A stretch of DNA of 32,000 nucleotides, taken from NCBI GenBank assembly GCA_030429505.1, contig JAUIFI010000001.1, positions 720,001 to 752,000 of the forward strand, in the 5' to 3' direction. Positions within the stretch are counted from its first letter, which is position 1; the number at the start of each line of letters is the position of its first letter. The position numbers were made by a program, and so were the translations under genes. The stretch is from Candidatus Saccharimonadota bacterium (lineage in GTDB: Bacteria > Patescibacteriota > Gracilibacteria > UBA4473). This document shows, piece after piece, positions 1 to 32,000 of the stretch. The notes under the pieces were generated by a model that worked only from the letters and a program-made list of their open reading frames with translations, had not been told where the DNA came from and made no database searches.

Positions 1-17
1 CGATAACCAAGACGAAG

Positions 18-653
18 ATGACGAAGAATAAAAAAACAAAATCCAATTGGATAACCAAACTCGATGATAACGGGTTTCGGGATTTATTTTTGAAAAATAT
101 GAAACTCAAAAAAAGTCCTGAAATGATTATGGGAGAAATTCGAGAACTATACGAAGAAGGCTCGAATCATCCCTCCTCTAGTCAGAAAAGCAAAGATGCA
201 ATGGAAGCTGTGAATAAGCGAGGAGAAGAAGTAGCAAAGATGCTCTCTTTGGATACGAAATACATAATGATTGATAGCGTTCATAAAGACTATACTTCCT
301 TCGCTTTGGACTTCGCAGAACAACTTGAAAGAGAATTTGATGTCAAAACAGCGTCCGAAAAAAGCCTCGTTCAATCTGCTGTATCTGCGTATTGCCGAGT
401 GATGCGTTTTTCGACTGTACTTAACCAAAACTTCCCACCAAGTTTATTCCCGGAGAGTCTTCGTCTTACAGAGGTGGTTACTAAAGAGATTGATAGGGCG
501 AATAGACAGTATTTAACTTGTCTTCAGGTCTTAGAACAGAAAAAACGTCCTCCAATGAAAGTAAACGTACGAACGAATACGGCTTTTATAGCTGAAAATC
601 AGCAAAATATAGCTCATCAAAATTCAAATGAAAAACTCAATGACCACAAATGA
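18..653 (+). CDS. Hypothetical protein (island 1 cargo)
   Basis: 211-aa ORF with no motif I recognise. It overlaps the next ORF by 26 nt in the same orientation, which looks operon-like. Confidence 0.5.
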   Translation: MTKNKKTKSNWITKLDDNGFRDLFLKNMKLKKSPEMIMGEIRELYEEGSNHPSSSQKSKDAMEAVNKRGEEVAKMLSLDTKYIMIDSVHKDYTSFALDFAEQLEREFDVKTASEKSLVQSAVSAYCRVMRFSTVLNQNFPPSLFPESLRLTEVVTKEIDRANRQYLTCLQVLEQKKRPPMKVNVRTNTAFIAENQQNIAHQNSNEKLNDHK

Positions 654-963
654 TTTATACCAAAAATTTTTAGCCGAGAACTGTAATAAGTTAGAAGTAA
701 ATAAATTGCTTAGAGAGGCTTCTAAAAGGGTAAAAATTGAACTTATTCAAAGTAGTATCTCTGCGAATGGGGCAAGTTTAAACTTGCTTTCATCTCAGAC
801 CGGAAAAGGGGGAGAAAGGCTTTGGTTCGAGTGTCCATTGTGTCTAAGAAGGTGCGGAGTCCTCTATGAAAATCCAATAAATCAAATGCTTGCCTGTCGG
901 AAGTGTTTAAAAATCAAATACCTATCTAATGTGCATCAACGCACGTTCAAATCTATTTCTTAA
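628..963 (+). CDS. Hypothetical small protein with a putative zinc ribbon
   Basis: 111-aa ORF with two CxxC pairs (CPLCLRRC ... CRKC), consistent with a zinc ribbon. No family recognised. Confidence 0.45.
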   Translation: MKNSMTTNDLYQKFLAENCNKLEVNKLLREASKRVKIELIQSSISANGASLNLLSSQTGKGGERLWFECPLCLRRCGVLYENPINQMLACRKCLKIKYLSNVHQRTFKSIS

Positions 964-974
964 TAATATTTACT

Positions 975-1376
975 ATGTCAATTTGCACCATCGCTACCGG
1001 ATTTAAAAAAGAGTTTAATGGCTACCAAGTAGCCAATGAGCTTCAAAAATTACTCCCTTCAATCGAATGGGATGACCACACTTTCAAACCGGAACTGAAC
1101 CTCAAGGAAGTTGATGACACCTCTATTCGAGTTAATTTCAAAGGAGAGCAAGGAGGCGATTGTTATATTTCAATCGCTGAAGATAAAAAAGGATTGTGTG
1201 CTTGCACATATGCACGACGAAGTCCCGGAGCTAGTGCCATTCAGGAAATTGTAGTATTCGATATGATAAAGCACTACGGAGGAATCGCTTTTTATGATAC
1301 TGCCCCTTACAATCAATACTTTTACGACCCGGAAAAAGGAACTTTTGAAGAAAAATCACTTGATGAAACTTTGTAG
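975..1376 (+). CDS. Hypothetical protein (island 1 cargo)
   Basis: 133-aa ORF, tightly spaced with its neighbours. No recognised motif. Confidence 0.5.
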   Translation: MSICTIATGFKKEFNGYQVANELQKLLPSIEWDDHTFKPELNLKEVDDTSIRVNFKGEQGGDCYISIAEDKKGLCACTYARRSPGASAIQEIVVFDMIKHYGGIAFYDTAPYNQYFYDPEKGTFEEKSLDETL

Positions 1377-1401
1377 AAAATGAATACTATAAATATCAAT
1401 T

Positions 1402-3135
1402 ATGAATATGAAATATTTTGCCTATTGTCGTGTGAGTAGTGAGCGTGAAGATAAACAGGTTCTTAGTCCTGAGTCTCAAAAAAGAGAGCTTTTAAATTAT
1501 GCTCGTGAACACAACTTAAAAATTGTGAAAATCTTTTCAGAGAGAGGAACGGCATACAAGACAGGGAGAAAAGAGTTTAATAAAATGCTCGAAGGGTTAG
1601 AAAACGGTGAAGCAAACGGAATTTTAGTTTTTCACCTGAGTCGAATCGCCCGAAATAGTTACGATGGTGGTCGTGTCATTTATATGATGGATGAAGGCAC
1701 AATCAAAGAAATCCGCACGAAAGAAAAGACCTACATAAACTGCTCAGATGATAAATTTCTGATGCAAATTCATTTTGCAATGAATAAGAAGTCATCCGAC
1801 GATAACAGTACTTTTGTAAAAAAAGACATCATCACAAAGTTAGAAAAGCAGGAATTTCCGGGACACGCCCCAATTGGTTATTTGAACATAAACAAGGATG
1901 GGATAATCGCATCAAAACAGTATGACCACAAAAAACAGGAAATTCTTCAAACCTTGGGACGACCATTAAGACGAATTGAAAAAGACCCTATAGTAGCTCC
2001 TCTTTTGAGAAAAGTTTTTGATTTGGCTCTTACCGGACAATATGGGCTAAATCCTCTTAGAGAAGAAGCGTATAAATTGGGAATTGTAAGCAAGAAGAAT
2101 ACAAAACTGGCTAAAAATGTTATGAAGAAAATACTTACGAATCCTTTTTATTCAGGGGAATTTGAGTACTACGAAAAAATATGGAAAGGAAACCACGAGG
2201 CAATTTTATCAAAGAATGAATTTGAAAGGTTGCAAGAAATTCAGGGCAATAGAAGTCGCCCTAAAAAGACACGCCGAGAATATGTTTTTTCAATGCTGAT
2301 TAACTGCGAGGAATGTGGACACCCTTTGAGTAGTGACCATCAAAAAGGACACGATTATCTGAGATGTAGTAAAGCCAAGGGGAAAAATGCTACTTGTAGC
2401 AACAAAAAACACTATCAACAATATGAAGTTGGGAAACAGGTCGTTGAGAAGCTTAAAGAAGTTCAAATCCCAAAATCAATCGTTGAATGGGCTTTGAAAC
2501 AGCTCGAAGAAGCTTATGAAAAAGAAACTACCTGTAATACAGCCTCTCAAGACAAAATTCGTCAGAACATTTCTATTTTGAAGAAACAAATAACAAATCT
2601 AAATCAAAAATGGCTCTCTGCTGAAAACTTGTCAGGCGATTTAATTAGTGACGCAGAATACCGAAGTATGAAAAATGATATTCAACGACAAATTCAAGAC
2701 TACGAAGAATCTTTGAAAAGTCTTGAAGGAGAAGAAAAAAACTGGTTTCAGAAGTGTGAAGAGTTTTTAGAGATTTCAAGAATTATTGTCGCAAAGTATG
2801 AAGATAAAGAATCAAGCGTTGAGGAGAAGAGAATGCTTTTAGAGGCTATTGGAAGCAAGTTCATCCTAACTAAGAAGAAACTCACAGTAGAACTGAATAA
2901 ACCCTATTATGAAGTTCGAGAAGCTAATCGAAAGGTTCAATCTATCCGAACCGCAAAAAATAGCATCATTAAAGGCACAAGCATGCCTTGTACTGAAGAA
3001 ATGATTGTTTGGCAGGCGCGGAAGGAATCGAACCCTCAACTTCGGTTTTGGAGACCGACGTTATACCACTTAACTACGCGCCTGTATTATCCATATCTAT
3101 ATTTTTCAGAAAGACTCGCCCTTGTCCAGATTTAA
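1402..3135 (+). CDS. Large serine recombinase (resolvase/invertase N-terminal domain + recombinase domain + zinc ribbon + coiled coil)
   Basis: The N-terminus YCRVSSEREDKQ...SPESQ carries the catalytic Ser motif, followed by GILVFHLSRIARN. The central part has the recombinase-domain pattern, and a Cys cluster (CEECGHPL...LRCSKAKGKNATC) is followed by a coiled-coil-like K/E-rich region. The last ~42 codons (3010-3135) read antisense through the whole tRNA-Trp gene. Confidence 0.9.
   Translation: MNMKYFAYCRVSSEREDKQVLSPESQKRELLNYAREHNLKIVKIFSERGTAYKTGRKEFNKMLEGLENGEANGILVFHLSRIARNSYDGGRVIYMMDEGTIKEIRTKEKTYINCSDDKFLMQIHFAMNKKSSDDNSTFVKKDIITKLEKQEFPGHAPIGYLNINKDGIIASKQYDHKKQEILQTLGRPLRRIEKDPIVAPLLRKVFDLALTGQYGLNPLREEAYKLGIVSKKNTKLAKNVMKKILTNPFYSGEFEYYEKIWKGNHEAILSKNEFERLQEIQGNRSRPKKTRREYVFSMLINCEECGHPLSSDHQKGHDYLRCSKAKGKNATCSNKKHYQQYEVGKQVVEKLKEVQIPKSIVEWALKQLEEAYEKETTCNTASQDKIRQNISILKKQITNLNQKWLSAENLSGDLISDAEYRSMKNDIQRQIQDYEESLKSLEGEEKNWFQKCEEFLEISRIIVAKYEDKESSVEEKRMLLEAIGSKFILTKKKLTVELNKPYYEVREANRKVQSIRTAKNSIIKGTSMPCTEEMIVWQARKESNPQLRFWRPTLYHLTTRLYYPYLYFSERLALVQI
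3010..3083 (-). tRNA. tRNA-Trp (anticodon CCA), with encoded CCA 3' end
   Basis: Manual cloverleaf, 74 nt in total. Acceptor AGGCGCG/CGCGCCU; D stem GUUA/UAAC; anticodon stem UCGGU/ACCGA with loop CUCCAAA; T stem GAGGG/CCUUC with loop UUCGAUU; discriminator G followed by CCA. Confidence 0.9.
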
Positions 3136-3331
3136 AGAAGTTTTCTCTCTTCCAAGCTTCAGATTTATCTTTGTAAGTTTCTTTATAAATTAGCTCCATG
3201 GGCTTTCGAGTTCGCGTTGATTTTACACTTCCTCGATTATGTTCTTGCAATCTTCGTTCGAAATCACTAGTTACTCCAATGTACTTTTTATTATCTTTCT
3301 GACTTTTAAGAACATAAACGGTGTATTTCAT
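3074..3331 (-). CDS. Small GIY-YIG nuclease superfamily protein (UPF0213/YhbQ-like)
   Basis: The 85-aa sequence YTVYVLKSQKDNKKYIGVTSDFERRLQEHN...ELIYKETYKDKSEAWKRENFFK matches the GIY...YIG...R...E pattern of stand-alone GIY-YIG domains. The last ~3 codons overlap the tRNA-Trp 5' end. Confidence 0.8.
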   Translation of the reverse strand: MKYTVYVLKSQKDNKKYIGVTSDFERRLQEHNRGSVKSTRTRKPMELIYKETYKDKSEAWKRENFFKSGQGRVFLKNIDMDNTGA

Positions 3332-3354
3332 ATTATAAATGTTATGAGGAATCG

Positions 3355-3369
3355 CCCGCCTCTGGCGGG
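3355..3369. other. GC-rich hairpin (CCCGCC-TCT-GGCGGG) immediately adjoining the duplicated tRNA half
   Basis: Perfect 6-bp GC stem with a 3-nt loop. On the - strand it lies between the tRNA 5'-half copy and the GIY-YIG start codon. Function unknown. Confidence 0.5.
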
Positions 3370-3405
3370 TTGGAGACCGACGTTATACCACTTAACTACG
3401 CGCCT
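3370..3405 (-). repeat. Duplicated 5' half of tRNA-Trp (tRNA nt 1-36: acceptor 5' strand, D arm, anticodon 5' stem, CUCCAA). It is a direct repeat of 3048-3083.
   Basis: 36/36 identical to 3048-3083 (ttggagaccgacgttataccacttaactacgcgcct). Identity stops one nt after the anticodon. The sequence beyond (GGGCGATTCCTC) only faintly resembles a T arm. Confidence 0.85.
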
Positions 3406-3680
3406 TCGTCAAAACGAGTTTCACTGACTTCATCTCTTGACTACGCTTAAGACTCATCTCATTACACTCATTTTCCCTCTTCCTCACAAGGAGGTTTTGA
3501 ATGTCTGAAAAACCATAAAGAATGACCAAATTCTAAGACGCATGATTGAAAAGTCAAAAAAGGCGGCTTTTTGAAAACCCAGAAACACTACATTTCCCTT
3601 GAAAAAAAGCCAAAAAACAGGTACAATAAAAGGATTTTTATCTCTTTAAAAATCACTCCCAAAACCAACGAATAAAACCG

Positions 3681-4052
3681 ATGAGCGATATATCAAAGAA
3701 AATTCTCATAGTAGAAGACGAAAAACCTGTATCTCGAGCGCTACAAATCAAGCTCTCAAAAGCAGGTTTCGAAGTAAAAGTAGCCTCAAATGGGAAAGAA
3801 GCTCTCGAAATCATCCCAAAAGAAAAGTTTGATCTGATTCTCCTCGATCTCGTAATGCCAGAAGTAGACGGATTCAGAGTCTTAGAAACAATCAAAAATG
3901 CCGGTATTCAAATCCCCGTCATTGTCACCTCCAACCTCGGACAAGAAGAAGACATTGAAAGAGCCAGAGAGCTAGGAGCTTACGGATACATCATAAAATC
4001 AAACACTCCCCTGTCCGAAATCACTCAAGAAGTCCAAAACATACTCCATTAA
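3681..4052 (+). CDS. Single-domain response regulator (CheY-like receiver)
   Basis: ILIVEDE...DLILLDLVMPEVDG...VTSN...IIKS matches the receiver-domain Asp/Thr/Lys pattern. It lies 4 nt upstream of pilB. Confidence 0.85.
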   Translation: MSDISKKILIVEDEKPVSRALQIKLSKAGFEVKVASNGKEALEIIPKEKFDLILLDLVMPEVDGFRVLETIKNAGIQIPVIVTSNLGQEEDIERARELGAYGYIIKSNTPLSEITQEVQNILH

Positions 4053-4055
4053 ACC

Positions 4056-5714
4056 ATGAATACAAACGAAAAAAAATTAGCAGACATACTCATCACAGAA
4101 GGCTATCTCACCGAAGAAGATATACAAAAAGCTACCCAATTTGAAGAAAGTCATAATACCTCCTTCACCGATTATCTATTCTCAGAACAACTCATCACCA
4201 AAGATCTTCTCGGACAAGCCGTCGCTGAATTTTTTGGAGTTAGTTACGCCAACATCGAATCCTACCAACCATCAAAAGAACAAGTCACCACCATCCCCGA
4301 AGATGTCGCCAGAAAACATCACGCTGTCATCTTCGAAAATAAAGACAACGAAGTGATTATTGCGACCGATAAACCAGACAGTGCAGATATAAAAACAGAG
4401 ATCGCCCCCCTTTTCCCGCAAAAAACCATAACCCTTGCCTACGCTCCTACCGAAGACATCGAAGGAACTTTTATTCATTACCGCGAAGCATTAGAAGCTC
4501 GTTTCGCTACCATCATCAAGCAGGAAGAAAAAGTCGCTCCCGAAATCATCGATGAAATCCTCAAAGAATCTATCATCAACAAAGCCTCTGATATCCATTT
4601 TGAACCCCAAGAAAAAGACGTCACCATCCGCTTCCGAATCGATGGAGTCCTACACAAAGCCGGAACTATCCAAAAAGAATACTACGAAAACATCCTCAAC
4701 CGTATCAAAGTTCAAGCACAAATGCGTATTGATGAACACGCCACCGCTCAAGACGGAGCCATCAGATCCATCATCAACGATAAACCACTCGATGTGAGAG
4801 TCTCTATCATCCCCACCGTTAACGGCGAAAAAATAAATATGCGGCTTCTCACGAGCTACCTACAAGGTTTATCACTATCAGCCATAGGGCTCTCTGAAAG
4901 AGATCAAGATATGTTACTTGCAGCCTCCAAAAAACCCTTTGGAATGATCTTAGTTACTGGACCCACCGGAGCAGGGAAAAGCACCACGCTTTATGCCGTC
5001 CTTAACCTACTCAATACCCCAGAAGTCAATATCACTACCATCGAAGATCCCGTCGAATACAAGATGGCAGACATCAATCAAATCAAAGTAAATCCCGCTC
5101 GAAATCTCACTTTTGCCACAGGACTTCGTTCCATTGTCCGACAAGACCCTGATATCATTTTAGTCGGAGAAATCAGAGATCAAGAAACCGCTGAAATTTC
5201 AGTCAATGCCGCCTTAACCGGACATCTCGTGCTTTCTAGTTTCCATGCCAATAACGCCCCTACAGCCATCCCCAGACTCTTAGACATGGGCGTTGAACCC
5301 TTTCTTTTGGCCTCAACTCTCGAAGTTATAATCGCTCAAAGACTAGTACGAAAAATTTGCGATAGCTGTAGACACAGTGTCAGCATTAGCTACGAAGAAT
5401 TAAAAGAAAAAATACCAAATTCAGAAGCTTACTTCGAAAACACTCCATCAGTAACTTTGTATCAAGGGAAAGGTTGTGCGAATTGCAACTTTTCTGGCTA
5501 TAAAGGTCGAACTTCTATATTTGAATTCATGCCTATCACCAAAGGATTTCAAGACCTCATTCTCAAAAACCCATCCACAAAACAACTTTGGGATTATGCC
5601 AAAACCCAAGGAGCTCATTCTCTTTTCGACGATGGTATAGAAAAAGTAAAACAAGGCATCACCACCCTCGACGAACTCATCCGAGTCGCTCCCCCTGACC
5701 AAGACGAAGTCTAA
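4056..5714 (+). CDS. pilB: Type IV pilus assembly ATPase (GspE/PilB family)
   Basis: Walker A GPTGAGKST, Asp and His boxes (RQDPDIILVGEIRD; TGHLVLSSFHAN), and a C-terminal tetracysteine CDSC...CANC, typical of PilB/GspE. Confidence 0.9.
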   Translation: MNTNEKKLADILITEGYLTEEDIQKATQFEESHNTSFTDYLFSEQLITKDLLGQAVAEFFGVSYANIESYQPSKEQVTTIPEDVARKHHAVIFENKDNEVIIATDKPDSADIKTEIAPLFPQKTITLAYAPTEDIEGTFIHYREALEARFATIIKQEEKVAPEIIDEILKESIINKASDIHFEPQEKDVTIRFRIDGVLHKAGTIQKEYYENILNRIKVQAQMRIDEHATAQDGAIRSIINDKPLDVRVSIIPTVNGEKINMRLLTSYLQGLSLSAIGLSERDQDMLLAASKKPFGMILVTGPTGAGKSTTLYAVLNLLNTPEVNITTIEDPVEYKMADINQIKVNPARNLTFATGLRSIVRQDPDIILVGEIRDQETAEISVNAALTGHLVLSSFHANNAPTAIPRLLDMGVEPFLLASTLEVIIAQRLVRKICDSCRHSVSISYEELKEKIPNSEAYFENTPSVTLYQGKGCANCNFSGYKGRTSIFEFMPITKGFQDLILKNPSTKQLWDYAKTQGAHSLFDDGIEKVKQGITTLDELIRVAPPDQDEV

Positions 5715-6910
5715 TGGAAACTGCACAAGCTCCAACACCAAATCCAGAAACTTCTCCTCTTCCCGAGAAGATGGGATTTTTTGCTCGAATAAAGAAACGA
5801 CTTGATCAACCTATGTTCGCCGTCAAAAGCGGAAAACTTTCTTTCTTTTCCAAAATCGGCATCGGGGAAGAAAGAAACTATCTCATCGATAACCTCAGTA
5901 TGCTCCTTGCCGCCGGCATGGATGTCATGAAAGCTCTAGAAGCCATCGAAGTCGAGATCAAAAGTCCTCAAATGAAACAAGTCATAGATCAACTCAAGCA
6001 AGACATACAAAACGGAGAACCCATGTGGAAAAGCCTAGAACGAATCAACCTCCTGCCAGATCACGTCATCTCCCTCATCAGAATCGGGGAAGAATCCGGT
6101 CGGCTCTCTGAAAATCTGGAAGTAGTAGTCATACAACAACAAAAAAGCCGAGCTTTCCGATCAAAAGTCAAATCAGCCATGATGTATCCGGCAATACTCC
6201 TCATCGTTACACTCATCATTGGTATCGGAATTGCCTGGTTCATACTTCCCAAACTTTCCGTCGTCTTTATGCAAATGAATCTTGATCTCCCCACCATGAC
6301 CAAAATTTTGGTCTGGGTCGGAAACTTTCTCAAAGCCAACGGTTTCTGGAGTGTCCCCACCTTTTTAGTAATTTTAGCCTACATCATCTATTTTTTCTTT
6401 ATTTCACAAAAGCACAAACACCTAGGACAAGCCTTTTTATTTAAAATTCCAGCCATCAAAAAACTCGTCCAAGAATCAGAACTCGCCCGCCTTGGATATA
6501 TTCTCGGAACACTACTCGAAGCAGGCATGCCCATCGTCGCCGCCATTGATTCACTCCAAAAATCGACCTCTTTTCGAATCTATCAGAAATTCTACCAGCA
6601 TTTGAGAGACAAAGTTAAAATCGGAACTTCCCTACAAGAAAGCTTTCAAAGTTTCCCTTCAATCAACCGAATGATCCCAAGCCCAATGCAACAAATGATC
6701 ATCACCGCCGGAGAAACCAGACAACTCCCCAAGACTCTATTGAATCTAGGAAAAACCTACGAAGACAAAGTCGATACCACTGCCAAAAACCTCTCCGTTC
6801 TCATCGAACCACTCATGCTCCTCATCATTTGGTCTGGTGTGATTTTTATCGCCATGGCCGTCATCGTTCCGATCTATAGCTTAGTCGGAAGCGTCAATGG
6901 ACCCACATAA
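5714..6910 (+). CDS. pilC: Type IV pilus platform protein (GspF/PilC family)
   Basis: 398 aa with two GspF-type repeats and three hydrophobic segments. The start overlaps the pilB stop (TAATG). Confidence 0.9.
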   Translation: METAQAPTPNPETSPLPEKMGFFARIKKRLDQPMFAVKSGKLSFFSKIGIGEERNYLIDNLSMLLAAGMDVMKALEAIEVEIKSPQMKQVIDQLKQDIQNGEPMWKSLERINLLPDHVISLIRIGEESGRLSENLEVVVIQQQKSRAFRSKVKSAMMYPAILLIVTLIIGIGIAWFILPKLSVVFMQMNLDLPTMTKILVWVGNFLKANGFWSVPTFLVILAYIIYFFFISQKHKHLGQAFLFKIPAIKKLVQESELARLGYILGTLLEAGMPIVAAIDSLQKSTSFRIYQKFYQHLRDKVKIGTSLQESFQSFPSINRMIPSPMQQMIITAGETRQLPKTLLNLGKTYEDKVDTTAKNLSVLIEPLMLLIIWSGVIFIAMAVIVPIYSLVGSVNGPT

Positions 6911-6919
6911 AAAATTCAG

Positions 6920-7366
6920 ATGAGAAAAAAAAATCAATCATTCGCCTTCACCATCATCGAAATTCTCTTTGTCTTTTTTCTCGTTGGAGTCGTAATTTCT
7001 CTGAGCGTCTCTCAATATCAAAAATTCTCCGTGAGGAACGATCTAGAAGTAGCCACCAACACCATCACCCAAAATCTACGTCGAGCTCAACTTCTCGCAC
7101 AATCAGGACGAGAAGATAGTGATTGGGGAGTAAAAATAGCATCCAGTACTTCTACTATCTTTCAAGGCAGTAGTTTTGCAACCCGCAATACTGACCATGA
7201 TGAAATTTCAACACTAGCTGGAACCATCACTCCCTCCGGAAATTCAGAAACCATCTTCAACAAACTTACCGGCTTCCCTACCGCCACCACATCCATCACT
7301 CTCACCTCGAAAGACGGAGACAGTCATACCATCAACATCAACACCAAAGGACGCATAGACTATTAG
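6920..7366 (+). CDS. Pilin-like protein with prepilin-type N-terminal cleavage/methylation motif (minor pilin)
   Basis: N-terminus QSFA|FTIIEILFVFFLVGV: Phe+1, Glu+5 and a hydrophobic helix. Confidence 0.75.
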   Translation: MRKKNQSFAFTIIEILFVFFLVGVVISLSVSQYQKFSVRNDLEVATNTITQNLRRAQLLAQSGREDSDWGVKIASSTSTIFQGSSFATRNTDHDEISTLAGTITPSGNSETIFNKLTGFPTATTSITLTSKDGDSHTININTKGRIDY

Positions 7367-7410
7367 TTATCCTTCGCAAATTTTATCAAGCCAGGTAAAA
7401 TCAAGATGGT

Positions 7411-8805
7411 ATGAAGACATTTTCATTCTCAAAGCAGAAGCAACCAGGATTTTCCCTCATGGAAGTCCTACTCGCCATTGCATTACTCAGCATCATCGTT
7501 ACCAGCGTCACTGGAGCTATTATTTATGGACGAGAAAGTACAGCCCTTTCAGGAAAAAGAGCGCGAGCTACACTCATCGCCGAAGAAGGACTTGAAGCCG
7601 TTCGAAGTATAAGAGACGAAGATTTCTCGAATCTCACCAATGGCACTCATGGAATCGCAATTACAAACAATACTTGGACTTTATCCGGCACTTCAGACAT
7701 TACTGATATTTTTAATCGAGAAGTCACTATCAGTGAAATAAACTCCACCACAAAAGAAATTACCTCAAAAGTCACCTGGCAACAAAACCTACAAAGGACA
7801 GGAGAAATCATCCTCAAAACCTATCTGACCCACTGGATGCTTCCCACTATCATAGACGGTTGGGGAAACTCATTTGTAGAATCAAACATTGATATCAGCG
7901 GGAGTCTTGCATTTGGAATGAGAATCCAAGTCGACGGAGACTACGCTTATCTTTCAAAATATCTTCTAGGATTACCTGATTTCTTTATTGTCGATATTAC
8001 CGATACAAATAATCCATTCATATCAGGAAGCCTCGATGTCCCCACAAATCCTGAAGACATCGATATATCAGGCAATAGAGCCTATGTCATATCAAACGAT
8101 CAAGTTCAAGAACTTGCTGTCATAGATATTTCTGATAAAGCAAACCCCACACTCCTTGCCACCTACAACGCCCCAGGAATTGATGGGAGCAAAAGAATAA
8201 CGATAAACAATAACAGGGCATACATACTCCAAGATGACAATAATTTTCTTGTAGTAAATATAACCAACAACACTCCCTCCCTCCTCGGCTCACTTGACCT
8301 AGGACACGAAGGAAAAGACGTGATAGTCATAGGAGATTATGCCTACACTTCATCTGAAATGGACAGTCAAGAATTACGTGTCATAGACATTTCTGATACC
8401 AATAACCTTACCATAGTTGGATCATATGACTTAAACGGAAGTGAAAACGGAAATGCCATCACAGGATTTGACGAAACTATTATCATCGGGAGAACCAACG
8501 GAGAAGTCTCTACCATAGACATTTCTGACCCGACAGACCCAGTCCTTCTTGATACCATTAATACCGATGGAGATGTCCGCGATATGATCCTTGGAAATAA
8601 TGATGAGTATGTATTTTTAGGAACAGACAACAGCAATGCTGAATTTCAAATCCTAGATATCAGCAATCCATCAAAAATCTTCATAGTTGAAGAACTCGAT
8701 ACAGGAGACACTCTAAACGGTATAGCCTATAGCAGTACAAAAAATCGAGCCTTCGGAGTCGGTCCGAATGGAAATGAAGAATTTATCATACTCGCTCCCG
8801 ATTAA
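7411..8805 (+). CDS. Pilin-like N-terminus fused to a large LVIVD-type repeat (beta-propeller-like) domain
   Basis: N-terminus KQPG|FSLMEVLLAIALLSIIV is a class III signal. The C-terminal ~320 aa carry repeated units such as YAYV..(N/D)...L.V(I/V)DISD..NP.L(L/V)(G/A)(S/T)Y, resembling LVIVD repeats. Confidence 0.75.
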   Translation: MKTFSFSKQKQPGFSLMEVLLAIALLSIIVTSVTGAIIYGRESTALSGKRARATLIAEEGLEAVRSIRDEDFSNLTNGTHGIAITNNTWTLSGTSDITDIFNREVTISEINSTTKEITSKVTWQQNLQRTGEIILKTYLTHWMLPTIIDGWGNSFVESNIDISGSLAFGMRIQVDGDYAYLSKYLLGLPDFFIVDITDTNNPFISGSLDVPTNPEDIDISGNRAYVISNDQVQELAVIDISDKANPTLLATYNAPGIDGSKRITINNNRAYILQDDNNFLVVNITNNTPSLLGSLDLGHEGKDVIVIGDYAYTSSEMDSQELRVIDISDTNNLTIVGSYDLNGSENGNAITGFDETIIIGRTNGEVSTIDISDPTDPVLLDTINTDGDVRDMILGNNDEYVFLGTDNSNAEFQILDISNPSKIFIVEELDTGDTLNGIAYSSTKNRAFGVGPNGNEEFIILAPD

Positions 8806-8808
8806 ACC

Positions 8809-9342
8809 ATGAGATTATTTTATTCTAGACATATTCACCATAAAAAATCCGCCTTCACCATGATGGAATTACTTCTCTACCTTAGTATAGCCATCGTGCT
8901 ACTAACAAGTATCGCCTCCTTTCTTCCCACCATCATAGAATCACGAATCAAAAATCAAGTCATAGCCCAAATCGAACAAGAAGGACTATACATAACCAAC
9001 CTTATCACACACACCATACGAAACGCCTCCACTATCTCCTCTCCAGCAGCCGGATTTACGAGTGGAGAATTATCCCTCGCTATGCCCGATGCAAACGCTG
9101 ACCCCACTAATTTTTCAACCTCCCTCGGAGCCTTTCAAATTAGTGAAAATCTCAGTTCTCCCATAGAAATCACCTCATCTAAAACTGAAGTCTCCAATGT
9201 AGAATTTCATAACATCTCAAGAACAGACACCCCTGGGACAATCCGCTTCAAATTCACCCTAACTCATAAAAACGAGAACAATAAAAACGAATACGACTAC
9301 TCCAAAACCTTCCAAACTTCAGCCAGCCTCCGTCATCCATAA
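8809..9342 (+). CDS. Pilin-like protein with prepilin-type N-terminal motif (minor pilin)
   Basis: N-terminus KKSA|FTMMELLLYLSIAIVLL (Phe+1, Glu+5). Confidence 0.7.
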   Translation: MRLFYSRHIHHKKSAFTMMELLLYLSIAIVLLTSIASFLPTIIESRIKNQVIAQIEQEGLYITNLITHTIRNASTISSPAAGFTSGELSLAMPDANADPTNFSTSLGAFQISENLSSPIEITSSKTEVSNVEFHNISRTDTPGTIRFKFTLTHKNENNKNEYDYSKTFQTSASLRHP

Positions 9343-9344
9343 TT

Positions 9345-9764
9345 ATGAAAAAAACAAGCCATTCTCTATCTCAAAAAACAAAAGGCTACGCCGTCCTTCT
9401 CAGCATGATAATACTTGGAGTTATAGGAACATCAGTCAGCCTCTCCAACCTTCTATTGGGCATAGGAAGCTCTCGCACGAGCTTCAATGCACAACAAGCC
9501 GCCGAAGCCAAAGCACTCGCCTCAGCGTGCGCCGAACAAGCCCTCGACAGCCTCAGACAAAACACCAGCTACTCTGGAGACGAAACCATAAATCTCGGCA
9601 ACGGAAGCTGTGATATTCAATCCATCGGAGGAAGTGGCAATAGTGATAGAACCATCCAAGTAATAGGAAAAATCAACACTATTCAACGAAAAATAAAAAT
9701 AGAAATCACCGAAGTACAACCCAATATGACCATTAGTACCTGGCAAGAAGTAACTAATCTTTAA
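9345..9764 (+). CDS. PilX-like minor pilin / pilus assembly protein
   Basis: N-terminal hydrophobic helix KG|YAVLLSMIILGVIG without Glu+5. The size and operon position are typical of PilX-N proteins. Confidence 0.55.
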   Translation: MKKTSHSLSQKTKGYAVLLSMIILGVIGTSVSLSNLLLGIGSSRTSFNAQQAAEAKALASACAEQALDSLRQNTSYSGDETINLGNGSCDIQSIGGSGNSDRTIQVIGKINTIQRKIKIEITEVQPNMTISTWQEVTNL

Positions 9765-9864
9765 AATAAAATATTTTAAAGATCAAAGCAATCGAATATT
9801 TTTTGTGTTCAAAGATTGCCTATGCTAGCATTGAACTGTCTTCACCACCATTCATTAAATAAAA

Positions 9865-10362
9865 ATGAAAAACAATACATCCACTCCCGCTACAAAAAAA
9901 GGCTTCAGCCTTCTTGAGATGCTCTTGGTTGTTGCCGCCATCGGAATTTTAGCAGGAATCGTTATCCTCGCTCTCAATCCTGGAAAACAACTCGCTGATA
10001 CCAGAAACGCTCAACGAAAAGCTGACGTTAATACTATTCTCAACGCTGTGTATCAATATGCCATTGATAGCAATACTGGAGCTCTTCCAAGCACTATCCT
10101 TGCCGCTGGAGACTGCTCAACAAACACAAATCTGATCTGTACCACAGGAGGAGACTGTAACGGTGGCACAAACGCCGAAGGACACAATCTCGTTGACCTT
10201 GCTGTACTAACCAACAGCGGAACATATCTCGTAAATATGCCCACAGATCCTACTACAACCACTACCAACGGAACCGGATATAGCATCTTTCAAGACGCTA
10301 ATAGCCGAGTGACCGTCTGTGCACCGAATGCTGAAGGAGGAACCATCAGCGCTAGTCGATAA
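9865..10362 (+). CDS. Type IV pilin (probable major pilin)
   Basis: N-terminus KKG|FSLLEMLLVVAAIGILAGIV is a canonical prepilin signal. It has four Cys in the C-terminal half, its own upstream intergenic region, and a strong terminator downstream. Confidence 0.8.
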   Translation: MKNNTSTPATKKGFSLLEMLLVVAAIGILAGIVILALNPGKQLADTRNAQRKADVNTILNAVYQYAIDSNTGALPSTILAAGDCSTNTNLICTTGGDCNGGTNAEGHNLVDLAVLTNSGTYLVNMPTDPTTTTTNGTGYSIFQDANSRVTVCAPNAEGGTISASR

Positions 10363-10385
10363 AACAAACACACACATAAAAAAAA

Positions 10386-10414
10386 GCACCCCTCTTCTCT
10401 GGGGTGTTTTTTTT
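10386..10414 (+). terminator. Rho-independent terminator after the pilin gene
   Basis: Stem GCACCCC / GGGGTG with an 8-nt loop, followed by T8. Confidence 0.7.
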
Positions 10415-10452
10415 AGCTAGCGAAAAACACCCCGCTCAACTACAATAAAAAC

Positions 10453-11598
10453 ATGGTAGCAAGCAAATCCAAAGAAGAACCATCAGACTTTTTTCTAGCG
10501 ATGTCTGGGATCGGCACCTGGGAATGGAATACCAAAAAACTTATCTGGGACGATTATATGTTTACCCTTTATGGACTAGAAAAAACAACCATCACCGAAA
10601 ACTATCCCCTCTACCGACCCTCTATCCATCCAGACGAAAAAGACCGAGTCGAAATAGAAGTAGAATATGCCTTAGACGGGAAAAAAGATCTCGACACATC
10701 ATTTAAAATTCTTCTTCCAGATAAAAGCATCCGCTACCTCCATGTTCGAGGAAAAAATTTTTTTGATAGCAAAAAAAAAATAGCCTCCATAAAAGGAACT
10801 GCTTGGGACATAACCAAAAGAAAACAACTTGAAAAAGAACTACAAGAAAAAATACGAAAAGTCAGCCAAGAAAAAGAAATCGAACGAATGAAAAGTGAAT
10901 TTGTATCTCTTGCAGCACACCAACTTCGCACTCCACTCACCTCTATGAACTGGTATATCGAACTTCTTGAAAACAAAGACACCGGTCCTTTAAACGAAGA
11001 ACAAATTGAATGTATTGAAAATATTCACGAAGAAAGTCAGCGCATGACAAATCTCGTCGAAGAATTTTTAAACCTCGCCAGAATCGAAAGTGGCAAACTC
11101 AAACAAAATCTCACTCTCACCGATCCCACCACATTCATCACAAAAACCATACAAGAATGTCATCCTCTTGCACACAAAAAAAACATCAAACTTGTCTTTG
11201 AAAAACCATCTCAAAAGATGGACTCCATCCAACTCGATAAAATTCTCATACATCAAGTCATCCATAATCTCATAACCAACGCCATCAAATACGCAAGTGA
11301 AAAAACAACTATCATCATTAGAGCCAAAGACCACAAACAATCACTCATTATACAAGTTTCCAATAAAGGCATCGGTATACCAAAATCCGTTCAACCACGA
11401 ATATTCGAAAAATTCTTCCGAGCCGATAACGCCGTATCGGTACAAACAGACGGATCAGGACTCGGACTACATATCGCCAAAAACATCATAGAAGACGCTG
11501 GAGGAAAAATATGGTTCACCTCAGAAGAAGGCAAAGAAACCATATTTTCTCTTTCACTTCCACGAAAAAATACTACCATCACTACAAAACAAACATGA
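10453..11598 (+). CDS. PAS-domain sensor histidine kinase
   Basis: N-terminal PAS-like region (GTWEWN...). H box SLAAHQLRTPLTS, N box HNLITNAIKY, G1 SNKGIGIP, G2 GSGLGLHIAK. Confidence 0.85.
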   Translation: MVASKSKEEPSDFFLAMSGIGTWEWNTKKLIWDDYMFTLYGLEKTTITENYPLYRPSIHPDEKDRVEIEVEYALDGKKDLDTSFKILLPDKSIRYLHVRGKNFFDSKKKIASIKGTAWDITKRKQLEKELQEKIRKVSQEKEIERMKSEFVSLAAHQLRTPLTSMNWYIELLENKDTGPLNEEQIECIENIHEESQRMTNLVEEFLNLARIESGKLKQNLTLTDPTTFITKTIQECHPLAHKKNIKLVFEKPSQKMDSIQLDKILIHQVIHNLITNAIKYASEKTTIIIRAKDHKQSLIIQVSNKGIGIPKSVQPRIFEKFFRADNAVSVQTDGSGLGLHIAKNIIEDAGGKIWFTSEEGKETIFSLSLPRKNTTITTKQT

Positions 11599-11939
11599 AA
11601 CTCAAAACCAAAAGTATCTACAAAAACAAAAAGGAAAGTTTTTTCTCTGGAATCGCAAACATTTTTAAATTCATCGGAAAGTGCACCGTGAATATTCTTA
11701 AAAGTATATGGATTTGTATAAAAACCATACTCAACTTTCTCCTAAAATGTATAAAATACATCTTTCTCATAATCTTTGGTGCCATTATCAGCATCTCAAT
11801 CTTTCTGGTCTCCATTGGACTATTGATATCCCTCATTTCCAAAGCCTTTGACCTTCCACAAAGCCCAGCTTTCCAAGAAATACGTGAAAATATCCTACAA
11901 ACAATGATCATCGAATCCGAAAGTAATATGAAAAAATAA
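11595..11939 (+). CDS. Small membrane protein (hypothetical)
   Basis: Same frame as track ORF 11511-11939. I prefer the ATG at 11595, which overlaps the kinase stop (ATGA). Hydrophobic segment IFLIIFGAIISISIFLVSIGLLISLI. Confidence 0.5.
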   Translation: MKLKTKSIYKNKKESFFSGIANIFKFIGKCTVNILKSIWICIKTILNFLLKCIKYIFLIIFGAIISISIFLVSIGLLISLISKAFDLPQSPAFQEIRENILQTMIIESESNMKK

Positions 11940-11998
11940 ATTGCTCCAGAAGTTCAAAGAGCTTTATAATAAAAGTAATTTATTAACCCACTCCCCCC

Positions 11999-12388
11999 AT
12001 GGCACTCTCATTCTTTTTGGCTCAAGTGTTTGGTCTCACCTTGACGATCACCGGACTCGGGATCCTTATAAATCGTGATCGAATCGACAAAATCATGAGC
12101 GATATGGAAAAAAACCACGCGCTCACCTATCTCGCCGGTATGTTCACACTCATTATCGGTACACTCCTTATCCTCACTCATAATATCTGGTACGGTGGTT
12201 GGGCCGTCATCATTACGGTTCTTGGATGGCTTACTTTCCTTAAAGGAATTTTTTATATGCTTTTCCCAAAAGCTATGTTCAGTATGGCAAAGTCTATGCA
12301 AAAACAAGGTTGGTACAACTTCGCATCCATCGTCATCCTTATCCTCGGTATCTACCTAATGTATGTAGGATTTAACGGAATTCTGTAA
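11999..12388 (+). CDS. Integral membrane protein (hypothetical, ~4 TM segments)
   Basis: 129-aa ORF with four hydrophobic stretches, followed by a terminator. Confidence 0.6.
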   Translation: MALSFFLAQVFGLTLTITGLGILINRDRIDKIMSDMEKNHALTYLAGMFTLIIGTLLILTHNIWYGGWAVIITVLGWLTFLKGIFYMLFPKAMFSMAKSMQKQGWYNFASIVILILGIYLMYVGFNGIL

Positions 12389-12414
12389 AAGCAAAAAATA
12401 CAAAAACAAAAAAG

Positions 12415-12444
12415 CCAAGATGAATATATGTCTTGGTTTTTTTT
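12415..12444. terminator. Bidirectional rho-independent terminator
   Basis: Stem CCAAGA / TCTTGG with a 10-nt loop. T8 lies downstream on the + strand and an A-run upstream, which gives a T-run on the - strand. Confidence 0.7.
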
Positions 12445-12445
12445 A

Positions 12446-12628
12446 TTGGGGAAGGTGGCAAGAAGCTCTTACCCCGCTAGAGCGGGGACGAGGTTCCGTA
12501 ATAGTCGTCCCAAAAAATCGGGACTCCTTTACTTCAACGAACTCATACGAGTTCAATTCATGCCATTCTGCTATGCAGAAATATAAAAAACTCGCTGTAC
12601 CACAAGGGCACATCGATTTTTTTATTCC
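12446..12628. other. Structured, relatively GC-rich non-coding segment (possible ncRNA of unknown class)
   Basis: Series of perfect short hairpins: CCCCGC-TAGA-GCGGGG, GGGACGA-N13-TCGTCCC, GAACTC-ATAC-GAGTTC, TTCTGC-TAT-GCAGAA. There is no credible ORF; track ORF 12420-12866 runs through the terminator and hairpins. Confidence 0.3.
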
Positions 12629-12858
12629 TTGGTGGAGCAGGCGTGACACATTTCCAACTTTTTTTGGATTTTGTTCGAGAAATCAATCTGTATGCGAAAG
12701 AACTCTTCGAATTACAAATTTCCATGCGAAGATTGGAAAAGATTTTGCAGGCTCCTTCAAAACAATATTGTTCGAGAAGCTTCATTTACTGAGGCTTGAA
12801 TTCTTGAGGTGTTTGAATAAGCTAACGGCATGTATAACTTTATATTGTTTACCTAGTG

Positions 12859-13023
12859 ATGGGTGAACAGAACAAACCTCTTTATTCCAAACAAGAGGTT
12901 CAAGAAGTTCGCAGTCTTACGAGGATTGTCAAAGACATAGACCTCAAAGACGAGCGACGAAGGCTTAATGCCAAGAGGATGATTAACGCCTCAGGAGAAA
13001 CGGTTTACTTCAATGAGTGGTAA
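12859..13023 (+). CDS. Possible small ORF (54 aa, MGEQNKPLYSKQEVQEVRSLTRIVKDIDLKDERRRLNAKRMINASGETVYFNEW)
   Basis: Found by manual translation; it is below the ORF-track size cutoff. It ends 18 nt before a terminator hairpin. No obvious RBS and no recognised family. Confidence 0.3.
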   Translation: MGEQNKPLYSKQEVQEVRSLTRIVKDIDLKDERRRLNAKRMINASGETVYFNEW

Positions 13024-13040
13024 ATACTTTCTTCCATTAA

Positions 13041-13075
13041 AAAATCTCTCAATAGTCTTGTTGGGAGATTTTTTA
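13041..13075. terminator. Bidirectional terminator between the small ORF (+) and the 222-aa gene (-)
   Basis: Stem AATCTCTC / GGGAGATT (one G-U pair) with a 12-nt loop, flanked by A4 upstream and T-run downstream. Confidence 0.6.
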
Positions 13076-13083
13076 CAAAAGGA

Positions 13084-13752
13084 TTATATTTTTTCCAAGG
13101 TTAATCCTGAACATTGAGGAAAGAATATTCTTATATTTTCCTTACAATCATCAGGAAATTTAACCTCTTTAAGGCTGAATTGAAGAATTTTGTCTGCATT
13201 TCCTGATTCATGTCCCAAACATCTCCATTCGCAAGCTAGTAGTTCTTTTTTTGTGGTTTCTTGTGTTACTTTAATTTTTGTTTTTCCTTCGAAAGACTTA
13301 ACTAAAAGCTTCCCAGAAACCATAGAGAAGTTGATTTCAATATTTTCGCTGACAGCAGAATTTAAAATGACATCTAGGCGCTCTATTTCATCGTCAGGAA
13401 TCTTTGGAAGTTTCTCTAGGTGTTCCACCCACATTACAAAAAAGTTATTGAAGGCTGTGCGGTCTACAGAAACTCTTTTGTCGTTCGTCTTTGGTTTCGA
13501 TTCATCTTCTCCTGATTCAAGGATGAAACGATTGTTTTTAGTATCTTTTATGTGTACTCGTCCAGTTTTATGGAAAGAAATATGGTCAATCTCCACGTTA
13601 TTAGTTTTTCCACCGACCTTTGATGCTTGTACTTGAGAAGGAGTGAATAAAATATCACCAGTAAATCTTTGGACGGTAATCATTCCAATATTAAAAAAAT
13701 AAGATGAATACTTAATGACGATTCTATAGCTGACATTGTCTTGTGAATTCAT
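13084..13752 (-). CDS. Hypothetical protein (orphan, 222 aa), co-transcribed downstream of the LexA-like repressor
   Basis: A long ORF that starts 1 nt after the stop of the upstream gene. No motif recognised. Confidence 0.65.
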   Translation of the reverse strand: MNSQDNVSYRIVIKYSSYFFNIGMITVQRFTGDILFTPSQVQASKVGGKTNNVEIDHISFHKTGRVHIKDTKNNRFILESGEDESKPKTNDKRVSVDRTAFNNFFVMWVEHLEKLPKIPDDEIERLDVILNSAVSENIEINFSMVSGKLLVKSFEGKTKIKVTQETTKKELLACEWRCLGHESGNADKILQFSLKEVKFPDDCKENIRIFFPQCSGLTLEKI

Positions 13753-13753
13753 T

Positions 13754-14437
13754 TTAAAATTTCGGCTTTTTAATAACTTGTTTTATCGTCCCGTTCACCA
13801 TAAAGGCATCATCTTCGTGGATGTATATGGGGGGGAGTTCAGTTTTAGATTCAGAGAGCAAAACAATTTGATTATTTTCGGTATCCCTGACGAATTTTTT
13901 AATATTTGCTCCTCCGTCAATTACAGAGAGAACATAATCACCGTTTTGAGGGTTTCTTTCCTCAGAATCAATAATGACGTAATCACCATCTTCAATTGTG
14001 TCACCTCCCACATCGGCATCATTCATTGAATCGCCCGTAGCTTTTAAGACGAATAATGATTTTTTTGGGATTACTTCTAATAAATTTTTGGAGATTTTTA
14101 AAAATCCTTCCAAATTTTCTTCCGCAATAGCGAGTGGGGAACCACAGCAAGCTTTTCCTAATATAGGAATTGAAATGAATGCATTACTTTCATCTTCTGT
14201 ATTGATTCCTACCCGCTCTAAAACATTTTCTTTGTGGTTTATTCGAATCAGCCCTCTTTTTTCTAGCTGTAGAACATGATTTTTTATTTGTTGAGGATGA
14301 GGATTATCTTCTCCAATAGCTTTTCCAATGTCTCGCAATTTTTTCGAAAGTTTCCCACCGTTATCGTCTATAGCCTGAAGAATTTTGCTCTGAGTTTTAT
14401 GCATTATTTTATTTTTAAGACAGCTGAATTCTATCAT
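13754..14437 (-). CDS. LexA/CI-type repressor: N-terminal winged-helix DNA-binding domain + C-terminal S24 self-cleaving peptidase
   Basis: The N-terminus (SKILQAIDDNGGKLS...IKNHVLQLEKRGLIRI) resembles the LexA DNA-binding domain. GKACC-GSPLAIAEENLEG aligns with the LexA/UmuD cleavage-site region. The Ser nucleophile is in ATGDSMND and the Lys in GGANIKKF. Confidence 0.85.
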   Translation of the reverse strand: MIEFSCLKNKIMHKTQSKILQAIDDNGGKLSKKLRDIGKAIGEDNPHPQQIKNHVLQLEKRGLIRINHKENVLERVGINTEDESNAFISIPILGKACCGSPLAIAEENLEGFLKISKNLLEVIPKKSLFVLKATGDSMNDADVGGDTIEDGDYVIIDSEERNPQNGDYVLSVIDGGANIKKFVRDTENNQIVLLSESKTELPPIYIHEDDAFMVNGTIKQVIKKPKF

Positions 14438-14438
14438 G

Positions 14439-14491
14439 TGTCACAAATGAAATCAAGTCGATTTGACAAATGTGACAAAATCCTATAGACT
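14439..14491. promoter_or_regulatory. Divergent promoter/operator region: inverted heptamers, repeated ACAAA motifs and a consensus -35
   Basis: Inverted heptamers TGTCACA (14439-14445) / TGTGACA (14471-14477). Inner inverted pair AAATC (14450-14454) / GATTT (14460-14464). (C/G)ACAAA(T/A) occurs three times, at 14442, 14465 and 14474. TTGACA at 14463-14468 is followed 15-17 nt later by TATAGA/TAGACT (14484-14491). Confidence 0.45.
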
Positions 14492-14516
14492 CCGCTCGTA
14501 TTCTTAATTTACTCAG

Positions 14517-14744
14517 ATGGGGTACAAGCAGACATGGGTTTCTCCCAATGACGGTAACGGCTGGAAAGTTCATCACCCAGAAAATGAACGAGCATCTCGT
14601 GTTTTCGACACAAAACAAGATGCTGTGGACTGGGGAAGACAACATTCTAAAAACGAACATACTGAATTTATAGTTCAAAAAGGAGATGGAGAAATTCAGT
14701 TTAAAGACTCTCATGGGAATGACCCTCGTAACATCAAAGGATGA
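14517..14744 (+). CDS. DUF2188-family small protein
   Basis: The 75-aa sequence VSPNDGNGWKVHHPENERASRVFDTKQDAVDWGRQHSKNEHTEFIVQKGDGEIQFKDSHGNDP matches my recollection of the DUF2188 pattern (W.V......S..F.T..eA...a.......e..IH..DG.I......GNDP). Confidence 0.75.
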   Translation: MGYKQTWVSPNDGNGWKVHHPENERASRVFDTKQDAVDWGRQHSKNEHTEFIVQKGDGEIQFKDSHGNDPRNIKG

Positions 14745-17700
14745 CACAATTTCACGGACTTTTTATCGGTATTGACCGCTACAAATCTCCAAAAATTAAC
14801 TGTTTGGGATTTGCAAAAAGAGATGCAATGGCTCTGCATGCACTTTTTAATGACAACCTAGGGGGTGAGTGTGTATTCATGGCAGATGAAGAAGCAACAA
14901 GGTCTGCAATTGAGAACGAACTGCAAAAATTACAGGGGTGTTCCGAAGACGATGTTGTCGTCATCACATTCTCGGGACATGGGTCACCTACTCACGAATT
15001 AGTAACTCATGACACCGTTCCCGAAAATCTTGAACAAACTGGTATTCCTCTTTCACTTTTGACTGAATGGTTTTCAAAAATTCCTGCAAAAAAACTAATT
15101 TTTCTTTTGGATTGTTGTTTTTCTGGTGGAATGGGGGCAAAGGTTCTTCAGGTCGATGCAATCCCTCGAGATTTGGAATCAGAAGAATCTTTATTGCAGA
15201 AAATGTCGGGAGAAGGAAGGGTGATTCTAACTGCTGCCAATGCGAAAGAACCTGCATGGGAAATTAGTAGATTCAAACATGGTCTTCTGACGCACCATTT
15301 CATAGAAGCTTTATTGGGGAAGTTGGACGCACAGAAAGCAGGAAAGATTTCACTTTATAAACTCTTGGAGCAGGTTGTGCAGAGTGTAGTTGATTCTGCC
15401 AAATCAATCAGAAAAGAACAACATCCAACACTTAGAGGAACGATTGATGAGGAAGTGCTATTCCCTGTCTTTGAAATTAAAGAACATTACAAAGCTGCAT
15501 TTCCTGAAATATGTCGCCCTAAAGTAACAGAGAAAGTTTCGAGTTTAAAAGTCTATGGGTTTCCTGAAGAAGTACTTCAAGCATGGCAAGGAGCTATCCC
15601 TAGTCTGAATGAGCTTCAAATTGCGGCAATAAATGATTACGGAATTTTTGAAGGAAATCATTTGCTTGTTTCGGCTCCCACGTCCTCTGGTAAAACAATG
15701 ATTGGAGAATTAGGGGCGCTGAAAGGGATTACTCAAGGACAAAAAGCAATATTTCTATTTCCACTTAAAGCCTTGGTAAATGACAAACACAGGTATTTCA
15801 ACACTGTATATGCTCCTTTTAATGTAAAAACAATTCGGGCAACGGGAGATTCAACCGATGACATTCCCGACCTTATTCAAGGACAATATGACATCTGCTT
15901 GATGACCTATGAGAAATTTACTGCGTTAGTGCTCAATGTTCCCCACATACTTGGACAGGTGGGAACAGTTGTGATTGATGAGGTACAAATGATTGCTGAC
16001 ACATCGAGAGGAGTTAACTTGGAATTTATCTTAACACTTCTGAAGGTAAAAAGGCTTGAAGGGATTGAACCCCAATTAATAGCTCTTTCGGCTGTAATCG
16101 GAGACACAAATGGATTGGAAAATTGGCTAGGAGCATCTCTGCTGAAGAAAATGGAAAGACCCGTAGATTTACATGAAGGAATCATAAATTCTAGTGGAAC
16201 ATTCCGTTCCATAAATCCGAAAACAAATGATGAAAACATAACTCAAAATTATATTCTTCCTGAAATGAGAAGCCAAAGTGGAAGCAGTCAAAACTATATC
16301 ATCCCTTTGACTAGGAAATTAGTGGCTGATGGAAAACAAGTTATCGTTTTTAGAGCTACTCGCGGGGAAGCTCGAGGATGTGCTAAATATCTTGCACAAA
16401 GTTTGGGACTTCCTCCGGCTAATGAAGAAATAGCAGGACTTCCTACGGGAGACGTATCGATGGCTTCTAATGATTTGAGAAATTGTTTGTTGGGGGGAGT
16501 TGCTTTTCATATCTCAGATTTAGACAGAGATGAAAGACTTGTTGTGGAAGAAGGGTTTCGAAAACCAGACAGTAAAATTCGGGTAATAGTCGCTACTACC
16601 ACACTTGCAATGGGAGTTAATACTCCTGCAGAGGCAGTCATAATAACCGGATTAGAACATCCAGGAAACCCTCCAAAACCTTACTTCATTGCCGAATATA
16701 AAAATATGGTAGGACGAGCTGGACGGTTAGGCTTTTCAGAGGTAGGAGAATCTTTTCTATTGGCTTTAAATGGACATCAAGAGTCTCATTATTGGGGACA
16801 TTATGTTTTAGGCGCTCCTGAAGACATTGAATCTCAATTCTTAAGTCGTGGAACAGACTTACGTTCTTTGATTATTAGAGTTCTTATAGCTGGCAGCAAA
16901 ACGAAAGACCATTTTTTAACAGCAGATGAAATTGTTGATTTCTTGGAAAATAGTTTTGGAGCTTTTCAACAAGCTCGTTTTGATGATTCTTGGACATGGA
17001 ATCGAGATTCCTTATTTCAAGCCATTCACAATCTAGAAGAGAATGAATTAATAGAGAAGGTCAAAGATGGTTATAGTTTAACAGAATTAGGTTGGTTGAC
17101 CGGACAAGGCGGAGTGGAAGTAGAATCAATAGTAAGGATTATCAATGCATTGAAAGGAATGAATGCAACTTCAATCAATGAGATGACATTAATCACAGCC
17201 ACTCAAATGACCGTAGAATTGGATGCTCTTTATTTCCCCTTAAATAAAAAAAGCACACAGAAAGAACCCATTTTTTGGAGAAATGGACTACTTCAAAGAA
17301 GCGTGCCATCTACACTAATATCTTTCTTGCAACGAGGGATTGACCAAATTGGAGCCATTGTCAGGGCTAAAAAAGCAGTAGCTTGTTTATTATGGATGAG
17401 TGAAACACCCCTCAATGAAATAGAAAAAACCATGACCCAATTTGGCGGAGGATTGAATGGGGCAGCAGGCTCTGTAAGGCAGGTTGCTTCGCGAACTCAT
17501 GATTTATTGCCCACTGTTATGAGGATTGCAGAAATTCTTCATTCAGAATTGGACATGGGAGAAAGAGGAAAAACATTATTGGCTCGTTTAGAGGTAGGAG
17601 TCCCTAATTCTTTAGGAGAACTTGCGATTCATTTTGGTAGTCGCCTAACAAGGAATGATTATTTCTCGCTTATGCAGAAAGGTTTAAACACGATGGAGGC

Positions 17701-17857
17701 AATTATTAATGCCCCAGATGAACAGTTATTATCTTGCTTCGGAGGAAGTGATGTCGAAAGGAAACTTGCGTCAGTAAGGGATGCTATTCAAAACTATGGA
17801 GAAGAAAAAATGGAACGAGAATCCGTAGGATTGCTATTACCTAAATATGAAAGTTAA
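14741..17857 (+). CDS. Fusion protein: N-terminal caspase-like (peptidase C14-type) domain + Ski2/Hel308/Lhr-type SF2 helicase
   Basis: Caspase dyad contexts VVVITFSGHG (His80) and LIFLLDCCFSGG (Cys125/126). Helicase motifs: I SAPTSSGKT, Ia FPLKALVNDK, II VIDEVQ, III LSAV, V ATTTLAMGVNTPA, VI YKNMVGRAGRLG, followed by a long C-terminal extension. The ATG overlaps the upstream stop (ATGA). Confidence 0.9.
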   Translation: MTQFHGLFIGIDRYKSPKINCLGFAKRDAMALHALFNDNLGGECVFMADEEATRSAIENELQKLQGCSEDDVVVITFSGHGSPTHELVTHDTVPENLEQTGIPLSLLTEWFSKIPAKKLIFLLDCCFSGGMGAKVLQVDAIPRDLESEESLLQKMSGEGRVILTAANAKEPAWEISRFKHGLLTHHFIEALLGKLDAQKAGKISLYKLLEQVVQSVVDSAKSIRKEQHPTLRGTIDEEVLFPVFEIKEHYKAAFPEICRPKVTEKVSSLKVYGFPEEVLQAWQGAIPSLNELQIAAINDYGIFEGNHLLVSAPTSSGKTMIGELGALKGITQGQKAIFLFPLKALVNDKHRYFNTVYAPFNVKTIRATGDSTDDIPDLIQGQYDICLMTYEKFTALVLNVPHILGQVGTVVIDEVQMIADTSRGVNLEFILTLLKVKRLEGIEPQLIALSAVIGDTNGLENWLGASLLKKMERPVDLHEGIINSSGTFRSINPKTNDENITQNYILPEMRSQSGSSQNYIIPLTRKLVADGKQVIVFRATRGEARGCAKYLAQSLGLPPANEEIAGLPTGDVSMASNDLRNCLLGGVAFHISDLDRDERLVVEEGFRKPDSKIRVIVATTTLAMGVNTPAEAVIITGLEHPGNPPKPYFIAEYKNMVGRAGRLGFSEVGESFLLALNGHQESHYWGHYVLGAPEDIESQFLSRGTDLRSLIIRVLIAGSKTKDHFLTADEIVDFLENSFGAFQQARFDDSWTWNRDSLFQAIHNLEENELIEKVKDGYSLTELGWLTGQGGVEVESIVRIINALKGMNATSINEMTLITATQMTVELDALYFPLNKKSTQKEPIFWRNGLLQRSVPSTLISFLQRGIDQIGAIVRAKKAVACLLWMSETPLNEIEKTMTQFGGGLNGAAGSVRQVASRTHDLLPTVMRIAEILHSELDMGERGKTLLARLEVGVPNSLGELAIHFGSRLTRNDYFSLMQKGLNTMEAIINAPDEQLLSCFGGSDVERKLASVRDAIQNYGEEKMERESVGLLLPKYES

Positions 17858-18302
17858 AAATTCCACTTGTAATCACTTGGATTTTTCGCAGCTTCCGGCT
17901 GCGGAGGGGATGCGTTTTGAAAAAGCAATATTCGCTTGGTTACTGTCTTTACCTAGAAAATTACGTCCTCAAAACCTTAAGACCCAAAAGGACTTTTCCA
18001 AGTCGTACAATATTTCAGAAAATAGCCTTTCAACATGGAAAAAAGAAAAGGATTTTCAACGACTTAGAACGAGTTTGATGAAGAATAATTTTATAGACAG
18101 GACGCCAGACGTTATTGAGAATCTTTACCGAGCGGCTACTGCAGACCCATTGACGGGGAAAAGTCCGGTTCCAGCTATTCGCTTATGGTTGGAATTCATT
18201 GAAGATTGGAGATTGAACCAACCAATAGAATCTGAACCCGAAGAAAAAGTAATTTTCCAATTTGCGACTACGCGCTCACCTTTCATTAATCCAGAGGACT
18301 AG
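17847..18302 (+). CDS. HTH-domain protein (resembles phage terminase-small-subunit / phBC6A51-type helix-turn-helix)
   Basis: LKTQKDFSKSYNISENSLSTWKKEKDFQRL fits the TQ.EFA..lgvs..Tl..Wk.d..F pattern. The start overlaps the helicase gene by 11 nt. Confidence 0.6.
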   Translation: MKVKNSTCNHLDFSQLPAAEGMRFEKAIFAWLLSLPRKLRPQNLKTQKDFSKSYNISENSLSTWKKEKDFQRLRTSLMKNNFIDRTPDVIENLYRAATADPLTGKSPVPAIRLWLEFIEDWRLNQPIESEPEEKVIFQFATTRSPFINPED

Positions 18303-18338
18303 TTTCTGCATCAGAAACTTACTTTTCTGAGGCAGAAA
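18301..18338. promoter_or_regulatory. Two tandem palindromes sharing the arm TTTCTG/CAGAAA (possible terminator hairpins or protein-binding sites)
   Basis: AGTTTCTG-CAT-CAGAAACT (18301-18319) and TTTCTG-AGG-CAGAAA (18324-18338). Their centres are 21 bp apart and no T-run follows. Confidence 0.4.
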
Positions 18339-18555
18339 TTGACTTTAGGGGCAAAAGTTTTAAGATTTTTGTGCTACTCAAATTTCTTTATTTATTCGTC
18401 TCCAATGACTTTTTACGTTTCAACGTAGAGAATCGGTTGTGGTTACTAGAGCTAAAAGATGGGGCAATTCACCGTCCATTTGGCTTTAGTTTCCGCTTGG
18501 AGACAAAAGAAATTTGGGTAGCACGGTTGAGTTGCCCCTTCTTTATATATTTCGA

Positions 18556-19158
18556 ATGAATAAAACTGCAGAAAAATTCGCCAAAGGGTTTGTAATAGCA
18601 TTCGCCCTTTTCATCTTTGTGTCCGTTGTGATTTTAAATTCCTCTCCCTCCGGTCAGAACCATCCTACCAGCATAAAACAAAAAACTCCTTCAGTAGAGG
18701 AGGTCATTTTGTCGACACCGGAAGAAGAAAAATCTGCACTGGAAGACTTCTACAAAAACTTTCTCCAAATTACAGAAGAAGCTGATTCTGCACATGCTGA
18801 ATCTCTTAGTATTGCAAAACAAGGGAATCTTATAGCGAGTTATGCAATGTTTCAAAACCACTCACTTCCAGCCTTCAAAAAAGTTCAAACTGAACTTCAA
18901 AATATGAAAATTCCCAATATTTCAAACGAGGAGAACAAAAGACAACTAGAAGAAGGTGTGAAAGAGGTTTTACAAGCTTATTCCTTACAAATTCAAGGAA
19001 TAAATCAAATCTTGAAGGGAGTAGATGAAAATAAGAATTCACTTATCCTTAAAGGATTCAATCAATTTGAAGAAAGTCAGGAATTTATTATTTCAGGTGC
19101 TGGGAAAATTACATGGATTTTGAACCTTGAATATGGAATTGAAGTTTCGACTGAGTAA
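18556..19158 (+). CDS. Membrane-anchored hypothetical protein
   Basis: Same frame as track ORF 18514-19158. I prefer the start MNKTAEKF at 18556. It has an N-terminal TM helix (FVIAFALFIFVSVVILN) followed by a helical, E/Q-rich region. Confidence 0.6.
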   Translation: MNKTAEKFAKGFVIAFALFIFVSVVILNSSPSGQNHPTSIKQKTPSVEEVILSTPEEEKSALEDFYKNFLQITEEADSAHAESLSIAKQGNLIASYAMFQNHSLPAFKKVQTELQNMKIPNISNEENKRQLEEGVKEVLQAYSLQIQGINQILKGVDENKNSLILKGFNQFEESQEFIISGAGKITWILNLEYGIEVSTE

Positions 19159-19197
19159 CTGGGAATTTCAAGGAATCGCGCTAGAATAAAAATCGAA

Positions 19198-20796
19198 ATG
19201 AGTTACGAAACTCCAATATGTGAACGTTATGTTATATACGCTCGAAGGTCATCAGATGATGGTTCGGGAAAACAATTGAAATCTGTTCCCGACCAGATTC
19301 AGTTTTGCTTAGAATTAGCAGAAAAAGAAGGCATTGAAATAAACAAAGAATCAGACATATTCACAGAATCAGCTTCAGCAAAAAAAGCGAATCAAAGAGC
19401 TGTTTTTACAAAACTTTTAAAACTCATAAGACAAGGAGATGTCGACGGAATTATTTGTTGGCATCCTGACCGTCTGTCGAGAAATATGTTAGAAGCCGGA
19501 GAAATTATTGATTTACTCGATGATGGTTCCATTAAGGATTTAAAATTCTGTACACACCATTTTGAGAATACAGCGTCAGGAAAAATGATGCTGGGAATTC
19601 TCTTTTCTATTTCAAAAGAATACAGCGACAGTCTGAGTGAGAGAATCAATCGAGGAGTTCAGACAAACTTGGAGCAGGGAAAATCAGCAGGAACTCCAAA
19701 ATGGGGTTATAACCGAATTGAAGACGGCTACTATGTTCCCTCAAAAAACTTTTCTTTTATACGGAAAGCTTGGGAAATGCGACTGAATGGGAAAACTTAC
19801 GAAGAAATTGTTCGGTGGTTGAAGCGTGTGGACTGTTTTCGAATGACAAAAGAAAGTAAACGTAAAATTGTTATTGACAGGTCATCGCTCACTCGTCTAT
19901 TCAAAGACCCCATTTATTACGGGGTTTTGGTTCAAACAGGAAAACCCGTCGACTTGCGCGAAATAGACCAAGAATTTGAGCCAATGATTTCGGAAGAGGA
20001 ATTCCGAAGAGTTCAAACTTTGGCGCGAAGAAAGAATAAGCGAAATACAAAGCAAAATTATCCTTTTCGAGATGGAATTATTAAGCATGTTTCAGGAGAA
20101 GTTTGTTTTCCCGAAGCTTCCAAAAGTAGCAATGGGAAGAATTATCTTTACATCACTTGCCGAAAGAATCTCAAGAAAGCTGACCGAATGCGTGCGAGAG
20201 TTTTTCTTGCGGAAGTGTCTAAATTCTTGAAGGAAAATTTCAAAAAGCCAAATCCAAAAGATTATAAAAAATATTTGGAAGTTATGAACGAAGCTATTCA
20301 AGAAGACATGAATGACCGAACAAAACAGAGAAAAGCTTTAATGAATCAGAAAATAAAACAGCAGCAGGAATTGGAGGATTTGATTATGAGTATGTTTAAA
20401 AGAGAGCAGAGAGGGAATGTTTCTGAATCTGAAATTTCTACTTATGAAAAAGAAAAATTCAAACTTGAAGAGAGCCTCAAGGCTTTAGATTCAGACATTA
20501 AAAAAATCGAGAAGAACACACTTCTCGAAGCATTTAGTTATGAAGAATTTTCCAACTTTCTCAAAGATGCAGTCGGGTACTGGGAAAAAGCGGATTCTGA
20601 ACAGAAACACGAATTAGTGAAATTTTTGTTTTCCAACATAGTCGTTGGACACGGAAAAGTGCATAAACTAGAGCCAAAACGACTCATAGCTAAACTTTTT
20701 GTTGGATTTGGTGGAGGTGGCGAGAATCGAACTCGCGTCCAAAGAGGAAACATACCTTCGTCTACGGAACCTAGTTCAGCTGTTTACCTCCTCTGA
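19198..20796 (+). CDS. Large serine recombinase (island 2 integrase)
   Basis: The N-terminus YVIYARRSSDDGSGKQ...SVPDQ carries the catalytic Ser, followed by GIICWHPDRLSRN. A recombinase domain and a K/E-rich coiled coil follow. The last 88 nt (20709-20796) overlap ssrA in antisense. Confidence 0.9.
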   Translation: MSYETPICERYVIYARRSSDDGSGKQLKSVPDQIQFCLELAEKEGIEINKESDIFTESASAKKANQRAVFTKLLKLIRQGDVDGIICWHPDRLSRNMLEAGEIIDLLDDGSIKDLKFCTHHFENTASGKMMLGILFSISKEYSDSLSERINRGVQTNLEQGKSAGTPKWGYNRIEDGYYVPSKNFSFIRKAWEMRLNGKTYEEIVRWLKRVDCFRMTKESKRKIVIDRSSLTRLFKDPIYYGVLVQTGKPVDLREIDQEFEPMISEEEFRRVQTLARRKNKRNTKQNYPFRDGIIKHVSGEVCFPEASKSSNGKNYLYITCRKNLKKADRMRARVFLAEVSKFLKENFKKPNPKDYKKYLEVMNEAIQEDMNDRTKQRKALMNQKIKQQQELEDLIMSMFKREQRGNVSESEISTYEKEKFKLEESLKALDSDIKKIEKNTLLEAFSYEEFSNFLKDAVGYWEKADSEQKHELVKFLFSNIVVGHGKVHKLEPKRLIAKLFVGFGGGGENRTRVQRGNIPSSTEPSSAVYLL

Positions 20797-21124
20797 TCAA
20801 AACTGAACGAAATACAGAAAAGGAGAGCCAAAAATGTCCTCCATAATCGGCAACACCATGAAGTAAGATTCAAATATAAGGAAAATAACTCAGAATCATC
20901 AGCTATAATCCACTGACGAGTAAAAACTCAAGCCAGATTTAATTTAGGCTGCGTAAGCGTAAGCAGGTTTAGCCAAAGAAGCCAAAAGAGCTTCAGCTTG
21001 AGCAACAGCTTTCTTAGCAAAAGATTTTGCATTTATAATTGAATGGTGGATCTACCGGCGACCATACACGCCGTGTTCGCAGAAAATACATTTCTCAATC
21101 TCCCTGTCAAAACCTGACACCCCC
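20709..21124 (-). ncRNA. ssrA: tmRNA (ssrA)
   Basis: The 5' end GGGGGUGUCAGGUUUUGACAGGGA resembles the conserved GGGGCUGAUUCUGGAUUCGACGGGA. The 3' end GGACGCGAGUUCGAUUCUCGCCACCUCCACCA forms a T arm plus an acceptor that pairs with the 5' end, including G3-U. An internal Ala-rich reading frame ends ...AKPAYAYAA-UAA (21030 down to 20944). Confidence 0.9.
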
Positions 21125-21234
21125 GATAAGCTTAAAGAGCAATGAAAAGTATAAAACAATATTCACCAGAAATCAATACCCACCATTGATCTTTCCTTCA
21201 AAATCATCACAATAAAACCACTCAAAAAAATCAC

Positions 21235-22530
21235 ATGACCACAAAAAAACCATATCAAAACTTCCTGACCAATCTTCACCAAGCTGCCTCTACTATCAAA
21301 CTCTCAAAAAGCGCACTCGAAAGACTCGAAAAACCAGAACACATCCATGAATTCGAAATCGAATTCGAAACTGATAAAGGCGTAAAAAAACAAGTCTCCG
21401 GCTATCGCGTCCAACATAATTCTGCTCGGGGTCCTTATAAAGGTGGAATACGATTTCACCATGAAGCCGACCTCAATGAAGTCAAAGCCCTCGCTGCCCT
21501 GATGTCCCTCAAATGCTCCGTCGTCAATATCCCCCTAGGAGGAGGAAAAGGCGGCATCACCATCAATCCCAAAGAACTCTCTCAATCCGAACTAGAACGC
21601 ATGAGCCGAGCATATTTTCGGCTCGGAACAGAACAAGGTGTTTTTGGAGTGAACAAAGACATCCCCGCCCCCGACGTCTATACAAACCCCCAAATCATGG
21701 CATGGATGATGGACGAACACGAAAAAGCCCTCGGATACAAATCCCCCGGAGTCATCACCGGAAAGCCACTTGAAATCGGCGGATCACTCGGACGAAGCTA
21801 TGCCACCAGTCAAGGTGGATTTTTTATCCTGCAAAAATACTTGCAAACGATTAAAAAGAAACCGTCTCAAACCACCATCGCCATTCAAGGATTTGGAAAC
21901 GCTGGAGCGTATTTCGCGGAAATAGCTCATAAAGCAGGATGCAAAATCATCGCTGTATCCGACTCCAAAGGAGGAGTCCGACACCAAGAAGGCGCCTTTG
22001 AAATTCACAAACTTCATGAATACAAAAAAGCCGGCGGATCACTACGTGGAAATTTCTGCGAAGGAGACAAGTGCGATATTACCAAAATGAACCAAGAAAA
22101 AGTTCACGTCGTCTCCAATGAAGAACTTTTACACCTAGATGTTGATGTCCTCGTCCTTGCCGCTCTCGACGGAGTCATTCACACAGATAACGCTGACAAA
22201 ATCAAGGCCAAAAGTATACTCGAGCTCGCAAACGGTCCCGTCACTCCCGAAGCAGACAGTATTCTAGAGAAAAAAAATATAAACGTTATCCCAGACATAC
22301 TTGCCAATGCAGGAGGAGTAACTGTTTCCTACTTTGAATGGGTGCAAAACAGATCTGGTGACGTTTGGGAAGAAAATCACGTCAACGAAAAACTCAAAAA
22401 AATCATGGAAAACGCATTTGATGATTTAATAAAAATAAAAACCGACTATAAAGTGCCCTACCGACAAGCCGCTTTTATTCTAGGAATAGAACGCATCGTA
22501 AACGCCATGGAATTACGAGGACAAATCTAA
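21235..22530 (+). CDS. gdhA: Glutamate dehydrogenase (Glu/Leu/Phe/Val dehydrogenase family)
   Basis: GPYKGGIRFH, the catalytic Lys box PLGGGKGG, and the NAD(P) fold IQGFGNAGAY. Confidence 0.9.
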   Translation: MTTKKPYQNFLTNLHQAASTIKLSKSALERLEKPEHIHEFEIEFETDKGVKKQVSGYRVQHNSARGPYKGGIRFHHEADLNEVKALAALMSLKCSVVNIPLGGGKGGITINPKELSQSELERMSRAYFRLGTEQGVFGVNKDIPAPDVYTNPQIMAWMMDEHEKALGYKSPGVITGKPLEIGGSLGRSYATSQGGFFILQKYLQTIKKKPSQTTIAIQGFGNAGAYFAEIAHKAGCKIIAVSDSKGGVRHQEGAFEIHKLHEYKKAGGSLRGNFCEGDKCDITKMNQEKVHVVSNEELLHLDVDVLVLAALDGVIHTDNADKIKAKSILELANGPVTPEADSILEKKNINVIPDILANAGGVTVSYFEWVQNRSGDVWEENHVNEKLKKIMENAFDDLIKIKTDYKVPYRQAAFILGIERIVNAMELRGQI

Positions 22531-22606
22531 ACAACAACAAATCATTGACGTCCATACAAAACACCATCAAAATAAAAGCATATTTGTTTATTAAACACAC
22601 ACAAAA

Positions 22607-22933
22607 ATGGTCACAACAAAAAAAAATACCGTAAAAAAGACAACTTCAAAAACAGCTAAAAAAACGACTACTAAAAAAGCACCAGCAAAAAAACCAACCA
22701 TTTCAAAAACCGTTTCAAAACCGGCAATAAAAAAACCAACCCCTCCCATCCATCCCCCAAAACTTCATCCAGAAAAAAAATACAATGGTTGGATGATCTC
22801 AAACTCTCTCATAAAAAGATCACTCGCCGTATTCGGACATATGATTATTGGACAACTTCTCATCTTCATTCCTCTCTGGATCCTCTTGGTAGTGCTATCT
22901 TTACTCTTTATAAACGCAACAAGTATCAGTTAA
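22607..22933 (+). CDS. Small membrane protein with Lys/Thr/Pro-rich N-terminal tail
   Basis: 108-aa ORF with a KKTTSKTAKKTTTKKAPAKKP low-complexity region followed by two hydrophobic segments. It has a 4-nt convergent overlap with mnmA. Confidence 0.45.
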   Translation: MVTTKKNTVKKTTSKTAKKTTTKKAPAKKPTISKTVSKPAIKKPTPPIHPPKLHPEKKYNGWMISNSLIKRSLAVFGHMIIGQLLIFIPLWILLVVLSLLFINATSIS

Positions 22934-24033
22934 ACAATTTCTCCTCCTCCGAGACATACATCACCATCATAAAACACAACCGATTGACCAGGAGAAATAG
23001 CCCGCACAGGAGAATCGAAAGTAACATTCATTGTCATTCCGGACTTTGATCCAGACTCTGGAGATGCTGAAACAAGTTCAGCATAACAAGGAGTAGATTC
23101 ACTTCGATACCGAATCTTTGCCATGCATTGAAATTTTTTTGCAGGAACGCTTCCAGAAATCCAATGAAGATTTATTGCCATCAGATCCGTACCCAAAAGC
23201 TTCTCCTCATCCTGAGATACTACCAATTCATTTGTCTTAAAATCTTTTTTAATAACAAACCACGGAGCTTCCGGAAACCCCTTCACCCCCCCAATCCCCA
23301 AAGTCTTACGTTGACCAATCGTATAAAAACTCAATCCCATATGCTCTCCAACCACCTTCTTTGTATCCGCATCAATAATATTGCCCGGACTTTTCGATAC
23401 ATAATGTTGTAAAAATTCCGTATAATTTCTATCTCCCACCATACAAATACCCACCGAATCTTTTTTATCCGCCGTCACCAAACCAAGATCCCTCGCAATA
23501 CGCCGCACCTCCTTCTTTTCGATATCTGCAAGAGGAAAAAGAGTACGAGCCAACTGTTCTTGCGTTAACGTATATAAAAAATACGTCTGATCTTTTCCTT
23601 TATCTTTCGGGACACAGATATACGATTTTTCAGTATTTTTATTAAATTTTAGTGATACATAGTGTCCCGTTGCAATACAATCAGCTCCCAATTCACGAGC
23701 TTTCTGCCATAAAGCCTCAAATTTTATATATTTGTTACACAAAATATCAGGATTTGGTGTACGTCCCTGGCGATTCTGCTCCAAAAAATATTCAAATACA
23801 TCGCGCCAATACTCTTTAGAAAAATCAAACACATACAGAGGAATACTGAGCTTTGCCGCCACACTTCGAGCATCTGCCGCATCTTCACTCGCCGGACAAT
23901 GTGGATCATTCGTATCCCACGTCTTCATAAAAACACCGATAACTTCATACCCCTGATCAAGCAAAAGTTTCGCCGCCACCGAACTATCCACTCCCCCAGA
24001 CATTCCTACCACGACTTTTTTACGAAACTTCAT
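22930..24033 (-). CDS. mnmA: tRNA 2-thiouridine(34) synthase MnmA
   Basis: PP-loop VVGMSGGVDSSVAA, and the conserved NPD(I)LCN and GHY motifs. Confidence 0.9.
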   Translation of the reverse strand: MKFRKKVVVGMSGGVDSSVAAKLLLDQGYEVIGVFMKTWDTNDPHCPASEDAADARSVAAKLSIPLYVFDFSKEYWRDVFEYFLEQNRQGRTPNPDILCNKYIKFEALWQKARELGADCIATGHYVSLKFNKNTEKSYICVPKDKGKDQTYFLYTLTQEQLARTLFPLADIEKKEVRRIARDLGLVTADKKDSVGICMVGDRNYTEFLQHYVSKSPGNIIDADTKKVVGEHMGLSFYTIGQRKTLGIGGVKGFPEAPWFVIKKDFKTNELVVSQDEEKLLGTDLMAINLHWISGSVPAKKFQCMAKIRYRSESTPCYAELVSASPESGSKSGMTMNVTFDSPVRAISPGQSVVFYDGDVCLGGGEIV

Positions 24034-24147
24034 CTATACAAATGCCGGAAGGAAAACCGCTCCCAAAAGTCCGATAATAATAATCCATACCAATATTTGA
24101 AGACCGAGTTTTTTGGTTTTTGGTTTCATAAAATAAAAAATTAAAAA

Positions 24148-24666
24148 CTAAGCAGCCGGAGCCGAAATTTTCGCCGGACTTAAAACCATATCTTGATACT
24201 TCCAACCCGGTTCTAAAACCTGTACAACCGTCCCAGGCACCCCATCCATAGCCATAACCACTTCATGTAAATCAGGATTAACTGCCTCTCCAACCTTCGG
24301 ATCAATAGACTCCAACCCCGATTTTTTCAATTCATCGAGAAAAGTACGAATCGTCTTTGCCACATCTTTATCTTGGGTATGTTCCACACTCAAGTTCAAC
24401 TCTACAAACTTAGGTAAAAGCTTTCGCAAAAAATCAGATACCGCCAATGCAGACCAATGCTTTTTATTTTCCGCCTCTCGACGCTGAAAATTCTGCAAAT
24501 CCGCTAAAGCCCTCAACTGTCCTTGCTTCGCTTCTCCTAATTGAACCTGAAAATTCTCCAAATCTCTCTCCAGTTTCTCAATTTTTTTCTCCAGAGGACT
24601 CGATTTTGTAGCCTTTTTGTCTTGTGTCATCAAACGAGATTGTGGCAAATTATGAGAAAAATGCAA
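24148..24666 (-). CDS. grpE: Nucleotide exchange factor GrpE
   Basis: A coiled-coil N-terminus with LRALADLQNFQRR (GrpE signature A(D/E)(F/L)(E/Q)N(F/Y)(R/Q)(K/R)R) and a C-terminal beta domain. The true start may be the internal Met (MTQDKK). Confidence 0.8.
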   Translation of the reverse strand: MHFSHNLPQSRLMTQDKKATKSSPLEKKIEKLERDLENFQVQLGEAKQGQLRALADLQNFQRREAENKKHWSALAVSDFLRKLLPKFVELNLSVEHTQDKDVAKTIRTFLDELKKSGLESIDPKVGEAVNPDLHEVVMAMDGVPGTVVQVLEPGWKYQDMVLSPAKISAPAA

Positions 24667-24708
24667 GCATCATACACAGACGTAAAAACAAGATTATCAT
24701 AAAAAACT

Positions 24709-25278
24709 TTACTTCACATATACATACACCTTTGTTTTTCCAACCTTCACCACCTTCTCTGGCTTCAAGCCCGCAATCGGAAAAGCATGAGAGATAAGCT
24801 TCGCTCCAGGCTTTAATTCACTCCACTTTTTCTCATAAATCTGATCCATAACCTCCGCAAAAAGATAACAAAAAATCACATCCGCATCACGCAAATCTAC
24901 CTGAAAAAAATCAGCGCACCGTAGTTCTACCGACGAATTTCTCAACCAAGCCTTTAACCTACCCAACCACACAACTGCCCGAATCAATTCATAACCAATA
25001 AAATGAGAATGAGGTTGCTTGTTCGAATAAACTCGAAGCTTTTTCTCAGCCATAAATAAAATCTTTCCATCACCGCATCCCAAATCATAGATCATCTGCC
25101 CAGACTTTAAATCAGCTAATTCAATCATAGCCCGAGCTATATTTTTTGACGTCGGCACATACGGCACTCGAGACCTTATCAAACCTATCAATGTCCACGT
25201 AAAAAAAATCACACAACCAAACAAAACTAGAGCGAATATAAGCAGAATAAAATTCATCATCGTCCAAAACGCTGCCAA
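24709..25278 (-). CDS. Class I SAM-dependent methyltransferase with N-terminal TM helix
   Basis: Motif I IYDLGCGDGKILF, and an N-terminal hydrophobic segment. It overlaps the upstream helicase gene by 22 nt. Confidence 0.75.
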   Translation of the reverse strand: MAAFWTMMNFILLIFALVLFGCVIFFTWTLIGLIRSRVPYVPTSKNIARAMIELADLKSGQMIYDLGCGDGKILFMAEKKLRVYSNKQPHSHFIGYELIRAVVWLGRLKAWLRNSSVELRCADFFQVDLRDADVIFCYLFAEVMDQIYEKKWSELKPGAKLISHAFPIAGLKPEKVVKVGKTKVYVYVK

Positions 25279-28208
25279 TAATCAATTTCGTCATCCTCCT
25301 CAGGATTAGGAACCAAAGGAAATTCCAAGTTCAAAACTTTCGAATGAGCTTCTCGAAGCTCTTTCAAAACCTGTTCTCGATCCTGCGAAGAAATATCAAT
25401 CGTCTTTCTCACAAACTGACCTCGAGGATCTGGACTCAAAAATTCCAAAACAAATCCTTCCGCTTGCCATGGTATTTGGGGTGTGTTGCAAAGCAACAAA
25501 TCATAAAAAACCAACTGTCGCCATAAACGTTCTCCCGATTTAATCGAACGAGGTTTTCCAGACTTATAATCCACCACCACACCTCTCTTCCGAGAACTAT
25601 CATGAAATTCAATCTTATCCATCACCCCTCGCACAGGAATATTTTCTATCCGGGGAGTATATCGTCCCACGTCAAATTCAAGCAAAACTTCCCCCGAAAA
25701 ACTCTCCTTTCGAGCTTCAAAATATTGAGACAATCGCTCCTGACCTTGAATCAAAAACCTTTCATACACTTCTTTCTCCAAATTTTGCCCCCGCAACGCA
25801 TGAGTAAACTCATCCAGCAAAACATGAACATCAGGCAATGCTTTCCCATCTTTTAATGGACGCAAAAAACGTTCCAACGCCTGATGAAGAGATACTCCCA
25901 ATGCCATAGCCGGAACAGGACGACGCGGAATTCTCAAGATATTCTGGTATAAAAATCGACGAGGACAATCCAGATAATTCTGTAAACTCGTCGCGGACCA
26001 TATAAACCGTCCAACTTGTTCACGCAAAATATCCTCCTCCGCCTTAGTAAAAGCTGGCATCTCCTGATCAGTCCCTAAAAAAACCGGTAACAACTTTTGA
26101 ACCCGCTCCTCAACCTCATCAGTAGAGATTATCGTACATAATTCATCAGGCACTTCATGATAAAACTGAGACGGATTACGCTCTCGACCGGAAAAATCCT
26201 GAGACGCAAACGACAAAAATAATTTCCTCTTTGCCCGCGTCAAAGCCACAAAAAAAAGCCTTCTCTCATCCTCGTTTTCGTCATGATCCGATCGAAAAAG
26301 ATGAGGTAAAGGCAAGCCATGCCGTACTCTTCGATTTCCCCACATACCATCCAAAAGACCTGGAATAAAAACCACCTCAAACTCTCGTCCCTTGGCACCA
26401 TGCGCCGTCAAAATCCTCACCGACCGACGATCAGCCGGCAAAACATCAGGCTTGATAGGAATACGAAGATCTTGATGCAAACCAATTCGCTCCAAAAGTT
26501 CAGACAACTGATCGAGATCTTGTCCTCGAATCCAATCAATAAACTTACGCATATGTTGCCAGTCCCGACTAGATGAGCTATATTGCTCTGAAGATATAAA
26601 CTCTGCTAATCCCGACTCATACAAAAGTTTCTCCGCCAATACCGCTGGACGACAATGGAGATAGTTTTTACGTGTTGTAACGAGAAGATCAAAAATACGC
26701 TGTAAAGCCTCATTTTTCTTTCCTTCCTCCTGTAACACATCTACCGCCAATCGATCTTTTCCATTTGCCTCCAAAGTCAATTTCAAAAGCATTTCTGATC
26801 CAACTTCAAACCACGGAGCGTGTAACACCTCAATCAAACGTTCACTATGAACAGGATCTGAAAAAACAGTAAGCAAACGAATCAAATGACGCACAGCATC
26901 GTTTTCAAAAATATTTTCAAAAATCTGCGCTGACACCGGAATTCCAAATTTGGGAAGTTCTCGAGCAATCTCCTGTACTTCGCGATTCTGACGAACAAGA
27001 ATAGCAATCTCAGAAGGTTCAATTCCCGCTTCCAGCTCCATACGAATCTGCTCCACCAAAAAATTCAGTTCACTATAACGCGAACCAAAAGAAGCTTTCG
27101 TTAGAATAGACTCAATGTTTTTATTCTCACCAGAAGCCACCAAAATCTTATCAGAAGAAATTCTATCCAGATTATGAGCAATCACACGAGTAGCACTATC
27201 TAAAATTTTTTGTCCCGAACGATAATTAGCCGTCAATGTCACATCAGTGCGCTTTACAAAACGTTCCTGCAATTCGCGAATATTGGCACTACTCGCACCC
27301 TGAAACCGATAAATCGCCTGATCATCATCCCCCACCACCATCAGATTCGGCGCTTCATCAAAATCAGTCAACGCCCACAATATTTGATTTTGAGCCGCAT
27401 TCGTATCCTGATATTCATCCGCCAAAATCCATTGAAACTGCTCCTGCAAATCCGCCCGTAAACCTTTATTTTTCTGTAACGCATCCACCACCCACATCAA
27501 CTGATCATCAAAATCAAAATACCCCCGCCCGGATAATTTTTCCTCATACACATCCCACAAATCTGCCAATTCTCGCATCTGACCAATCTTTCGCTCAATT
27601 TTCGCTTTAGCATCTGATTTCCATTCACCCTTTTTCCCATACTGAGAATCACGCTTATAAAAATTATCCGGATCTTCTTCCAGACGCTTTTGCTCATCGG
27701 GAATAAGGTTCCTCAATGCCGCAGAAGACACATTCTCTCGTTTCAAAGTAGAAATCGCCGATAAAAACGACCTCTGCCAATAAAATGGATCATGAGTATC
27801 AGAAAAATATTCCCATCTTTTTGATTCAATTGCACCACGAAAAGCTAAAACTCGCTGCAAATCATCTTCCGCAACCGTCCGTCCCCGACGTCTCGACGCA
27901 AAAACATCCGGATACCGTCCCATCACCCACTCAGAAAATCCGTGAAACGTAGAAATTTTGAGCTTATACGCCTCATTTCCCATAAGCTTTTGCAATCGAA
28001 CCCTCATCTCTACCGCAGCAGCCTCGGTAAAAGTCAGACACAAGATATTCTCCGGATTCGCATCCGTACTCCCTAAAATATACGCAATCCGAGACGTAAG
28101 CATATGCGTCTTACCCGTCCCCGGACCCGCCAATACCAAAACCGTCCCATACACCTGCTCCACCGCCTGGCGTTGTTCAGGATTGAGATGTTTTAAAAAC
28201 TCAGACAT
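25257..28208 (-). CDS. UvrD/PcrA/AddA-type SF1 helicase with C-terminal PD-(D/E)XK nuclease-like domain
   Basis: Walker A AGPGTGKT, motif II ILADEYQDTN, motif III VVGDDDQAIYRFQGA, motif V TAHGAKGREF, motif VI FFVALTRAKRKL. The C-terminus SLQNYLDCPRRF...VVDYKSGK resembles RecB-family nuclease motifs. Confidence 0.85.
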   Translation of the reverse strand: MSEFLKHLNPEQRQAVEQVYGTVLVLAGPGTGKTHMLTSRIAYILGSTDANPENILCLTFTEAAAVEMRVRLQKLMGNEAYKLKISTFHGFSEWVMGRYPDVFASRRRGRTVAEDDLQRVLAFRGAIESKRWEYFSDTHDPFYWQRSFLSAISTLKRENVSSAALRNLIPDEQKRLEEDPDNFYKRDSQYGKKGEWKSDAKAKIERKIGQMRELADLWDVYEEKLSGRGYFDFDDQLMWVVDALQKNKGLRADLQEQFQWILADEYQDTNAAQNQILWALTDFDEAPNLMVVGDDDQAIYRFQGASSANIRELQERFVKRTDVTLTANYRSGQKILDSATRVIAHNLDRISSDKILVASGENKNIESILTKASFGSRYSELNFLVEQIRMELEAGIEPSEIAILVRQNREVQEIARELPKFGIPVSAQIFENIFENDAVRHLIRLLTVFSDPVHSERLIEVLHAPWFEVGSEMLLKLTLEANGKDRLAVDVLQEEGKKNEALQRIFDLLVTTRKNYLHCRPAVLAEKLLYESGLAEFISSEQYSSSSRDWQHMRKFIDWIRGQDLDQLSELLERIGLHQDLRIPIKPDVLPADRRSVRILTAHGAKGREFEVVFIPGLLDGMWGNRRVRHGLPLPHLFRSDHDENEDERRLFFVALTRAKRKLFLSFASQDFSGRERNPSQFYHEVPDELCTIISTDEVEERVQKLLPVFLGTDQEMPAFTKAEEDILREQVGRFIWSATSLQNYLDCPRRFLYQNILRIPRRPVPAMALGVSLHQALERFLRPLKDGKALPDVHVLLDEFTHALRGQNLEKEVYERFLIQGQERLSQYFEARKESFSGEVLLEFDVGRYTPRIENIPVRGVMDKIEFHDSSRKRGVVVDYKSGKPRSIKSGERLWRQLVFYDLLLCNTPQIPWQAEGFVLEFLSPDPRGQFVRKTIDISSQDREQVLKELREAHSKVLNLEFPLVPNPEEDDEIDYWQRFGR

Positions 28209-28331
28209 ATGCCAAGATCATAGCTGAAAAAAGAGTATTGAAAAGTTGACCAAAAAAAAGAAAGAAAACTTAAAACATTTTTCATATAAATATAATTGAC
28301 TATTTAAAAGTATATTGTATAAAAAAATAAA

Positions 28332-29072
28332 ATGCCAACCGATACACTAGAGTCAGAGCAAAGTTTATTGCAAGTAGGAATACTCCACGAAACTGCAAAT
28401 GAACTCACTATAGCTATTGGCTACACAGAGATGGTACGGAATGAACTCAACAAAATATTATCCAACAAAGATATTCCCAACAAAGTAAGAAAAGAGCTCA
28501 AAAAAACGTTAAACTTAATCGATAGAGTTATAAGCTATCCCCTAGCCAATGCCATAGACAAACTCAGAAGTGACCTCATTCTATCGAAAGACACATACGA
28601 AAAAAATGCATTCCTTATTGAAGAAGTGATAGCTACCATAATTGAAGCACACAATAATCACGCAAAACAACACTACATACAAATTCACATTCCAGAAGAA
28701 AATACCAAACACACCGTCTTGGCAGACGAAGCCGTCACTCAAACCATCCTCTCAATCTTCATATCCAATTCCATTAAATACGCAAAAAAGCGCCAAGGAA
28801 AGATTTACTTGAATACACAAGAAGAAGACAATTATATACGAGTATCAGTTGCAGATAATGGCAAAGGTATGACCGTCAAAAAACTCAAAAAACTTCAAGA
28901 AGGAGCATGGTCTGAAACAGGAAATCAAAAAGAAGGTAATAATGGCATTGGGTTTCGCGTTGCCCAAAGAATGATAGAAAAAATGGGAGGACGAGTAGAG
29001 ATAGAAAGTAAACTAAACAAAGGCACCACCATACATTTCACACTTCCCAAGTTCATAAACAAAGAAAAGTGA
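28332..29072 (+). CDS. Soluble histidine-kinase-like protein (HATPase_c with putative H box, no sensor/TM region)
   Basis: Putative H box ILHETANEL, N box FISNSIKYA, G1 VADNGKGM, G2 NNGIGFRVAQ. Confidence 0.7.
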   Translation: MPTDTLESEQSLLQVGILHETANELTIAIGYTEMVRNELNKILSNKDIPNKVRKELKKTLNLIDRVISYPLANAIDKLRSDLILSKDTYEKNAFLIEEVIATIIEAHNNHAKQHYIQIHIPEENTKHTVLADEAVTQTILSIFISNSIKYAKKRQGKIYLNTQEEDNYIRVSVADNGKGMTVKKLKKLQEGAWSETGNQKEGNNGIGFRVAQRMIEKMGGRVEIESKLNKGTTIHFTLPKFINKEK

Positions 29073-29144
29073 AATATACAAACACCAATCGATATTAAAA
29101 GGAAAAATATACATCCTCACTAAATAAGCTAAAATAGAAAAGAA

Positions 29145-29594
29145 ATGCTACCAAAATATATTTTTCTTTTCTTTTTCATTCTTTTCTTCATGGGATGCGA
29201 ACTTTCCAATACTGACACGAATCATACACTCGACCAACAACTTGAAAAAAAAGTAATTCAAGTAGGTAAGCAAAATTTCACCGTCGAAATTGCCAATACA
29301 GATCTCAAAAGACAAAAAGGACTCATGAACCGAGAAAAGTTAGAGTCTGGAACCGGCATGCTTTTCATCTTTGATACCGAAGATACTCATACTTTCTGGA
29401 TGAAAAATACACTGATCCCACTCGACATCGCCTGGATATCCTCTGATAATCAAGTCGTTGATATCCAAACCATGACCCCATGCGAAAAAGATCCCTGTGC
29501 TTTATACAAAAGCAAAGCTCCAGCCCAATTCGTACTCGAAGTCAACCAAGGAGAACTAAAAGCAACTATTGGAGATCAGTTCAAAATACAATAA
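29145..29594 (+). CDS. DUF192-family protein, probable lipoprotein
   Basis: Signal peptide with a lipobox-like FFMGC. GMLFIFD...FWMKNTLIPLDIAWI is typical of DUF192 (COG1430). Confidence 0.75.
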   Translation: MLPKYIFLFFFILFFMGCELSNTDTNHTLDQQLEKKVIQVGKQNFTVEIANTDLKRQKGLMNREKLESGTGMLFIFDTEDTHTFWMKNTLIPLDIAWISSDNQVVDIQTMTPCEKDPCALYKSKAPAQFVLEVNQGELKATIGDQFKIQ

Positions 29595-29675
29595 AAGCTG
29601 AAGCAAAAACACCTTTCTTGACACAAATATATTTTAAACTTAATTTAATCTTACAAATCTAAGTCCAGATACAGT

Positions 29676-30896
29676 ATGGAAAACTCAGAATATCTAAACG
29701 GCACCGATCACTCTCCAGAAGCACCAAAAAAGAAAAATGTAGTTGTCGTCGGAGTCTCCCCAGGAGGTATAGGTGAGGCTCTTGTGCGAGAAATGGCAAA
29801 GTACCGTGAATATATAAACATTATTATCATAGATAGAGACCCTACGAGAATAGAAAAAATAGAAATCGCCGAAGAGAATGAGGCAACATTACTAGAAACT
29901 CCCGTAAACATTGTCCCAGGTAACATCGAAGAAACTAAGGCTTCTATGAAAAATGCCGTAAAAGAAGTGAAAGAAAAATTAGCAGGTGAGGAACTACACG
30001 AAGTAATTCTTGCCGTTGCAGGTGTCCCAAGAAGTCGAGAAGCTGCAATAGAAATGCAAAAAATGAAAAAATTCGACAAAGATTTTCCTGAACTAAAACG
30101 CCAAGTCGTAGAAGCTATCATAGAAATCTGTGTCACAGGGAATACAGAATTTATAAAAATATTTGAAGAAGCAGACATTGGAAATAATATTCAATATACA
30201 GTCCTCACATATCGCCTAAAAATACTCGGCTATATAAACGAAGTTAAAGAACTTTTGGACTGTTGTGTATACTATCTCAACAAAAACGGAGTAAAAGTAA
30301 CATCAATTGATGTTTTACGCATAATCAGTCAATCGACCAGAGCAGGAGGTCTTTTTATGGCGCTTTTAGCAACCTATGATCACCTAATGCATGAAGGCAT
30401 AAAGTATTCCGACCCTGAAATCCAAGAAGTCTATGATAAAGGAAAAGAAAAACTAGAAGCACTTTCGTTTTTTGAACTGCTAAAAGAGACTACAAAAGGA
30501 CTGTTTAATGCAGAAGACGGAACATCATTAGACCTCACAAAAATTGGAAGTATCCACTCGCCAGAAGGGCAAAAATTTATAAAGAACATAGAAGAAAGAC
30601 AAGAAAAGTTAAAAAAAGGTGGTTTAAAACCAAAAGACCTAATAGAACTCACTGAAATAACAGAACATCTAAGGCTAGGAACCGCTAAAATCGTCACACA
30701 AAGAATTTTACATCCTACTCCACCAGCACCAATGCAACAAATCGCACACGACAACATTGCCAACTTCGGAAAGGACGGCTATCCACTTACAAATATTCAA
30801 GATACAAAACCAACAGCCCCGACATTTAAAGACCCAGAGAGTGGTGAAGAATGGCAACCAGAAATTCCAAATATCCCTCAAAAAATAGTAGCCTAA
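29676..30896 (+). CDS. Hypothetical protein with N-terminal Rossmann-like dinucleotide-binding motif
   Basis: VVVVGVSPGGIGEAL resembles the SDR-type TGxxxGxG loop. I do not recognise the remainder of the 406 aa. Confidence 0.55.
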   Translation: MENSEYLNGTDHSPEAPKKKNVVVVGVSPGGIGEALVREMAKYREYINIIIIDRDPTRIEKIEIAEENEATLLETPVNIVPGNIEETKASMKNAVKEVKEKLAGEELHEVILAVAGVPRSREAAIEMQKMKKFDKDFPELKRQVVEAIIEICVTGNTEFIKIFEEADIGNNIQYTVLTYRLKILGYINEVKELLDCCVYYLNKNGVKVTSIDVLRIISQSTRAGGLFMALLATYDHLMHEGIKYSDPEIQEVYDKGKEKLEALSFFELLKETTKGLFNAEDGTSLDLTKIGSIHSPEGQKFIKNIEERQEKLKKGGLKPKDLIELTEITEHLRLGTAKIVTQRILHPTPPAPMQQIAHDNIANFGKDGYPLTNIQDTKPTAPTFKDPESGEEWQPEIPNIPQKIVA

Positions 30897-30941
30897 CAAT
30901 TGACGACAAAACCCATAAACATATAATCAAAAAAAAAGTGA

Positions 30942-31391
30942 ATGGAAACTATTATACAGAAAGCTCTCAAGCTCCTGCTTGATAAATATGGCGCCAATTA
31001 TGATTGCGTGAGAGTATCCGAAGAAAACGGACACTACAGAGCTATTATTGAAACTGAAGACCCAGCTCGAATGATCGGACGAAGTGGAACTATACTCAAC
31101 TCTCTTCAAATCCTACTCAAAAACATCCTGTGGTCTCAAAACGAAGAAAAAGCCTTCGTTACTCTAGATGTAGACGGATACCGCCAAGAACAATACAATC
31201 AAATCTACGAAAAAGTAAAAAAATCAATCGAACTCATGAAAGAACAAAATCTATCGGAAATGAAGCTTGAACCCATGAAACCATTTCTTCGTCGATTAGT
31301 TCATCTCTGGATCGCCAATAATTATTCTGAACTCACCACCGACTCCGTCGGAGAAGGACGACAAAGAGCAATTCGAGTGTTTTACAAGTAA
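30942..31391 (+). CDS. Jag-like RNA-binding protein (KH + R3H domains)
   Basis: The KH-like GRSGTILNSLQ (GxxG) and the C-terminal R3H context RRLVHLWIANNYSELTTDSVGEGRQRAIRV. Confidence 0.75.
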   Translation: METIIQKALKLLLDKYGANYDCVRVSEENGHYRAIIETEDPARMIGRSGTILNSLQILLKNILWSQNEEKAFVTLDVDGYRQEQYNQIYEKVKKSIELMKEQNLSEMKLEPMKPFLRRLVHLWIANNYSELTTDSVGEGRQRAIRVFYK

Positions 31392-31460
31392 AAACAACTA
31401 ACCAAAGAGAGAAAGGAACCTATTGATTGCCTTTTCTTTCTCGTGTAATCTGCCTCACGC

Positions 31461-32000
31461 ATGAAATACACCACCCAAGATTTAAGAAAACTGTGGCTTG
31501 ATTTTTGGAAATCCAAAAATCACGTAATCATTCCCAGTAGCGGCGTCATACCAGAAAACGATCCTTCGGCCCTTTTCCATAACTCAGGTATGCACCCACT
31601 CGTCCCATTTCTCATGGGCGAAGATCATCCAGCTGGAACGAGACTCGCTAACGTTCAAAAATGCATCCGCACCGGAGACATAGACGAAGTCGGAGATAAA
31701 ACTCATCTGACCTTTTTTGAAATGCTCGGAAATTGGTCTCTCGGAGATTATTTTAAAACCGAGCAAATCCAATGGTCTTTTGAATTTTTGACCCAAGTAC
31801 TCAATATCCCTATCGAAAAACTCGCCGTATCAGTTTTTGCTGGAGATAAAGACGCTCCGCGAGACAACGAATCCTTTGAAATCTGGAAAAAATGCGGCAT
31901 ACCGGAAAACCGAATCGCCTTTCTCGGCAAAGAAGATAACTGGTGGTCCAAGGGTGATGTCGGTCCTTGTGGACCAGACACAGAAATGTTTTACTGGACA
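31461..32000 (+). CDS. alaS: Alanine--tRNA ligase, N-terminal 180 codons (partial, runs off the window; not in the ORF track)
   Basis: Manual translation from the ATG at 31461 gives [27 protein letters not shown]...[19 protein letters not shown]...[12 protein letters not shown]. These are classic AlaRS class II motifs. Confidence 0.9.

What the first reader, a model, noticed from the sequence alone, without database searches (positions are those of the whole stretch)
12629..20716. Complete ~8.1-kb integrative element in the 3' end of tmRNA, mobilised by a serine (not tyrosine) recombinase
The right end is defined by a large serine recombinase gene that converges on ssrA. The 9-mer TTGGTGGAG at 20708-20716 is the complement of the tmRNA acceptor 3' strand plus CCA (CUCCACCAA). 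It recurs at 12629-12637, exactly where host-type sequence gives way to island genes: a terminator and structured spacer lie to the left.

The similarity extends imperfectly, with ttggtggagGTggcg on the right and ttggtggagCAggcg on the left. That pattern fits the limited attP/attB similarity of serine integrases rather than a long duplication.

Removing 12638-20716 leaves an intact ssrA. Joining the two island ends gives a putative attP flanked by inverted GTTGGA (20701-20706) and TCCAAC (12653-12658).

tRNA and tmRNA genes are the classic targets of tyrosine integrases. A serine-recombinase element using the tmRNA 3' end is unusual, to my knowledge. A 9-mer repeat alone is statistically weak in 32 kb; its position is what supports the call.
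Basis: partly seen in the sequence, partly recalled or inferred. Interest (0 to 1): 0.65.

Follow-up and report, generated by a model that had tools for sequence, protein, structure and literature searches.

The report
Self-splitting serine integrase island at tmRNA
An 8.1-kb mobile island sits exactly at the CCA end of the tmRNA gene, placed there by a serine integrase from a large candidate-phyla-radiation (CPR) bacterial family that targets tRNA/tmRNA ends and whose own gene is cut by the insertion.

Summary

- **The island.** It spans 12630-20708. Host genes flank it on both sides. A 532-aa large serine recombinase gene at the right end runs 88 nt into the tmRNA gene.
- **The family.** Recombinase relatives in 65 of 79 CPR genome loci likewise end inside a tRNA or tmRNA gene on the opposite strand. 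A second example abuts tRNA-Trp in this window.
- **Mapped ends.** In 29 islands (4.2-9.1 kb) the two ends share only 6-17 nt. This identity starts at the base complementary to the terminal A of CCA.
- **Site geometry.** The T-loop hexamer lies at +18 in the RNA-gene arm. A copy lies at +23 in the element arm. This 5-bp shift is the one described for serine-integrase attB versus attP.
attP lies inside the recombinase gene. Joining the island ends continues the reading frame for 53 codons (12631-12789) that are conserved as protein. One relative keeps this junction uninterrupted.
- **Precedents.** Dehalococcoides has serine-recombinase islands in ssrA. Self-splitting tyrosine integrases were reported as exclusively archaeal.
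- **Caveats.** No empty site or circular junction was found. This copy has lost zinc-ribbon ligands.

The parts
12596..12612 (-). Terminator-like hairpin plus T-run on the tmRNA strand. It lies 17 nt beyond the left core and is the inferred original ssrA terminator (host B arm).
   Evidence: In the reconstructed empty site it would directly follow the tmRNA 3' end.
12629..12637 (.). attL common core TTGGTGGAG. The family-wide core TGGTGG is 12630-12635, and the crossover is inferred to lie within it.
   Evidence: The identity block between attL and attR runs from -1 to +7 relative to the T of TGG.
12638..12658 (+). Element-side P' arm. It partly mimics the tmRNA acceptor/T-stem (GGCG, GA). TCCAAC at 12653-12658 is a copy of the T-loop hexamer placed 5 bp further out.
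   Evidence: The 5-bp shift is as described for LI integrase (PMC3783163).
12631..12792 (+). Detached C-terminal segment of the recombinase gene: 53 codons plus a TGA stop. It is in frame with 19198-20707 only when the island ends are joined.
   Evidence: The uninterrupted homologue is in L012/P0241. The AF2 model predicts a long helix at residues 511-544.
13084..13752 (-). Cargo ORF of 222 aa with no family match.
13754..14437 (-). LexA/CI-like repressor with a Peptidase_S24 domain.
14517..14744 (+). DUF2188 protein. It matches the PADLOC candidate defence family PDC-S16.
14741..17857 (+). 1038-aa fusion of an N-terminal caspase-like domain with a Hel308/HamB-like DEAD-box helicase. Probable defence or replication cargo.
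17847..18302 (+). 151-aa helix-turn-helix protein with weak small-terminase/transposase-HTH similarity.
18514..19158 (+). 214-aa ORF with no family match, directly upstream of the recombinase.
19198..20796 (+). Large serine recombinase as encoded in the integrated state (532 aa). Residues up to about 506 are element-encoded. From residue 507 the tail is translated antisense through the tmRNA gene.
20708..20716 (.). attR common core TTGGTGGAG, at the junction of the recombinase-coding P arm with the tmRNA 3' end.
20709..21124 (-). tmRNA gene (ssrA), complete, with encoded CCA. Its T-loop hexamer TCGAAC is at 20727-20732.
1402..3135 (+). Second large serine recombinase (577 aa; 24% identical to the first). 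It runs antisense through tRNA-Trp (3010-3083, minus strand). This is the right end of a second island of the same architecture, whose left end lies beyond the window.
   Evidence: GC skew is positive over 1-3000.

Best explanation
**What the element is**
- Window 12630-20708 is an integrative island inserted at the 3' CCA end of the tmRNA gene by its own large serine recombinase.
- The recombinase belongs to a large clade in candidate-phyla-radiation (CPR) bacteria whose chromosomal target is the 3' end of tRNA and tmRNA genes.

**Inferred mechanism**
- On the gene side (B'), the enzyme reads the DNA of the acceptor stem and T-arm.
- The element's own site (P') carries a partial copy of the acceptor/T-stem sequence. 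It also carries a copy of the T-loop hexamer placed 5 bp further from the centre. This is the geometry that distinguishes attP from attB for serine integrases.
- Strand exchange happens at a dinucleotide inside TGGTGG, the complement of CCACCA. No tmRNA sequence is lost and only 6-17 nt are shared between the two ends.
- attP lies inside the recombinase gene. In the circular form the gene encodes a 557-aa protein whose last 53 residues come from 12631-12789.
- Integration moves those codons 8 kb away to the far end of the island. The tail is replaced by 26 unrelated residues read antisense through the tmRNA gene.

**Shown versus inferred**
- Shown: the anatomy, the family-wide association with t(m)RNA ends, the junction positions, the shifted motif, the protein-level conservation of the detached segment, and one natural uninterrupted junction.
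- Inferred: the exact crossover dinucleotide, the activity of either protein form, and any regulatory role of the tail swap.
For: 1. **Anatomy in the window.** The recombinase has Resolvase and Recombinase domains, and the fold of the reconstructed 557-aa model matches full-length serine integrases. It overlaps a complete tmRNA gene. Host genes lie on both sides. GC skew switches at both ends. A displaced terminator sits beside attL.
2. **Family trait.**
   - Homologues 49-51% identical end inside tRNA-Ala, tRNA-Ile and tRNA-Lys genes.
   - In a scan of species-representative genomes, 63 of 79 loci plus 2 more found by Rfam place the ORF stop in or next to a tRNA or tmRNA gene on the opposite strand.
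   - At least 10 tRNA types are used. tmRNA is the target in L013 and L058.
   - Distant relatives on viral-database contigs also end in tRNA genes.
3. **Junctions.** In 29 islands of 4.2-9.1 kb, attL/attR identity is 6-17 nt and starts at the T of TGG.
4. **Shifted motif.** The T-loop hexamer is at +18 in B' and at +23 in P' in 21 of 29 islands at up to 1 mismatch, and in 27 of 29 at up to 2 mismatches. Mock sites gave 2 of 145 at up to 1 mismatch. This matches the 5-bp shift of the zinc-ribbon-domain motif reported for LI integrase (PMC3783163).
5. **Split gene.**
   - Segments homologous to the window's 53 codons lie at the far ends of related islands.
   - All reconstructions are in frame and stop at the same relative position.
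   - Substitutions fall 390/369/645 by codon position.
   - L012 982-1422 (P0241) and P0259 span the junction uninterrupted.
   - In more distant subclades, P0036 and P0076 are intact genes with the core inside the ORF and no tRNA nearby.
Against: - No empty attB and no circular attP junction were found for this element. Exact-junction scans of metagenome and viral contigs gave no hit.
- The closest available genomes (GDH 78% identical) lack tmRNA beside GDH, so synteny cannot show an empty site.
- This recombinase, alone among 25 aligned relatives, has lost zinc-ribbon ligands: CxCG has become HVSG and the distal H/C is deleted. Pfam does not detect its zinc-ribbon domain. This copy may no longer be active.
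- The left half-sites (P and B arms) show no convincing conserved or symmetric motif.
- The extension is modelled only at pLDDT 50-65.
- Nothing here demonstrates recombination.
Confidence: 0.85

Rival explanations
1. The island did arrive as described, but this copy is now a fixed, immobile remnant. Its recombinase has a degraded zinc-ribbon domain, and the element persists only as cargo (defence genes) next to ssrA.
For: - It is the only one of 25 aligned relatives lacking the CxCG and distal H/C zinc ligands.
- The Zn_ribbon_recom domain is not detected by Pfam here, although it is detected in the window's second recombinase.
- The protein cluster has one member on one contig.
- No circular junction or empty site was found.
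Against: - All island ORFs, including the 53-codon detached segment, are intact with no stops or frameshifts.
- The attL and attR cores and the P' motif are intact.
- The region is modelled as a well-folded beta structure at pLDDT about 90.
- Two invariant cysteines (C303, C321) remain.
Confidence: 0.3
2. The conserved 160 nt at the island's left end is not part of the recombinase. It is either an independent small gene or a long conserved DNA site, and its in-frame continuity with the recombinase is coincidental.
For: - Gene callers in public data call small stand-alone ORFs over this segment (P0254, P0261, P0264, P0266, P0267).
- No full-length unsplit protein of the close (Peribacteria) subclade is in the databases.
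Against: - Every reconstruction is in frame with the same 53-codon length.
- The segment begins exactly at the crossover core with no start codon of its own at a conserved place.
- A natural contiguous copy exists (L012/P0241), and P0259 also spans the junction.
- Intact genes with homologous tails exist in other subclades (P0036, P0076).
- Excess third-position substitutions show it is coding in that frame.
Confidence: 0.05
3. The element is a phage satellite (PICI-like) or a degenerate prophage rather than a plain integrative mobilisable island. Under this reading its spread depends on a helper phage.
For: - The gene set resembles satellites: an S24 CI/LexA-like repressor divergent from a helicase operon, and a small helix-turn-helix protein with weak small-terminase hits next to the integrase.
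- Relatives carry GP3_package or HTH_Tnp_1 proteins at the same position.
- The sizes of 4-9 kb fit satellites.
Against: - The small-terminase matches are weak (E about 5e-4, below the Pfam cut-off).
- There are no capsid, portal or other structural genes.
- Cargo is not conserved between islands.
- No helper phage is known.
Confidence: 0.2
4. The 9-mer repeat is a chance match, and the true island boundary or mechanism is different, for example an unrecognised tyrosine integrase or homologous recombination.
For: - A 9-mer is weak evidence on its own.
- A third copy exists at 27051.
Against: - No tyrosine recombinase domain is found in any island ORF.
- The same core position and the same flanking conserved sequences recur in independently targeted relatives.
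- The displaced terminator lies beside the left copy.
Confidence: 0.02

Closest known systems
Large serine recombinases / serine integrases (phiC31, Bxb1, A118/LI integrase, SPbeta-type)
   Same: - Same domain order: catalytic domain, recombinase domain, zinc-ribbon region with a coiled-coil insert.
- Foldseek top hits are full-length serine integrases.
- Short att sites with only a few shared bases.
- A distal motif 5 bp further out in attP than in attB (PMC3783163).
   Different: - The target is the CCA end of tRNA/tmRNA genes, with the T-loop hexamer serving as the distal motif.
- attP lies inside the integrase ORF.
- Only one half-site of each att site (P' and B') shows a recognisable motif.
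- Sequence is remote from studied enzymes: about 17% identity in structural alignments, and phmmer finds only one PDB chain.
Dehalococcoides ssrA-specific genomic islands (DsiB/DsiA; McMurdie et al. 2011, PMC3146451)
   Same: - Islands integrated at the 3' part of ssrA.
- Attributed to a ~540-aa serine recombinase.
- Variable cargo and sizes of a few kb to tens of kb.
   Different: - Insertion there is placed in the T-loop, with a 20-bp direct repeat.
- DsiB is CcrB-like and is paired with a second small serine recombinase, DsiA. No such partner is present here.
- The integrase there is not reported to be split.
- The target there is ssrA only, not tRNAs.
SSV-type 'suicidal' integrases of archaeal viruses and plasmids (SSV1, pTN3, pT26-2; PMC8371274, PMC7253208)
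   Same: - The recombination site lies inside the integrase's own ORF.
- Integration partitions the gene.
   Different: - Those are tyrosine recombinases in archaea. The review states that self-disrupting recombinases are found exclusively in archaea.
- There the split separates the N-terminal part of the integrase from the fragment that carries the catalytic domain, so the integrase is inactivated.
- Here only the last 53 residues are exchanged, and all recognised domains stay in one piece.
Classical tDNA-targeting genomic islands with tyrosine integrases (Islander-type; PMC4383910)
   Same: - The island lies between an intact t(m)RNA gene and a repeat of its 3' end.
- The integrase is encoded at the island edge.
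   Different: - A different enzyme family is used.
- The repeat is 6-17 nt rather than tens of nt.
- That paper states that serine-family integrases were not known to target tRNA genes.

Membership tests
Large serine recombinase (serine integrase) | N-terminal resolvase-type catalytic domain with the nucleophile serine motif | tested here: met
   PF00239 at E 2.4e-24 over residues 12-162. Y14, R16, S18, D20 and Q26 are invariant across 25 relatives.
Large serine recombinase (serine integrase) | Recombinase domain (PF07508) following the catalytic domain | tested here: met
   PF07508 at E 3e-11 over residues 187-277. PHROG 95 'integrase' at E 2.6e-61.
Large serine recombinase (serine integrase) | Zinc-ribbon domain with four zinc ligands | tested here: inconclusive
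   PF13408 is not detected in this protein. CxCG is replaced by HVSG and the distal ligand is deleted, although relatives keep them. The AF2 model still shows the beta-ribbon with pLDDT about 90.
Large serine recombinase (serine integrase) | Coiled-coil insert and overall fold of full-length integrases | tested here: met
   Long helices at 353-404 and 410-439 in the model. Foldseek E 3e-18 to 9dxd and E 1e-17 to 9y66, with phiC31 and LI integrase also matched.
Large serine recombinase (serine integrase) | attP and attB share only a short core around the crossover; the distal motif is 5 bp further out in attP | tested here: met
   Identity blocks of 6-17 nt in 29 islands. The hexamer is at +18 in B' versus +23 in P' in 21-27 of 29 islands, against 2 of 145 in controls. 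This was met only for the P'/B' halves.
Large serine recombinase (serine integrase) | Catalyses attP x attB recombination | not testable with these tools
   This requires an in vitro or in vivo assay.
Dehalococcoides ssrA-GI (DsiB/DsiA) islands | Second small serine recombinase (DsiA) co-encoded with the large one | tested here: not met
   No other Resolvase-domain ORF is present in 12630-20708.
Dehalococcoides ssrA-GI (DsiB/DsiA) islands | Insertion within the T-loop of ssrA with a ~20-bp direct repeat | tested here: not met
   The core here is the last 8-9 nt of ssrA, and identity starts at the CCA end. The description of the family is from PMC3146451.
SSV-type 'suicidal' integrases | attP inside the integrase ORF, so the gene is partitioned on integration | tested here: met
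SSV-type 'suicidal' integrases | Tyrosine recombinase of archaeal elements; the split inactivates the integrase by separating its N-terminal part from the fragment carrying the catalytic domain | tested here: not met
   This is a serine recombinase in a bacterial (CPR) genome, and only the C-terminal 53 residues are detached.
Tyrosine-integrase tDNA islands (Islander type) | Tyrosine recombinase encoded in the island | tested here: not met
   No phage-integrase-family hit in any island ORF in Pfam, PHROGs or NCBIfam.

The most novel reading that the evidence does not exclude
**Proposed reading**
- CPR bacteria host a large, undescribed clade of serine integrases that act as a bacterial, serine-family counterpart of the archaeal self-splitting integrases.
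- They recognise the DNA of the universal tRNA features: CCA, acceptor stem and T-loop. This would let them hop between tRNA and tmRNA targets.
- Because attP sits in the gene, the full-length enzyme can be made only from the circular element. Integration swaps its C-terminal helix for a meaningless tail.
- This swap could serve as a built-in switch of activity or directionality. The full-length form would integrate. The truncated form would be silent or excision-prone, possibly without a separate directionality factor.
Probability: 0.35. Interest if true: 0.9.

Novelty: new variant of a known kind. Interest (0 to 1): 0.78.

Why it matters
**Two textbook-level generalisations are challenged**
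- tRNA/tmRNA genes are held to be the preserve of tyrosine integrases (PMC4383910).
- Recombinases that cut their own gene are held to be exclusively archaeal (PMC8371274).
- This window, together with 65 further loci, suggests both statements fail in CPR bacteria.

**Practical value**
- A family of serine integrases whose attB is built from universal tRNA features offers many natural attP/attB pairs with mapped junctions.
- These pairs are ready to test as genome-engineering tools. They could also be used to ask how the recombinase and zinc-ribbon domains read DNA.
- The tail swap makes a long-standing question directly testable: how serine integrases set directionality without, or before, a directionality factor.
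- The family also gives a simple marker for finding small mobile islands and their defence cargo in CPR genomes, where the mobilome is poorly known.

Tried and rejected
1. **Larger prophage.** I asked whether the region left of the island was phage structural genes. It was rejected: 3681-12388 encodes a response regulator, type IV pilus/T2SS proteins, pilins and a histidine kinase.
2. **Exact look-up of the flanking GDH protein.** It is not on record.
3. **Predicted empty-site junction** (28-mer) in metagenome contigs: 0 hits.
4. **Predicted circular junction** in viral contigs: 0 hits.
5. **tmRNA 3'-end 24-mer in metagenome contigs.**
   - More than 120 hits came back, but none is a close relative of this tmRNA. 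Only the 33-58 nt T-arm/acceptor region matches.
   - The pattern was too widely conserved, so this capped scan was poorly spent.
6. **GDH homologues for synteny.**
   - The best are 78% identical.
   - Their loci (L207, L208) have no tmRNA beside GDH, although L208 keeps GDH-MnmA-GrpE. No empty site could be derived.
7. **Profile search with the C-terminal 150 residues** to find unsplit full-length proteins. In the close subclade only fragments turned up (P0241, P0259).
It was rejected as a pair.
9. **Pinning the crossover dinucleotide.**
   - Intersecting the identity blocks narrows it only to positions 1-5 of TGGTGG.
   - Weak symmetry and LI-integrase geometry favour T3-G4, but this is not settled.
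10. **Conserved cargo across islands.** None was found.
11. **Rfam at permissive thresholds.**
    - Around tRNA-Trp and the attL region, no extra RNA was found.
    - Around the L007 junction, no RNA was found.
12. **Literature searches** for CPR or tRNA-targeting serine integrases. No description was found. The TIGER 2020 paper was not held in the library.

Full report
**1. Observation**

- ARAGORN and Rfam both place a complete tmRNA gene at 20709-21124 on the minus strand.
- The 9-mer TTGGTGGAG is at 12629-12637 and 20708-20716 on the plus strand. A third copy sits at 27051-27059 on the minus strand, inside a host helicase gene. That is three copies against 0.28 expected.
- ORF 19198-20796 (532 aa) carries the Resolvase and Recombinase domains. 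It matches the PHROG integrase family at E 2.6e-61. It runs 88 nt into the tmRNA gene on the opposite strand.
- Everything left of 12388 is host-like: a response regulator, a T2SS/T4P ATPase and platform protein, pilins, a histidine kinase and a DUF2065 protein. Everything right of 21235 is host-like too: glutamate dehydrogenase (GDH), MnmA, GrpE and an AddA-type helicase-nuclease.
- GC skew is strongly negative in the host regardless of gene direction. It turns neutral to positive between about 12,000-12,500 and 20,500-21,000.

**2. The same arrangement recurs across a whole clade**

- The recombinase (P0001) has homologues at 41-55% identity in Peribacteria/Peregrinibacteria and other Patescibacteria. 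It has homologues at 32-40% in Saccharibacteria.
- The first three genomic contexts fetched all showed the recombinase ORF ending inside a tRNA gene on the opposite strand. The tRNAs were Ala(tgc), Ile(tat) and Lys(ctt).
- A scan of one genome per species returned 429 relatives. Among the best 79 loci, 63 have the ORF stop in or beside a tRNA or tmRNA gene on the opposite strand. The overlap is usually 21 or 57 nt.
- Rfam added two more loci. The remaining loci are cut by contig ends or are frameshifted copies still lying near a tRNA.
- Targets include Lys, five Leu isoacceptors, Met, Gln, Pro, Ile, Ala, Cys, His and Val. tmRNA is the target in L013 and L058.
- Distant relatives on viral-database contigs also end in tRNA-Gly or tRNA-Trp genes.
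- The window contains a second, only 24% identical, large serine recombinase (1402-3135). It runs antisense through tRNA-Trp at 3010-3083.

**3. Where the islands end**

- Immediately before the t(m)RNA 3' end, the recombinase-coding sequence is conserved between relatives. Immediately after that point the sequence is tRNA-specific.
- At the other end of each island, a TGGTGG core is followed by a conserved sequence. In the window this is 12629 TTGGTGGAGCAGGCGTGACACATTTCCAAC. L001, L004, L006, L007, L012 and L058 carry equivalent sequences.
- For 29 islands I could pair both ends. They measure 4.2-9.1 kb, and the window's measures 8,079 bp.
- The only identity between attL and attR is a block of 6-17 nt. 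In most pairs the block starts at the T of TGG, which is the complement of the terminal A of CCA.
- The crossover must lie in that block. Intersecting all pairs, including L013 (which lacks the first base), leaves positions 1-5 of TGGTGG.
- The island therefore removes nothing from the tmRNA gene. It needs to carry only a few bases of matching sequence, as expected for a 2-bp serine-recombinase crossover.
- On the host side of attL there is a terminator-like hairpin and T-run on the tmRNA strand (12612 to 12596). This is where the ssrA terminator would sit in the empty site.

**4. The att sites look like serine-integrase sites built on tRNA features**

- In the gene-side arm (B'), the T-loop hexamer TTGAAC/TCGAAC begins 18 nt from the T of TGG.
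- In the element-side arm (P'), the same or a near-identical hexamer begins at +23. This holds in 21 of 29 islands at up to 1 mismatch, and in 27 of 29 at up to 2 mismatches.
- Mock sites gave this shift in 2 of 145 trials.
- In the window the pair is TCGAAC (20727-20732) and TCCAAC (12653-12658).
- A 5-bp outward displacement of the zinc-ribbon-domain motif in attP relative to attB is what Rutherford et al. described for LI integrase and proposed for other serine integrases (PMC3783163).
- Closer to the core, P' partly copies the acceptor/T-stem of the target. The match is 15 of 18 in the window and 17 of 17 in L058. This fits a shared recombinase-domain binding site.
Its proposed partner GTTGGA is not: it lies 3-8 nt from the core, is part of the coding sequence, and is not conserved in relatives.
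- I found no convincing motif in the P or B arms.

**5. attP lies inside the recombinase gene**

- Joining 20707 to 12629 continues the reading frame for 53 more codons up to a TGA at 12790-12792. The product is a 557-aa protein.
- The same reconstruction in L001, L004, L006, L012 and L058 gives 53-54-codon extensions. All are in frame and all stop at the same relative place.
- The extensions align as protein: GGA.V.HFQ.F....I..F..EL..LQ.SMR....L..P.
- Substitutions among the seven copies compared (the window, L001, L004, L006, L012a, L012b and L007) fall 390/369/645 on codon positions 1/2/3.
- L012 carries, inside its island, a leftover 3' fragment of a second recombinase gene in which the junction is uninterrupted...LAYNPLIEQLFVSSGGADGQHFQRFVSLTANIGRF...LTF*. 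The window's reconstructed residues 411-546 align across it at E 1e-30.
- A search of 1.8 billion representative proteins found one more junction-spanning fragment (P0259). It also found several small ORFs called over detached extensions.
- In the Saccharibacteria and other subclades, candidate left ends carry in-frame 44-51-codon extensions that are homologous within each subclade.
- Two database proteins, P0036 (567 aa) and P0076 (584 aa), carry such tails on intact genes. The TGGTGC core is inside the ORF and no tRNA is nearby.
- Integration therefore moves the last ~50 codons to the other end of the island and replaces them with residues read antisense through the RNA gene. In the window the two forms diverge from residue 507.

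**6. The protein**

- AlphaFold2 on the reconstructed protein gives mean pLDDT 83.
- The model shows the expected order: catalytic domain, recombinase domain, beta-ribbon, and a long coiled coil (353-439). The ribbon is then completed by strands 478-493.
- A disordered linker (504-510) follows; it is encoded by the att core. After it comes a long helix (511-544) of low confidence.
- Foldseek places full-length serine integrases and phiC31 and LI integrases on top.
- One warning applies to this copy. It is the only one of 25 aligned relatives that lacks the CxCG and the distal H/C zinc ligands. It may be impaired.

**7. Cargo**

- The island carries a LexA/CI-like S24 repressor and a DUF2188 protein that matches the defence candidate PDC-S16.
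- It carries a 1038-aa fusion of a caspase-like domain with a Hel308/HamB-like helicase.
- It also carries a small helix-turn-helix protein with weak small-terminase similarity and two ORFs with no family match.
- Cargo is not shared between islands.
- A satellite-like lifestyle is possible but unsupported.

**8. Comparison with what is known**

- Large serine integrases are the family. Membership is met on domains, fold and att-site logic. The zinc ribbon of this copy is inconclusive.
- A serine recombinase at ssrA has a precedent in Dehalococcoides (PMC3146451). That system differs: it has a DsiA partner, it inserts in the T-loop, and it leaves a 20-bp repeat.
- The Islander paper states that serine-family integrases were not known to target tRNA genes (PMC4383910).
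- The closest analogue for a gene that splits itself is the SSV-type 'suicidal' tyrosine integrase. A 2021 review says this type is found exclusively in archaea (PMC8371274).
- I found no paper describing the CPR clade. The closed literature could not be searched.

**9. What remains unproven**

- No empty site or circular junction was recovered for this element.
- The exact crossover dinucleotide is not determined.
- The activity of either protein form and any role of the tail swap are inference.

**10. Verdict**

- The finding is real and correctly delimited.
- It is one member of a large, apparently undescribed variant of serine-integrase elements.
- I rate it a new variant of a known kind, with interest 0.78.

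Noticed in passing
window 1-3135: A second island of the same architecture lies at the window's left end. A 577-aa large serine recombinase (1402-3135; it has the Zn_ribbon_recom domain) runs antisense through tRNA-Trp (3010-3083). GC skew is positive over 1-3000. The island's left end lies outside the window.
   Followed up: partly
window 3048-3406: The 5' half of tRNA-Trp (36 nt, through the anticodon) is duplicated exactly at 3371-3406. An 85-aa GIY-YIG endonuclease ORF (3074-3331, minus strand) lies between the half-copy and the full gene. No intron or other RNA family was detected. The origin is unexplained; a homing-endonuclease insertion or a relic of another integration are possibilities.
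   Followed up: partly
window 14517-17857: The cargo includes a DUF2188 protein that matches the PADLOC candidate PDC-S16 over its full length. It also includes a 1038-aa fusion of an EACC1-type caspase-like domain with a Hel308/Hachiman-HamB-like helicase. This is a possible new defence-gene pairing. A similar caspase-like N-terminus occurs in the L070 island.
   Followed up: partly
L012 342-497 and 982-1422: This tRNA-Lys island holds two copies of the C-terminal extension. One is at the true left end. The other belongs to a truncated second recombinase gene with an unrecombined attP. This suggests tandem or nested insertions followed by decay.
   Followed up: partly
L007 20-3010: A mini-element of only about 2.9 kb: the extension segment, three tiny ORFs, a GP3_package-like protein and the recombinase. 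The recombinase tail reads into sequence in which neither ARAGORN nor Rfam finds an RNA gene, although it begins TGGTGG and contains a TTTGAAC motif.
   Followed up: partly
window 19198-20796, residues 295-325: This recombinase is the only one of 25 aligned relatives without the CxCG zinc-ligand pair and the distal H/C ligand.
   Followed up: yes
window 3500-12000 and 21000-29000: Host DNA has a strongly negative GC skew (-0.2 to -0.39) whatever the direction of the genes. Both islands stand out against it. This may be useful for island detection in this genome.
   Followed up: no
window 20709-21124: The tmRNA encodes an unusually long predicted tag peptide, AKSFAKKAVAQAEALLASLAKPAYAYAA. The two other tmRNA-targeted relatives (L013, L058) also have long tags.
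   Followed up: no
L211 1-10465: On a viral-database contig, tRNA-Gly genes lie at both ends of the region holding a distant recombinase relative: (ccc) at the contig start and (gcc) overlapping the ORF end. The contig may show a related element bounded by two tRNA genes.
   Followed up: no

Follow-up and report, generated by a model that had tools for sequence, protein, structure and literature searches.

A predicted caspase–Hel308 fusion carried by a serine-recombinase element as a candidate single-gene defence factor

In Hachiman, HamB is a Hel308-like sensor of DNA damage or structure that gates the HamA nuclease (PMC12278908), and in HamMAB, which combines a trypsin-HamA subunit, HamB and an MBL pro-nuclease, HamB gates a trypsin-like protease (PMC12799240). 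Hel308 itself has been described as absent from bacteria (PMC12278908). Caspase-fold proteases act as the executing arm of immunity in type IV Thoeris, in Canu (CanABC), in the EACC1-, MBL- and hydrolase-linked systems and in the 'effector-less' E. coli caspase. CanA is reported to be MALT1-like (PMC12799240), the small protein EACC1 has its gene upstream of that for its own caspase (PMC12642450), and E. coli is protected by a caspase-like protease without a dedicated effector (PMC12642450). Helicase-fused metacaspases made up 12 of 671 in a 2012 survey (PMC3501461), and orthocaspases with DEAD/Helicase_C domains 3 of 473 in a 2021 survey (PMC8283722); neither survey gave a function or recognised the partner as a complete Hel308 (PMC3501461, PMC8283722).

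The window analysed here, a 32,000-nucleotide stretch of a Candidatus Saccharimonadota contig, encodes a protein predicted from its sequence and structural models to join a metacaspase-like protease to a complete five-domain Hel308-type helicase, with both active sites intact. The gene and its domains are:

14741-17857, plus strand: caspase–Hel308 fusion open reading frame, 1038 aa, one polypeptide
14741-15475, plus strand: caspase/metacaspase-fold protease domain, residues 1-245, with H80 at 14978-14980 and C126 at 15116-15118
15560-17779, plus strand: Hel308-type SF2 helicase, residues 274-1013, with RecA1, RecA2, winged-helix, ratchet and HhH domains

All caspase and helicase motifs quoted by a sequence-only reading of this DNA were found at the residues it had given, including H80 (CAT) and the consecutive C125 and C126 (TGT TGT, 15113-15118) of the protease, and Walker A K318 (15692-15694), DEVQ (15977-15988) and motif VI R659 and R662 of the helicase. 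The caspase fold proposed for the N-terminus is borne out by profile matches and by a model. The domain matches the EACC1-associated NCBIfam caspase subfamily NF047832 at E = 3e-24 (85 bits, under the cut-off of 140) and the PADLOC 'caspase' model at E = 1e-14, and nearly all homologues of the fusion carry a precomputed PF00656 annotation. With the N-domain model (pLDDT 85, pTM 0.88), the top 50 Foldseek matches were caspase folds only, led by the MALT1 paracaspase (E = 3e-10). In a profile alignment, H80 and C126 coincide with the catalytic dyad of the metacaspases MCA2 and AtMC4; where either C125 or C126 had been put forward as the catalytic cysteine, this alignment and conservation single out C126 and set C125 aside. 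The fold, the SGHG and DxCxSG contexts and the acidic S1 residues are those of prokaryotic metacaspases and orthocaspases (Peptidase C14B). The candidate S1-pocket acids, D28 and D124, align with the metacaspase S1 pocket and predict cleavage after Arg or Lys. Unlike the fusion, most orthocaspases join WD40, TPR, AAA_16 or FGE-sulfatase domains, and unlike the bacterial immune caspases, its sensor would be a fused DNA helicase instead of a TIR signal, a STAND NTPase or Ig/TPR domains. Profile scans of the window found no TIR, MBL, EACC1 or Pepco neighbours, and a nucleotide search of E. coli genomes, made with regard to the 'effector-less' caspase, gave no match.

The assignment of the remainder to a Ski2/Hel308-type helicase with a winged-helix/ratchet tail likewise held. 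NCBIfam Hel308 (PRK02362) matches residues 274-1013 over model positions 8-704 of 739 at E = 7e-89, with a score of 299 bits that lies far under the equivalog cut-off of 887 bits. In the full-length model (pLDDT 84.6, pTM 0.74), Foldseek aligns the helicase with Hjm/Hel308 (2zj8, E = 5e-42; target TM 0.86-0.88) over ~700 residues, a match from which the 350-aa tail is predicted to comprise the winged-helix, ratchet and HhH domains. All SF2 motifs and these three domains are shared with archaeal Hel308/Hjm and the Pol-theta helicase domain. Unlike Hel308, the fusion family is bacterial, mobile and patchy and not a core repair gene, adds a 245-aa caspase domain, and carries DExQ as motif II in the clade of this fusion.

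The resemblance to Hachiman lies in a Ski2/Hel308-like SF2 helicase coupled to a destructive effector, in a defence-island lifestyle and in the top PADLOC matches of the fusion, which are HamB models. Unlike in Hachiman, no HamA (DUF1837) partner is encoded in the window, HamA being only 1 of 40 downstream neighbours elsewhere, and the helicase has a full five-domain body nearer to archaeal Hel308 than to HamB (205-230 bits for Hjm/Hel308, 230 for archaeal Hel308, against 102 in a PDB profile search). Unlike HamMAB, where the trypsin-like domain sits on a separate subunit, the effector would be a caspase-fold cysteine protease in cis at the N-terminus, and no MBL pro-nuclease accompanies it. 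PADLOC v2 (the 2023 version) contained no matching named system, in line with the sequence-only reading; the best matches were partial, to HamB, PDC-M23B and SngC, and PDC-M23B, a PADLOC candidate only, matches part of the helicase core (E = 1e-28). The literature search found no functional study or system name for the caspase–Hel308 architecture. The fusion is thus undescribed in that sense, as had been supposed, but it is not previously unseen, the caspase–helicase architecture having been catalogued in 2012 and 2021; recognition of the partner as a complete Hel308 goes beyond those surveys.

Homologues were collected from metagenomes, which yielded >120 full-length examples, and from ~185,000 species genomes, 274 of which, patchily spread over >15 phyla, contain the fusion. 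Identity between phyla is about 50-59%, and the family falls into 59 deep sequence clusters. Plasmids, some of them conjugative, account for 17 full-length copies, and many others are chromosomal; none was found on phages. The fusion is ancient and horizontally mobile. Across 60 family cluster sequences with 27-46% overall identity to the window protein, H80, C126, D28, K318, D413, E414, R659 and R662 are invariant (60/60) and D124 is kept in 59/60, whereas the Q of motif II DEVQ is a clade variant, replaced by H in 19/60. Caspase and helicase distances are correlated across the family (r = 0.77; Mantel 0/999), and the two halves have co-diverged. The architecture is also modular: in one protein, P0122, the helicase is kept at 49% identity and the N-terminal domain is unrelated. 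One subclade has a beta-clamp-binding-like QxxLF tail.

These data bear directly on whether the protein could be a housekeeping DNA-repair helicase of the host with the caspase domain as an inactive scaffold. The helicase core is similar to those of repair helicases, but a gene present in 274 of ~185,000 species, with inter-phylum identity typical of horizontal transfer and carried here by an acquired element whose GC skew is foreign, does not fit that description, and the invariance of the dyad and S1 residues argues that the caspase is not a dead scaffold. This explanation is close to refuted, and we regard it as highly improbable.

The fusion is cargo of a serine-recombinase element of ~8.3 kb that has integrated into the tmRNA gene at its 3' end, as follows:

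12447-12464, no strand assigned: candidate left attachment site, an imperfect repeat of the final 18 nt of the tmRNA gene
13084-13752, minus strand: 222-aa gene of the element backbone, directly 3' of the repressor gene
13754-14437, minus strand: LexA/CI-type S24 self-cleaving repressor, divergent from the fusion operon; Met 14404 is possibly the true start
14441-14491, plus strand: divergent control region, with promoter-like TTGACA-17-TAGACT (14463-14491) and a candidate operator
14517-14744, plus strand: DUF2188 gene, 75 aa (PF09954, E = 1e-17)
17847-18302, plus strand: predicted DNA-binding HTH gene, 151 aa, overlapping the fusion end by 11 nt (17847-17857)
18301-18319, plus strand: terminator-like hairpin closing the DUF2188-fusion-HTH unit, 8-bp stem and T-rich tail, a consensus match only
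18514-19158, plus strand: 214-aa gene of the element backbone with a hydrophobic N-terminal segment
19198-20796, plus strand: large serine recombinase (integrase), its last 88 nt extending into the tmRNA gene
20709-21124, minus strand: tmRNA (ssrA) gene, the integration target (ARAGORN; Rfam RF00023, 97.5 bits, E = 1e-37)
20709-20726, within the tmRNA gene: candidate right attachment site, the 3'-terminal 18 nt of that gene

That the gene rides on a small integrative element had been proposed from the sequence, and the recombinase, the tmRNA target, the attachment-site repeat and the GC skew confirm this. The recombinase matches Resolvase (E = 2e-24) and Recombinase (E = 3e-11), with XisF/Ccr-like NCBIfam matches. 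The two candidate attachment sites match at 15/18 positions in the same orientation, a score reached by 1/2000 shuffles, and a bidirectional terminator hairpin (12413-12445) directly precedes the left one. GC skew is +0.08 within the element but -0.23 and -0.29 on either side of it, switching at the candidate left attachment site. The divergent repressor was also correctly recognised: it matches Peptidase_S24 (E = 1e-19), TIGR00498 lexA (E = 6e-24, under cut-off) and a PHROG transcriptional repressor family (E = 4e-18), and its translation contains GDSM and NIKKF motifs. In the control region, the promoter scan gave 10/12 matches for the promoter-like site. An imperfect inverted repeat (GTCACA 14441-14446, TGTGAC 14472-14477) overlaps this site; read from the sequence, it is a candidate operator but a weakly supported one, because it was missing from the output of the automatic repeat finder. 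Among the backbone genes, the 222-aa gene had no Pfam, NCBIfam or PADLOC match and a faint PHROG match only, and the 214-aa gene had no significant match in Pfam, NCBIfam, PADLOC or PHROG.

The sequence-only reading had treated the DUF2188 gene, the fusion and the HTH gene as a translationally coupled cassette, and one possibility is that the three depend on one another, serving for instance as sensor or antitoxin, effector and regulator, and function only when translationally coupled. The three open reading frames are where it had put them, and both overlaps, ATGA at 14741-14744 between the DUF2188 stop and the fusion start and 11 nt at 17847-17857, are plain from the sequence. The trio is preceded by one promoter-like site and followed by one terminator-like hairpin, and the DUF2188 protein matches the PADLOC candidate PDC-S16 over its full length (E = 3e-26) and phrog_3220 (E = 4e-22). 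At homologous loci, however, the partners are missing: BLASTP and phmmer found DUF2188, the HTH gene and the LexA-like repressor in 0 of 80, and the annotated contigs of the nearest relatives carry none of them. The start of the HTH gene is ambiguous, ATG 17847 lacking a Shine-Dalgarno sequence and ATG 17910 being preceded by GGAGG, with a 12-bp hairpin (17882-17908) between the fusion stop and this alternative start. Its matches are weak, to HTH_Tnp_1_2 (E = 2e-4, under cut-off) and to PHROG DNA-binding and small-terminase families (E = 5e-4), and it probably belongs to the element backbone as a regulator, a recombination-directionality factor or a small-terminase-like protein. The cassette as a functional unit is thus not upheld. 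The DUF2188 and HTH genes are local neighbours, not obligate partners; PDC-S16, like PDC-M23B, is a PADLOC candidate only, and the PDC-S16-like DUF2188 does not travel with the fusion. Their coupling is local packaging inside the element, the fusion behaves as an autonomous gene, and we consider an obligate trio quite improbable.

A looser form of partnership would make the caspase an initiator protease whose substrate is a latent effector in a variable adjoining slot, as in the MBL, Pepco, EACC1 and Canu modules, with DUF2188 as the substrate here and DUF2158 or other small genes elsewhere. Many loci do have a short, tightly coupled upstream open reading frame of varying family (DUF2188, DUF2158, XRE-HTH, Mrr-like), including a DUF2158 gene 8 nt upstream of the fusion homologue in 19 loci, and among curated caspase subfamilies the EACC1-associated one comes nearest to this domain. 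Against this, the score for that subfamily is below its cut-off, profile scans of DUF2188 gave no match to EACC1, Pepco or MBL, and many loci have a Res subunit, an Mrr-like nuclease or an XRE regulator as the upstream gene, or lack an upstream gene altogether. Immediate neighbours are heterogeneous, the commonest family accounting for only 6 of 115 non-redundant neighbours, and no family recurs outside a single lineage. A variable effector slot therefore appears unlikely, and the recurrent short upstream open reading frame, which could mark a partner slot, stands as a counterpoint to autonomy.

As a descriptive listing of neighbour families, the surroundings of the homologues point to defence. 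Among the genes directly beside or close to them are type I, II and III R-M genes, BsuBI/PstI and Mrr nucleases, as well as ApeA-HEPN, HEPN, TIR/ThsB, CHAT, Fic, Schlafen-AlbA2, HamA/HamB, SngC and E1-E2 genes, together with integrases and transposases. According to plasmid annotation, plasmid copies adjoin TIR and caspase, PLD and AAA, CHAT-TPR, and NB-ARC and TIR genes. In small-genome relatives, the fusion lies 3' of a type III R-M operon in another serine-recombinase element, once with a 4-nt overlap.

This context also weighs on the possibility that the fusion serves the mobile element as a replication, recombination or fork-restart helicase, with the caspase processing an element or host regulator such as a repressor or a replication protein. 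The helicases nearest in structure, Hel308, Hjm and Pol-theta, work in end joining and at stalled forks, a CI/LexA-type repressor is encoded divergently from the operon, some copies are carried by conjugative plasmids, and the QxxLF tail of one subclade would fit. Yet homologues lie among defence and mobile-element genes and not in the replication or transfer modules that the sequence-only reading had named as evidence against defence, many copies are chromosomal and none was found on a phage, and no replication helicase is known to carry a strictly conserved caspase dyad. We judge such a role doubtful. Two observations nevertheless run counter to defence: Hel308 in its canonical form works in repair and replication restart, which lends a DNA-maintenance role some probability, and the fusion is placed, opposite a CI-like repressor, where integrative elements usually put early, replication or excision genes.

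On balance, we lean towards the fusion being a self-contained, single-gene defence or abortive-infection factor, carried here as element cargo. This explanation draws on architecture and fold, selection on both active sites, autonomy, context, patchy distribution, modularity and precedent, and none of the computational refutation tests set by the sequence-only reading contradicted it. By analogy with archaeal Hel308 and HamB, the Hel308 module would scan DNA and load where it is aberrant, for instance at 3' tails, at forks or on phage DNA that is damaged or replicating. DNA binding and ATP turnover would then change its conformation, or several copies would gather on the same DNA, so that caspase domains are released or dimerised, a step suggested by the activation of caspases through induced proximity. 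The active protease would cleave host or phage proteins and halt growth or phage replication; as no dedicated pro-effector is encoded nearby, direct action on cellular or viral targets is most likely. Since the operon is divergent from a LexA/CI-type repressor, expression is probably also induced by DNA damage or element induction. A large mobile family located among phage-defence genes makes the fusion a credible one-gene immune system, and if it does act in defence, a Hel308-like sensor of DNA structure would gate a caspase effector, much as in Hachiman.

The six-frame ORF list places the DUF2188 gene, the fusion (the 1038-aa protein joining an N-terminal caspase domain to a Hel308-type helicase) and the HTH gene where the sequence-only reading had put them, and every motif quoted there was found at its residue of the fusion. 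Both proposed junctions are also visible in the raw sequence: the fusion ATG overlaps the DUF2188 stop as ATGA at 14741-14744, and an 11-nt overlap runs from the HTH ATG at 17847 through the fusion TAA.

14463-14491: promoter-like TTGACA-17-TAGACT, in a 79-nt divergent intergenic region
14517-14744, plus strand: DUF2188 gene (six-frame ORF list)
14741-17857, plus strand: fusion, 1038 aa, TAA at 17855-17857 (six-frame ORF list)
14978-14980, plus strand: CAT codon of fusion catalytic H80 (read in the sequence)
15113-15118, plus strand: fusion C125/C126 (read in the sequence)
15692-15694, plus strand: fusion Walker A K318 (read in the sequence)
15977-15988, plus strand: fusion DEVQ motif (read in the sequence)
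17847-18302, plus strand: HTH gene, 151 aa (six-frame ORF list)
18301-18319: terminator-like hairpin

The N-terminus of the fusion was matched by the NCBIfam caspase subfamily NF047832 (E = 3e-24; 85 bits against a cut-off of 140 bits) and by the PADLOC 'caspase' model (E = 1e-14), and PF00656 (Peptidase_C14) is precomputed on nearly all fusion homologues. When a model of this domain (residues 1-262; pLDDT 85.2, pTM 0.88) was searched against the PDB with Foldseek, the top 50 matches all had the caspase fold, with the MALT1 paracaspase best (E = 3e-10, target TM 0.70) and GSU0716, caspases-3, -7 and -8, and metacaspases 4, 9 and MCA2 among the others. H80 follows the modelled strand 72-78 and C126 the strand 118-124, and profile-to-PDB alignment with TbMCA2 (4afr) and AtMC4 (6w8s) pairs H80 with the catalytic His, and pairs C126, as opposed to C125, with the catalytic Cys (C213 in TbMCA2, C139 in AtMC4). 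Conservation was read across 60 clusters, comprising 59 full-length family clusters at 50% identity from a helicase-only HMMER search and the window protein: H80 and C126 are kept in 60/60, and C125 varies, being kept in 48/60. The caspase-type domain and its His/Cys dyad are thus upheld; the Cys, earlier given as C125/126, is C126. As the Foldseek and dyad results fall this way, the structural comparison that had been proposed as a refutation does not refute the caspase reading. D28 (60/60 clusters) and D124 (59/60) align with MCA2 Asp residues in GCCND and DCxHSG contexts, which we take to line the metacaspase S1 pocket. The model places the N-terminal domain among caspase-fold proteases, within the metacaspase/orthocaspase type (clan CD, family C14), and the sequence of the domain indicates that it probably cleaves after Arg or Lys.

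Pfam DEAD (E = 2e-23) and Helicase_C (E = 5e-9) match the other half of the protein, and the NCBIfam Hel308-type model PRK02362 aligns residues 274-1013 to its positions 8-704 of 739 (E = 7e-89). SF2 motifs I, Ia, II, III, V and VI are readable and intact, and K318, D413, E414, T619, R659 and R662 are kept in 60/60 clusters; Q416 is replaced by H in 19/60, which makes DEVQ a clade variant of DExH. The AlphaFold2 model of the full-length fusion, with 31 homologues in its input (mean pLDDT 84.6, pTM 0.74), superimposed in Foldseek on complete archaeal Hjm/Hel308 chains over 711-776 aligned columns (target TM 0.82-0.88; E = 5e-42 for the Hjm/Hel308 structure 2zj8), and the Pol-theta helicase domain and Brr2 ranked next. 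Because the superposition extends over complete chains, the ~350-aa tail corresponds to winged-helix, ratchet and HhH domains, and the helicase is, on this model, a five-domain Hel308 body with two RecA domains, a winged helix, a ratchet (domain 4) and an HhH domain (domain 5). PRK02362 and Foldseek therefore agree with the earlier assignment of a Ski2/Hel308-type SF2 motif set followed by a tail in the WH/ratchet position. The family profile scores 205-230 bits against Hel308/Hjm versus 102 bits against Hachiman HamB (8vx9). Orthology to archaeal Hel308 was rejected, since scores of 299 and 226 bits lie below the NCBIfam equivalog cut-offs of 887 and 1200; the fusion belongs to the broad Hel308 family as a distinct bacterial branch. 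According to the Hachiman study, bacteria lack Hel308 (PMC12278908); in fold and domain architecture, the fusion family contradicts this.

The last residues of the fusion form a PILPxYE tail (window 17831-17854, residues 1031-1038) that is predicted to be disordered (pLDDT < 50) and in which P1031, P1034 and Y1036 each show conservation of 90% or more across 31 homologues. More distant clades lack this tail, which is limited to the window's own clade and may be a docking motif of the short linear type.

Word-indexed searching of 5.8 billion proteins gave 1581 matches at E ≤ 1e-5. The best 120 of these, nearly every one full-length (984-1075 aa), show 54-59% identity and carry no annotation beyond 'helicase'. 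With one genome per species, relatives of the fusion were found in 274 species, among them Patescibacteria (Buchananbacteria, Magasanikiibacteriota), Elusimicrobiota, Omnitrophota, Planctomycetota, Acidobacteriota, Chloroflexota, Cyanobacteria (Nostoc), Bacteroidota (Chryseobacterium, Pedobacter, Sphingobacterium), Alphaproteobacteria (Bradyrhizobium, Afipia, Sphingomonas), Myxococcus, Actinomycetota (Streptomyces, Nocardia) and Akkermansia. Homologues remain about 47-60% identical between phyla, which indicates horizontal spread. Full-length copies in two clades (50-53% and 36-40% identity) were detected on 17 plasmids, and a phage search found none on phages. Although a Hel308-type motor could also be read as a housekeeping repair helicase of the host, we regard that reading as highly improbable.

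Exhaustive HMMER searching with the helicase part alone showed that the nearest full-length relatives, down to ~29% identity, nearly all bear the caspase, and when the caspase domain served as a profile query, only fragments of the same fusion family came back. Pairwise divergences of the two halves co-vary (r = 0.77, Mantel 0/999, equal mean rates), and this covariation in sequence points to a single ancient fusion event, with both activities under continuous selection. At least one relative indicates that the Hel308 chassis is modular: P0122 (locus L088 1274-4336, 1020 aa), the single example on which this is based, has a helicase of 49% identity and an unrelated N-terminal domain of ~230 aa in the caspase's place. 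Pfam gave this domain no match up to E = 10, and hhalign against the caspase profile gave it a probability of 0.2%; its motifs IGIDIKDFS and EGGDGF, judged by eye, recall class III nucleotidyl cyclases. Exchange of an N-terminal module on a conserved helicase is a typical feature among sensor-effector immune proteins. The next relatives outward are Hel308-like proteins of ~900 aa that lack an N-terminal domain and carry varied C-terminal additions (HATPase_c, sigma-54 AAA+, Trans_reg_C).

The conserved DUF2188, fusion and HTH trio that had been suggested was present in 0/80 loci by both BLASTP and phmmer: the DUF2188, HTH, LexA-like, orf222 (13084-13752, minus strand) and orf214 (18514-19158, plus strand) proteins had no match among all ORFs of these loci (BLASTP E < 1e-3; phmmer E < 0.01), and the same five are absent from the annotated contigs of the three closest retrievable relatives. 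The three-gene cassette was therefore rejected as a unit. Locally, the three genes, between the promoter-like site and the terminator-like hairpin, probably form one transcript, and an obligate three-gene system built on that coupling is a decidedly unlikely reading of a fusion whose homologues occur at all 80 loci with neither partner. DUF2188 may be independent cargo and not a partner of the fusion; from end to end it matches the PADLOC single-gene defence candidate PDC-S16 (E = 3e-26), and it also matches the phage family phrog_3220 (E = 4e-22). The HTH protein, with only weak small-terminase and transposase-HTH matches, looks like element backbone.

The start of the HTH gene is uncertain, because the ATG at 17847 has no Shine-Dalgarno sequence, whereas GGAGG precedes an in-frame ATG at 17910, from which the gene may instead begin (130 aa). 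Upstream of that GGAGG, a 12-bp GC-rich hairpin starts at 17882, 25 nt 3' of the fusion stop, and could attenuate read-through into the HTH gene. At the other end of the putative transcript, a GTCACA/TGTGAC inverted repeat lies at the promoter-like site in the divergent intergenic region, and the divergent LexA/CI-type S24 repressor suggests an added layer of control, with transcription induced by DNA damage. The orf222 gene abuts the repressor gene and is co-directional with it, and the orf214 protein has a hydrophobic N-terminal segment; neither protein matched a Pfam, NCBIfam or PADLOC family, and there was at most a faint PHROG match.

These genes lie in an integrative element of ~8.3 kb (about 12447-20726) inserted in the 3' end of the tmRNA gene, and the fusion makes up 38% of it.

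12447-12464: copy of the tmRNA end, matching 20709-20726 at 15/18, just after a terminator hairpin
19198-20796, plus strand: large serine recombinase, its last 88 nt inside the tmRNA gene
20709-21124, minus strand: tmRNA (ssrA) gene

The tmRNA-end copy was located when the 18 nt of the tmRNA end were used as the query of a scan, and its score was reached by 1/2000 shuffles; searches for long direct repeats as att sites with a repeat finder, blastn-short and MAFFT gave only chance-level matches. GC skew is +0.08 within the element versus -0.23 and -0.29 in the flanks. Recombinase, repeat and skew change together bear out the view that the fusion is cargo of a small integrative element. The tag encoded by the window tmRNA ends in AYAYAA, and the product of a host gene at 9865-10362 resembles type IV pilins and has GFSLLEMLLVVAAIGILAGIV as its N-terminal motif. 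Taken with the 1.02-Mb contig, these two features suggest that the host is a small-genome bacterium.

Residence in such an element also raises the reading that the fusion is a helicase for the element's own replication or repair. Some relatives could be seen in that light: a distant subclade (P0192, P0194, P0195, P0197, P0204, P0209, P0210, P0246) has, in its C-terminal 16-20 residues, tails such as QRDLFADL, QLRLFDDF, QLALFEEI, QHDLFASI and QLLLDLL, which resemble the beta-sliding-clamp-binding motif. A motif of this kind occurs in 9/60 family tails, whereas its frequency in internal windows is 2.4% (p = 1e-5 by a binomial test on sequences that are related and not independent). From these sequences, members of this subclade may be recruited to the replisome. 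For the fusion, which keeps an intact protease dyad in every cluster, we consider a replication or repair role unlikely.

Neighbouring genes in other genomes were as varied downstream of the fusion as upstream. The gene directly upstream is highly variable, with alternatives that include an XRE-type HTH, Mrr-like nucleases, the Res subunit of a type III system, an uncharacterised protein of ~200 aa, or nothing. One gene fills this slot repeatedly, in 19 loci that are mostly Bradyrhizobiaceae.

About 240 nt, ending 8-9 nt upstream of the fusion, in loci L012-L023, L031-L033, L036, L045, L059 and L060: DUF2158 gene, 78 aa, with an 8-nt gap to the fusion

DUF2158 occupies the same slot as the window's DUF2188 but is unrelated to it, and the element that bears it also has ThiF/E1-E2-type genes upstream. 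In the set of 73 non-redundant immediate neighbours, Pfam detected restriction families (type III Res/RE_endonuc, BsuBI/PstI, Eco57I, HsdM, Mrr) and ApeA-HEPN, HEPN, TIR (twice), ThsB-TIR, HamA, Fic, Tle1-like, IS110 and AlpA. Among 115 non-redundant genes from 50 loci, the commonest were tyrosine integrase (6), CHAT (4), N6_Mtase (3) and ResIII/DEAD (3), with two each of Resolvase, ISL3 transposase, TIR, Fic, Schlafen-AlbA2 and caspase; PADLOC adds R-M methylases, SngC, HamB, E1-E2 and SoFic. Plasmid copies, by RefSeq/PLSDB annotation, adjoin TIR-TIR-caspase, PLD + AAA, CHAT-TPR and NB-ARC + TIR genes and a GNAT/DUF1778 toxin-antitoxin pair. In other small-genome bacteria a type III R-M operon lies directly 5' of the fusion (L086/L087 1575-9093; L002 5368-11093), with a 4-nt overlap between fusion and Res in L086, a ~1-Mb genome, and a 14-nt gap in L002. 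L086 also has an HTH_17 excisionase-like gene and a large serine recombinase, and is a second small serine-recombinase element carrying the fusion. Most of the variable neighbours are defence or mobile-element genes, these counts being descriptive, and no neighbour family recurs often enough to be a fusion partner. A caspase that activates a variable pro-effector encoded beside it is an alternative that we consider unlikely; no latent-effector family recurs among the 115 neighbours in the 50 loci.

No HamA (DUF1837) was found next to the helicase among the window neighbours by Pfam or PADLOC. Elsewhere HamA is 1/40 non-redundant downstream neighbours and HamB models match 2/115 wider neighbours, which fits separate adjacent Hachiman systems. 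Membership in Hachiman was rejected on the missing HamA partner and on the helicase, which lies outside the HamB family and nearer to Hel308; the best PADLOC HamB match to the fusion (116 bits) covers the helicase core only. Genes for EACC1, Pepco, MBL and alpha/beta-hydrolase effectors are absent among the window neighbours, and an EACC1/MBL/Canu module was rejected on the missing partner genes and the NF047832 score (85 against a cut-off of 140 bits). Type IV Thoeris was also rejected, as Pfam and PADLOC found no TIR gene in the window element; TIR neighbours are occasional elsewhere (2/40 downstream, 2/115 wider), and on plasmid pBAL398.3 a separate TIR-TIR-caspase set adjoins the fusion. 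The effector-less E. coli 27-18K caspase (PMC12642450) was considered as well, and a nucleotide search with a gammaproteobacterial fusion homologue gave no match in 5,426 E. coli genomes.

PADLOC v2 has no model for the fusion, and a full-text literature search returned catalogue mentions only, with no functional study and no use of the term 'caspase-helicase', in keeping with the earlier suggestion that the architecture corresponds to no named system. Those mentions include a metacaspase survey with helicase domains in 12/671 sequences (PMC3501461) and a cyanobacterial orthocaspase survey with DEAD/Helicase_C in 3/473 (PMC8283722), neither of which assigned a function.

In total, the fusion combines an intact protease and a Hel308-type motor in one chain, has no conserved partner, and leads a mobile, defence-island lifestyle. 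We consider a role in defence likely, and by analogy the pairing of a helicase sensor with a destructive effector is a credible and testable proposal. The analogy is with Hachiman, where HamB, Hel308-like in function, holds HamA in check while DNA is intact and frees it once damage is sensed (PMC12278908), and with HamMAB, where HamB gates a trypsin-like protease (PMC12799240). By extension, the Hel308-type helicase of the fusion would load on aberrant DNA, its ATPase cycle, or clustering on DNA, would free or dimerise the caspase domains, and these would then cleave host or phage proteins and so abort infection. We lean, if only slightly, towards this complete proposal of an autonomous defence or abortive-infection protein whose helicase gates its caspase. 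Its broader form is more tentative and falls somewhat short of an even chance: that bacteria, instead of using a true Hel308-type helicase for repair, use it as the half that senses nucleic acids in an immune receptor made of one polypeptide, which converts aberrant or foreign DNA into caspase proteolysis and cell suicide.

If this broader form is true, the fusion would be the simplest known pathway from helicase sensor to caspase and would parallel, in prokaryotes, the logic by which helicase receptors lead to caspases in animal innate immunity. As a defence system it would join, in one protein, helicase sensors of genome integrity such as Hachiman and caspase-like executioners so far studied separately in type IV Thoeris, Canu, gasdermin and EACC1 modules, and a single chain with no partner gene would be an unusually tractable model of how DNA sensing leads to protease activation. 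More than 15 phyla of bacteria contain a complete Hel308-type helicase, and this wide occurrence corrects the stated distribution of Hel308. Hundreds of genomes label this protein only "DEAD/DEAH box helicase", and recognition of the protease half would improve both annotation and defence catalogues. Finally, small serine-recombinase elements that carry the fusion in ~1-Mb genomes, at ssrA here and beside type III R-M elsewhere, suggest a route by which reduced bacteria may gain immunity.
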